NCBI GenBank assembly: GCA_964016885.1
Contig: OZ024740.1
Coordinates: 277,202,001-277,266,000 of the forward strand
Length of the DNA stretch: 64,000 bases
DNA from: Eledone cirrhosa
Lineage: Eukaryota
Reading direction: 5' to 3'
Positions 1 through 64,000 of the stretch are shown here, piece after piece. The translations under genes and the position numbers were made by a program. Within the stretch, counting starts at the first letter, position 1, and every line of letters begins with the position of its first letter. The notes below the pieces were generated by a model. It was not told the DNA's origin. It saw nothing but the letters and a program-made list of their open reading frames with translations, and searched no databases.

Positions 1-64
1 ATACATACATACATACATACATACATACATACATACATACATACATACATACATACATACATAC
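1..64. repeat. (ATAC)n microsatellite
   Basis: Perfect tetranucleotide run; further runs at 392-461, 4686-4704, 5288-5358, 6223-6243 and 9758-9878 separate the RLE elements. Confidence 0.98.
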
Positions 65-391
65 AAATCTTGAGTGGCGGGGCTTCATAGAAATAGAAAA
101 AACACGACTCGTTAGGAAATTAGTTAGGAACAGTAAAAATATGTAAAACAGTCTAAAAGTTTTGCATCTAATAACTGCATATACACTTATACAGATACAA
201 AGCATATACACATGCATACATATAACTCAACACAAAATCCACATATACATTAACATCTATACCTGCAAACACATGCATACATATCTACCTAGTTGATGTT
301 GTGTAAATTCCAATGAGAGAGTCTTGTAACTATGTTAGAAACCGACTCTCTCTCTATTGGCAAAAATTTGTGAAACTATAAAACCAGAAGA
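65..391 (+). mobile_element. 5'-truncated 3' end of R4/Dong-like RLE LINE (family B)
   Basis: Closely similar to 9420-9757 (atatctacctagttgatgttgtgtaaattccaatgagagagtc...aaaccagaagaac); flanked by (CATA)n. Confidence 0.85.
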
Positions 392-592
392 ACATACATA
401 CATACATACATACATACATACATACATACATACATACATACATACATACATACATACATACAATGGCGACCGTTGTGGTCAGTGTCCGATAATTGGACGT
501 GTGTAATTACGGCTTACATGAAGGCAACATACCATATATTGGAAAAAGTTGAGCTACATTACGCGGTAAGATTACATACAATAATTCTACAT

Positions 593-890
593 AAGTGTTT
601 GAACTGTAAGTGTGTTGTAAAACACCTATTTATATGAACGATACATACACTTATGATATATGAACGATACATACACTTTAACATATAAATGCAACGTTGT
701 TATATTACATTTATAAAGAAATATAAAAGTAACGTTTTCGATTCAGAAACAAAAATATAAGTGTTTGAACTGTGAATGTTGTGAATATGTTGTAGAACAC
801 CTATTTATATGAATGATACATAAACTTTAACATATAAATACAGCATTGTTATATTATATTACATTCGTAAAGGAATATACTAAGTAACGG
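593..890 (+). repeat. Imperfect ~170-bp tandem duplication in family A 5'UTR
   Basis: agtgtttgaactgt...acacctatttatatgaa...aagtaacg occurs at ~593-735 and ~760-890. Confidence 0.75.
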
Positions 891-1094
891 TTCTTTTTGT
901 TCTCGATTCAAACGATTCAAGAACAACGTTTAAAACACAGTTGTAGAATTAAAAACTAACTGAAAAGAAATATTACCCAAGCTGTGAATAACTTTAAATT
1001 TGATTCTGACAGAACTTTGTCGTAACTTTTAAAGAAGATCATCGACTATTTAAAAAAAATAAATACAAAATATTAGTGAATAGACGAACTCATC

Positions 1095-4000
1095 ATGGCA
1101 AAAAGTACAAGTCTCCTTCGACCAAATCGCAATTACAACCGTTGTATACAGTGGAGCTACGAGCTTAACAAAGAATTATATGAAGCATACAAACAATCTG
1201 AACCCCAAAAGTTCGGTTTTATGCAAAGGCTAAAAACTTTATGGAACTCCAAACACCCAGAATTAGACTTTTCTCCAAAGCATCTAAATGAACAGGCAAA
1301 ACGTATCATTAGATGTAAATTGATATATCTAACGGAATCGAGTGATACTACAAATACAGCCCTTGTAGACAACCACCCCACCTCCACTGACAGACAAAGA
1401 GAATGGCCGGCTAAATCTAACAGTGAACAGCTCACCAACAATTTTGCTGAAATCCATCCCACTTCCACTGAAGAACAGCGAGAAAGGTCAGCTGACTCTA
1501 GTAGTAATTGTCACCACATCAACAACGAGGCTGCAATTCATGACTCTACTGAACAAACAGAGCACCAAAAACTTGTGGGCACCCTACAAGTGATATGGAA
1601 CGATATGTTTCAAGAGATACACAGCCTTAATGTGAGTGACAGACCATACAACACTAGAGTCAGTAAAGAACCCACTAAATTGGAATTGGAAGCGGTGAAC
1701 GAAATAGCTGGCAATTATCTGAAGGCTATACGATCTAAAGGTGTAGAAACGACATTTGAAACGCTCAATGTTTTGTTATATGTTTCAGCTGTCACATTGC
1801 TATCATATAACACACATCTAAAACCACGCAATCAAGATACAAACAGAAAGCCTGAACCAGCGTGGATGCGAAATTTAAAAACCAAAATTTTGTCCCTGAG
1901 ACGAAGTATCTCACACATCGCAGTCGTTATGAAATGCAACATAGAGAGAAACTTCACACGACACCAGGAAGACCTAAAGAAAAAGTTAGAGAGACGATTT
2001 GGAGATACCAAATTTAAAACTTTGAACTCCAAATTACACCAGTTGAAACAACAACTCACAGCTACAACAGAAAGACTAAAATATAAGTCAACAGCCCATA
2101 AACGACAAGTGCTAAATAGATTGTTTGCCAGAGATCCTAAATCAGTTTATCGCAGCTTCGGTGGCAAAAGCTCAATCCCTGTAAACGACACCCCTTCAAA
2201 AGAACAGGTTGAGAACTACTGGAGATCTGTATGGGAAACGGATGACGGATTCAACAGACAAGCTAATTGGCTAAAACAACTGGAACAGGACTACTGCCAA
2301 CATGTCCAGACAAAACAATATGACATAGATGGGTCAATACTGGAAACAGCTCTACAGAAAATGTCGAATAGGAAATCGCCAGGCCCAGACCTCATTACAG
2401 GATACTGGTTGAAGAATTTCACTTTCTATCGGCAAGATCTCATACGGCTGTTTACAGAAACCATTAAGGGCACACAAGAACTGCCCAGATGGTTATCAAC
2501 TGCCACTACTCTCCTCATTCCCCAAAATAGCCAAACCACCCTTGCTAAAAATTACCGCCCAATTGCCTGCCAAAACATCATGTATAAATTATATACTGGG
2601 TGCCTTAACCTGTTCTTACAGGATCACTGTGCTACCAACAACATCATAACACCTGAGCAAGCTGGTGGAAAGAGGGAGGTGTGGGGTTGCATAGATCACC
2701 TACTAACTAACAAAATGATTCAGGAAAAAACAACAAAGAATCGCAGAAACATGACTGTCGTGTGGCTGGACTATCAAAAAGCATTTGATAGTGTACCTCA
2801 TGGGTGGATTATTAAGGCTTTACAGTTAGCTAAAGTCCCACAACCATTAGTAGCTGCTGTTGAACGCCTGACCAAGAACTGGTACACCAATTTGATCCTT
2901 AGAGGTGAGAAGGAGCAGGTTAAGACTGATAGGATACATTACCAGAAGGGCATCTTTCAGGGTGATAGCTTGTCAGTACTACTCTTCGTTCTCTCACTGA
3001 ATCCACTATCTTACCTACTCAGGAAACAAGGTGGACAAAGAAGTGGGCCCAGAAGTATCTCCCATCTTTTCTTTGTTGATGACCTGAAGTTGTATGGGCC
3101 AAATATCAATGACATCAAGAAACAATTGGACCTCATTACACAATTTTCAACCGACATCAAAATGAAATTTGGTGAGTCCAAGTGTGCATATTTGGCAGTA
3201 AAACGTGGAAGAGCTGTGCCCTCCTCTAGAAATCTAGATATGAACGGCCTGACAATACAACCTCTGCAGTCAGGTGACAACTACAGATATCTTGGACAGG
3301 ATGAGAATGTCAGATATGATGGACCCATAAATAAGGAGAGAACCAGAACTGAATACCTCAGAAGAGTAAAAAAAATATGGTCATCAGAACTGTCAGCATA
3401 CAACAAATACATTGCCCACAATACCTATGCTGTGCCAATTATAACGCCAACATTTGGCCTACTGAACTGGTCATTGCAAGAACTAAGTGAGATGGATGTT
3501 AGAACTCGTAAACTTCTCAGTGTTACTGGGAACTTTAACATCAATGGTGATGTGGATAGGCTATACTTCTCACGCAAGGAAGGTGGCCGGGGTCTAAAAT
3601 CAATATTAACAACATATGAGACCCGGATAGTAACACTGAAGCAACACCTTCAACAGAGGAAAAAGGTTGGCGACCATCTTGCTCAGGTTTATGAGCATGA
3701 AAAAAGAAATATCATTAGAATAGCGACTGATCTGGAGGAGAGATATGGAATAAAGCCTGATATAAATCTCTCACCCAGAGAAATCGGAAGATCCTATTCA
3801 ATGTTCAAACAAGAAAAAAAAATTGACCAATTTACAGAGAAAGTTGTGCATGGATACTTGAGGCGTAAAACACAGACCATAGAGGGGATAAACCACTCAA
3901 AAAGCCTGGCATGGAGTTCCGACAAGTTTATGACATCACACCTTGAGGGATATCTCTATGCAATACAGGAACAAGAACTCCCTACCAAATATCTGCTGCA

Positions 4001-4604
4001 CAAAAGAGGAGGGCCAGCAGCTGACAATAAATGTAGGCTATGTAAAACAAAGATCGAGGATGTAAGCCACATTGTTGCCAGCTGCGAAAGAATGTCATCT
4101 CGCTACTACCTCCCCATGAGACACGATGGGATAGCTAGAACTATCTGGAACGCACTTCGGAAAACAAAATTAACAACAAACGAGGAAGAATATATTGAGA
4201 CAGATGGCACTAAGGAATACTGGTGGAACCTGAAAATAAAAACTGCCACCAAATTAAAGCACAACCGGCCTGATATTGTAGTTTGGGACCACACATTGAA
4301 AACGTGTTCTGTTGTGGAGATCAGCTGCCCACTTGATGTAAACGTTGTCAGAAAAATACAGGAGAAGGAGGACATCTACGGACCATTGATGAGGAGCTTA
4401 CAAATCCAGTATCCAAGATACACCTTTAGCTTCATACCCATCATTATTGGTGCTACGGGTTATATACCAACCCGCTTGGACCAAAGTATGACCGAACTTG
4501 GATTTGCGGACAAAAAGCGCAGCTCCCTAATTCATAGTCTACAAATGGCTGCGATAGCTGGCACCTTCAAAATATGCAAAACATTCTTGCGATTCAAGGG
4601 ATGA
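1095..4604 (+). CDS. Reverse transcriptase + CCHC knuckle + restriction-like endonuclease (R4/Dong clade), 1169 aa, intact
   Basis: RT motifs KSPGPD, NYRPIAC, WLDYQKAFDSVPH, GIFQGDSLS, HLFFVDD; CRLC-x8-H-x4-C; RHD; RPDIVV...VEISCP. Confidence 0.93.
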   Translation: MAKSTSLLRPNRNYNRCIQWSYELNKELYEAYKQSEPQKFGFMQRLKTLWNSKHPELDFSPKHLNEQAKRIIRCKLIYLTESSDTTNTALVDNHPTSTDRQREWPAKSNSEQLTNNFAEIHPTSTEEQRERSADSSSNCHHINNEAAIHDSTEQTEHQKLVGTLQVIWNDMFQEIHSLNVSDRPYNTRVSKEPTKLELEAVNEIAGNYLKAIRSKGVETTFETLNVLLYVSAVTLLSYNTHLKPRNQDTNRKPEPAWMRNLKTKILSLRRSISHIAVVMKCNIERNFTRHQEDLKKKLERRFGDTKFKTLNSKLHQLKQQLTATTERLKYKSTAHKRQVLNRLFARDPKSVYRSFGGKSSIPVNDTPSKEQVENYWRSVWETDDGFNRQANWLKQLEQDYCQHVQTKQYDIDGSILETALQKMSNRKSPGPDLITGYWLKNFTFYRQDLIRLFTETIKGTQELPRWLSTATTLLIPQNSQTTLAKNYRPIACQNIMYKLYTGCLNLFLQDHCATNNIITPEQAGGKREVWGCIDHLLTNKMIQEKTTKNRRNMTVVWLDYQKAFDSVPHGWIIKALQLAKVPQPLVAAVERLTKNWYTNLILRGEKEQVKTDRIHYQKGIFQGDSLSVLLFVLSLNPLSYLLRKQGGQRSGPRSISHLFFVDDLKLYGPNINDIKKQLDLITQFSTDIKMKFGESKCAYLAVKRGRAVPSSRNLDMNGLTIQPLQSGDNYRYLGQDENVRYDGPINKERTRTEYLRRVKKIWSSELSAYNKYIAHNTYAVPIITPTFGLLNWSLQELSEMDVRTRKLLSVTGNFNINGDVDRLYFSRKEGGRGLKSILTTYETRIVTLKQHLQQRKKVGDHLAQVYEHEKRNIIRIATDLEERYGIKPDINLSPREIGRSYSMFKQEKKIDQFTEKVVHGYLRRKTQTIEGINHSKSLAWSSDKFMTSHLEGYLYAIQEQELPTKYLLHKRGGPAADNKCRLCKTKIEDVSHIVASCERMSSRYYLPMRHDGIARTIWNALRKTKLTTNEEEYIETDGTKEYWWNLKIKTATKLKHNRPDIVVWDHTLKTCSVVEISCPLDVNVVRKIQEKEDIYGPLMRSLQIQYPRYTFSFIPIIIGATGYIPTRLDQSMTELGFADKKRSSLIHSLQMAAIAGTFKICKTFLRFKG

Positions 4605-4704
4605 CAATTTCTTTTCTTTTACAACCTTGCCACCAGGAAGGTGGCCGGTCAAAAAAATATACTCGAAATTAAGAGAAAGAGAAAACATACATACATACAT
4701 ACAT

Positions 4705-5287
4705 GGTGGTTGCCAACTCGTTTTCGAGTACGGCCACTACTTTATATCCATGTAGGAGAACCCCTACCGATGCGCTGAACGAGTGTGACTTTTTAGTCCA
4801 GACAGCGACTTGAAAACTCTGGTACAAACACTACACTTGCGACAATTACTGACACATAGTGCTGGGCCCATGGTACCATGTGACGACAAGTGCAGAGAGA
4901 TCTCAAGATATAAAGCAATGCCTGTGCCGTGAAGCTTTTATAGTGAGCAAAGGCACTGCACAAAGCCAGTCCCACTCTCTTAACCAAGATGATATTTACC
5001 AAAAAGAAGAACAAGTCAACATCATTGGATACAATCAGAGTTGCAGGTGTTATATCAGAGTTTTCCTTCTCCTAGAATGCTGCCTTGACAAAGCTAAGGG
5101 GTCATCTCGCCCGGTGATTTTGGATGGCCATTGACCCTTAAGAGCTCCTTTGCTCTTTGACATGTTTTGTTTTTAGTCCTGCAGGATGTACAAAGTCACC
5201 CTCCTCACTACGAACCTTTGTGGGGTTGCCAGTTTAGTCGCCAACGACCCAACCATGAGACAGGTTGTACTGAGATACATGTTACCA
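4705..5287 (-). mobile_element. Non-coding ~580-bp element with RTE-type 5'UTR motif
   Basis: Minus strand has ggcagcattCTAGGAGAAGGAAAACTCTGA, which I recall as a motif of RTE/BovB 5'UTRs; bounded by the microsatellite on both sides; no RT ORF. Confidence 0.5.
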
Positions 5288-5358
5288 TACATACATACAT
5301 ACATACATACATACATACATACATACATACATACATACAGACAGACATACAGACATAC

Positions 5359-6222
5359 AATTGACCAATTTACAGAAAAAGTTGTGCATGGATACTTGAG
5401 ACGTAAAACACAGACCTTAGAGGGGATAAACCACTCAAAAAGCCTGGCATGGAGTTCCGACAAGGTTATGACATCACACCTTGAGGGATATCTCTATACA
5501 TTACAGGAACAAGAACTCCCTACCAAATATCTGCTGCACAAAAGAGGAGGGCCAGCAGCTGACAATAAATGTAGACTATGTAAAACAAAGATCGAGGATG
5601 TAAGCCACATTGTTGCCAGCTGCGAAAGAATGTCATCTCGCTACTACCTCCCCATGAGACACGATGGGATAGCTAGAACCATCTGGAACGCACTTCGGAA
5701 AACAAAATTAACAACAAACGAGGAAGAATATATTGAGACAGATGGCACTCAGGAATATTGGTGGAACCTGAAAATAAAAACTGCCACCAAATTAAAGCAC
5801 AACCGGCCTGATATTGTTGTTTAGGACCACACATTGAAAACGTGTTCCGTTGTGGAGATCAGCTGCCCACTTGATGTAAACGTTGTCAGAAAAATACAGG
5901 AGAAGGAGGACATCTACGGATCATTGATGAGGAGTTTACAAATCCAGTATCCAAGATACACCTTTAGCTTCATACCCATCATTATTGGAGCTACGGGTTA
6001 TATACCAACCCGCTTGGACCAAAGTATGACTGAACTTGGATTTGCGGACAAAAAGTCAGCTCCCTAATTCATAGTCTACAAATGGCTGCGATAGCTGGCA
6101 CCTTCAAAATATGCAAAACATTCTTGCCTTTCAAGGGAAGACAATTTCTTTTCTTTTACAACCTTGCCACCAGGAAGGTGGCCGGTCAAAAAAATATACT
6201 CGAAATTAAGAGAAAGAGATAA
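5359..6222 (+). pseudogene. 5'-truncated near-identical copy of family A (RLE region + 3'UTR)
   Basis: Matches 3821-4685; TGG>TAG stop at 5822-5824 and a 1-nt indel near 6056. Confidence 0.92.
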
Positions 6223-6243
6223 CATACATACATACATACATAC

Positions 6244-9200
6244 AAATGCACCCAGAGCTAAATTATTTCACAGCGAAACAATTATGCCAACAAGCGACGT
6301 TTGTTGAACGTAAAAATAAGATAAATATTATTAATTGTAAGTCCCCCACAACAAACATGGGATCAACAACACGTGCTAGAGGTCGCCATGCTACTAGACT
6401 TCTTAGCAGCCAGGTCGAACATGCCTTGAAACAACTATGCCTGTAAGAAACTTGACACCACGTGTACCATCTAAGTCTAATTCGATGCTGGGGAAAACAC
6501 TATCGATGATAATAATAATCGAAGAAATAATAATAATAATCGAAGAAATTTGACACCACGTGTACCATCCGAGTCTGCCTCGACTGTTGTGGAAAATACT
6601 ATTGATAATGATAATAATCGAATGTATAAACAATTGAAAATTTCCCTCAACATTTTGGCAAATCAACGCCTGTTTATATTCCTTAGCAACAACAGCATTA
6701 TCTTGGTGATAGCAGAGATATTAACAAGAACAAAATACCATCATATATATAACTAAAATAGAAAAAAAGATTGCTGACCTACGAAAAAACATAGGATATG
6801 TGACAATGCTCCTTACATGCAGACAAACACAAAAAACCTCACTCCTCACCAACAAAGATGGAAAAATAAAATAGAGACGATGTTTGGTAACAGTAGAACC
6901 AGAACTCTTCAATATAAGCTGATCCCCCTCAAACAAGAATTGAGAGCTGTTAGCGAAAAACGCCGATAACTGAAGAAGGTAGATGAGAGAAAAGTGCTTA
7001 ATAAAAGATTCAGACGAAACCAAACATCAGTCTATAGAGATATTAAGGACAAAATAATAAGTGTCACTGAGGCCCCATTCCAGAAAGACATACATTCCTT
7101 TTGGAGAAAAATATGGGGTGAAAAGAAGAATTTCAACCAAGATGCAGTGTGGCTAAAAGAAATCCGAAGAACTATTGCTCCTACACTACAACAAAAGCAT
7201 ACGAAATAAGTGAGGGTACCCTTGAGACTGTGATAGGAAAACTCCAAGATAAGAAAACATCAGGAAGAAACATGATTGTCGGCTACTGGTACAAAAATCT
7301 GATATTCTATCGGAGGGACCTTACTGACCTCTACCAACAAGTTCTTAAGGGAGATACACTTATACCAGAATGGTTGACATTAGCACAAACATTACTGGTC
7401 CCCAAGAACAAAGACATCCACTTGGCAAAAAACTACCGACCCATTGCATGCCAGAACCTGATGTAAAAGATGTATACAGCCTGCCTGAACCTATTCCTCC
7501 AAGATCACTGTGAAAATAATAACATCATCACAGATGAACGAGCAGCTGGAAAGAAAGGGGTTTGGGGATGTGCTGAAGAACTCCTAATCAACAAAACTGC
7601 GATGTAGGAGGTGTGACAACTTAGGAGGAATATGGTTACAGTCTGGCTGGAGTACAGGAACGCTTTCGATTCTGTTCCCCACTCTTGGATCATAGAGGCC
7701 CTCCAACTTGCTAAAGTCCCAGACATTATTATCAGAGCCATAGAGAAGCTGTCTTCTTCTTGGGCTACTATCCTAAGGTTAAAGACAGAGAGGGAGGACT
7801 CTAGTTTCACTGATAAAATAAAATATCGCAGGGTTATATTTCAGGGAGATAGTCTCTCTGTGATATTCATCCTGTCATTAAACCCCTTGTCCTTTCTGCT
7901 CAAGAAATGTGAATGATACATCATTGGCTCACGGGAAGACATAAATACGAACCTAACCCATAATTTCTTGGTGGATGATCTGAAACTCTATGCCAAGAAC
8001 ATGGATGGTATGAAGAAAATTCTTGACCTTGTTACAACGTTCTCAAAGGATATAGGAATGGAGTTTGGCCAAGATAAATGCTCATATATGACTGTAAAGC
8101 GGGGGAAAAACAACAACCCAATCTAGCAACATTGTCATCAATGGCCTAACTGTTTCACCGATATCTGATGAGGACTGCTACATATACCTGGGGATAGATG
8201 AGAACATATCCTATAATGGTATCTGTAATAAGGAACGCGTAACCAGGGAATACTAGACCCGATTAAGAAAGAATTGGTAATCGGAACTCTCTGCGCAAAA
8301 CAAAACAGTGGCTTACAATGTGTTTGATGTGCCTGTCCTAACACCAACGTTTGGAATCCTCAATTGGACGATAGACGAAATCCGAGCAGTTGATGTTAGA
8401 ACTCGAAAAATACTAAACAACACCGGAAACTTCCACACCAACAATGATATAGACCGCCTTTACTTGAAACGTAAGCAGGGAGGCAGATGCCTAACATCAG
8501 TCCAGACAACATTTGAATGTCGCATCATATCCCTCCGACATCTACGAACCTCAAAGCGTAGGGGCCCGTCTCTCGAGCAAATCTATCTGCATGAAACAGA
8601 TAAGATCATGAGATTGGGAAGGATTTCCTCGAGAGATATTCCCTGTGTGATAATGAAAAACTCACACCCAAGGAAGTCTCTCAGCAGTATTGCAGTGAAT
8701 CCATGGATGAAAAACTGCATGCTTATCAGCAAAAAATCATGCATGGATATGTTGCCAGGAAGCTCCACAGTGAGAGTAATATAGATAAGGAAAGTATTCT
8801 ATCTTGGACCAACAACCGCTATATTGGCTCTCACTTTGAAGGATACGCTTTTACAATCCAAGAACAGGAAATTAACATGAAATACCTGATTCACAAAAGA
8901 GATAGGGATGCAGGAAAAACACCTAGATGTGATAACAAGTGCAGACTCTGCAGAATTAACATCGAAGATGTCACCCATGTTATCAGCAACTATCCACAGA
9001 TATCATCGCGGTACTATCTACCTATGAGGCATGATGTAGTGGCCAAAACACTGTACAATGCAATCCGTAGAAAAGATAGACCCGATAATAAACACATTAA
9101 AAGCTACAGCAAAGTGGAAGACATCCATGTACATAATATGAAAGACTACTGGTGGAATGTTCCAGTAAAAACCCCAATAAAATGCAGGTATAACAGACCA

Positions 9201-9757
9201 GATATTATATGGGACACGGAGAAGAAAATATGCAAAGTAGTGGAAATTAGGTGCCCAGCAGATGCCAATATAATATCAAAGATTAGCGAAAAGGAAAATA
9301 TATATGCAGAACTGATGAGAAATCCGCAGATACTCCACCCTGATTACACCTTCAGATGTATGCCTGTGATTATTGGGGCACTGGGGTATGTTAGTAACTG
9401 CCTTAATACAAATTTTGAAAGCTAGGCTTCACAGGAACAGAAAGAACACAACTAGTTAGGAAATTACAAGTACAATCCATTAATGGAACAGTAAATATAT
9501 ATAAAACATTTCAAAAATGTTGCATCTAATAATTGCATATACCCATATATGTACAGATACAAAGCATACACACATGCACACATACAACTGAAATCATCCA
9601 CACCCACACAAACAATAACATCCATATCTACACATGCATACATACATATCTACCTAGTTGATGTTGTGTAAATTCCAATGAGAGAGTCTTGTGTCTATGT
9701 TAGAAACCGACTCTCTCTATATTGGTAAATATTTGTGAAATTATAAAACCAGAAGAA
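6244..9757 (+). pseudogene. Degenerate R4/Dong-like RLE LINE (family B)
   Basis: Broken ORFs: MHPELNYFTAKQL (matches family A N-terminus KHPELDFSPKHL), NYRPIACQN, AFDSVPH, IFQGDSLS, VDDLK, CRLC..RHD..RPDII; ends in (CATA)n. Confidence 0.88.
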
Positions 9758-10214
9758 CATACATACATACACACATACACACATACACACATACATACAT
9801 ACATACACATACATACATACATACATACATACATACATACATACATACATACATACATACATACATACATACATACATGTAAATATATATCGATGAATAT
9901 ATATTATCTTCATTATATATGTTTGTCTATGTATCATTGTCTGTTTGCATGTCTGCTTGTATATTTTGTTCATATATATTGTGAGTCGTGTTCATTGTAG
10001 CATACCGGCCGCAACAGTCGGCTGGTTACCTATCTCATGTCTGCTAACATAAACGTTCTATATAACCTTTGACTCTACTCCTTCGTAATGTAGTTCCCTG
10101 CTCCGATTTCCAAACTAGAATATCGACGTTTCCATTACAAAACGATACAGATGAAAGTGTTTTCAAAACTTCGCAGGTTCATAGATACGTGTGCAGACGG
10201 GTACATGATACATA

Positions 10215-10215
10215 C

Positions 10216-10283
<68 letters not shown>

Positions 10284-10348
10284 TATAGAGAGAGAGAGGG
10301 GGAGATAGATAGATGATATTTGTATTTATATATATATATATATAATTG

Positions 10349-10436
<88 letters not shown>

Positions 10437-10944
10437 GTATACGATTATTATATATCTATCCATCTCTCTCTCTCGCTCCCTCTCTCTCTCTCTATATATA
10501 TATATAGAGAGAGATAGCGATAGATAGATAGATGGATAGATATATAATATTTGTATATATATATATACATATATATATGTATGTGTGTGTATGATCTTAC
10601 ACATTAAAATTACGCACATAAACACATATACGCATATGTGTCTGCATTTTATATAATATATAAATTATAAAAAGAGATTATATATAATATGGTACAAATA
10701 TATGTGTATATATATATATATAAACATTATATTTGTGTGTATATATATATATACAATATATATATATATATATATATATATTATTCTCATAATCAAAATA
10801 TATATATATACGTATATTTATATATATATATATATATATTGTGTATATAAATAAATATCTATATATAGATATATAGGCATATATACATAGGTATACGTAT
10901 ATATATATACAAAGAGGGAGTGAGGGGGAGAGAGAGAGAGAGAG

Positions 10945-10987
<43 letters not shown>

Positions 10988-10989
10988 TA

Positions 10990-11020
<31 letters not shown>

Positions 11021-11024
11021 TATC

Positions 11025-11060
<36 letters not shown>
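10215..11060. repeat. Compound (TA)n/(GA)n/(TG)n microsatellites
   Basis: Direct reading; further (TA)n/(TG)n blocks at 11616-11955. Confidence 0.95.
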
Positions 11061-11063
<3 letters not shown>

Positions 11064-11613
11064 TAAAATAACAGATTAAAGTTTAAGCAAAGAATCGCTG
11101 CTTTCACCCTTAACGGGATCTGTTTTCGCGTATTCTTGTGTATGTACGTATATGGATGCGTGTATGTATTTATTTAATTTCAATTGCCTCTGTATTTTAT
11201 TTACTTTATTCTTAACTCTGAAGCCGAGAATCATTCGGTTTCCTAGTTAGTCTACGACTTCAGTTATAGTATTTACGTGGTTTTGTCTCTGCGTGCAATT
11301 GTTCTCCACGCTCCAAATAATGACGTATTATTTTCGTTTTTTTTCCGTTCTTTGCCAGGGAACGTTTCCACGAACCAAAGTATCGTCTTCCTGTCTTCCC
11401 CCGGTTGCAACGTTTTTTAAAATATTCACTTCTGCGTTCTCAGATTGATTTTGTTATTTTCAGAAGATCCCGTTAAGGGTGAAAGCAGCGATTCTTTGCT
11501 TAAACTTTAATCTGTTATTTTAATAGATATTTGCTCTACGGTTCTTATATATTTGATATATATTCATCCTTATCGAGCCCTCTTTGGATTTTAGTCTTCA
11601 AATTTATTATTAT

Positions 11614-11615
<2 letters not shown>
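11061..11615 (+). mobile_element. Non-coding PLE-like fold-back micro-element in (TA)n
   Basis: 61-bp perfect inverted repeat 11061-11121/11465-11525 plus a 3' extension; a deleted relative occurs at 47105-47237. Confidence 0.7.
11441..11514 (+). ncRNA. Hammerhead-like ribozyme, CAGAAGA core variant
   Basis: cagattga..ttt CAGAAGA tccc-gttaa-gggt GAAA gca-..-tgc TT aaa..ttaatctg; stems I, II and III can all be drawn. Confidence 0.55.
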
Positions 11616-11707
<92 letters not shown>

Positions 11708-11741
11708 GTAAGTATGTGTATATATATATAGGAAAAGAGTC

Positions 11742-11804
<63 letters not shown>

Positions 11805-12207
11805 TAATATACATCATACATTATGTATACCTTACATTTATGTATAATCTATAAAGTATATGTGTGTGCATGTGTGTGTGTGTGTGTATGTGTGTGTGTG
11901 TGTGTGTGTGTATGTGTGTGTGTGTGGGTGTGGGTGTGTGTTGGTGTGTGTGTGTTTGAATGACAGAGAGAAAGAGTAAGAAAATGGAGAAAGAGAGAAA
12001 GGGAGTGTTTGAATCTTCTTGAAATATTATCAAATATCATAAGGTGTTGGCTGAACCTTAAACTGACCTAAACTCTTTTAGTAGCTAGGTTTTAGCTCGA
12101 GACATTTATTTTAACTGGAAAACCATTTGTTGCTCACTGAAGCCCATAAATACTAGCTTTATTCATCTTCATTTCTCTAGTTTTAATTATCGTTATTATT
12201 ATTGTTG

Positions 12208-12612
12208 TTCAATGTCGTGGTGGTGGTGGTGGTGGTGGTGGTGGATATAGTTGTGGTGGTGATGGTGGTAGTGGTAGTGGTTGTGGTGGTGGTGATATTG
12301 GTGGTAGTAGTGGTGGTGGTAGTGGTAGTGGAAGTGGTGGTGGTGGTGATGGTGGTGGTGGTGGTGATGGTGGTGGTGATGGTGATGTTAATAGTGGTGG
12401 TGGTAGTGGTGGTGGTTATGGTTGTGGTGGTGATGGTGGTAGTGGTAGTGATGGCGGTATTGGTTGTGGTGGTAGTGGTAGGGGTGATAGTGGTGGTAGT
12501 GGTGGTGGTAGTGGTGGTGGTGGTTGTGGTGGTGGTGGTGGTGGTGGTAGTGGTGATGGTGGTGGCGGCGGTGGTGGTGGTGCTGATGGCTGTGGTGGTA
12601 GTTGTGGTTGTG
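12208..12612. repeat. Degenerate (GTG)n trinucleotide repeat
   Basis: Direct reading; explains the poly-V/T/H/P ORFs. Confidence 0.95.
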
Positions 12613-13178
12613 TCGTTTTGACACAGCTGATCGTGGGGAAGATTCGTATCATACCACTTCTTGTTGCTGCGGTCTATCAAAAGACGGTATGTACTCACCA
12701 TGTCTTTATAGCTGACAGTATAATTAAGACTCGTGATCATTGCAAAGATGATATGGAATTTGTTGAAGGAGAAAATTAGGATAATCCTTCATCACCTGCT
12801 TAAATAGAAACACCGTAATAAAGGCTTAAAATATTATTGTTATACTGAATTAAAATGACCAAAATTCAGCACACTATTTCCAGGTTTGTATATGATGGAC
12901 TGCATTATATAGTATGTATAATGATACGAAAGTAAAGATTAGTTTTTTCTTTAGACTATTAATGAAATAAAATGATATACAATATCTAAGTTTTGGACCC
13001 ATTGTCGGCTTGACTTCTTAGAAAGTTAAACTCTTGCTGGATCACTTGCTGTACTCTATATTGTGCTGTTGTGGACATTTATTTATTTTTTAGTAAGGCT
13101 AGAAAAATATTATTCCTTTTAATTAAATGAGATTTAGTGGCATTCATTTCTTTCCCATAATCATTATTACTGATGAAA

Positions 13179-13356
13179 GGGCGATGAATTGGCAGTATCG
13201 GTAGAGGGTCGGACGCCATGCTTTCCAGCATAGTTACGTCCCTTTACGATCTGAGTTCAAATCTTTGCCTTTCATCCTTGCGGGGTCGATAGAATAAAGT
13301 ACCAGTAATGCACTGGTTAATTGCTGGCCTTGCGCCAAACGTAGAAACAATTATTA
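13179..13356 (+). mobile_element. tRNA-derived SINE with Nin/Deu-like central domain
   Basis: A box tggcagtatcggtag, B box gagttcaaat, central gcctttcatccttgcggggtcgata..aagtaccag, (ATT) tail. Confidence 0.85.
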
Positions 13357-13543
13357 CTTGAGTAATTAAAATTATATATATATATATATATTAGAAAAGG
13401 GAAGTGAGGTTCTATACAAAACAGTGGGTATAGAGAAAAGATGAAGTTGGAAATAGCACGGGAGATATGTTTAAGGGTCTGTTTTTCTCTTTTGATTCGT
13501 CAAAGTGACATTATTGAAAATATAGTGTTATTAAAAAAGAGGG

Positions 13544-13727
13544 TGGTGGATTGGCTGTATCGGTAGAGGGTCGGACGCCCTGCTTTGACGCATAGAGTTA
13601 CGGCCATTCGCATTCTGAGTTCAAATCCCGCCGAGGTTAACTTTGCCTTTCATCCTTACGGGGTCGATAAAATAAAGTACCAGTAATACACTGGATAATT
13701 GCTGGCCTTGTGCCAAAAGTAGAAACA
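13544..13727 (+). mobile_element. Same SINE family with 17-bp target-site duplication (TSD)
   Basis: gttattaaaaaagaggg at 13527-13543 and 13728-13744. Confidence 0.9.
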
Positions 13728-14076
13728 GTTATTAAAAAAGAGGGACAATCTTTGGGAACCTTTTTTTATGAAGTATATAAAGTGTATGAAAAAGTTTCCG
13801 GTTTCGACGTATAAAAATCCATCTTGTCAAATTCAGTGAAAAAGGTTAATTGAAAAGGGAGTAAAAAAAGGGTTTAAAATTAAAATTAAAAACGAATGTT
13901 TGAGCAAAATTTTTTCTATCATGCCTTCTGAAAAGTTGGCTTGGAATGAGGTCAAGTTGTTTTGTTTAATCTAGTGGTCAATAGTTCAAAAGGGGGTAGG
14001 TGGTTGTAGACAGTTACTTCTGAGAAGCCCAGCTACAAGGTATTCACGAGGACTCTATCCCCATGACCCTCTCAGG

Positions 14077-14174
14077 AAGAAGAAGAAGAAGAAGAAGAAG
14101 AAGAAGAAGAAGAAGAAGAAGAAGAAGAAGAAGAAGAAGAAGAAGAAGAAGAAGAAGAAGAAGAAGAAGAAGAA
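14077..14174. repeat. (GAA)n microsatellite
   Basis: Perfect trinucleotide run. Confidence 0.97.
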
Positions 14175-15124
14175 AGTTTTAATGAGAGTTGATTATTACT
14201 CCCGATACCACTTTATATTAGTTGGCACATCCAATACTACCTTATATGGAAATGGCCCAAATCAAATCTTTGGAAGGGCGAAAGTCGTACAATGCAAAAC
14301 CGTTCTTATAGCCCACACATTAATTGGCAATGAAGGAGAATCAATTAGACAATATATCAGCTAACTTATATAATATTACAGAATTTTAAATGAGGTGGTT
14401 TCTCTCTGCTATCTTGACTGAGTTCTCCTGGATCTGTCCCTATAATAAACACATATACCCACATACAAAATGGATCATTTAGTAGGCAGTGAACTACTGG
14501 AAAGTAATGATAAGTTTGGCTGTGTTCCGACATTGTCCTTATATTGGGAGTCCAACTCACAGGTTTCTGTTTCAGTTCAATATCCGGAAAACACTACCAC
14601 CAGTAGTCTACCGGTTCTTATTCTTAGTTCTTTGGCAATGTCATTTCTGAACAGGGACATTTTGATTAACAGCGGCAATGGGATTAACTTACAAATTCAT
14701 TCGTTCTTAATTATGTACTTCGTTATACGTTATACGAAGAAAATTAACAAACAGTGAAATTATATAAACAGAAAAAAAAAAAAGAAAATTCGGATTAGTT
14801 TTTTGTGTTGCAGATTAATCGCATACTTTATTGCCTTTCGTATAAAAGATGAACATTGTGATTCTGATTTTATTTTAAATGGATTCTAGGATCAGCGAGT
14901 GTCCCCACCACCACATAGATAATCACTTACTATACAAGGTGTTGCATTAAATTACAGGATGCGATATCTGACAGTGAATAGTGAACTGTAGCATCATTTT
15001 GTGGATAATGCATTAGATATGCGGATCTCTTATCTTAACTATAATAAAGGGAGGAGCGCAGGACTGCATCCGGAATATATTTTTTATCCTGTTTGTAAAA
15101 TGTGTTGGATTACTTTGAATAAAT

Positions 15125-15312
15125 AATTGTTTCTACTTTTGGAACAAGGCCAGCAATTATCCCAGTGCATTACTGGTACTTTATTTTATCGACCCCGTAA
15201 GGATGAAAGGCAAAGTTAACCTCGGTGGGATTTGAACTCAGAATGGCAAGGGCCGTAACTCTCTGCGTCAAAGCATGGCGTCAGACCCTCTGCCGATACT
15301 GCCAATCCACCA
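15125..15312 (-). mobile_element. Same SINE family with 11-bp TSD
   Basis: Reverse complement of the consensus; tttgaataaat at 15114-15124 and 15313-15323. Confidence 0.9.
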
Positions 15313-17068
15313 TTTGAATAAATGATGAATGAATATTACATAATGTATGTACTAAATTTCGTAACTCTTGATTAAATATAAATAATGTTATTGCTTATTT
15401 CAAGATTTACTTCTTTTAAAATTTTCAAATGTCAATATTTCCGCTTAAGATATAATGGACGCTATATAATATCGCTTATATAAATGCTCATATATGTGCA
15501 TCGTTATCCTAAACGAACGGTAGTCCGTTTAGTAATATTGTTGTGGTCGTGTTTTCGTTGGCAATCGTCTGTTTACGATAGTACAGCGCGGCTCTACTTT
15601 ATTTAACTGAGATAAAACTTATATGAGCATGAACAGTAGATCATTACACATCTTTTGGCTTAAACATCTATAAATTTGGTGCAGCGGGAAAAAGTTTATA
15701 ATCAAAGTTTGCTGATAAATCTTGTGTTCAAGTGAGTGATATAACGTTTATATTAGGTCGCTAATTTTTTCCTTTTTAGTTTTCATGAAATTTTGCCGTA
15801 ATGCAGTTTATATATAATATCATCTTTTTTAAATGTATCATGGATTACTTTACTGATTGCAGAAGAGAGTGTAACACAGCCTCTCTTCAATTTCTGTGTA
15901 TATTCTCAATTACTATTTTATTTGACGGATCATATCTACATGCATATATATTTGCGTATAATATAAATATGCACACTACACATGCTAGCAGAAAACCACC
16001 AGAAGGGTGGTTTTTCTGCTAGTTATTATAATTAGGATAGAACGACGGTAGATTAATATACTCAATCGAGCGTCGATGAAAATAATACGTAATGTTTAAT
16101 TTACGTGCTTTTGTACTTTTAGATAAAATTTTGCTGGTATCGACATTGCGTTAAAATTTTTTTTTTTTGGGGGGGGGGGGCTTTTTTTTATTGATTTATT
16201 TCCATGTTATAGATGTAATCGATACGGGTCCCATCGGTGTGTTTCGTTGCTCTTCTATCAAGAAAATTGGCGCTTATGATCACATGATCACGTATATATT
16301 TCATTATACATTTCTGTGAATTCTGAATTAATAAAATATATTGTACGCAATAAACCACGACTTTATTATAGGTTCCCAGACAACAGTGACAACCAAACAA
16401 TAGCAGCATAAACATTCAGACATATATGAGAAATTGTGGGCAAGTTGATGAACTGGATATTATAACGTTGTTATACTTTTAACAACAGGGTTATAACATT
16501 GCAAAGTCATCGTTCTTTTATCATTCTACATTGAAAGAAAAAAAATCTAAACCATGAACACGACAATCATCAATCTTCTTTTATCATGGAAAATTTTGAA
16601 TCGAATGAAAAATGGTTTCTTGTTACAGGTTTGTGTGTTTGAGATTGATTAACGGTCGAATAGTTGAGGTTTTTGCAAACGATTAGCTTCATCTTCGATG
16701 TGTCTGTTTTATATCTGCATACATTATATTTCAATCGTCTTTCACTGACCTCCTTATTTACACACAAATGCACTCACAAAAAATATGTGTATACATACTG
16801 AAACACACACACGTAGATATGTTTATGTATTTGTAAATGTATGTGAGGTGTGTGAGCGATTTATTGTTTTAACACATACGATTAGACTCATATCATAATT
16901 TTCACATCATTAAACAAACACTATTTTTATTTATTTATTCTTCCCTTATACTACCATTGTTTGAATCGAAGCATTGAATGGATCTAATGTAATCAATGAT
17001 CAAATAAAAATATCAAAATATCAGAATTCAACAAATCATCCTAATAATTTGTATTGAGTCCATTAATA

Positions 17069-17266
17069 CGAGGTTCAACTGAGGAGTTCATAGGGTGACT
17101 ATAAAGAAATGTTGCTAGAGCTGTGAAATCGTGGTTACATTAATTTCTACTATCCCTATTAATAACTGCATTGGTTCTTTCCAGGAAATATATTGAAAAA
17201 TAAAACTCATTTAGTCATTCCATGAGAGTATCCTGGTCAGCCTATGAATGTTTCATACCACCCTCG
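17069..17266. mobile_element. Tc1/mariner-type MITE
   Basis: TA|CGAGG...CCTCG|TA, subterminal inverted repeat ttcataggg/ctgac..gtcagcctatgaa; second copy at 44609-44806. Confidence 0.75.
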
Positions 17267-17313
17267 TACATTTGCAAATGAAACTATAAACATACATATA
17301 TACATTTATAGAA

Positions 17314-17503
17314 GGGTGAAGGATTGGCAGATTGGTAGAGGATAAAATCCCATCACGGTTTGATCTGGCTCTCGCCAAAATCAATTTTCCATTCATCGTT
17401 CTGAGGCTGATAATATGAAGTGCCAGACAAGTATTGTGGCTGATTTAATGATCTAACCCTTCTCCTAAAATGTGCTTGCCTCTCGCCTAAATTAGAAATC
17501 AAT
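17314..17503 (+). mobile_element. Old diverged SINE of the same superfamily
   Basis: ggattggcagattggtagag head, cattcatcgttctgaggctgataa central domain, gcctaaattagaaa tail. Confidence 0.55.
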
Positions 17504-17526
17504 ATATATCTATATATATTGTATAT

Positions 17527-17717
17527 ATAGGAAAAAGTATGACCCCGACGGCAGAGCTCAAGCCATTTCGACGGCTATTTCTGGACTATTTCAGAAATAG
17601 GTGTCGAACCGGCTTGAGCTCTGCCGTCGGGGTCATACTTTTTCCTATTTCCCACACTACTACCCTAAGTATTGAGTACTCTAGTGCGTTATGGTCCATC
17701 TGGTTCCTTACCACAAT
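17527..17717 (+). mobile_element. Fold-back micro-element (family P2) with atypical hammerhead-like core
   Basis: Imperfect palindrome 17527-17648 with GAA.C ggc-ttgagctct-gcc GTC gggg plus a 3' extension; copies at 38173-38360 (+) and 57513-57695 (-). Confidence 0.7.
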
Positions 17718-17728
17718 TTATTTGGTAT

Positions 17729-17774
<46 letters not shown>

Positions 17775-17793
17775 CGTATGCACACATACACAG

Positions 17794-17859
<66 letters not shown>

Positions 17860-17861
<2 letters not shown>

Positions 17862-18058
17862 GTTATTTCGGGTTGAATCGGAGGTAACCACAGTAAGTAA
17901 GGTACTCAATACATAGCAGAGTATAACAGTTTTAATATAGATGAGATTCTACAGGACTAGAACTGTTTCATTCATTAGAAATCATCAGGAATCTCAGATT
18001 CCTGATGATTTCTAATGAATGAAACAGTTCTAGTCCTGTAGAATCTCATCTATATTAA

Positions 18059-18062
<4 letters not shown>
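17860..18062 (-). mobile_element. Fold-back micro-element containing a 135-bp perfect palindrome
   Basis: Arms 17928-17994 and 17996-18062 are exact reverse complements; unique extension 17860-17927; flanked by (TA)n. Confidence 0.8.
17996..18046 (+). ncRNA. Type I hammerhead ribozyme (mirrored on - at 17944-17994)
   Basis: agattc CTGATGA tttc-taat-gaat GAAA cag-ttctagtc-ctg TA gaatct; GUA cleavage triplet. Confidence 0.78.
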
Positions 18063-18123
<61 letters not shown>

Positions 18124-18234
18124 CGCGTGCGCATATGAACGTATGTGTGTGTATGTATATATATATATGTGTGTGTACGTATGCATACTTGCTTTTATGT
18201 ATCAGCTGCGCTAGGGCAAAAAATAAAATTCTAA

Positions 18235-18344
<110 letters not shown>

Positions 18345-18386
18345 ATATTAAATAAATGGAAACTATATTTATAAAACCATATTTAT

Positions 18387-18442
18387 TCTATTATATATAT
18401 TTCAGGGGTACCAAAAACTTTGGTACGCTTTCATCAGATAAA
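18387..18442 (-). ncRNA. Type I hammerhead ribozyme (PLE type)
   Basis: Minus: tttat CTGATGA aagc-gtaccaaa-gtt-tttggtac-ccct GAAA tatata TA ataga. Confidence 0.78.
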
Positions 18443-18579
18443 ATAAAATGAGTGTTTTATAAATTATAAATTTTGACATAGCCAAGGAAACCATACCTTA
18501 GTTGAATTTTCCTTCAACATTTATATTTGTTGAATTTCCAACAAATTAAATATCCCTTCTACTTATATATATATATAAG

Positions 18580-19332
18580 TAGAAGGGATAAATAGAAGAG
18601 ATCCTGGACGTCGAAGAAGATCAGCTGTTTGCTCTCTTCCGGAGAACTTTCAGCCCAGGGCCTATGGATAACTTCCAGAAATCCCTGGCCTGGCAGTGCT
18701 ACCGGGGAGCTTTGCCGGTTCGAGATAAGCTCTACAAGCACAGATGTGCCGTCAGCCGAGCCTGTCCGAGATGCGCGCAGAGCAACGAAACCGTCGTTCA
18801 TGCACTCGTTCAGTGCCCGAGCATTGCGGACTTGTGGAACTATGTCGAACAGTTGCTGTAGCGTGTAGAACCGATCCGGTTATCGACTGAGTCCATTGTG
18901 CAGAGGGTCTCGCCATCTTCCTTCGAGGAGGAAAAGCAGGCGGTTTTCATCTGCCTGGTGGCCATGGCTAAAGAGATTATGTAGTGGACAAGGTTGAAAG
19001 GGTTAAAGACAGACACTTTCCTCTTCGGCGTATCCTTAATTAACTTTTTCAAGTTTCACTTGAAGAGGAAAATCAGGGTGGAGAGGCAAGTGCTGCCTTC
19101 TAGCAAGTTTGTTGAAAGCCTCGGAGGTTTCCCCTCTATTGGGGAATTTTTCATTGTTTTAATTTCCATTTTTATTGTTTATATATATGTTTCTATGACT
19201 TTTTTTCTTTTCTTATATAAATAATACTTTCTTTATTTACACGCACAAAAGCCACATCGTACCGTCCTGTACCGTCCTGTGCCGTCTGTAATATTTTTCT
19301 TGATGTCAGCCCTTGTGGCCAATAAAGAAATC
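18580..19332 (+). pseudogene. Tx1-like LINE 3' fragment
   Basis: MDNFQKSLAWQCYRGALPVRDKL..CPRC..H...C as in the 53004 ORF; ends gcccttgtggccaataaagaaatc(ATT)n. Confidence 0.88.
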
Positions 19333-19347
19333 ATTATTATTATTATT

Positions 19348-21751
19348 GTTCTTTGAGTCTCAGTCATTGATGTTAGTTAACTGGAATGTTTGTTGAAATG
19401 AATATCAAGCCACTACCTGCAGCCTCAGATATTCAGGACGTATCGGAGGGTTCTTGCTGTTCCCAGCAAGCATGCCTTTTGAAGCGTTCCAAAAAGCGTG
19501 GCGGGGCCAATTTTCTTTAACCCTCCCTGAAAACTTTTTGTGATAGTACCTAGTGCGCCTATGACAATCGGGACCACTTTGACTTCATGGCAGTTCCAAA
19601 TCCTTTTTACCTCCCACTTTAAGTGCTGGTATCGGTTAATTTTCTCCCTCTCCTTCTCTTGCACTCTTGTGTCAAATGGGCAGGCCACATCCACAATCAG
19701 GCACAATCTTTTTTCCTTGTTCAAAACCACCAGGTCAGGTCTATTGTGTTCCAGTTTCTTGTCCGTCGGTATCCTAAAATCCCACAACACCTTAACCTGA
19801 TCGTTTTCTATCACCGACTCTGGCTTATGCTCATACCACTTCTCAGAATGTGGTAAATTGTTTACTTTGCATAGGTGCCAGTAGAACACCTTGCCCATCA
19901 CATCATGTCTCCAGCCTTTATAGTGAGTCTGGGCTAGGTGTTTACACTCGGATACGATGTGAGCCACAGTCTCCTCTCTCTCTCCACAGATCCTGCACAG
20001 TGGGCTAGCCTCCTCCTTGTAAATATGGTTTTTCAACCACTTCGTTTTGAGGGCCTGCTCTTGCGCAGCCATTGGCATTCCTTCTGTAGCCTTTTTAAGG
20101 TCTCCTCTTTTCAACCAGTTCCATGTCTGTGGATCTCTGAATTCATTTTTCTCAAAGAAGGTACTATGAATGTATTTTTTCATGAAGGCTGCTCTTTCTC
20201 CTTGTTGTTATTTCCTCCTTGGACATCCCCTGGTCTTTTGTCCTCTCCATCAGTACAATTCTCAGCATTGGCTCCTTACTATCAGTCACGTATTTGTGTA
20301 GGTTGTTTTTCTCCATCTGAACACAGTCCTCTATGCTGATAAGACCTCTTCCACCTTCAGATCTCCTTAAGTAGAGTCTATCGACATCACTCCTCTTGTG
20401 GAACATGTTGTAGATAGTCAATAGCTTCCTAGTCTTCCTATCCATTTCTTTTTGTTCAGCAACATTCCATCTCAGATTCCCGCACTGTACCTAATAATAG
20501 ACACAGCTCGGGAATTTACTGCACTTATGGCATTCCTACTGTTCAGATGTGACTTTAATACGCTCCTTACTCTCCGAATGTATTCAGATCTTATCAATTC
20601 ATTCATTTTTTTTTGTTCTTGATGTCATCAGCCTCCAGAACACCCAAATACTGTATCCATCTACAGTGTCAATTTCATTTATCATCTCACCTGTCGGTAC
20701 CTGGATTCCGTTGCTTCTGCTCAATTTACCCCTCTTCATCACAAGGACTCCACACTTACTAATACCAAATTGCATACATATATCATTGCTGAAAATACGG
20801 ACAGCGTCAACAAGCACATCCAACTCCTTCTCACTCTTCCCGAAGAGCTTAAGATCGTCCATGAAGAGGAGGTGATTGATGGTAAGCTCTCCCTTTCCCA
20901 ACTTGTATCCTGCTCTCACTTTTCGCAGTGTAATGGTCAGGGGCATCAGAGCAAGGACAAACGACAGAGGGGACAGACTATCTCCCTGGAAGATACCTCT
21001 CTTGATCTTCACGCCTCCCAAGGATTCTCCAGCTGATGTTAACTCTGTTTTCCAGTACTTCATATTTTGCCCAACAACTGTCTGATGTTATCTGCCACCT
21101 TGAAGATATCTAAGCTTTTGGTTATCCAAGAATGAGGCACCATGTCAAATGCCCTTTTGTAGTCTATCCATCCCATGGCAAGACCAGTGTGTCTCCTCTT
21201 GCAATTCCTCATTACCATCTTATTAATAAGTAACTGGTCCTTTGTACCACGGGACTTCTTTCCTTATCCTTTCTGTTCGTCCGGTAACAAGTTGTTTGTG
21301 TGGAGGTGAGGGCAGACATAATGCTTGTCAACAGTTTCCACACTACGGACAGACATGTGATAGGTCTATAGTTGGTAACATCATTACCCTTGATTCGGTC
21401 TTTCTTTACCAGAACTGTGGTACCTTTTGTCAACCACTCTGGTACCTCACCTGACATCAAGCAGTCATTGAACATGGTTATCAGTTTCGGGTGGAGGGAT
21501 GTTATATTTTTAATCCAATACCCCTGCACACCATCTGGGCCTGGTGATTTCCAGTTGGTTAGTTTTTTGGTCTGCCCCTTAAGAGTTTCAACTGTGATAC
21601 TCAAATCAGTTTGTTGGTGTGCCTGTTCACTAATCTCCTTGTATACTGTCTCAATCCACACTGCCTGGTCATTATGTTTAACATCCTGCTCCCATATTCC
21701 TCTCCAGAATGTCTTAGTTTGTTCCGCCTCAGGGATCAAGTCGTTGCCTCT
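19348..21751 (-). pseudogene. 5'-truncated R4/Dong-like RLE LINE (family C) in (TAA)n
   Basis: KSPGPDG, NYRPITC, IFQGDSLSP, HLLFMDD, CRIC..H..C, RHD, RPDLVV..IVDVACP; frameshifts. Confidence 0.9.
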
Positions 21752-21765
21752 TTATTATTATTATT

Positions 21766-22199
21766 CGCCCAATCCCTCATCAACTTCCTCAAGTTTCACC
21801 TGGAAAGGAAGGTGAGGGTGGAGAGAGAAGTGCTCCCCCCCCCCAGTACATTTGCTAAAAGGTGGGTGAATGTGGCGAGAATGGCTCGTGTGAATGGGCC
21901 TACTCTGACCATGCGCCTATAGGCTAGCTAACTTGAAGAGAGGGGTGCTCTCGCTGGGTGCCCTAGAAGCGCAGGGTGGTTGAGGATTGGTGGGGTACCC
22001 GAATCACCTCAGGGTCGTCCACCCCCTATCGGGGAAATTATTTTGTTATATTTATGCATAGTTTATTTTATATTTTTATATTTTCATTGTTAAATTAGTC
22101 TTGCCATTGTGCACTTTTACTCGACCTTATAGTAAACCCCCACTGTCCCTGTCTTTGTATTGTCCCCTACATGTCGGCCCTTGTGGCTAATAAATGAAA

Positions 22200-22201
<2 letters not shown>
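21766..22201 (+). mobile_element. Tx1-like 3' fragment (same family as 50854-56676)
   Basis: QSLINFLKFHLERKVRVERE...MRL*, 3'UTR, (ATT)n on both sides. Confidence 0.88.
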
Positions 22202-22237
<36 letters not shown>

Positions 22238-22257
22238 ATTATTATTATTATTATTAT

Positions 22258-24240
22258 TTTCATTTATCTTGCTTTATGTTCATACGAGTTATCACCAAGT
22301 CACAACCAGTGACCTCAAGAGACAACAAGGTCCGCCATGTTCAAGAAAGAACATACATATTCACACATGCATCCTTAGTGTTTAAACTTGTGATGTACTT
22401 ATATTGACAGGATCTTCCTTAGTATATGGTCAGTTCCCATTAGTACTATCTTTTGTATTTCTCCTATACGCGGGTTTCCTGGGATTTGCGATAAGTAGTC
22501 GTTAGACCCCTTAGGTATCATTCCCAGAGCGCCTACAACCACTGGTATTGTTTTAGTTCTCAATTTCCACATTTTTCCAATTTCTATCTCCAGGTCCTTA
22601 TACTTGCTCAATTTTTCAAATGTTTTTATAGATACATTCTTGTCTATTGGAACAGACATATCAATTAGCAGGCATACCCTCCTTTGAAAGTCCTTCAATA
22701 TTATATTAGGTCTATTTGCATCTATTTTTCGGTCTGTTTGGATGCTAAAGTTCCACAAGATTGAGATGTGATCTTTTTCAAGTATGGGAAGTGGTTGATG
22801 CTTCCACCAATTCTTTTGATGGGGCAGGTCAAAATGCTCACACATTATCCAATGTATGTATTGTGCAGCTCTGTCATGCCTGTTTAGATATTCGGTTGGA
22901 GCTATAGGACTGCACATTGAAATTATATGGTCAATGGTCTCTGGTTGTTTTTTGCATACACGGCATAATGGGCTGCACCCATTTTTTATTATGTTGGCTT
23001 GGTAATTTTTTGTTGGCAGACACTGATCTTTTGCCGATATAATCAGTCCTTCAGTCTCCGATTTCAGTCCAGAGGATGCCAACCACTGATGGGTTCAAGT
23101 TTTGTCAACATCAGGATTGTTAGCTCGCTCTGGGTATTTTCCATACAGAGGCTTTTCTTGCCATTTCTTAGCCAGTTTATGTAGCAGTTCTTTCTTTGCA
23201 GTTACTTTTACCTGCTTTGCTTTTTCTGTGTTTTCCATTTCAGCAGTAAATGGGACTTCTGAAATTTGTAGTCCATTACTGTATCTTTGTGCATCTTTTG
23301 TAATGGAAAACGATCTGTTGGTGCTTTCGTGTTTCAAAACGAGTTTGATCATCCAATCATGTGATTCCCTTAGATATGTGGATAATCCAATTGTTGCAGT
23401 TTTCAACGCAATGTCTAACTGGATTAACCCACGTCCTCCTTCTTTCCTAGGGAGATATATTCTATCTATGTCTGACTTAGGGTGATGCATTCTGTGCATG
23501 GTTAAGAATTTTCGGATTTTTGTATCGAGCCTACGGATCTCTGTGCCTGACCAGTTGATGACATTGTAACTGTAGGTTACTACTGGTATGGCAAGCGTGT
23601 TTATGGCATCGATCCTATTCCTTGCATTCAATTCCGTTCTTAAGATTGCTCTTACTCTGCGGTAACATTCCTTCCTTATCCTTTCCCTCATTGTCGAGTG
23701 CTTGATTCCGTCTCCTTCACAAACACCTAGATATTTGTAAGTTTTTTCTTGATCAAGCTCTCTTATCACGTTCCCCCCCGATCAAGATTAATGTCTGAAC
23801 TCTTCAGCAGCTTTCCTCTGGTGAACGTTGCTTTGGCGCATTTATCCAGTCCAAACTCCATTTTAATGTCATCACTGAACTGCTCCACAGTGGATAATAG
23901 CCCTTGCAATTGTTCATCATTTTTTGCAAATAGTTTCAGGTCATCCATGAAGAACAAGTGATTAATGGTTTTGTCATAGACTCTATATCCACGTTTTGTT
24001 TCATTGAACATTTTACTTAATGGTATAAGTGCGATGCAGAATAAAAGCGGTGATAAAGAGTCACCCTGAAAAATTCCGCAATTAATATTAACTTCTCCAG
24101 CTTCCAGTGATTTTGTTTCACTATCAAAAGAGTGTCGTTTTCCATGTCTTCATACTGAATGACAAAAACCTCCTGACAACGGGGGATATTTTGAAAATCT
24201 CTAAACATTTTTCAATGCAACTGTGTGGCAAACTATCGAA
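22258..24240 (-). pseudogene. 5'-truncated R4/Dong-like RLE LINE (family D) in (TAA)n
   Basis: HLFFMDD, YKYLG, GGRGL, CRVC..H..C, RHD, RPNII..LIDMSVP; long (TAA)n at both ends. Confidence 0.9.
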
Positions 24241-24245
24241 TAATA

Positions 24246-24303
<58 letters not shown>

Positions 24304-27300
24304 GTCGACCTACGTAGGAAATCGTATCATCGTGAGCTCCGCAAAGGTTTGTCGTTTTCAGTTGTTGCAAATTGCCATTTATGGAAAATTTTTGTTGTTA
24401 GTGTTTATAAGGTCACAAAATTTGCTTTCGGAAAAGGACACTCAAAAAGATTGGGGCCTTGAGCCCAAAATTTAAACTTTTATAATTCTCAAAAAAATAT
24501 TTCTTTGAAAAAATCACGGACAACTCACAGCTACACCAAGCAGCTGAGAGCCTTCCTCACAAACTAACACCTCACACCAACACCACCATTGTAAATATTA
24601 CTACGTTTGCCAACACTAAAAATATAAGCAGTAGCAATAATTTAAATTTGTCTCATGCAGACATTCATTTCCCGCCATTACCAATGACTGCATGTGTTGA
24701 AGCCGCCACCCCCACCACCACCACAGCGACAACAGAAACAAAAGAAAAAATTAATTATTTCGTGACATTGAAATGGATTCACCCAGAATCGACTCTTCCA
24801 CACCGAACACCATTGACGCCACCACCACCACAACTAAAACTAAAAGTAACAATAACAAAAAAAACAATAACAACAACAGCAACAACAACAATGAGAATAA
24901 CAACAAAAACATCAACACCACCGTGTCGTTTGCCAAGGCAGCCAAAAAATGCGAAGCAATCCAGGTAACTCAGGAGGAATTAGATGAAACCAAGAGAATG
25001 GTAAAGAAAGATGGGTACAGGGTCAGGCCCTTCCCCCACACCTAATAAAATGGAGCATCGGCGCCTATGCACCGTGTCTTATCGGACGATTAACATAAAA
25101 TCGCGCCGAGTGGAACGGGCTTCGGAGTCCCAAATCCAAAAAGCTTTGGGACATGTGTGGGCGAAAAAAAAACCACATCAGACATGGGCAGAAATATGGA
25201 ACCGTGGACGTGTTTTTTGGAACACCACAGGAGGCCAGAGAGCACTCCATGGCCCTATTAAGAAGCGATGACTTCACACTCGTTCCAAGCTATTGTGGCC
25301 AGAGACTCGTGAAGATCAGGGTGACCCACGTTCCACCGGCCATCAAAATTCCCTGGCTAGTGGCTGCCGTCCTCGCCGGCATCGAGGCCAACACCAAGAT
25401 AATCGAAATAGCAAAAGAAAAGCAGGAGAACTGGTCCGGATCTGGGATGGAGCTCCTGATCCAAGCGGACCAAAACAGCATTGAAGAGATCCCAGAGGAA
25501 ATAGACCTCACTGACGGTAGCCACCTCACCGTAATCGGCGAGGGTAGAAGGCCTAGGTGTGTCGTTTGTGGTGAAGGAACCCACCTAAGGGCTTTCTGCT
25601 CTCAGGCTAAAAAGGTTGAGGCCACCTCTCTTACCCATCCCAGTGACTCAACCATCAACACCACCAGCAGCATAATTGGCAGCAACAACTGTAGCAGCAA
25701 CAACACCATCAACAGTAGCAAAACCAACACCACCACCACCCAACGCGCCAGAACTAGGACCAGCGCCTACACCATCCACCACGCCACAACCAAAACCAAC
25801 GCCTGTGGATTTTCCACTCCCCGACCTATCGCAACTGGAGACAGATTGTGACGACGAGGAGTGGGAAACGGTATCAGGAAAAAAGAAAAAAAGAAAAAGA
25901 AGCCAAAAAAGAAAAACTCCTCTTCCTTCCCCCTCCAAAAACAAAATACAGAGGGAAACAAATAAACTATCAAACAAAAAAGTTAGGACAGATATGCCAC
26001 CATCCACACCAGCATCACCAACCCCATCACCGCAAACACCAACACCATCACCATCATTAACCCCAACACCACCATCACCAACACGACAAAAGTCACCAAA
26101 AAGCGAAACAGAAACAAACCCACAACAAACGCAAACAAAACAAAACAACCAAAACGATACACACTACACAGCATTAAATTATTACACTACATCCAACACA
26201 ACACCAGCATCACAAAAAGACTACACAACACCCCAAAAGTTCATACCACCTCCACACATACAAATAACTCGCAACACACAGAACACGTACAAGACACTAA
26301 AACAAAAATTCCACAAAGACATCGGAGACTTCCGACAAGCACTCTCCAGGAGGTTTTATAAGGACATCCTCCCGGAGGAGGCCACAAGCAGCGAAGAGGA
26401 TGGCGAAACCATCCTTCCTCTAGGAGAAGTAGGGTAAGTGGTCTTTCCCATCTTTTCCACTCCATTTCAACATGACCTCACTCAGAATAGGCAGCATAAA
26501 TGCGCGTGGCTTGGGGTCGTCATGGAAGCAGGGCCACCTGCTCAACGACCTCAGGTCACTAAACATAGATGTAGTGGCCATCAGCGACACCAGAATCTCC
26601 GAAGCACGGGCCTTCGCACCGATCTTCGGCGGCTACGATCTGTAGGCATCTCCCAGCCGCCCTGGATCGGGGGGAGGAGTTGCTGTGCTTTTTCCGAGAG
26701 GTTTGGATCTCGCCATACGGGCCAACTTCCTGGACCCAGAGGGTAAGTTGGTGGTGCTGGACGTGACCAGCGGAGACGGGCAAGCTTTCAGGCTAGTGGC
26801 CGTCTATGCCTCGACAGGAACAGGGCGGCCTGATTTCTTCCGGCGTCTGGAGACCTTTCTAGGAACGTCCCGCTCTTTAGTGTTAGTGGGCGACTGGACG
26901 GGATCTTAGATGCACGCTGGCACTGTTTGGGATTAGCGGATAGGGGAGGAGGGTAAAAGTGCCTCACCAACCTGCTCAGGCGTCTTGAACTGTCTTACAG
27001 GTACCGATTGGATTTCCCGAATGTGCCAATGTGGACTTGGACAAACCGCATCGCGTCATCCAGATCGTATCTAGATAGAGTATTTTGTAGGGAAATAGAT
27101 AGGTCTAGCATAGGCTGTCCACAATTCAAGATGGTCAGCTACACGGACCACATATTCGTAATGTGGATGCTTGACTTAGATAGGCTTCATAGACGAGGAC
27201 CCGGCTACTGGAAGCTAAACGCGTCCTTACCAGCGCGCAAGGCCTACAGAGACCGGATAAGCGAACTAGTTAAGCGGGCGTTGACGGAGGCCATCGTCAA

Positions 27301-30070
27301 CAACAATTAGTGGTTTGCTCTGAAAAGAGCGATTAGAATAGAGTCCATTAGGTTTAGTAAGGTTTTAGCTATAGAGAAAAATAGAGCAGAGGGAGAACTA
27401 TTTAGAAAATTAGACGAGGCGCTTAGCAAAGGCATCGCGACCGACGTACTTGCGGCGAATTTAGCCCTTGACCAATTCTTCAATGCAAAGCACGAAGGCT
27501 GCGTTGTCAGAGCTAGGGTGCGTGCTTTCAGACACGCGGAGACGAAAGTCGTTCAATGAGCCCGAGGGGCGTAGGCGCGTCGTGGCAACAAGCCACGATC
27601 CGGTCTTTGGTGGACCACAACGGGCGCATACTACTCGATCCTGGGCAAATGTGTGAAGCTTTTCAGCGACACTTCGCTCAGCTGTTCGGGTGCAGCGGCG
27701 GGCCGAGTAGAGGGATGGACTTTAGTGTCTACCTCGACGGACTGCCGCGGCTTTCGGCCACTGAGGCGGAGTGTTGCGAAAAGCCAATAACAGCAGCTGA
27801 AGTATGGGAGGCAATGACTGGCTGCACAAGGGGTAAATCGCCTGGGTTGCCCTATGAACTTTACGTACAGATGCCAGATTTGTTCGGAGTCCTCTTGGCG
27901 GACGTCTACTGCAACTGGCAACAGAACGGGAGAATTCCCAGCTCTGTGAGCCGAGAAGCGGTGGCGCTGCTTAGAAAGGATCCGAACAAGGGTGATAACA
28001 TAGATAATTTCAGTCCCATAACTCTGCTAAACACAGAGTTCAAGATTTTGGCCAAGGTGCTAGAAAAGAGGTTGGCGCTTGTCGTTGGTGGTCTTGTGGG
28101 AGAAGCGCAGACATGGCACGGGTGGGTCCTTGATCAATTTAGATCAGTCGAAAGCTTTCGATAGGGTCGACCATCGTTACCTAGCGGCAGTCCTGAGGGC
28201 GTCTGACTTTGGGCCCGTCTTCAGAGGCTGGATCGCTGCCATGCACAGCGACATCTGCTCTGTGGTGAGAGTGAACGGTCACCTTTCGGAACCGTTCAAT
28301 ATCATGCGCTCGGTCCGCCAAGGATGTCCCCTCTCGTCCCTCTTGTACGTATTGACTCTCGAGCCATTACTGCATAAACTGGAGACGTTGAGGGGGATCC
28401 CGCGCGAACTAGGATGCGGAAGATCCGTGTCAACAATGCGGACGATGTCACCGTAGTGGTGTCGAACGCCAAACACATCGAGGCGATCGGCACTACACTA
28501 AGAGAATACGAAGTGGTGACAAGAGCAATGATCAACCACGAAAAGTCAGTGGGCCTGCAGCTCGGCACATGAAGAGGCAGGTCTATGCCGTCCAACAGCA
28601 TCCAACAGGTCGGGCGCTGGACGGACGGACCGGTTAAATTGCTAGGGGTCTAGTTCAATCCGGACCTCCAGACGGACAAAAACTGGGACGAGGTGACGAG
28701 CAGGGTGGCTTCTCTCACCCAGAAATGGGCGGAGAGGAAGCTATCCCTGACAGGTCGAGCGGAGGTGGCTAACGCGTACATCCCGTCCGTCATCTAGTAC
28801 CGCCTGACCGTCGTACCTTGTCCTAAGCCACGCCTGACTGCGCTGGAGCGTTTGCTGTTTCACCTTTTGTGGAAAGGACGTGCTCCGAGTGTCAGGCGGT
28901 CCATCTGCTGTCAACACCCGCTACGTGGAAGGCAAGGCATGTCGTGTCTGATGATGCACAGACACGCGCTCAAGCTACGACATCTCCACCTCTTCCTCGA
29001 CGGTGATCATATGTGGTCGCCGTTTGCTAGACGCGTCTTTCCCCAGCTCGTCTTGACGGAGCTGCATCCTGGGTCAAGCGAAGACCGAGAGGGAGCGCCT
29101 GGAGACTGGAATGTCTTCAGGCGCTCACAGCCCTCAACCAATCGGGCAATGTGATCGGTGAAAATTCCGCATTGGCGTTCTATAGAGGATTAGTGGAGGG
29201 GAAGAGCGACGACGTACTTGGGGAAACTCTAGGCGTCGATGAAAATAATCTAACCAATCTCTTCGGAAGAACTTTCTGGCCGGGGCCTATGGACAACTTC
29301 CAGAAATCCCTGGCCTGGCAATGCTACCGAGGAGCTTTGCCAGTTCGGAATAAACTCTACAGGCATGGAGGTGCCGTCAGCTGGGCATTTCCGAGATGCG
29401 CGCAGGGCGACGAAACCGTCGTGCACGCACTCGTCCAGTGTCCGAGCATTGCTGACTTGTGGGTTTATGTCGAACATCTGCTGTCGCGTGTAGGACGGAT
29501 CCAGCTATCAGCTGAGTCTATCGTGAGGATTGCCCGGCCCTCTTTCTTTAGCCGGGAAGGGCAGGCAGTTTTTATCTGTCTGGTGGCCATGGTGAAAGAG
29601 ATAGTATGATGAACACGTTTGAAAGGGCTGAACACGAGCACTTACCTCTTCGATGATGTCCTGGTTAACTTTTTCAAATTTCATTTAAAAGGAAAGTCAG
29701 GGTAGAGAGGGAAGTGCTCTCTTCCCAGTATTTTGTTGAAAGATGGGTGAGAGAGGCAAGAATGGCCCGAGTGAATGGGTCTACTCTGAGTATGTGTCTG
29801 TAAATTAAAGGTGGAAAACTGGGAGAGGGCACTTGCCCTGGTGGTCAGGGTCACTGTGGATTTTTAATGGGCTTTCTCCACGAATCTCCCTAGGAAGTCC
29901 CCCCCCCTCCCCGTATTGGGGAATTTTTCATTGTTACATCATCTGTTTTTTTGTTACATCCTCTGTTTTTGTTTTTTACACGCAGAAATGCCCATTTGTA
30001 CCATCCTGTATTGTCCTGTACTGTCCTTAATGTCTACTTTATGTAAACCCTTGTAGTTAATAAAGAAAGC
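24304..30070 (+). pseudogene. Full-length but degenerate Tx1-like LINE (T1) in (TTA)n
   Basis: ORF1 pieces 24773-26437 (N-rich, SFAKAAK, CVVCGEGTHLRAFC knuckle); ORF2 ~26472-29803 APE+RT with many stops and frameshifts; taataaagaaagc(ATT)n end. Confidence 0.9.
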
Positions 30071-30120
30071 ATTATTATTATTATTATTATTATTATTATC
30101 ATTATTATTATTATTATTAT

Positions 30121-30217
30121 GAGGTTAACTTTGCCTTTCATCCCTATGGGTTCGATAAAATACTGCACCAGTAATGCACTGTGATAATTGCAGGCCTTGT
30201 GCAAAATGTAGAAACAA
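30121..30217 (+). mobile_element. 5'-truncated SINE copy
   Basis: gaggttaactttgcctttcatcc...gtagaaacaatta. Confidence 0.8.
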
Positions 30218-30243
30218 TTATTATTATTATTACTATTATTATT

Positions 30244-30528
30244 CCGAGTGAACGGACCCGCTCTGAGTATGCGCCTGTAGACTGAGGAGTGGGAAAACTG
30301 AGAGAGGGTCTTGCCCTGGTGGTCAGGGTGGCCGTGGTCTTTTGTGTGGTTTTCGCCACGAGTGACCCCTATTGGGGAATTTTTTGTTGTTTGATTTTTT
30401 TTTCTTAATATTTCTATCTTGTTATAACCTTTTTACACGGCCAAAACCCACTTTGTATCGTCCTGTACCGTTCTGTGCCGTCTCTAATGTTTATCTTCAT
30501 GTTAGCACTTGTGGCCAATAAAGAAACC
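30244..30528 (+). mobile_element. Tx1-like extreme 3' fragment
   Basis: Last ORF2 codons (RVNGPALSMRL*), cccctattgggg hairpin, cttgtggccaataaagaaacc(ATT)n. Confidence 0.82.
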
Positions 30529-30560
30529 ATTATTACTATTATTATTATTATTATTATTAT

Positions 30561-30750
30561 AGGGCGGTGAATTGGCAGTATCGGTAGAGGGTTGGACGCC
30601 ATGCTTTGACGCATAGAGTTACGGCCCTTGCCATTCTGAGTTCAAATCCCGCCGAGGTTAACTTTGCCTTTCATCCTTATGGGGTCGATAAAATAAAGTA
30701 CCAGTAATGTACTGGATAATTGGTGGCCTTGTGCCAAAAGTAGAAACAAT
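30561..30750 (+). mobile_element. SINE copy, full length
   Basis: Matches the family consensus. Confidence 0.9.
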
Positions 30751-30769
30751 TATTATTATTATTATTATA

Positions 30770-33300
30770 GTTGCATTTATCTTGCTTTATGTTCATACGA
30801 GTTATCACCAAGTCACAACCAGTGACCTCAAGAGACAACAAGGTCCGCCATGTTCAAGAAAGAACATACATACTCACACATGCATCTTTAGTGCTTAGAC
30901 TTGTGATGTACTTATATTGACAGAATCTTCCTTAGTATATGGGCAGTTCCCATTAGTACTATCTTTTGTATTTCTCCTGTACACGGGTTTCCTGGGATTT
31001 GCGATAAGTAATCATTAGACCCCTTATGTATCATTCTCAGAGCGCCTACAACCACTGGTATTGTTTTAGTTCTCAATTTCCACATTTTTCAAATTTCTAT
31101 CTCCAGGTCCTTATACTTGCCCAATTTTTCAAATTTTTTTATAGATACATTCTTGTCTATTGGAACTGACATATCAATTAGCAGGCATACCCTCTTTTTA
31201 AAGTCCTTCAATATTATACCAGGTCTATTTGCATCTATTTTTCGGTCTGTTTGGATGCTAAAGTTCCACAAGATTGAGATGTGATCTTTTTCAAGTATGG
31301 GAGGTGGTTGATGCTCCCACCACTGTGTGGCAAACTATCGAATGCATTTTTATAATCTATCCAAGCAATCGATAGATTTTTGTGTCTATTATGACAATCT
31401 TCCAGTATCATTTTGTTAACCAGAAGCTGATCCTTACAGCCATATGAGCCTCTATTACGCCCTTTCTGCTCAATGGGAAATGGGTCATTTGTTATCAGAT
31501 GGTCATATGTGTATTCAGTTAGGACTGATGTTAACATTTTATACATTGTGGTCAAGCAAGTTATCGGTCTGTAATTTTTGGGATTGTTTGTCTCATCATT
31601 CTTCGGAAGCAGGAATGTAATGCCGTTAACTAGCCATGATGGTATCTTTTCTGGCTCATTGTAAAGTTGGGCTAACAGCTCATGAGACTCTGTGAAGGCA
31701 TTTATCCAAAAGTTTTGTATTTTGTGTTTTCCTGGGGATTTCCATTTGCTGGTTTTTCTTAGCGCCAAGCGAAACAGTTCAACTGTTATATTTTCCCATA
31801 TTTGTTCCTCAAGGTGAGCTGTATCTTTCATTTGTCTATCTATCCATGGGGCATGTATGTTATGAACTTTTTCTTCGGCCCAGATCTTTTCCCAGAATTC
31901 GTGCACTTCCTCCTTGGGTGGTATTGATTTAGCAGTTATTGTTGACTTACCAATTTTTCTGTAGAAGTTTCTTTGGTTGTTTTTGAACATATTATTGTCC
32001 TTATAGAATCTAGATCGTTTTTCAAAGCGCCTTATACGAGTAGCTTTGGCCGACACTTTTTGCTTGATTATTTCTATCAGCATGTCTATGTCACTTGTTG
32101 ATTTTATACTGTACTTTTTTTTCAATTTTCTAAGTTTAGTTTGTTTAACATGTTCACCTACTTTATAGTTTGTTAACATTTCTATGTCAGATCGGAGAAG
32201 GTTTATTTGGCGATTGATGTAGATTTCTTGTGGGAATTCCTTTGTTTTTTCATCTTCACTCCACATAAGTGAGTGGTGACTTTAGCCGATGCATAATAGA
32301 GATGATTTAAATCAGTAATGTTTAGTTTGTTTGTGATGATAATGTTTTTGAGAATTATGTTAGTCTTGTGTATTATCTTTTGGTTCTGTTTGGAGTTCTG
32401 GGTCTTAGGGAGGGTGTCTCGTTGCCCCATGTCAGATTCTTTCATTTTCATCCATTCGATCATAATTTCATCCTTCAAGTTGGCAAGTTCATTCTCATTC
32501 ATTTCTTTATCATTTACGATCTTATTATTTTCATTTGGAGTTTCATCTTGAGCATGCACTCCCTCCACTTTTTCGATCCTTTCTTTAATTTGTTCTGTTG
32601 CCAGTGATTTCGCCCCAACCCTGGGATTCGAAGTGTTACAATTTACCTCGTTTTCACTGACACATGTTTCATTTTCCCTTCGCTGACTTTGTGCTAATAT
32701 CTTGATCTGATCAATTTCTATATCAGTTAGTAACTTTTTTCTTACAATATTTCTTCGTATATTGGCTAGTTTGTTACTGTCAATATAGCCTCTGTTTTCG
32801 GGATGTTTCTTTTTCCAGTTGATATATGTCTGTTCTGTATTCGATGTATTTGATGGGTAGTACATGGCAGTGTAGAAAGCCTCAAGGACGTCTTTATTAT
32901 CTTCCCTTGACCATTTTTCTCTCTTTTTCTTTGGATTTCTTGGTGGTGAGCATGGAGGGCCAACAGTAGGAGTATTCCGGTTATGGGAGGTCTCCAGCTC
33001 CGAAGTGATGGTAAGGTTTGAGCCATTAGCTGATTATTCGACCCCAGTCTGGTTCCTCTCTGAGGGACGCGGCCCTTTTTGACCCGAGTGACGGCCGATC
33101 CGGTATGAGATTTTATCATTAGACATTTACTTTATTTTGTCGCGTTTTATCCTTATCCGCCAAGGGGTAATCATTTCGTGTTACCACTTCTAGAACGAGT
33201 GTCAACCAAGACTAGAGGGGTCGTTCTCCCCTAGAGACACGGCTATTCCCCGCCGGCCGCCATCCCGGTATTTCTTGGTCACGGGGTTTTCTTTTTGTTG
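30770..33300 (-). pseudogene. R4/Dong-like family D element with 5'UTR and a large internal deletion
   Basis: 3' end near-identical to 22260-22805; N-terminal ORFs 32766-33119, 32203-32865 and 31235-32266 (KSPG, NYRPITC, AFDSLPH); jumps to the RLE region at ~31322. Confidence 0.88.
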
Positions 33301-34281
33301 TTTTTTTTTAATTGTTATTATCATGAGTGGTTCCTTAATGTGAGCATTGCGTGACTTAAGAATGAAATTATTAATAATTGTCTCCACTCCAGGCCAGCAA
33401 TCACCCAGTGCATTACAATAATATAATATACTTTTTGCTGAAGTTGCCTGCTATTGTTGTTTGATATGTCGGTGGTGGTGCTGGGGCTTTTTATATTGTT
33501 AGTGAGGAAGGGGTGAGCCAGCAGTGCCATAGTTGTTGATGTTGACGTTTGGCCGGTGGCCAGGTCACTAAGTCAATCTATTTATATCTTTTGCTAGCCT
33601 CTTCCTTGTCTAGTGATACCGCCACCTTCCCCTTTCTCTCTCAAGTTAACAGGGGAATAGTGGTGGTAGCAATGAAGGAGTGGTGGCGGCGGTGATGGGA
33701 TAGTGGTAGCAATGATGGATAGAGTGATGGCGGCGGTGGCGTTGTCGTTACTGAGTTTTGTGATATGTAGTATCTATGAGTTTGTGTCGCGTATGTTTAA
33801 TATATATTGTGTTGACATATTCCCGTAAAATAAGAATTAAACATTTTGTTAACATTTGAGACAATAATAATAGTAATTATTATTATGATGCTGGGATTGG
33901 TGGTGGTGGTGGTGAAATTGCCGTTATCTGGCTGTTATATTTAGTGTGATGGGGTAGGTGGTGTATCAAGTTTCTGGTGTTGGTGAAATTGCTGTTATTT
34001 GGCTGTTCTATATAGTGTAGACAGAGGGTGTTTTCTTCCATTTATAACCATTTTCTTTTTTGAATACAAAATATATAATACAAAATTGAATATTTGAGCG
34101 ATATAACAATATAATATGGATCCGAAATTTTATGGGACTTGATTCGGTGGTTTATGCAACATTTGTACTAAGAATTGTTATTTCACAATTGATTTAAATA
34201 TGTTAAAAATCAAAAACTTACGGGAGCGATTTCATGACCTTCTACCACCACGTGCGTCTTCTTCCTTTATTCCTTATTATT

Positions 34282-34351
<70 letters not shown>

Positions 34352-34353
34352 TG

Positions 34354-34540
34354 GCCGGTGGATTGGCAGTATCGGTAGAGTGTCGGACACCATGCTTTGA
34401 TGCATAGAGTTACGGCCCTTGCCATTCTATGTTCAAATCTCGCCGAGGTTAACTTTGCCTTTCATCCTTACGGGGTCGATAAAATAAAGTACCAGTAATG
34501 TACTGGGTAATTGCTGGCCTTGTGGTTAATAAAGAAAACA
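34354..34540 (+). mobile_element. SINE copy with a Tx1-like 3' terminus
   Basis: SINE body ending ggccttgtggttaataaagaaaac(ATT). Confidence 0.85.
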
Positions 34541-34555
34541 TTATTATTGTTATAA

Positions 34556-34742
34556 GGTGGAGCATTGGCAGTATCGGTAGAGAGTCGGACGTCATGTTTT
34601 CCAGCATAGTTACGTCCCTTTACGGTCTGAGTTCAAATCCCGCCGAGGTTAACTTTGCCTTTCATTCTTACGGGGTCGATAAAATAAAAATACCAGTAAT
34701 GTACTGGGTAATTGCTGGCCTTGTGCCAAAGGTAGAAACAAT
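34556..34742 (+). mobile_element. SINE copy (tandem with the previous one)
   Basis: Matches the family consensus. Confidence 0.88.
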
Positions 34743-35414
34743 TATTATTATTGTTATTATTGAAATAGGAAAAGCTGTTTTCTTTAGTCTTCCGTTATTT
34801 CATAATTTCCCTCATATTTTTTTGATTACATTTTCGATTTGAATGTTGGCTACTCAGTACAAACTTTGAAAATCTACCATCGACCTCATCGTAATTCGTA
34901 TCATTCTCGTCACCTCCATCTTAATCGTTATAAAAATTGCCAATACCTCTATTAATTAATTATCATGATTGTAATGTATGTCTCAATCATCAATATTACT
35001 ATCATATTTTCTCCATCATCTTCTATATCATGCATCGTCACGGCCATATTAATCGCCATCTTTGCCAGCCATTATACTCGTTATAATCAGCATCATCTTC
35101 AACAATATCCTTCCTATTTTATTTGTTGTAGCTTCATGATTATTGCCAACGTCTCAGCCGAACTTTGTCATTTATCCTAGTCGTTATGGTCACCTTTTCA
35201 TAGCCATCTTAATCATCGTCCTCGACTTTGAAAAGGAAAGTGATATCGTCATTATAAATATGCTTGACGTAGGCTACATTGTTATATAGTGTTCAGTTCT
35301 TCCGCCATTGAAATATTTTAATAACGGAAGAATTATCTTTCTTTAATTAGATTTGTTGTCAATAGATTTCGAAAACAAAAATATATTTTAAAAATTGCTT
35401 GGTTTGGATAATTT

Positions 35415-35451
35415 GGTAATGATGATGATGACGTTGATTAAAATGATGATA

Positions 35452-35498
<47 letters not shown>

Positions 35499-35581
35499 GG
35501 TGGTGGTGGTGGTGGTGGTGGTGATGGTGGTGGTGGTGGTTGTGATGATGATGATGATGGTGGTGGCGGCGGTGGTGGTTG

Positions 35582-35612
<31 letters not shown>

Positions 35613-35626
35613 GGTCTTGATGATGG

Positions 35627-35662
<36 letters not shown>
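35415..35662. repeat. Compound (GAT)n/(GGT)n repeat
   Basis: Direct reading; explains the poly-H/M/V ORFs. Confidence 0.95.
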
Positions 35663-35665
<3 letters not shown>

Positions 35666-37332
35666 GCACTTGCCGCTACTGCTGTAAACAATGTTGTGAT
35701 ATACAAATAAAGTGGAGCATTGCTTGATGAAGCTTTAAGATATTGTAGAGTGATTTTGTTTTGTTTCTTTTTACATAATATGGGGTTGTTAAGTGTATTA
35801 TGTAGTAATTCAATATTGTACTCGAAATGGTTTTCGAAAAAATATCATGCATCATCGCATTGTAAGTATGTAGTAATGATCTGCTACATTCGTAGTTCAA
35901 ATATTTCATAAGATAGATTTTCGGCAGGATTGATAAAATAATATTTATTGCCAGTGGACATTGTATTGCCAAGAGAATAGATACACAAGATAAATGAACA
36001 AACAATCACCAAGTTAGGACTGTACTTAAAATGTATAACATTTAGCGCAACACACCACATACCACGTAACTGTTAGTGGGGATCATGTGTTGATTTAGTT
36101 CTCAGAGTTCAGAATCTACGCCGCAGTAACGTGGTAAGTTTCAATGAGAAAACTTCTACCTTCTTATTTAATCTGATAGAAATAATTGCTAAATTGCACG
36201 CAACTCACACCATGCTGTTTTAAAAAGGAAAGGACACATTAGATAACGTCCTGAAAGCTCTATGTTTGCATAAAAGATTAGATGACCAGAGAATGGCTCG
36301 ATCATGGGGCTAAACAACAACCATAATTGGTGTACTGGCCCACGGCCCTGGTGAACAGAATAGAGAAGACGTTCTCCGGAGAAATGAGAATTGTACTGGC
36401 CTGCTGAACAGAGTTTATCTCTTCACGGTGGTAAGCAACTCTCCATAAACTAATGTCATATAGAGGAAAAGGTTTCTTGTTCATCTGTTTAACATTACAA
36501 AACAAAACTAAAAATAAGAATCAGTTCAGTGAACGTGGATGTTCCTGAAAGGCTGAAGGGGTCGATTCTATTGACCATACTTTCCTACAAAAAATACCAA
36601 TTACTTTGTATCTCACGACAAAAATGTCTTATTTTGGCGGTATTGCACAGATGAGTTGTGTTTAAAATTATGGTGGTACAGACAGGCAGATTGAAACTGA
36701 ATTTCTGTTTTATTTCGTTCGTTGCAATCAGTTTAGATATTTCATCAATGCTCTTAAGAAAAACGTGCCCGTCACCAAATTTCATACATTTTACTCTTTC
36801 GTTTAAGTGAAGGTTGAATATTAGTGAGTGAAATATAAGTCGATTTACCAGGAATTGACGAGTATCGTATGGTGTTAAACAAATTGTGACAGGTCATCTC
36901 CCACCAGTATTTTCATAGGCTTCGTATAGGAAGAGGATAAGATTTTATTTGACATAGGTTTTGCCGATGGTATAGATTTAATGAGACGTGAATGCTTACA
37001 AATCATTTCGATTCTTTAGCATGTGGGACACAAATGTTATGTAGATAGTACCGCATTACAGTATTATAGTATTGCATTACAGGCAATTTATCCGAAACAT
37101 TTTACAATCTAATTCTCACTCGAAATAGAGGCAATATCAGTTTAAAATCCTGTACAAACTATGGAGAATTTGATTCCACAGCATATGATCCGAAAATCAG
37201 TCGTTAGAAGAGAATTGAGAGAGAATGCTGCCGAAACTAACTCAAGATTGATAAGTACTAATAGTAGAAACAATTATAACAAAAGAGAAATTATTATTAT
37301 TAAATAAATAAAGAAATTATTATTATAAAAGA

Positions 37333-37519
37333 GGGCGGTGGATTGGCAGTATCGGTAGAGGGTCGGACGCCATGTTTTGCAGCACAGTTACGTCCCTTTA
37401 CGGACTGAGTTCAAATCCCGCCGAGGTCAACTTTGCCTTTCATCCATATGGGGTCGATAAAATAAAGTACCAGTAATACAATGGTATAATTGCTGGCCTT
37501 GTGCCAAAAGTAGAAACAA
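37333..37519 (+). mobile_element. SINE copy with ~15-bp TSD
   Basis: attattataaaagag on both sides. Confidence 0.9.
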
Positions 37520-38103
37520 TTATTATAAAAGAGTAAAATACAAAATTTGGACTGATCCCAGTTAACAACTCTTTAAATACATCGCTATTAAACTTAAGTG
37601 AAATATGGATGTTATAACACGCCTATAACTGTTTGTGTAAAATTCAAGTTCCATACGTAAGAGACAAATGCTGTGACTAAGCTTATTACTATTGGTGTTT
37701 CTTATTATATTTATTCCATCTAATAAATAAAATATAGATAGATGAATAACTTACCGATAGAATAGATATCATTTCTTATATTCCTTTTTATATTCCTTCT
37801 TATTCCAGTCATTATGTTTCTTCTCTGAACGTTGTACTTAACAATTTCTAATGTGCATACTTGTTCCTAGAGATATCTCACATCTGAAACTTCCTTTCAA
37901 CCTACAGTTACATTCATTTCAATAAGCGGAACAAATTCAAATCAAATAACACCTACAAGAAATGTATACAAATATTCTCTGAACTGATTTAATCAAACAG
38001 AAACAAAAAATTCAACCTTTATTAGTTGTCCAAAGAACAAGACGAAGTTGCCCATACGAAAACCTTACAGGTGCACTTTAATATTTTTTATTATGCACAC
38101 GTT

Positions 38104-38172
<69 letters not shown>

Positions 38173-38177
<5 letters not shown>

Positions 38178-38360
38178 AACAAGTAAGACCCCGACGCCTG
38201 AGCTCAAGCCGTTTCGACGGCTAATTCTGTACAATTCGTACAATTCGTACTGAGCTCAGCCGTCGGGGTCTTACTTGTTCCTATTACCCACTCTACTACC
38301 CTAAGTATTGAGTACTTTGGTACGTTATGGTCCACCTGGTTCCTTACCACATTTCCTTCG
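38173..38360 (+). mobile_element. Fold-back micro-element family P2
   Basis: Homologous to 17527-17717; inverted repeat ataggaacaagtaagaccccgacg / cgtcggggtcttacttgttcctat. Confidence 0.75.
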
Positions 38361-38500
38361 TTATATATATATATATATATATAAATATATATATATATGT
38401 GTGTGTGTGTATGTGTGTATGTATATATATATATATATAGAGAGAGAGAGAATAAGAAAATGGGAAGTAGTTTCAGACGTTAAAGTCCTTTATTGATAAG

Positions 38501-38575
38501 GCTGTGATATATATTTCAGTGATGACAGTGGCCACGCGATTCCGCCTAACCAGTGCCATGATCTCATCAGACAGC
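38501..38575 (-). ncRNA. Type I hammerhead ribozyme with long stem II
   Basis: Minus: gctgt CTGATGA gatcatggcactgg...cactgtcatcact GAAA tatata TC acagc. Confidence 0.8.
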
Positions 38576-38838
38576 TCTATCTATTACATAATAAGGTTAC
38601 GTTCTCGAGGTAATCCAAATTAAAGTGACAACGGAAAGTACAAAGATGATGACTTTGAATCCTTCACCCGTTTCCTGGTGAGACCTAATGACTCCCACAG
38701 CTTTGCGGAGCTGCAAATATGAGCGATGTTGACCATCTAACTATTACTCATAGCACAGCACAAATACCCTAGGTAAGCATCTCCTCCAACCAAACTCCCC
38801 CATCTGCTCCGGTGAGGTGACACGTATATCTATATCTA

Positions 38839-38895
<57 letters not shown>

Positions 38896-38940
38896 CTCTC
38901 TCTCTTTCTCTCTCTCTCCCTCTCTCTCTCTCTTTCTTTC

Positions 38941-39029
<89 letters not shown>

Positions 39030-39035
<6 letters not shown>

Positions 39036-39284
39036 ATAACGAGGAATCAGTAATGCATAAAAACACAATTTATCTCCGTCGATCAGCTCAGTACAGGATC
39101 TGTTACAGATCGAACCCGACTCTGCATTCGCAAGTCCCTCAGATATGTCTTGTGCATTCAAAGTGTTTTGATGCATTACTGATTCCTCGTTATCTATAAT
39201 AATATACTCTGCTCTGCGTTAGCATCGAGTGCTCAAAAGGCATAACTCCTACGGATGCATTTATTTGCAACCCTACAACAACTG

Positions 39285-39285
<1 letters not shown>
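39030..39285 (+). mobile_element. Fold-back micro-element in (TA)n
   Basis: About 37-bp inverted repeat ttatagataacgaggaatcagtaatgcat / atgcattactgattcctcgttatctataa plus a 3' extension; no intact hammerhead core seen. Confidence 0.6.
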
Positions 39286-39330
<45 letters not shown>

Positions 39331-39509
39331 TTTTGCGAGGTTTTTTATATGAAATCGTGTGTCGAAACAGATATTGTTATATTTGGGGAGGGTCATATTT
39401 GCGTAATATTGCCAGAATTAATAACAGAACACACTCACTGTTTGGTTGGTTTTCGCTTCTCGCTGTCTTTTATATATATATATCTGCGATCTAACTTACT
39501 CGGTCCTCA

Positions 39510-40889
39510 ATGTTGCCATTGACGGACCGGCCATTGACTGGGGCTAGTATCAAAACTACCCTAAAGGGCCACGTATTTAAGTTCAATGAGAAAATCTACA
39601 CCCAAAATGAGGGAGCAGCCATCGGCGTCAGCATAGCTGGTGATGTTGCCAGCCTTTTCATGGTATGGTGGGAAAGGAGACTTAAAGATCTCCTTAATGA
39701 AAGCTCCATAGACCTCATCATGTACTCTCGTTATGTAGACGATATCAATATAGTTATAAGAACACCCCCACTAGAGAGCACTAACAAGTTTGATTTAGAA
39801 CGTAGCACGATGGAAAGCATCCAGCAGATAGCTAATTCCATACACCAGAGTATAACTGTAACTATAGACTTCCCTTCCAAACACCCTAACAATAGACTAC
39901 CTGTATTAGACACAGAACTCTGGATTAACACTATAGACGAGAGAGCCCAAATTCTCCACTCACACTATGCTAAACGCATGGCCTCCAAATACCTGATACT
40001 CAAAAACTCAGCAATGTCCAGTAGTGCTAAGTTTAATATTCTGATCGCAGATTTGGTACGAGTGATGAAGAATGTGTCCAGCATGTGCGACCCAACAGAA
40101 ATGGAAGGACACATCCAACACTTCATCAACCGCATGCAGTTCTCTGGCTACAACCAAAGAGACAGAGTCAGAGTATACGAAGGAGCCATGGAAAAGTATA
40201 AGACCCTCATAGAACTGGACATGAAAGGAATTTGCCCACTATACAGGAGCAAATCATGGAATAGCTTAGATAGGGCTAGACATAAGATAGGGAAGGCCAC
40301 ATCATGGTACGACAACCAGAGATATCAGAGTGTCATGTTTGTGGACGCCACCCCTGGAGGGAAATTAGCTAACCAGTGTAGAAAGGCCCTGAGAAAGACC
40401 CACTTAAAAATAAAGGTGGTAGAAAAGCCAGGAACCACCATAAAATCCCTGATCAGCAAAACCTACCCTTTTAAGAAAACCCACTATACCAATAGGAAAT
40501 GTATCATATGTAAGGTGAACCCCCGGATAAACTGTAAAACTAGAAACGTAGTCTATAGCATAAGATGTACAGAGGGTACTTGCAGAAACATGACAACAAC
40601 ATACATAGGTGAGACAGCTCGTAGCATAGGTGAAAGGATAGACCAACACTGGGGGGAACTAAAAGGACGAAAAAACGGGTCAGTACTATACGAACATGCT
40701 AGACAACAACATGACGGTAACATAGACAACATAGAAATTAGAATAATATCTAAACATAGGAATGACCCAGCAGATAGGCAAATCAGAGAGGCCAGTGAAA
40801 TAGAAATTAGAAGACCAAAGCTAAACAGAAAGAATGAGTGGAACAACAACAACACCCAAACAAACAACACTGGCCTAAGAGAAGTATAA
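39510..40889 (+). CDS. Penelope-like RT (C-terminal part) + GIY-YIG endonuclease; first ~8 codons come from the inverted repeat
   Basis: FKFNEKIYTQNEGAAIG, YSRYVDD, LPVLD, CIIC..C, VVYSIRC...YIGETAR...RIDQH...REA...PKLN. Confidence 0.88.
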   Translation: MLPLTDRPLTGASIKTTLKGHVFKFNEKIYTQNEGAAIGVSIAGDVASLFMVWWERRLKDLLNESSIDLIMYSRYVDDINIVIRTPPLESTNKFDLERSTMESIQQIANSIHQSITVTIDFPSKHPNNRLPVLDTELWINTIDERAQILHSHYAKRMASKYLILKNSAMSSSAKFNILIADLVRVMKNVSSMCDPTEMEGHIQHFINRMQFSGYNQRDRVRVYEGAMEKYKTLIELDMKGICPLYRSKSWNSLDRARHKIGKATSWYDNQRYQSVMFVDATPGGKLANQCRKALRKTHLKIKVVEKPGTTIKSLISKTYPFKKTHYTNRKCIICKVNPRINCKTRNVVYSIRCTEGTCRNMTTTYIGETARSIGERIDQHWGELKGRKNGSVLYEHARQQHDGNIDNIEIRIISKHRNDPADRQIREASEIEIRRPKLNRKNEWNNNNTQTNNTGLREV

Positions 40890-41156
40890 ATAAGTAAATA
40901 AAATAAAATAAAATAAGATAAATAAATACATACACAAGCACATAAACACACACTAGTCACCCAGCAGACACAACACTATACACACTAGTCACACATCACA
41001 CATAACACTATACACACACGCAAACGCATGCGCAAAGAAGACAAAATAAAATAAGATAAACAAACAAGCAAATAAATAAATAAATATATAGACAGACTGA
41101 ACAAAAAAAAAATGGCGTAGACATACAACACAACAGGAGGAACAATGAATATAACA

Positions 41157-41205
41157 CCACTGACGATGTTGCAGATGTGCAACGAAAGATTTATGTAAAT
41201 TATGT
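41157..41205 (+). ncRNA. Degenerate hammerhead in the PLE pseudo-LTR
   Basis: CTGACGA t-gttgca-gatg-tgcaac GAAA gattt-atgt-aaat TA; stems I and III imperfect. Confidence 0.6.
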
Positions 41206-41427
41206 AAACTATATATATGTGTTTGTGTCTATATTGTATCTGTATTATTTTTGACCGCCGGTCAGTCAATGGCAACATTGAGGACCGAGTAAGTTAGATC
41301 GCAGATATATATATATAAAAGACAGCGAGAAGCGAAAACCAACCAAACAGTGAGTGTGTTCTGTTATTAATTCTGGCAATATTACGCAAATATGACCCTC
41401 CCCAAATATAACAATATATATATATAT

Positions 41428-42262
41428 GAAAAACGTTGTGGTTCAATGCAAGGGGATGCAAAACAATTATATGAAAAAGGTAAAATAAGAAAATTGTAGT
41501 AATTAGCTTACTTACTTAAATTTCACTCCAACTAATTAGTTTCTGAAAGGGAATATACATAGTCTCCAAATGGGAACCATGGAGAAATCTTTTCGTCATC
41601 AGGGAGTCATTCTCAGCTAAGATACCTGGCGATGCGCGGACACAGGGAACTTATACAAAAATATTCAGTGGATGAAAAAGAGCAAGCGGGGACTAAATTG
41701 CAAGACACTGAAAAAATCACTGCCTTCTTGTTCGGTGGCAAATTCAAAAGTATCAATCACGTGACATCGAGGTTAATCAGTGAGGAGTGGGGTGTTAAAA
41801 AGACAGTAGCCAAGCTGTTACTATGAACTATAGTAGTAATTTTGGCAAATTTTTGCTCAACAAAATAATTTGGAGATAATTATAAAGAATGAGTATATCT
41901 ACCAACATATATATATACAGATGTATACCTATGCAAGCAAATATATAGGTTTTGTCTTAGTAACTTTGTAGTTCAATGCAAGGGGATGCAGAACAATTAT
42001 ATGAAAAAGGTAAAATAAGAAATGTATAGTAATTAGCTTACTTACTTAAATTTCACTCCAACTAATTAGTTTCTGAAAGGGAATATACATAGTCTCCAAA
42101 TGGAAACCATTGAGAAACCATGGAGAAACTAATTAGTTGAAGTGAAATTTAAGTATTGTTCTGCATCCCCTTGCATTGAACCACAAAGTTACTAAGACAA
42201 AACCTATATATTTGCTTGCATAGGTATACATCTGTATATATATGTTGGTAGATATACTAATT

Positions 42263-42270
<8 letters not shown>
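41428..42270 (-). mobile_element. Non-coding PLE/retrozyme-like element with direct and inverted terminal repeats
   Basis: Direct repeat 41437-41587/41967-42116 (530-bp period); inverted repeat 41881-41997/42156-42269; hammerhead inside. Confidence 0.75.
41525..41607 (-). ncRNA. Type I hammerhead ribozyme with long stem II
   Basis: Minus: actcc CTGATGA cgaaaaga..tctcca..tggaga..ctttca GAAA ct-aatt-ag TT ggagt. Confidence 0.75.
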
Positions 42271-42294
<24 letters not shown>

Positions 42295-42297
<3 letters not shown>

Positions 42298-43383
42298 CTA
42301 ACTAAGAACATAGATTTTACATGTGGCCGGTGTTCTGGTGCAATAAGTAGCAGCAAGTGCCCACAAAATACTAGCTCTTTCAATTGCGCAGAGGGTTCTA
42401 TAGAAATAGTGGACAGCTTCTGTTACCTGGGCGATAAAATCAGCAGTGGGGGAGGGTGCTCTGAAAGTACTGTAGCTAGAGTCAGAACTGGTTGTTAAAA
42501 GTTCAGAGAGCTTATACCACTATTAGCTGCTAAAGGGTTCTCCCTAAAAATGAAAGGCAGGTTGTACGATGCCTGCATACGAACAGCAATGTTGCATGGC
42601 AGTGAGACCTGGGCATTGTGTGCAGAGGATATACGCAGACTAGAGAGGAACGAAGCTTGCATGCTCCGCTGGATGTGTAACAGTAATATACGTGAACGGC
42701 AAAGCATAAACGAACTAAGGAAAAAATTAGAGATAAGAGGGATCAGATGTTGTTTACTCGAGAGAAGGCTACGTTGGTATGGACACGTGATGCGCATGAA
42801 AGTCGATAGCTGTATAACAAAGTGCAGGGCAATAAAGATAGACGGTAGTCACGGAATAGGCAGACCTAGAAAAACCTGGGACGAGCTGATAAACTCCGAC
42901 ATCACACACTTACACCTCTCCAAGACAATGTCACTGGACCGAGACCTTTGGCGGTACTCAGTAACAGAGAAGACCCGCCTTACCTAAATATATAGTAAAA
43001 CCTACTCCAGCCAGTAGGCATCTCTAACAAAATACACCCCGTCCCACCACCCCCACCCCATCCACACCACCCCATTCTATGTAAAGTTATGTTGGTGCCG
43101 CGCCATCCAGGCCGAAACAAATGAGATCGTGTAGGTGTCACGACAAAAAAAAAACACACAGTCCACGCTGTAATGTGGCCGTGTAGGCAACACGGTAAAA
43201 ACCTCCCAGACCCACACTGTAAATGTGGTTGGTGTTAGGAAGGGCATCCAACTGTAGAAAACCTGCCAGACAGTCCTATGCGAGCAAGACAATCACTCTT
43301 GCCTCAAGTGGGACTACCCCCATCCAAACCCATGCAAGCGTGGAACACGGACGTTAAACGTTGATGATGATGATGATGATGAT
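42295..43383 (+). pseudogene. 5'-truncated RTE-clade LINE
   Basis: FCYLGD, KGRLYDACIRTAMLHGSETW, LRWYGHVMR, GRPRKTW; 3' end gacgttaaacg(ATG)n. Confidence 0.88.
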
Positions 43384-43398
43384 ATATATATATATATA

Positions 43399-43608
43399 CA
43401 GGGTGCGGACGATATTTGTTCGCAAGATTTCTGTCTAGGAAAAGCTAACACAGTAGTTTTATTTTTAAAGATATATTTATCAAACTTGGGTCAGTTTGTC
43501 TTCATGACTTGTTCTTTCGATCTCACTCGATAAAACCGCCATTAGCTTTGATAAGGGCCTCAAGGCGGCCTCGGAACCGGCTACAGGCCTTCGTCACTGT
43601 CCCCCGAC
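43399..43608 (-). mobile_element. Tc1/mariner transposon 3' end fragment
   Basis: TA|CAGGGTG terminus; minus strand reads VTKACSRFRGRLEALIKANGGFIE*, typical of a transposase C-terminus. Confidence 0.75.
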
Positions 43609-43697
43609 TATATGTGTATATGTGTGTGTGTGTGTATATAAATTAATATATAGTGACGAAACATAAGTCAATTGCATGATCTCATAATCCTTTATTT

Positions 43698-43753
43698 ACT
43701 GCTATATATATTTCGATGATAGCCATTGAATGGTTATGACCTCATCAGGCAGT
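43698..43753 (-). ncRNA. Type I hammerhead ribozyme
   Basis: Minus: actgc CTGATGA ggtc-ataaccat-tca-atggctat-catc GAAA tatata TA gcagt. Confidence 0.8.
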
Positions 43754-44053
43754 TAGTCAGTTCTTAGATATGCCAGCTCTGTGTTTATGGTGTTGATGGT
43801 TTCAGAGCCTTGGGACATATGAGCTTGTTAGGGATAATTTAATGTAGTCAGCAGGAATAATCTTAATTCTCATTGGTCAGATGCTAGTAGGGTTGGTATT
43901 TGACCTCAAAGAGACAGGTGGTGTTGTAAAGTTCAAACCGTCAGGCAAGAAGACAATAGTTCCATATGACTGATTTTCACAAAAAGCATTCCTGGTCAGA
44001 TATATATTCAATTGAGGTTTATAGTATGAAATTCGATACTACAGGGCATTCTT

Positions 44054-44360
44054 AAATTGAGGAATTTATGTGGAGTGGTACTACTGAAAAATTATGGTTA
44101 GGGTCAAATACTAGAAAGTTTACGTATAAAAAGACTTATGTTGGTTGACTTGCACATACACTCACACCCACCCACACAGACACACACACACACATCCACA
44201 CATACAAATTGAGGAATTTATGTAGGGTGGTAATACTGAAAATTATGGTTAGAGTCAAATACTTAGAAAGTTTACAAATAAAAAGGCCTATGTTGGTTGA
44301 CTTGTGCATACACTCACACCTACCCCCACAGACACACACACACACATCTACACACACAAA
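44054..44360. repeat. ~152-bp tandem duplication
   Basis: aaattgaggaatttatgt..aaattatggttag.gtcaaatac..tatgttggttgacttg..cacacacatc occurs twice. Confidence 0.8.
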
Positions 44361-44608
44361 TCCATACAGGTGTGTATATATATGTATGTACGTACAAGTG
44401 CATATATATATATATATATACAACAGAGGCCCCCAAATCCAAGTATAAGGCAGATATAAAACGAGGTGGGTGTTATTTAAAGAAAAGTAAAGTGCGTGTT
44501 TGGAAAAGTTATTGTTTATACTTAACAAAAGTAGAGTGTGATATATATCTTCACAGCAATAGCTTACGGGCTTTGGAGCTTAGGCGAATCCCTTAGTACA
44601 TATATATA

Positions 44609-44806
44609 CGTGGGTGGAATGAAACTTCATAGGCTGACTATAGGGAAGTGATGCTAGAGATGTGAAGTCTTGCGTACAGTAACTTCAACTCCTCTTTTTA
44701 ATAACTCCATTGTTTCTTTCCAGGGATTATGTTGAAAAATAAGTTTCATTTAGTAATTCTATGAGAGTATTTTGGTCAGCCTATGTTACTTTTCAGCCGA
44801 CTCTCA
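44609..44806. mobile_element. Tc1/mariner-type MITE, second copy
   Basis: Homologous to 17069-17266; TA flanks. Confidence 0.7.
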
Positions 44807-44821
44807 TATATATATATATAT

Positions 44822-44887
<66 letters not shown>

Positions 44888-45924
44888 GCCTCATCTAATG
44901 ACTGAAACAAGTAACGAAAGAAAGAATATATGTGAGCGAGTGAGCAAGAGAGGGAGGGTTATATATTTTCTAAATGATAAATTCCTCATATAAACATTAC
45001 GACTAAAATATGAGGCTCAGTAAAACTACGTCATCACTACTGAAGTTATTTCCACAATGTAAATGAAGTTATAAAGTCTTTCTCAAAGGCACAAATAAAG
45101 AGCTAAATGCCAACAACGATACAATCTTGACATGAGTATTGCGAAATTCAAAGTTAACTATCTTCACAAAAGGCTACCCGATTAACTGCCCTGGTGTCTC
45201 TTGCCGGCATGCCCCAAATTCTGGCCTAGTGAGGTGATGTCTCTTCGCTGTATTTTCTATGACTACTACAGTGACTTGTCTTCGGAGCTAGTTGATTTCG
45301 TGCCACCTTTTGCCATTTACTCTTAACGTACTTGTCTCTTTATTTCATGTCCCGTATATTATGTATAACCCCAGGACCCCTACAAAACCCTTCACCCAAA
45401 GCTTCAAACCCATTGGAATTATCTACCAATTCATATTTTTCCTGCAGCCGACAGATTTGAAGGGGGATATTAACAGCATCGATTGCTGTTCTGGGAGGGT
45501 CTGCGAAGATCATCGGTACAACGGCTTTCTCTAGACCAAACCAATAAAACATCGAACTAGGTTAACACTAGCTGTAAACAACTCGTTACAAACTGACCAC
45601 TTTCAATATATTCTAGTCATTGTCGTTATTAAACATTCTGTCACGTGAAAGTTTTGAAAAGGAGGCGCTGGGATTATTTGTATATTCTTAAGTAGTATTT
45701 TGTAAGTTTGCTTAAGGTTATTGGAATTCATAATGCTGCATGCATAATCTTGTAAGTCCTGCTGGAGTCGTAGCGGCGCCGTATTGACATTCGGAGTTTC
45801 TAGGGCCTTTTTAAACCTGGTGGAGACCATCTCCTCTCCAGGTCTGAATATAGCAACTTCTTCCAGAGAAGGATAGAATATGAGAGGTAGGACATAAGAA
45901 AAGTGTACAGAGGACGAATAAACA

Positions 45925-46072
45925 CCAGTATTACACTGGTACTTTTTTATCGACCTCAAAAGGGTGTAAGGCAAAGTTGATCTCAGCGGGATTTGAATTC
46001 AGAGAGTAGCGAGTTGAAACGAATACCACAAGGCATTCTATCCAACGTTCTAATGACTCTGCCAATTCGATG
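45925..46072 (-). mobile_element. Diverged SINE copy
   Basis: ctggtactttttt atcgacc...ggcaaagttga..gcgggatttgaa..ctgccaattc. Confidence 0.7.
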
Positions 46073-46623
46073 CCTTCGGATTTTCATATATGAATATCAA
46101 AACAAGGGATATAAAAATTTGATTCTGCATGCAAGAATACCTTAAATATGTGACGCTACACTACTAGATGTCATACATATTAAAGTAGTTTATAAATAGT
46201 TTATAAGTATTTTTGTAGGCTACAATTAATTACTTCTATCTAGACTTCACAGTTGTGATATTGTGAGTTGTTATATAATGACAATATTTTCAGATTGTGT
46301 AAGGCAATAATTAATTCTTTGTTATTGTCATTAAGTAGATAATGAGTCTGAAATTAAATAATCATAACAACTCAGAGATAGTGGTGACAAAATTGCATTT
46401 GCCCCGGGCGTTGGATGTCGTTCCTACACCATTAGTGTAAATATTTCCCTTTAGGTAAAAGACGAATTATTGAGACACGTGTACCTGGCACTAGGGCTTT
46501 GAATTGCAAAATATTGAATAGTACATGCTAAAGTATTTGTCTGAGAATAAATAACAAACTGGGGGGGGGGGACCTGGTGTGTTCAACGATACAGTTTTCC
46601 TTAATCCACCCCACAATATATAT

Positions 46624-46740
46624 ATATCACCTTGATCACCTTGACCGACCAGTCTGTCGGGCGCCATTCGGCGCCGCTGTTCACAGCACGTGCTGTTTTA
46701 GCCATACGATGACGCCATCACACTGGCTGGGCAGGCAGGC

Positions 46741-46742
<2 letters not shown>
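46624..46742 (-). mobile_element. Short GC-rich retroelement 3' fragment in (TA)n
   Basis: Minus strand ends ggtcggtcaaggtgatcaaggtga (tandem 9-mer tail); family not identified. Confidence 0.4.
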
Positions 46743-46776
<34 letters not shown>

Positions 46777-46808
46777 AGATCAAAAGATGGTTAAAGGAGT
46801 TCCATGTA

Positions 46809-46875
46809 TTTTATTATGCGCATTTCAAAAACAAACATCATCATGCAATAATATTTGTGTTTTCATCAGATAAAA
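46809..46875 (-). ncRNA. Type I hammerhead ribozyme
   Basis: Minus: ttttat CTGATGA aaacacaaatattatt-gcat-gatgatgtttgttttt GAAA tgcgca TA ataaaa. Confidence 0.8.
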
Positions 46876-47047
46876 CAGGAGAACATGATATGAAGGCTAA
46901 AAAACACTTGTGGATAGTGCAGTTTTAAATCAAAATCTATATTATAAATCAAATCTTATATTATGCATACTCCAGTCCTACAAACTGTAGAGTGCTTCTT
47001 ATCCGATATCTGCATTGCTTTATTGTACTACAATAAAACTCCCCTCC

Positions 47048-47104
<57 letters not shown>

Positions 47105-47107
<3 letters not shown>

Positions 47108-47298
47108 GAACAGATTAAAGTTTAAGCAAAAAGAGCCCTCTTCGGATTTTAGTCTTCACACATATTATTACTATATATATATATATATATATATTAATTT
47201 ATCCTTATCGAGCCCTCTTTGGATTTTAGTCTTCAAATAAAGTACCAGTAATACACTGGGAAATTGCTGGCCTTGTGCCAAAAGTAGAAACAATTATT
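47105..47298 (+). mobile_element. Deleted relatives of the 11061-11615 element followed by a SINE 3' end
   Basis: aacagattaaagtttaagcaaa and gagccctc..ggattttagtcttca shared with 11070-11091 and 11575-11601; aaataaagtaccag...gtagaaacaatta. Confidence 0.7.
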
Positions 47299-47371
47299 AC
47301 TATATATATATATATAGTGAAAAATAGAACGGGAACAAAACAGAGAGGCAGTACGAACAAAGGTTTATTAC

Positions 47372-47430
47372 TTTCACGGGGGGGGGGGGGGGGGGCCTTT
47401 CGGGCATAAGCCCTTCTTCAGACGAAAAGT
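47372..47430 (-). ncRNA. Partial hammerhead core of a degraded PLE pseudo-LTR
   Basis: Minus: cgt CTGAAGA agggc-ttat-gccc GAAA; stem III is replaced by a homopolymer run. Confidence 0.5.
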
Positions 47431-47676
47431 GGGTGGGAAGAGAGTTCCGAGGGTGTTTAGGGGAGTGGAGGAGAGACATTTAGAAAAAAGGGGAAAGGAG
47501 GGAAAACGGTGGAAGGGGTACAAATAAAAAAAAAAAAAATAAAAAAAAAAAAACATGAAGATAAACAAGTGGTGGAAGGGTGTGGGCGTGTAGGGGTGGT
47601 GGCAGGTGGAGTGGGAAGAGGGAGGCGGGGTGTCCGAGCGGGGAGGGCTGAAGGTGGTGTATGTGTGTAGGTGTAC

Positions 47677-47737
<61 letters not shown>

Positions 47738-48549
47738 AATGTGAGAGTTGGTGGAAGAACGAGGTTCCATGTTCAGGAAAAGGTGTGTTTGTGAGGTGGT
47801 GTGTAGGTCGGTGTGTGTGGGCGTGTGGATGGTGAGGAGTCAGAGGGGTGGTGAGGGGTGGGAGAGGATTCCGGAGGCTGAGTGTGTATATATGTGGGGG
47901 TATGCACGTGTGTGTGGTGTTTATACGTTTTGTGGATGTAGGTGGCGTGGTTCGAAAACATTTTTTGTAGTGTTTGTCCGTGGGTAAGTTCCTAAGGTAG
48001 TTCCGTAGAGGGTGTGAAGCGGTGGCGGATATTTTCCATGTTATGGAGTAGATAGTGGGAACGATGGCCAATGTGTAATCCGTGGTTGTTTTGGTCGGAA
48101 GAGGGGAGATGTGGGGTGCGCGCGCAACAGGAAGTGGTTAGAGGGTCAAGGCAGGATGAGGGTAGAGGAGAATGACAGGTAGAGAGGGCTGTGTGTCTGT
48201 GTGTGCGGAGAAGTGGTCAGAGGGTCAAGGCATAGCAGCAGTAGAGGAGAATGGCAGGTGGAGAAAGTCAGTGTGTCAGTTGTGTGTGGAGGTGCGGTGG
48301 ACAGGGGGAGAGAATGGGTAGCTGTGAAAGGTGGAGTGGGGAGGGGGTCATTCGGGAGAATGGGGTGTGTATTAGTAGAGGTGTTAGTGGGATGTGTGTG
48401 TGTGAAGGGGTGCGGGTGGAGCGGGTGGAGCGGGGAGAGGGAGAGAAAAGGTGTGGTGGTCGGTGGAGGGAGTGTAGTGTACTGGTGTGTGTGTGCGTGT
48501 TATATATGCAGTTATGCGTGTCTGTATATCTGCGCACGCTTACAATTCT

Positions 48550-48890
48550 TATAGGCATATACCGAGTACCAGATGTTACGTAAACCGAAAGTTTTATCGA
48601 GCTATTTATAAGACATTACGCTTGCGATGGTGAAAAGACAAAGCTTGCCTGGAATCTTCAAATATCTGGCCACAACTCCCTGTTTAAAACCTTCATTTAT
48701 GTTACAGTCGAGTTAAGAAGAGGCAGACAAAAAACAAAAACCCTGGTCCGACAACATCAAAGACTGGACAGGCTACAACATTGAGACCCTTCTACGAATG
48801 ACGGAGAACAGATATCAGTGGCGACAACCGACTACGATAGCATATAGAGTGGCACCCCAACGACTGGCTACAACTATTACGGATACTTCG
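48550..48890 (+). pseudogene. Old RTE-type LINE 3' fragment
   Basis: RRGRQK..WSDNIKDWTGYNIETLLRMTENRYQWR..APQR. Confidence 0.7.
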
Positions 48891-49196
48891 TCGATTAATT
48901 ACCAGGCATTACTTCCAGACTTTGTTAACAGTCCTATACAATAGAACACAAGAACCCATATAATCACTCTCAATCTGGCTTCTTAATTTTTCGGTCTGTT
49001 TCCTCTTTTTCATTAACTCTCTTTCTTTAACTTTCTTCCCTTCTCTTACAGTCACAAGCATTTACTGGTGCACTTACATGCAAAGAAACATGCAGTATGG
49101 CACATGTATCTACACCCAAAATAAATATCATAAATACATACAATATGCACGCACACAAACTAACACACACACATAGACGCACACGCACGCACACAG

Positions 49197-49299
<103 letters not shown>

Positions 49300-49601
49300 C
49301 AGCTATGCTAGACCGAACACCTTAATTCTATTTCTTGTTCAGGCCGATCCACCCTACAGCTTCGAGGCTAATCGCCCAATGTACATAGGCGTCAAAACTA
49401 TGTTTTTGCAAAACTATATTGACTTCCCGCAGAAAGCGAGGTAAAGGGGTGCAATACCTTGATAACGACGACGAGTCAGATACGTTTGTTAATATATTGT
49501 ATATTTACTCCAATAATTTGTTGAGTGCTTTATATCAGTTATAAAAATATTTTTAAGCTTGTTGTATCCCAACAAATTAAATATAACCTCTGCATATATA
49601 C

Positions 49602-49632
<31 letters not shown>

Positions 49633-49839
49633 TGTATGTATGTATGTATGTATGTATGTAGATGCTATTGTGGTGGCGGGGGCAGTGAGAAGTATCTAGT
49701 TCATTTGTCCGTTTTCTTCTCTTTGCAAAATTTAATTTTAGCCATGTTATTGAGATGTAAGTAAATGTAAAATGTAAAATATAAATAAGGATTGCTCTGG
49801 TAAAATATACGAAAATATTTGTGTAACTTCCACAAACTA

Positions 49840-50530
49840 GGAAGATTAGGAAAGCAAGTGATGCTTTCGGAAAGCTAGAAAGGCGACTCTGGGGTCGGCG
49901 AGACATATGCAAGAAGACAAAGGTAAAGGTGTACAAGGCATGTGTGCTCTCTTCTCTTCTTTATGCCTGCGAGACCTGGATCAAATATCGACACCACCTT
50001 AAACAATTAGAGCATTTCCATCAGATGTGTCTCAGACGGATCCATGGCGTTCACTGGAGGGACCACATCAGTGATGTCGAGATTTTGGAAAGCTCTATGT
50101 GTGACAGTATAGAAGCTCTTGTGCTTAAGCAACGACTCCGTTGGAGTGGTCACCTTGCCAGGATGAAGGATTCTAGAATACCAAAACAACTCTTTTATGG
50201 AGAGTTAGTTAAAGGAAAACGACCGCCTCATAAACCAAAAAAGAGGTATAAGGATTCCTTGAAAGCTTCTTTGAAAGACGTTAACATCTCTGCTGATACA
50301 TGGGAAAATATTGCTGCTGATCGTAATAAATGGAGAAAGACTGTATATGAGGGAAAAGTTGCCTTTGAGGCATCTCAATCGCATAGGAGAAAGTAAAGCG
50401 GGATGTGAGGAAGGGCATTGCTGGTGCACTTCCAGACGGCGAGGGTCCTCCTATGGTGCTGACATGCAGCGTCTGTGCGAGACTCTGCTTAAGCAAAGCT
50501 GGACTCGAAAGTCATCTTCGCAGTCATAAA
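49840..50530 (+). pseudogene. RTE/BovB-like LINE 3' fragment
   Basis: IRKASDAFGKL, VYKACVLSSLLYACETW, LRWSGHLARM..RIPKQLFYGEL, C2H2 CSVC..H...H. Confidence 0.87.
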
Positions 50531-50748
50531 ATAGAGAATGTAAATCAGCAGGAGGGCTCAAACGACATGCAAAATTACACGAACTCCAACCACAGCCGAC
50601 TATTCCCAGTTAATGTTTTGGTTGCCGACTCTGTGCAATACATTTTAGATCATTGGCTGGGCTAAAAAGCCACATTCGATCGCAGCGCTGTTAGTTGCTA
50701 TCGTGTGTGTGTGTGTGTGTGTGTGTGTATAGAAATGTTTGTGTGTGC

Positions 50749-50798
<50 letters not shown>

Positions 50799-51063
50799 TA
50801 TTATTGTTGTTGTTGTCGTTATTATTATTGTTGTTATTATTATTATTATTATTGACGAAAGTGGATGTACGTTTTTTGAAGCTCCGTGAGTAAGCAATTT
50901 TTGAGGATTAATTGTAGAGAATTGTTTATTTTTTGTACCGCTGAAGCATTATAAGACATTAATTTGTATCCTGTGAAGGAATAACTCATAATATTTGGGC
51001 CTTTTGGCCCAAATATTTGAACTTTATTTTGAAAAAAAATAATAATTTTTTTCTCAAAAAAAC

Positions 51064-52974
51064 ATGGCGGAGCCACGCCCCCTAGAGGCGGGTCTGCTGT
51101 CGTGCAACGGCGACTTGAGCGTTGAGAGGAGAGGTGAGGCGAGGAGCGCCACCAGCACGAATGTGAGCAGCGACAGTGCCAGCACCAACGGGCCGAGCGG
51201 CGCGGAAGGTGGTAACAGCGACAACACCAACACCAACAAGCCGAACAGCGCAGAAGGTGGTAATAGCGAGAGCACCAACAAAACGAACAGCACAGAGAGT
51301 AATAGTAGCGACAGCAGCAGCACCAACAAGGCCAACAGCACAGAAGGTAACCACGACACAGGGGAGAACAACAACAGCAATAGCAGCAGCAACACCAACA
51401 AGAACAACAACAGTGACAACACCAACAAGAACACTTTCGCTGCTGTGGCAGCGGCTAAAAGGAGACCATGCTACAGCATCGACCTAACCAACAGAGAGGA
51501 AAAGTTGGCCCAGGCCTGGAAAATCATAAATCAAGAGCAGACCTGGGCAAACTTAACTGTCCCGGCAGAAGCCATTGAGGCAGTGGAAAAAAGAACGGTG
51601 CATTTCAGATGCATCTCAGTAGAGACAAAGAGGGCAGCGATAATCGCCCAAGCTGACATAGAAGCCGCACTGAAATACATCAGAGAGGACACAGACTTCA
51701 TAGAGAGGGGCAGGCAATACGGCACCGTTTCGGTGCTGTTCAAGTCTGAAGCCCTCGCTGTGAAGCATTCAATGACCCCTTGCAAAACCAGCAAGGTCAT
51801 AATGTACCCCTCCCACATGGGAAAACGAATAGCACGTGTGCGCATTCCCAGGATTCCACCAGGACTTGATATGTGGTGGCTCCTGGGTTGCGTAATCGTG
51901 GAAGGAACGGATACAGTCCCGGTAGAGGCAACGAGAACTGCCAGGGACGACTGGTCCGGGGTTGATCTGGAGATACTGCTCCAAATCAGACCCGAAAACG
52001 TAAAAACAATCCCGGACCACATCCGCCTCCAAAACGGGAGGGTGTTGCATATAATGACTGAGGGCAAAAGGCCGCATTGTTTCCTTTGTGGGGAAACGAC
52101 ACACTTGCGAGCCTTCTGCCCTCAACTGCCGAAAAGCGCAAGGGGTCGAAAGATTCCACTGCTGGCGACGCCGGGACAAGGACCACCAGCAACACCGTCA
52201 ACAATGGAACCACCAAAATTGCACACCCAGGGGGGAAACGAGGAAAGCTCTCCCATTCCCCCTCCCCCCCAAAATACACACACGAACAAGAACATAAACA
52301 CTCACTCAGACACAAACACGCTCACAGCCACAGACCCCTCATCCTCCAGCAGTGAAGATGAGGGAAAACCAAAGTCCCCCAAAATACAAAAAACAAAACA
52401 CAAAAAAAAAAGAAATCCACAAAGCACAAACACCCCCACAAAACAAAATACACACACCACCCACACAAACATTTTCCCCACAGCATCACCAACACAACCA
52501 CCAAAATCCCCCAAACGCAAACAAGCTAAACAGACACAAGAACAAATAGACACACAAACATCAGAAACTACAGACACCCCACCCACAACAAACGCAGACA
52601 CAATAGAAACAACACTAACAAAGCTATCACCACCACAATCACACGAACAAATAAAACCCGAGCAACAAAACATTAAAAACTTCGTGCTTGCCAGAAGGGC
52701 CAACAAGGAATTGATGGCCCATGTAGCACGAAGCACAAACATCGAAAAAGACGGGGAAACATTTGAAGCGAGCACATTTCGCGTACCAGATAATTTGCTT
52801 CTGATGCGAATGTCGCTCGCTTCATACAAAGAAATTCGAAAGAGCTTTCCTCGGGATGTGGGAACCCCGAACGTAAAACCCACGTCAAGACTATTAAAGG
52901 GGTTCCCAAAAGAAACCCCACAAACCATGGAGGTCGAACCACCCGACCTTCACAAGACCCCGGAAGGTAAGTAA
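51064..52974 (+). CDS. Tx1-like ORF1p (N/S/T-rich head, probable RRM, CCHC knuckle, P/T-rich linker), 636 aa
   Basis: TFAAVAA motif, CFLCGETTHLRAFC; homologous to the T1 ORF1 pieces. Confidence 0.88.
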   Translation: MAEPRPLEAGLLSCNGDLSVERRGEARSATSTNVSSDSASTNGPSGAEGGNSDNTNTNKPNSAEGGNSESTNKTNSTESNSSDSSSTNKANSTEGNHDTGENNNSNSSSNTNKNNNSDNTNKNTFAAVAAAKRRPCYSIDLTNREEKLAQAWKIINQEQTWANLTVPAEAIEAVEKRTVHFRCISVETKRAAIIAQADIEAALKYIREDTDFIERGRQYGTVSVLFKSEALAVKHSMTPCKTSKVIMYPSHMGKRIARVRIPRIPPGLDMWWLLGCVIVEGTDTVPVEATRTARDDWSGVDLEILLQIRPENVKTIPDHIRLQNGRVLHIMTEGKRPHCFLCGETTHLRAFCPQLPKSARGRKIPLLATPGQGPPATPSTMEPPKLHTQGGNEESSPIPPPPQNTHTNKNINTHSDTNTLTATDPSSSSSEDEGKPKSPKIQKTKHKKKRNPQSTNTPTKQNTHTTHTNIFPTASPTQPPKSPKRKQAKQTQEQIDTQTSETTDTPPTTNADTIETTLTKLSPPQSHEQIKPEQQNIKNFVLARRANKELMAHVARSTNIEKDGETFEASTFRVPDNLLLMRMSLASYKEIRKSFPRDVGTPNVKPTSRLLKGFPKETPQTMEVEPPDLHKTPEGK

Positions 52975-53003
52975 ACCTTTCCTCTCCCATTCATCCTGCC
53001 AGC

Positions 53004-56000
53004 ATGGCCATAAGAGTAGGAAGTTTAAATGTTCGTGGCCTGGGGTCGCCCTGGAAGCAAGGTCACTTGCTCAACGACCTCAGGTCACTAGGAATGGATG
53101 TAATTGCCATCAGCGAGACCAGAATTTCCGACACACGCGCACTGGCGCCGATTTTCGACGATTATCAGATCTTTGCATCTGTTAGTCGGCCGGGAATGGG
53201 AGGTGGAGTGGCTGTGCTGTTTAGGAAATGTCTGGATCTCGAGGTAAGGTCAATCTTCCGGGATCCTGACGGAAAGTTGGTGGTCCTGGACGTGAGCAAT
53301 AGCGAAGGTGGTGCCTTTAGACTGGTGGCCGTCTACGCCCCTACTGGGGCCGGTCGGCCGGACTTCTTTAGGCGCCTGGAAAACTTTCTGCTTACGTCTC
53401 GCCCTTTACTGTTAATAGGGGATTGGAATGGCATCTTAGAAGCACGCTGGGATTGTGTGGGAGTATCTGATAGGAGCGGGGGGTGCAAAAGCCTCAAGTA
53501 CCTGATCAGCCAGTTTCAACTGTCTGACAGGTACCGACTAGATTTCCCTAATGCGCCAGTATGGACCTGGACCAATCGCATAGGGTCATCTAGATCGTAC
53601 ATAGATAGGATTTTCATTAGGAAAAGAGATAGAAATAGTGTAGGATGTCCACATTTTAAAACGGTTGCCTATTCAGATCACAAGCTTGTGATCTGTATGG
53701 TCGACCTAGATAAGACACGTAGGTTAGGACCTAGCTACTGGAAGCTAAACATGTCGTTTCCGGCACGTAAAGCTTACAGGGACCGGGTCAACAACTTAGT
53801 TAAGCAAAAGTTGACAGGGGGGGTTGTCAACAACAGGTGGTGGGGGGCACTCAAAAGAGAGATTAGAGCAACCTCGATAGGATTTAGCAAAGAAGTAGCA
53901 ATAGAGAAAAATAGAAAGGAGGAGGGGCTGATAGCTAAGTTAGACGAGGCTATTTGTAGTGGCATTGCAACAGACGTGCTAGCGGCGAGAATGGCACTAG
54001 ACCATTTCTTCAATGCGAAACACGAAGGTTGCATTGTCAGAGCTAAGGCGCGTGCTCTGAGGAACGAGGGAACCAAAGCTGCCCGATGGGCTCGCTTTGC
54101 AGAGACGCAGCGTGGAAATAAAACCACAATTCGGTCTTTGACGGATCGAGATGGACACGAACTGAGCGATTCCAAGCGGATGTGTGAGGCCTTTCGCCAG
54201 CACTTTGCTCGATTGTTCGGGAGGATGGGTGAGTCGGAGACGGCGGCGGACTTCAGTCCCTACCTCGACGGCTTGCCACGCCTCTCGACGGCCGACGCTG
54301 AGCGCTGCGAAGAGCCGATAACATCAGCCGAAATTCAGGACGCCCTTGTCGGCTGCTCGAGTCGCAAGTCACCCGGTTTGGATGGTCTGCCCTACGAGCT
54401 TTACGTAAATATGCCAGACTTGTTCTCCGATCTCCTCGAAGCGCTCTACTGCAACTGGCAGCAGAACGGGAGCATTCCCAGTTCTGTGAGCCGTGGCGTA
54501 GTGACGCTGATAAGGAAAGACGAGAACAAGAGGGACACACTAGATAATTTCAGGCCCATAACCCTGCTCAACACAGAGTTTAAGATTTTGGCCAAGGTGT
54601 TAGCGAAAAGGTTGGCGCTTGTCGTCAAAGATTTGGTTGGGGAGGCGCAAACTTGCGCAATCCCGACCAGGTCCATACACGACAACCTCCACCTCATGCG
54701 ATACATCATAGAGAGGGTTGGGTGCAAACCTGGCTTCGGTGGGGCTCTGATCAATTTAGATCAATCGAAAGCATTCGATAGGGTCGACCATCGGTACTTG
54801 GAGGCTGTCCTCGAGGCGGCTGGCTTCGGCCCCGTCTTCAGAAGCTGGATCGCTGCAATGTACAGCGGCATCCGCTCGGTGGTCAAAGTTAATGGCCACC
54901 TCTCGGAACCGTTTCAGATCTCTCGATCGGTCCGTCAAGGGTGCCCTCTCTCCTCACTTCTGTACGTATTGACTCTTGAGCCTCTACTGCGGAAGCTGGA
55001 GTTGTTGCAGGGCATCCCGCTCGAACCGGGACGTAGAAAGGCTGCGTCCGCTTATGCGGACGACATCACCGTGATGGTGTCGGACACCTCGGAAATCGAG
55101 GTGATCCGCACCCATTTGGAGGAATATGAAAGGTTGACGGGAGCAAAACTTAACCCGGAAAAGTCGGTGGGCTTGCAGCTCGGCACCTGGAGAGGCAAGT
55201 CCATGCCGTCCAACAGCGTCGTTGGGCGCTGGACAGACGGACCGGTAAAGTTGCTCGGGGTTTGGTTCGGACCAGACCTCCAGGTGGATAAGAATTGGGA
55301 CGAGGTGACGAGCAGGATAGCCAACCTCACCCAGAAATGGGCTGAGAGAAAGCTATCACTGAAAGGGCGGGCGGAGGTGGCGAACGCGTACATCGCGTCC
55401 GTCATCTACTACCGCCTGACCGTCGTGCCTTGCCCCCGTCCACGCCTCGCCAATTTGGAACGGCTCCTTTTCAAATTTTTGTGGAGGGGACGGGTCCCGT
55501 TGGTGAGGCGGTCCATCTGCTGCCAGCACCCTCTTCGTGGAGGGCTGGGCATGCCGTGGCTAATGATGCGCAGACATGCGCTGAGGCTGCGACATCTCCA
55601 GATATTTTGCCTAAACGGTGAACAGGTGTGGTCGCCGTTTGTTAGACGGGCCTTTCCGCAGCTCATCTCTTTGACTGAGCTGCAGTCCTGGGTCAAGAAG
55701 AGACCGAGACTGGGCGACTGGCATCTGGAATGTTGCCAGGCGCTCACTGCACTCTGCAAGGTGGGCAATGCGGTCAGTGGAACTTCCACTCAAGATTTCT
55801 ATAGAGGATTAGTGGAGGGCAAGTGCGATGACGTACTAGGAGAGGCTCTGGGCGTCAACGAAGTAGAACTGACCAGTATGTTCCGGAGGACTTTCGAGCC
55901 GGGGACGATGGATAACTTCCAGAAATCCCTCGCTTGGCAGTGCTACCGGGGGGCGCTGCCGGTTCGGGATAAACTCTACAGGCACGGAAGTGCTGTCAGA

Positions 56001-56423
56001 CGAACCTGCCCGAGATGCGCGCAGAGCGACGAAACCGTTCTGCACGCACTCGTCCAGTGTCCGTGCATTGCTGACTTGTGGGGTTATGTCGAACAGCTAT
56101 TGTCGCGTGTAGAACGGATCCGGCTATCGTCCGAGTCCATAGTGAAGATTGACCCGCCGCCTTCTTTTGGTCAGGAAGGGCAGGCAATTTTCCTCTGCCT
56201 GGTGGCAGTAGCGAAAGAGGTTGCATGGTGGACCAGGTTGAAAGGACTGAAGACAGACACTTTTCTCTTCGGCCAATCCCTCATCAACTTCTTCAAGTTT
56301 CACTTGGAAAGGAAGGTGAGGGTGGAGAGAGAAGTGCTGCCCCCCAGTACATTTACTGAAAGGTGGGTGAATGTGGCGAGAATGGCCCGCGTGAGTGGGC
56401 CTACTCTGATCATGCGCCTGTAG
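53004..56423 (+). CDS. Tx1-like ORF2p: APE endonuclease + reverse transcriptase + C-terminal Zn finger, 1139 aa
   Basis: SLNVRG, SETR, VYAP, GDWN, SYIDRIF, SDHK; KSPGLDG, NFRPITLLN, LDQSKAFDRV, RQGCPLS, AYADD; CPRC..H...C. Confidence 0.95.
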   Translation: MAIRVGSLNVRGLGSPWKQGHLLNDLRSLGMDVIAISETRISDTRALAPIFDDYQIFASVSRPGMGGGVAVLFRKCLDLEVRSIFRDPDGKLVVLDVSNSEGGAFRLVAVYAPTGAGRPDFFRRLENFLLTSRPLLLIGDWNGILEARWDCVGVSDRSGGCKSLKYLISQFQLSDRYRLDFPNAPVWTWTNRIGSSRSYIDRIFIRKRDRNSVGCPHFKTVAYSDHKLVICMVDLDKTRRLGPSYWKLNMSFPARKAYRDRVNNLVKQKLTGGVVNNRWWGALKREIRATSIGFSKEVAIEKNRKEEGLIAKLDEAICSGIATDVLAARMALDHFFNAKHEGCIVRAKARALRNEGTKAARWARFAETQRGNKTTIRSLTDRDGHELSDSKRMCEAFRQHFARLFGRMGESETAADFSPYLDGLPRLSTADAERCEEPITSAEIQDALVGCSSRKSPGLDGLPYELYVNMPDLFSDLLEALYCNWQQNGSIPSSVSRGVVTLIRKDENKRDTLDNFRPITLLNTEFKILAKVLAKRLALVVKDLVGEAQTCAIPTRSIHDNLHLMRYIIERVGCKPGFGGALINLDQSKAFDRVDHRYLEAVLEAAGFGPVFRSWIAAMYSGIRSVVKVNGHLSEPFQISRSVRQGCPLSSLLYVLTLEPLLRKLELLQGIPLEPGRRKAASAYADDITVMVSDTSEIEVIRTHLEEYERLTGAKLNPEKSVGLQLGTWRGKSMPSNSVVGRWTDGPVKLLGVWFGPDLQVDKNWDEVTSRIANLTQKWAERKLSLKGRAEVANAYIASVIYYRLTVVPCPRPRLANLERLLFKFLWRGRVPLVRRSICCQHPLRGGLGMPWLMMRRHALRLRHLQIFCLNGEQVWSPFVRRAFPQLISLTELQSWVKKRPRLGDWHLECCQALTALCKVGNAVSGTSTQDFYRGLVEGKCDDVLGEALGVNEVELTSMFRRTFEPGTMDNFQKSLAWQCYRGALPVRDKLYRHGSAVRRTCPRCAQSDETVLHALVQCPCIADLWGYVEQLLSRVERIRLSSESIVKIDPPPSFGQEGQAIFLCLVAVAKEVAWWTRLKGLKTDTFLFGQSLINFFKFHLERKVRVEREVLPPSTFTERWVNVARMARVSGPTLIMRL

Positions 56424-56701
56424 GCTGGTGAATTCGAGAAGGAGAGGGGTGCCCTTCCCGGGTGCCCTAGGAGCGTCGGGTGGCTCAGGACTGGTGGGGT
56501 GCTTGAGTCAACCCTGGGTGGTGATCCCTCTTATTGGGGAACTTTCATTGTTGTATTTTTATTGTTATTTTGTCTTTTTGTTATTTATACTTACTCGATC
56601 TCTATGTAAACCCCCACTGTCCCTGTCTATTGTGTTGTCCCCTATATGTCGGCCCTTGTGGCCAATAAATGAAATCATTATTATTATTATTGTTATTAAT
56701 A

Positions 56702-56786
<85 letters not shown>

Positions 56787-57355
56787 GAATACTATTTATA
56801 GTTATGTATATTTTAAACCATAAATAGGTAAGGTCAGTAATTTATTACTACCTTATTACCAATAAGATACATAGTTCAATGTAAGAACATTGTAAGTGAA
56901 TAAATGTTTTGAACATAGCTTTGATTCTTGTGAATTCTATATATATATATATATATATTTTTTTTTTTTTATTCTCGTGCAATGGCCATACTCGATAACG
57001 AGAGGGCAGCCATCATGTATGTATGTATGTATGTATGTGTGTGTGTAGGTAGGTTGGCCGATAAATATGTAGATAAATAGAGGTCTTAGGTAAATATATA
57101 TATATATATATATCTTTTCCTGAGTCCTGTATTTTCGTTGCTGTGGTAATGCGGCTGGACTGCCGATCGCTATATTTGATTTGCTAAGTTGTCTAAACGT
57201 ATTGTTATTACTCTGTGGTATTATTCCCATTCGCGTGCTAAAACTACATACCGAATTTGCATTCGCTAGCTTGGCCGCAAACTAAAGCTTCGTTAATGCT
57301 GAACTAAAATTTGTATATATATATATATATATACACGCACACACACACACACACA

Positions 57356-57445
<90 letters not shown>

Positions 57446-57512
57446 AAACTGTTTCTACTTTTGGCACAAGGCCTGCAATTATCCCAATGTATATATATAT
57501 ATATAACGAAAG

Positions 57513-57690
57513 AGATGTGGTAAGCAACCAGATGACCCATAACGCACCAGAATACTCAATACTTAGGGTAGTAGAGTGGGTAATAGGAAAAAGTATAACC
57601 CCGACGGCAGAGCTCAAGCCGTTTCGACGGCTATTTCTGGACTGAAATAGCCGGCGAAACGGCTTGAGCTCTGCCCTCGAGGTCGTACTT

Positions 57691-57695
<5 letters not shown>
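57513..57695 (-). mobile_element. Fold-back micro-element family P2
   Basis: Reverse-oriented homologue of 17527-17717. Confidence 0.75.
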
Positions 57696-57745
<50 letters not shown>

Positions 57746-57747
<2 letters not shown>

Positions 57748-58097
57748 GTATTTTTCGGTGCCGAAGTCGCTTCTTCCTCGAGGACGCACCCTAATTTTTA
57801 CAACCAGCCATCTGAAAAAAAAAATTGTTTCTACTTTTGGCACAAGGCCAGCAATTATCCAGTGTATTACTGGTACTTTATTTATCGACCCCATGAGGAT
57901 GAAAGGCAAAGTTAACCTCTGCGGGATTTAAACTCAGGTCATAAAGGGCCGTAACTCTTTGCTGCAAAGCATGGCGTCCGACGCTCTACTGCAAATCCAC
58001 CAAAAATAATATACAACCTTTAGGCTCCAGGACGCATGGTAGATTTTTGAGACATATTTAAAAAAAAAAGTAGCATGTTCGAAGCCGGAAAATACGG
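57746..58097. mobile_element. Tc2/pogo-like MITE interrupted by a SINE
   Basis: TIRs CCGTATTTTTCGG / CCGGAAAATACGG; minus-strand SINE at 57823-58001. Confidence 0.7.
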
Positions 58098-58179
58098 AAT
58101 ATATATATACATATATAACTTATCTATCTATTTATCTATGCGTCTCTCTATCTAAGTATCTATTAACTCATTCCTTTCT

Positions 58180-58547
58180 TTAGGTACTACTTTAGAAGAA
58201 GAATAAGAGTGGAGAGAGAGGCACTGCACCCTAATAGATTTACTGAAAGGTGGGTGAATGTAGCAAAAATGGCCCGAGTGATTGAGCCTTCTCTGTATAT
58301 AAACCTGTAGGATGAATGATGCTAGCAAAAGGAGGAAAGGAGCACTTGCACAACATGCTCCTCAAGTTGTGGGTTATTCTATCTACGGGGTATTAAACAA
58401 CCCATTCGTAACGCCCCTCCCCCCTATTGGGGTTTTCGATTGTTGAATTTGTTTGTTTCAATATTTTTACACGACTGTATGTAAAATCCCCGACAATCCC
58501 TTGTATTGTCCCCCTTTCTTGTGCGCCCTTGTGGCAAATAAAGACAT
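58180..58547 (+). mobile_element. Tx1-like 3' fragment in (TATC)n
   Basis: RRRIRVEREALHPNRFTERWVNVAKMARV..L*, gcccttgtggcaaataaagac then atatctatct. Confidence 0.8.
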
Positions 58548-58921
58548 ATATCTATCTACATACTTAATGACCAACCTACCTACCTAGTTATCTATCTATA
58601 GATATCTACGTGTCTATAGTTACTACATATGGGATATGACGATTATATTTATCTATCTTTCGACAATCCGAAGATTGATAGATGCAGAGGTAGAACAAAA
58701 TCATCAATTTTCCCGGATATATGTTTTCTTGGAATTCAAGAAAATATGCAAGAAAATTATTGTAATTTGTTTAAATGAATGTAAAATGAAATGCTGAGAT
58801 GGCAAGAGTGTCAAGAAGAAGAAGGTGCAGGATATAGCGAGGGGTCAATTATATATGTTTTTACAATAAACTCCGTCATTTTGACAGGTCATATGCTACT
58901 ACACATGCACACACCAGACAC

Positions 58922-58966
<45 letters not shown>

Positions 58967-61900
58967 CCAACGCGGAAGATGACCCTAATTCGTCGTCAGA
59001 CGAGGAGGAGCACTTCCACACAATCAAAAGAAAAAAAAGAAAACACACCTCAGACACACAAATGAAAAAAAACCCTCCCCAAAACATAACACTGACACCA
59101 ACACAAAAGAGCTCACAACAACAGCAAACAAAAAACGCCACACAAAAACAAAAACATGCATACACATACATAAATACAAGAAACAAAAAACTGTTAAACA
59201 TTGTGTACAACAACAATCTAATAAAAACACAAGGGCCTAACTTCACCCAGGCAGGGGATTTCCCCCACCTCAAAATGATTAAGGCCCCACAGGACACCTA
59301 TAAAACTTTAAAAAACAATTTTAAAGAGGACGTGGGTCCCCCCTGCGTCGGCTCCATTAACCGCGTCCTCCTAAAAACTATCCCACCCCCTCCCCAAACA
59401 CCCACACAACTCCAAGCTCCCCAACCACACAACACACTGATGCCCCCACACTTCCACAAACCACCACCCCACCCAACAACCCATCCCCCACCCTAATGGA
59501 AATTGTGCAGCCCGATACCCGGGACGCAGAGAGGTAAGTGCCTTTTCTCTTCACCACCAACATGGCTATGCTAAGAGTAGGCTGTTTAAATGCGCGTGGC
59601 CTGGGCTCAACTTGGAAGCAAGCAATGCTTCTAAATGACCTCAGGTCACAACGTATAGATGTGATGGTTATTTGCGAGGCCCGGATCAGCAACGTGCGAC
59701 AGCTGGCCCCCACCTTTGATGACTTTGAGATGCACGCATCTCTCTGTCAGCCCGGAGGTGGGGGTGGAGTTGTCGTTCTGCTGCAAAAACATCTGGGTCT
59801 CGCTACACAGATGGTACATTTTGACCCGGAGGGTCGACTAGTCGTTCTGGACCTTGGCAGTGGTAAAGGCGGAGCGTTTAGGTTGGTAGCCGCCTACGAC
59901 CCTTTCGGGTCAATGCGGCCGGACTTCTTCCATCGTCTGGAGACTTTTCTAGGGACGTCCCGCTTCTTGCTATTAGTGGGGGACTGGAATGGTATCCTAG
60001 ATGCACGCTGGGACTACGTAGGGGCCTGCCCCGATAGAGAGGGGTGTAATAGCCTCAAAGGGTTAATCGGTCGATTTGACCTGGCCGATAGATATCGACT
60101 AGATTTTCCGACTGCGCCAACCTGGACTTGGGCAAATCGTAGCGGATCATCTAGGTCGTACCTAGATAGGTTCTTAGTTAGAATTAAGGATAAGGACTTT
60201 TTAAGTTGTCCAAAAATGCGCATGGTTGGCTATTCAGACCACAAATTAGTGACCTGCATGGTCAACCTTGACAGAACTCATAGACAGGACCCCGGTTACT
60301 GGAAGCTCAACTTGTCCTTGCCGGCAAGTAGAGCCTACAGGAATCGGATTAGTACGTTAGTTAAGGAACGGTTGACTGGAGCGATCGTCAACAGCAGGTG
60401 GTGGGTATCTCTAAAGAGAGAGATTAGAGTAGTCTCGATAGAATTTAGTAAGGTTCTAGCTGCGGATAGGAATAGGAAGGAAAGGGAGCTAATAGATAGA
60501 GTAGAAGAGGCAATTAGAAGCGGCGACGTGGCCAGAGTGCTAGCGGCGAGAACGGCTTTGAGCCAGTTTTTCGACGCGAAGCACGAAAGCTGCGTTGTCC
60601 GAAGTAAAATACGTGCTCTAGGGAACGAGGGGACCAAAGCTGTTAGCTGGGCCCGCGTGACAGAGGCCAACAGTGGAACTAAATCCACCATCCGGTCTTT
60701 GCGAGACCTGGATGGACGGGCGATTCTTGAGCCTAAGCAGATGTGTGAGGCCTTTCAAAGGCACTTTGCCCGACTGTTCGGGAGGGGCGGGGAGCCGGTT
60801 GGGAACGTGGACTTCGGTCCATACCTCGACGGCCTGCCGCGCCTCTCGGACAGGGAGGCGAAGTCCTGCGAGGAGCCGATTTCGGCCGCTGAGATAGAGG
60901 ACGTGCTGAGCCAATGCGGCAAACGCAAATCCCCGGGTCTCGATGGTCTTCCTTACGAATTATATCTAGCTATGCCGGACTTGTTCCCCGATCTCCTCGA
61001 GGCGGTCTACTGCAACTGGCAACAGAACGGGAGAATTCCCTGTACTGTGACCAAGGGCGTAGTCACGCTAGTGAGGAAGGACGAGAACAAGGGGGACGAA
61101 ATAAGTAACTTCAGGCCCATAACTTTGCTAAATACAGAGTTACAGATTTTGGCCAAGGTGCTAGCAAAGAGGTTAGCGCTTGTCGTGGGCAACCTGGTGG
61201 GAGATGCGCAGACATGCGCTATCCCGTCCAGGTCCATCCATGACAACCTCCACCTCATGCGATACATCATAGAGAGGGTTGGGAACGAACCCGGCTTTGG
61301 TGGGGCTCTGATTAACTTGGATCAATCTAAGGCGTTCGATAGGGTCGACCATGGTTACCTGGATGCGGTGCTAGCGGCGGCAGGCTTCGGACCCGTTTTC
61401 AGGGGCTGGATCACTGCTATGCACAGCAGCCGCATCTGCTCTAGGGTCAAGGTGAACGGCTACCTCTCGGAGCCGTTCAAAATCGCGCGGTCCATCCGAC
61501 AAGGGTGCCCTCTCTCCTCCCTTCTGTATGTGTTGACTCTCGATCCACTACTGCGGAAGTTGGAGTTGTTGCAGGGCATCCCTTTGGAACCGGGATTGCG
61601 GAAAGCGGTGTCGGCCTACGCCGATGACGTGACAGTAATGGTGTCGACGGCCTCCGAAATCGAGGCGGTCGGCACCTTACTGGAGGAGTACGAAAAGTTC
61701 ACAGGGGCTAAGCTGAACCGGGACAAGTCGATCGGTTTGCAACTCGGCACGTGGAGGGGCAGACCTATGCCCTCCGATGGCGTCGTCGGACGCTGGACGG
61801 AGGGCCCGGTGAAGTTGCTCGGGGTCTGGTTCGGACCGGACCTCCAGGTGGAGAAAAACTGGGCGGAGGTTACGAATAGGGTGTTTGCACTGACCCAGAA

Positions 61901-63262
61901 GTGGGCCAGTTGCAAACTATCGCTGATAGGTCGGGCGGAGGTGGCGAACACCTACATAGCGTCCGTCATCTACTACCGCCTGACCGTAGTGCCCTGCCCA
62001 AGGGAAACCCTCACCAAGATGGAGCGCGCGCTCTTCCAATTCCTTTGGAAGAGGCGGGCTCCTATGGTGAGGAGATCCATCTGCTGTCAACACCCTTCGA
62101 AAGGAGGGCTGGGGATGCCGTGGCTAATGATGCGTAAACACGCATTAAGGCTACGGCACCTCTACGTATTCCTCACCGGACAACCGGTGTGGGCCTCGTT
62201 TGTGAGACGAACCTTTCCCAGACTCGTCTCACTCACCGAGCTGCAATCCTGGGTCAAGCAAAGACCGAGAAAACTGGGCGCCTGGCACACTGAGTGTGCC
62301 CAGGCGCTCACCGCCCTCTGGCAGGCGGATCCGGTTATCAGTGGAGACTCCACCGCAACATTCTATAGAGGGCTGGTACGCAGCAGGTGCGACGACGCCC
62401 TCGGAGAAGCCCTAGACATGGAGGAGGACGAACTGGCCAGCCTGTTCGGTAGGACATTCAGCCCGGCACCTATGGACAACTTCGAGAAGTCCCTGGCCTG
62501 GCAGTGCTACCGAGGGGCTTTACCCGTTCGAGAAAGGCTCTACAGACACGGGCGCCCGGGTAGGGACCCCGCCAAAAAGATCTGTCCCAGATGCGTGTGC
62601 GACGAGGAAACCGTTGCACACGCATTGGTACACTGCTCGGGCGTAGCCGATCTGTGGGGCTATGTCGAACAACTGCTGTCAAGGGTGGGACCGATCCGGT
62701 TGACCACCGAGTCTATTGTAATGATCAAGCCGCCTCCCCCCTTCAAAGATGAAGCAGAGGCGGTGTTTCTGTGCGTAATAGCCATGGCGAAAGAGGTTGT
62801 ATGGTGGACGCGTCTGAAAGGACTGAGGTCAGGCACCTTTCTCTCTGGCCAACAACTGGTCCGTTTCTTCCGATATCATTTCGGAAGAAGGATCAGGATG
62901 GAGAGAGAGGTGCTGCACCCCAGCCGTTTCTATGAAAGATGGGTGAAAGTGGCGAGAATGGCCCGTGTGAATGGGCCTTCACTCTACATCAGACTATAGG
63001 TGAGGAAGATGAAAGACCAAGGGAGCACCCCTTCTCTGTGCTCCTGAGGAGAAGGGTTGCACACTTTTTTCGGGGGTGTGTGCGACCCCCCAAGGCGCCT
63101 CCTCTCTATTGAGGATTTTGTTAAAAATTTTATTTTTTGTTATATCTTATTTTATTTTTATATTTTGTTATTGCCTCCTCCTTATTGAGGACGCCTTTTT
63201 GTGTAAACTCCCCCCTTTGTACTTGTCCCACTTTTGATGCCCTAGTGGCAAATAAAAGAAAC
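58967..63262 (+). mobile_element. 5'-truncated Tx1-like LINE (T3) in (TATC)n
   Basis: ORF1 C-terminus (FKEDVGPP..MEIVQPDTRDAER*, frameshifted), intact ORF2, (TATC)n on both sides. Confidence 0.9.
59562..62999 (+). CDS. Tx1-like ORF2p (APE + RT + Zn finger), open frame; likely start is ATG 59562, not GTG 59538
   Basis: CLNARG, GDWN, SYLDRF, SDHK, RQGCPLS, AYADD, CPRC..H...C; caacATG context as in T1. Confidence 0.93.
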   Translation: MAMLRVGCLNARGLGSTWKQAMLLNDLRSQRIDVMVICEARISNVRQLAPTFDDFEMHASLCQPGGGGGVVVLLQKHLGLATQMVHFDPEGRLVVLDLGSGKGGAFRLVAAYDPFGSMRPDFFHRLETFLGTSRFLLLVGDWNGILDARWDYVGACPDREGCNSLKGLIGRFDLADRYRLDFPTAPTWTWANRSGSSRSYLDRFLVRIKDKDFLSCPKMRMVGYSDHKLVTCMVNLDRTHRQDPGYWKLNLSLPASRAYRNRISTLVKERLTGAIVNSRWWVSLKREIRVVSIEFSKVLAADRNRKERELIDRVEEAIRSGDVARVLAARTALSQFFDAKHESCVVRSKIRALGNEGTKAVSWARVTEANSGTKSTIRSLRDLDGRAILEPKQMCEAFQRHFARLFGRGGEPVGNVDFGPYLDGLPRLSDREAKSCEEPISAAEIEDVLSQCGKRKSPGLDGLPYELYLAMPDLFPDLLEAVYCNWQQNGRIPCTVTKGVVTLVRKDENKGDEISNFRPITLLNTELQILAKVLAKRLALVVGNLVGDAQTCAIPSRSIHDNLHLMRYIIERVGNEPGFGGALINLDQSKAFDRVDHGYLDAVLAAAGFGPVFRGWITAMHSSRICSRVKVNGYLSEPFKIARSIRQGCPLSSLLYVLTLDPLLRKLELLQGIPLEPGLRKAVSAYADDVTVMVSTASEIEAVGTLLEEYEKFTGAKLNRDKSIGLQLGTWRGRPMPSDGVVGRWTEGPVKLLGVWFGPDLQVEKNWAEVTNRVFALTQKWASCKLSLIGRAEVANTYIASVIYYRLTVVPCPRETLTKMERALFQFLWKRRAPMVRRSICCQHPSKGGLGMPWLMMRKHALRLRHLYVFLTGQPVWASFVRRTFPRLVSLTELQSWVKQRPRKLGAWHTECAQALTALWQADPVISGDSTATFYRGLVRSRCDDALGEALDMEEDELASLFGRTFSPAPMDNFEKSLAWQCYRGALPVRERLYRHGRPGRDPAKKICPRCVCDEETVAHALVHCSGVADLWGYVEQLLSRVGPIRLTTESIVMIKPPPPFKDEAEAVFLCVIAMAKEVVWWTRLKGLRSGTFLSGQQLVRFFRYHFGRRIRMEREVLHPSRFYERWVKVARMARVNGPSLYIRL

Positions 63263-63278
63263 ATATCTATCTATTTAT

Positions 63279-63318
<40 letters not shown>

Positions 63319-63364
63319 ATTTGGGAAAATCGACTAACTTTTAAATTCCATCTGTGATAACATT

Positions 63365-63443
63365 TTACACGTTTTTATTGTATGTAAACTTCCCCCTTTG
63401 TATTTGTCCCCTTCTTTTGTGCCCCTGTGGCTAATAAAGAAAT
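63365..63443 (+). mobile_element. Tx1-like 3'UTR tip
   Basis: tgtaaacttccccctttgtatttgtcccc...gcccctgtggctaataaagaa then (TATC)n. Confidence 0.7.
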
Positions 63444-63464
63444 ATATCTATCTATCTATATATC

Positions 63465-64000
63465 TTCGTGGTTGATAGACGTGCATTACTTCGCTCCGGA
63501 TTTTTACGGATTATTGTTAAAAAAAACTGTGAGTTCATTGTTCAATTTGTTAGTATTGTTTAGATTAACCCCTTGTCTGGGCCTTCAAACGTTGAGTTAA
63601 CTAATGTTCGCCCCTTTTTGGGGCGAAATTTTCATCTCAAAAATCTGTGTAGACTTGGTAGTCAATAATGGATCCCATTTCAACCTCGCACACTGTACTG
63701 AGTGCCACTCCCACTAAGAAAAGTGGTGGAGGGAAGGTAGGAGTACAAAGCTTGCAGCCTTCCCCCCTCGCCTTATCGAAAAACGTTGTAAATATTGCAA
63801 CCACGGAACCAAACCCGGTAAATAATACCAGCACCAACAAGAAGAATGACAATAACACCACAACCAACAACTGCAACAATAACAACACCAAGGAAAATAT
63901 GAACAACATCAACAACAGTGACAACAATAACAGCAACAAGAAAGACAACAACACCAAAACAACGTTCGCACAAACTGTAAAAAAAACAGATCTATACACG
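63465..64000 (+). mobile_element. 5' end of another Tx1-like LINE (T4), cut by the window end; ORF1 from ATG 63668
   Basis: MDPISTSH...N-rich tract...TTFAQTVKK parallels T1 and T2 ORF1; starts directly after (TATC)n. Confidence 0.75.

Follow-up and report, generated by a model that had tools for sequence, protein, structure and literature searches.

The window, a stretch of 64,000 nucleotides of Eledone cirrhosa DNA, holds at positions 50854–56680 of the + strand an intact, young, full-length LINE of the L1 group, assigned to family C and flanked by (ATT)n repeats. ORF1 (51064–52974, +) translates to 636 aa with a CX2CX4HX4C knuckle; it gave no match in a Pfam search, and a homologue search with its residues 120–370 found none. 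It is followed by a pyrimidine-rich inter-ORF spacer (52976–53003, +) reaching the context of the ORF2 ATG, by ORF2 (53004–56423, +; 1139 aa), which contains an APE endonuclease, a reverse transcriptase and a zf-RVT region (Pfam domains Exo_endo_phos, RVT_1 and zf-RVT), and by a 3′UTR (56424–56680, +) with AATAAA at 56664–56669 and an (ATT)n tail. The ORF2 product matched human L1 ORF2p, its closest solved relative, at E 5e-57, and R2 at E 3e-22. Judged by these domains, the element belongs to the L1 group, with APE, RT and a C-terminal zinc domain in ORF2, and its layout (a separate ORF1, short spacer, poly(A) signal, repeat tail, and many dispersed or truncated copies) is that of the group as well. 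It is putatively a member of the Tx1 clade; the simple-repeat target preference and the CCHC knuckle of ORF1 are Tx1-like traits.

About 9,000 copies (9125) carrying the ORF1/ORF2 junction were found in the genome. Family A, which is young, is the commonest (35 of 80 sampled copies), and the ORF1 proteins of different families are 25–40% identical. Copies of A and C are flanked on both sides by (ATT)n and those of D by (ATCT)n. At other genomic sites the family C element also forms arrays, head to tail, with a repeat unit of 5840 bp and (ATT)n at the joints; its subfamily has 342 exact 3′-end matches in the genome. A search for more distant genomic families with a 43%-identical outside protein returned family A alone, and a cross-species search gave three short metagenome pieces, none containing the junction, so that the conservation figures below refer to this genome only.

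A putative 5′ splice site at the end of ORF1

The earlier note, made from the window alone, had proposed that ORF2 is excised as a precise intron, from a donor at the ORF1 stop to an acceptor at the ORF2 stop. Its donor, G|GTAAGT, was seen at all three places named, 26434, 52967 and 59534, and it does fall in different codon phases, the reading frames having been set from intact genomic copies. In the family C element, the U1-type site occupies 52964–52972 (+), overlapping the final ORF1 codons, with the exon ending at 52966 in phase 1. The site of the family A copy (26431–26439, +) includes the ORF1 TAA and is in phase 2, as is that of the family D copy (59531–59539, +), the ORF1 of which is 5′-truncated. 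Families A and D have the donor in phase 2, and B and C in phase 1.

Among the 80 sampled copies, the motif G|GT(A/G)(A/G)GT over the ORF1 stop was exact in 73, had one change in 5 and was absent in 2; it is kept across four families and in both codon phases. A lineage variant, GTAGGT (L256–L258, L150), replaces TAA by TAG as the ORF1 stop and stays within the donor consensus, here the general U1 5′ splice-site consensus. Of 221 fourfold sites compared in three families, only 74 are unchanged in all three, so that the conservation of the donor exceeds chance: were seven of its sites neutral, they would be kept by accident with a probability of about 5e-4, and with four neutral sites the figure is 0.013. 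These comparisons strongly support a 5′ splice site at the end of ORF1 that is kept at the nucleotide level whatever its phase, with a U1 consensus conserved beyond coding needs.

The 3′ side of the predicted intron

The candidate 3′ splice site at the ORF2 stop TAG (56400–56423, +) has a pyrimidine fraction of 0.65, and its AG at 56423 ranks 12th in pyrimidine content among the 263 AGs downstream of the donor; in nine TAG copies the rank of the stop AG was 3–20 of about 260. ORF2 ends in CTR-TAG at five of the six 3′ ends in the window, as had been reported, and a YAG with a pyrimidine tract (fraction 0.65–0.8) is found at the ORF2 stop in B, C and D. It is absent in A, which ends ORF2 in TAA (29801–29803, + in the window copy) and has no acceptor there. 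An acceptor placed exactly on the ORF2 stop is thus no family-wide feature, and the explanation of the TAA copy as mere degeneration fails likewise: TAA was found in 30 of the 30 readable among 35 sampled family A copies, and in 29 of the 29 intact ORF2s among 30 further copies. The TAA is a family trait and not decay. Conservation of the GTAAGT/TAG pair across families therefore holds for the donor, present in four families, and breaks down for the TAG. The YAG expected of an intron is not conserved at the ORF2 stop, and the retention of the donor in family A without it counts against the splicing reading. Nor is TAG retention in the other families above chance, since third-position G is common to C and D1–D3 at 37 of 89 Lys/Glu/Gln sites; it lies within neutral expectation.

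Other acceptors can be proposed beyond or ahead of the stop. A U-rich tract with CAG in the family A 3′UTR (29960–29985, +) is an alternative candidate that would append 19 codons in the phase-2 frame; it is present in 26 of 30 family A copies and in L098, both phase 2, and the phase-1 family B has CAC. In family D, an AG lies seven bases before the TAG in 25 of 25 TAG copies (17 of them CAG), against 0 of 11 in B and C, and its use would end the phase-2 ORF1 at the stop of ORF2 itself. Each family has some 3′ acceptor candidate, all of them picked after the fact, and no acceptor is common to all families. The CTGAY branch-like motif, said to occur in several ends, was present in only two of the six window ends. 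A Leu codon and the codon that follows account for it, and its A, which precedes the start of the exon by 15 nt, is too near the acceptor for a branch point (expected 18–40 nt upstream of the AG); no branch point is conserved.

Reading frames behind the predicted join

Because splicing would join the exons right at the end of ORF1, translation of a spliced product would have to finish at a stop supplied by the 3′ exon. The predicted joins do end ORF1 at the lengths that had been given. After the join at 56424, ORF1 would be closed in the phase-1 frame by the TGA at 56429–56431 (+), whereas the phase-2 frame stays open for 99 codons. The other stops that had been listed are also present: at 21925, in the phase-1 frame, behind the TAG ending at 21922 of a family C 3′ fragment (21762–22180, +); at 29806 in the family A copy; at 30283 (TGA), behind the TAG ending at 30280 of a family B-type fragment (30243–30530, +); and at 58313 (TGA), behind the TAG ending at 58310 of a D-like fragment (58180–58545, +). 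The family D ORF2 (59562–62999, +; 1145 aa) has candidate acceptors in a CAG ending at 62992 and a TAG ending at 62999, with a TGA at 63001–63003 in the phase-2 frame. Frames overlapping the end of ORF2 are short, the longest reaching 22 codons.

Of 54 matches the first 30 were taken; 28 of these could be parsed and gave 22 TAG ends (21 C-type and one D-type). The phase-1 frame met a stop within 0–3 codons in all 22 and the phase-2 frame in 4, and the phase-1-frame stops varied in codon and place. Such a stop was likewise present in 5/5 B and 5/5 C TAG copies. Conversely, in D1, L256/L257, L258 and the element adjoining the window, TGA or TAA is the first phase-2 codon, and the phase-1 frame has no stop for 13–52 codons. 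A stop directly after the TAG is not a general rule, as it is missing in 11 of 25 family D TAG copies. Family A keeps the phase-1 stop despite its phase-2 donor, as does L098; therefore, such stops can persist without a matching splice. About two independent contrasts underlie the phase match, and the post hoc choice among AGs inflates the fit. Most lineages without a phase-matched stop behind the TAG do have another AG close by as a candidate. With that limit, ORF2 excision is plausible, and the phase-matched stops lend it some support.

There is also a D-like lineage with a phase-1-frame stop, in which the donor phase is unreadable (L243, L253 and L254 are truncated and L255 is deleted).

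The search for traces of splicing in genomic copies and contigs

Retroposed fusions of ORF1 to the 3′UTR, which had been suggested as a sign of splicing, were sought in the assembly, and none was found within the patterns tested. In the family C subfamily there were no matches for the exon end followed by G and a non-T, and none of the 342 3′ ends had a non-T before the acceptor AG. Family D (about 2,700 copies) gave one pattern match and family A (about 3,400 copies) gave 9 + 9, two of them shared, none joined to the 3′UTR or to an AG acceptor; these copy numbers are extrapolated as 24/80 and 30/80 of 9125. Intron-less retroposed copies thus numbered zero. None of 19 internal deletions among the 80 copies begins at the donor, and none recurs. 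It was found that 169 of 175 ORF2-killing events are distinct, indicating a strong cis preference. Because ORF2-dead RNAs are almost never re-mobilised, the absence of spliced retrocopies is a weak test. Lesions of ORF1 were private in 23 of 23 cases in A1, and the shared lesions in A2 lie mostly within one A-run; ORF1-dead masters have therefore not spread, and there is no sign of a free supply of ORF1p in trans.

Four contig-only runs of unrecorded kind (X1, X2, X4, X5) were compared with the element. Contigs of X4 span both the donor (52923–53498) and the ORF2 stop (56360–56664) in unspliced form, and none of the 14 joints listed for this run equals the predicted join; contigs being prone to drop variants, this is given no weight in either direction. 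Breaks in X4 at 52952, at about 51796 and at 56360 were considered as splice points and rejected, as they coincide with exact 30-mers common to sister subfamilies; a search for a form that departs from the element behind 52952 gave 16 matches, all of them diverged copies that run on into ORF2. A 6-base 3′UTR variant of X4 occurs in 86 genomic copies and not at one locus.

Discussion

The best reading, which we place a little below an even chance, is optional splicing from the conserved donor to a family-specific 3′ acceptor, producing an ORF1-only RNA. U1 would recognise the conserved 5′ splice site across the ORF1 stop, and part of the transcripts would be spliced to an acceptor at or just past the ORF2 end that differs between families, with a predicted intron of 3.4–3.6 kb and the normal 3′ end retained. 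The product would be an mRNA with ORF1 alone that retains its poly(A) end and may supply extra ORF1p, and the unspliced RNA would serve as ORF2 mRNA and as template. An ORF1-only product with its junction at the stop would escape junction-triggered decay. We tentatively extend this to the suggestion that nearly all of ORF2 is an optional intron, in which donor phase, acceptor and downstream stop co-evolve in each lineage, in a Copia-like strategy. Excision of ORF2 as first proposed thus keeps its donor and its phase-matched stops and loses the acceptor fixed at the ORF2 stop and the processed copies.

The main rival, which we consider somewhat unlikely, is that the motif is an orphan landing pad at which U1 blocks premature cleavage and polyadenylation or aids elongation, with little or no splicing. 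The perfect retention of the donor in family A, which has no acceptor at the ORF2 end, and the lack of processed copies speak for it, as does the fact that 13 of the 15 intact copies listed have AATAAA or ATTAAA 74–491 nt ahead of the donor; a splicing-independent role of U1 is known in the Copia element EVD, as far as the available part of PMC5580714 describes it. However, in four of five representatives synonymous-codon shuffles have about as many poly(A) hexamers as ORF1 and ORF2 themselves, with no excess or depletion beyond composition, so that no special threat is evident, and a landing pad leaves unexplained both the overlap with the ORF1 stop and the phase-matched stops behind ORF2. 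It is improbable that the motif is instead a translation or RNA signal resembling a U1 site, such as one for termination-reinitiation at ORF2, or that its conservation is accidental. Reinitiation signals act at a stop shortly before a downstream ATG, and the motif lies at the stop, 27–52 nt before the ORF2 ATG; but its phase relative to the stop codon varies, lineage changes remain within the 5′ splice-site consensus, and the probabilities given above stand against accident.

Splicing of the donor to acceptors outside the element's 3′ end, whether in host exons, in the copy that follows in an array or, by back-splicing, within ORF1, would give an ORF1-only or circular RNA without a fixed partner site. 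The head-to-tail arrays and clusters, and the lack of a single acceptor common to all families, would suit such a scheme, which is nevertheless decidedly improbable: selection on the master element for an unpredictable partner would be hard to maintain, the join deletes the ORF1 stop and would often leave none, and chance or rearrangement seems to account for the three matches (L162, L164, L166) that depart from the element at the donor. Hardly credible is a mini-intron of 28–55 nt over the spacer, which would fuse ORF1 to ORF2 or free the ORF2 start. Every family has the pyrimidine tract after the donor, and AGs occur near the ORF2 start, but an AG precedes the ATG only in some C copies and the intron would be very short. 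With ORF2 still encoded, its RNA would moreover be an efficient template in cis, but there is no such copy in A, where both patterns cover it, nor among the fetched junctions, in which C and part of D are incompletely covered; for family A the mini-intron is largely refuted.

The demand of LINEs for ORF1p far exceeds that for ORF2p, and the ratio is generally ascribed to inefficient ORF2 translation on one bicistronic RNA. A perfect donor on the ORF1 stop in about 9,000 copies points to control by RNA processing, convergent with Copia. Full-text literature searches found no description of a comparable cis-element in LINEs and, as far as they show, it would be new for LINEs whether it serves splicing or U1 protection, the two leading readings. 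Host transcripts, too, could be affected by thousands of strong donors scattered over the genome.

Several known systems resemble the arrangement proposed here. HAL1 and HeT-A are genomic, non-autonomous, ORF1-only LINE derivatives and share with it an RNA that has ORF1 and a LINE 3′ end but lacks ORF2; they are genomic elements, whereas the ORF1-only form here would exist as RNA only. Kibi/Koshi-like Tx1-type elements are microsatellite-targeting members of the L1 group and share with the element an EN-RT-zinc ORF2, a CCHC ORF1, simple-repeat insertion and tandem arrays; no splice signal at their ORF border was found in literature searches. L1-Tx1 families are reported from Octopus vulgaris in the available part of PMC13282606. 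Human L1, likewise an L1-group LINE, has functional splice sites, and retroposed spliced L1 RNAs (SpIREs) make up 131 of 6,609 full-length L1s (PMC5860796). According to the available part of that report, the human donors lie in the 5′UTR and their products are dead ends, and none is described there at the ORF1 stop, where the donor lies here; the spliced human RNAs were retroposed, in contrast to the absence of spliced retrocopies found here.

A precedent from another class is given by Copia elements, in which gag-only RNA is made from a conserved U1 site (PMC5580714). In Arabidopsis EVD (Ty1/Copia), as the available part of PMC5580714 describes it, a U1-type donor is likewise conserved at the border between structural and enzymatic genes, splicing gives a new stop right after the junction, as predicted here, and U1 also protects the full-length RNA. 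EVD differs in being an LTR element in which gag and pol share one frame and a short intron is coupled to premature polyadenylation (PMC5580714), whereas the present element is non-LTR, with two ORFs, a predicted intron of several kilobases and its usual 3′ end; and splicing has been shown in EVD (PMC5580714), while in this LINE we infer it. No poly(A) signal is conserved a short way downstream of the LINE donor. The element is not a member of the Copia shGAG system, but by analogy it may work alike.

Structure and families of the element

The full-length LINE at 50854-56680 encodes an ORF1 of 636 aa with a CCHC knuckle (51064-52974) and an ORF2 of 1139 aa (53004-56423), in which a domain search identified APE endonuclease, RT, and zf-RVT domains. 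Among solved structures, L1 ORF2p was closest to this ORF2. The nearest named homologue, a protein of Argonauta hians, matched with 67% identity across 59% of the query, which makes an octopod host probable. Simple-repeat targeting agrees with the provisional label "Tx1" used in the earlier note. The subfamily of this element is young, because its ORF1 end was 100% identical in 40/40 scored matches, 30/30 fetched matches to that end read on into ORF2, 342 exact 3′ ends were present in the genome, and some copies formed 5840-bp head-to-tail arrays with (ATT)n at the joints. In one such array, at 423.36-423.42 Mb of G000 C1 (loci L230 and L231), about ten 5840-bp units that are nearly identical follow one another with nothing but (ATT)n between them, and further such pairs and arrays turned up among the genomic matches to the subfamily.

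A degenerate ORF2-start pattern gave 9125 genomic matches, and the copies sampled, the first 80 of 100 matches listed, were assigned to families A (35), D (30), B (7), and C (7, including the 50854-56680 element), with 1 other. These copies (L077-L156) contained 19 internal deletions of 62-1989 bp, no two alike. Subfamilies A1 and A2 (L121 vs L093) were 97% identical in ORF2 and only 39% in ORF1, which has been swapped through recombination immediately upstream of the donor.

Several other LINE copies in the window also carry an RT but belong to another type, recognized by eye from a C-terminal restriction-like nuclease motif (1095-4604, 19425-21760, 22399-23691, and 31235-32865); one has an intact ORF of 1169 aa, and one sits between two Tx1-like fragments. 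At 39371-41417, 161-nt inverted repeats (99%) enclose an RT/GIY-YIG-like ORF of 459 aa (39510-40889), an arrangement that looks Penelope-like by eye, and a 3′ fragment of a B/A-like copy lacking the ORF2 end and the 3′UTR start lies at 18593-19330.

The donor at the ORF1 stop

The claim that G|GTAAGT occurs at the ORF1/ORF2 junction in differing codon phases was borne out: GGTAAGT was exact in 73 of the 80 copies, had one change in 5, and was missing from 2. The donor is in phase 2 in families A and D, where it contains the ORF1 TAA, and in phase 1 in families B and C, where the ORF1 stop comes after it. From family to family, ORF1 proteins share 25-40% identity and differ in their last residues, the inter-ORF spacer is 27-52 nt, and only 74/221 fourfold sites of ORF2 show no variation among A, C, and D. 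From the fourfold-site rate, the chance of staying unchanged is ~5e-4 for seven neutral bases and 0.013 for four. Further lineages have GTAGGT, another standard donor form, and there the ORF1 stop becomes TAG. Conservation of the donor acts on nucleotides, not codons, and, measured against the U1 consensus, the best interpretation of the donor is a U1 site.

A second donor-like word, GTGAGT, is found at 50886-50891, ~30 nt into the 5′UTR; the 5′ ends of other families are also near donor-like words, as is likewise the case in human L1. The sequence from 51796 to 52966, immediately preceded by AG, is a candidate internal exon or circle. In X4, a contig-only run of unrecorded kind, the 3′ half of ORF1 (51796-52952) had a mean depth of 191-197 and the 3′ end one of 348, compared to ~6-24 for ORF2 and 20 for the 5′ part of ORF1; the depth in X1 and X2 was flat. 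The depth of contigs is no measure by which the parts of one gene can be ranked.

The ORF2 end as a candidate acceptor

The ORF2 stop of family A was TAA in all 30 readable copies (of 35; 4 lacked the end and 1 was shifted) and in 29/29 intact ORF2s among 30 additional copies. TAA is thus not the degenerate exception that it had been taken for, and a precise acceptor at the ORF2 stop, judged from these codons, fails as a family-wide rule. The expected joint conservation of GTAAGT and TAG held for GTAAGT, and for TAG in most copies of B (5/7), C (5/7), and D (25/30), to be set against a shared third-position G at 37/89 comparable synonymous sites. CTR before the stop is a conserved Leu codon, and the branch-like CTGAY, said to mark several ends, was present in 2/6 ORF2 ends of the window.

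Other features favor a splice. In the nine intact TAG copies scored, the ORF2-stop AG ranked 3-20 of ~260 AGs in pyrimidine content. The phase-1 frame reached a stop, by several different codons, at most three codons past TAG in 22/22 TAG ends (drawn from 28 parsed of 30 loci; 21 C-type), compared to 4/22 in the phase-2 frame and 12/22 in the ORF2 frame. In four D-clade lineages, the phase-2 frame opens with TGA or TAA and the phase-1 frame is open for 13-52 codons. The proposed stop just after the ORF2 TAG was absent from 11/25 D TAG copies, which had none for 26-95 codons. A further D-clade element, beginning at the right edge of the window (63460-64000, L232), has a phase-2 donor and TGA directly past the ORF2 TAG.

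Alternative AGs, picked after the fact, include one seven bases before TAG in 25/25 D TAG copies (0/11 in B and C), which would end phase-2 ORF1 at the stop of ORF2, and a U-rich CAG in the 3′UTR of family A (26/30 copies) and locus L098, which would add ~19 codons; family B has CAC at that position. A and L098 retain the phase-1 stop despite phase-2 donors, which argues against over-reading the phase match, and the contrast in stop and donor phase is essentially one of clade versus clade.

Search for processed copies

No retroposed copy with ORF1 fused to the 3′UTR, the kind to be looked for according to the earlier note, was found in the C subfamily, D, or A within the patterns used, which include all named candidate acceptors and only part of all possible ones. 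For the subfamily of 50854-56680, a pattern in which the exon end runs on into G and then a non-T gave 0 matches in the genome, and a non-T before the acceptor AG occurred in 0 of the 342 3′ ends. One pattern for family D gave 1 match, an insertion, among ~2,700 copies, and two for family A gave 9 matches each (2 shared) and no processed copy among ~3,400, these denominators being extrapolated from 24/80 and 30/80 copies. The family A matches were small changes reading on into ORF2, three unrelated or rearranged sequences, and one deletion (L160) that begins at the donor and stops inside ORF2, where 3 bases of microhomology but no AG mark its end.

ORF2-killing events numbered 175 in 65 copies, and 169 were distinct, which indicates that ORF2-less RNAs are hardly ever mobilised. 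The lack of processed copies therefore counts little against excision of ORF2. ORF1 lesions were private too, save for slips in A-runs, and gave no hint that ORF1p acts freely in trans; this speaks mildly against the idea that most ORF1p comes from an ORF1 mRNA of its own.

Discussion

The donor site, its phases, the candidate acceptors, and the downstream stops are observed directly. The reading that we tentatively favor, at a little under even confidence, is that U1 binds the donor and that, in part of the transcripts, splicing links the end of ORF1 to a 3′ acceptor; this would yield an ORF1-only RNA of ~2.3 kb whose poly(A) end is the normal one, and the RNA left unspliced would stay as the ORF2 mRNA and template. 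U1 binding alone, which would keep the long RNA from being cleaved early at a 3′ site, is the main rival and somewhat less probable; poly(A) hexamer counts lend it no special support. Splicing and U1 protection are compatible, not mutually exclusive.

Both are more probable than the remaining readings. A non-U1 signal or an accident is improbable, and splicing of the donor to partners elsewhere than at the 3′ end of the element is slightly more so. A mini-intron over the inter-ORF spacer, fusing the ORFs, could use this donor, but the absence of processed copies weighs heavily against it, since its RNA would retain ORF2, and we consider it very improbable.

The conserved donor is a genuine cis-element that had so far gone unremarked, in elements of a known kind; the function proposed for it, though attractive, is a candidate only. 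A full-text literature search, mostly outside subscription journals and Repbase reports, returned no LINE whose ORF1 stop bears a conserved donor or whose ORF2 is excised, and a term search of the main text of an octopus repeat paper (PMC13282606) found no splicing, introns, or ORF1. In human L1, ~2% of full-length copies derive from spliced RNA, and these spliced RNAs keep ORF2, unlike the ORF2 excision proposed here (PMC5860796). For the Copia element EVD, both splicing and U1 protection have been demonstrated (PMC5580714); for the present LINE both are candidate functions.
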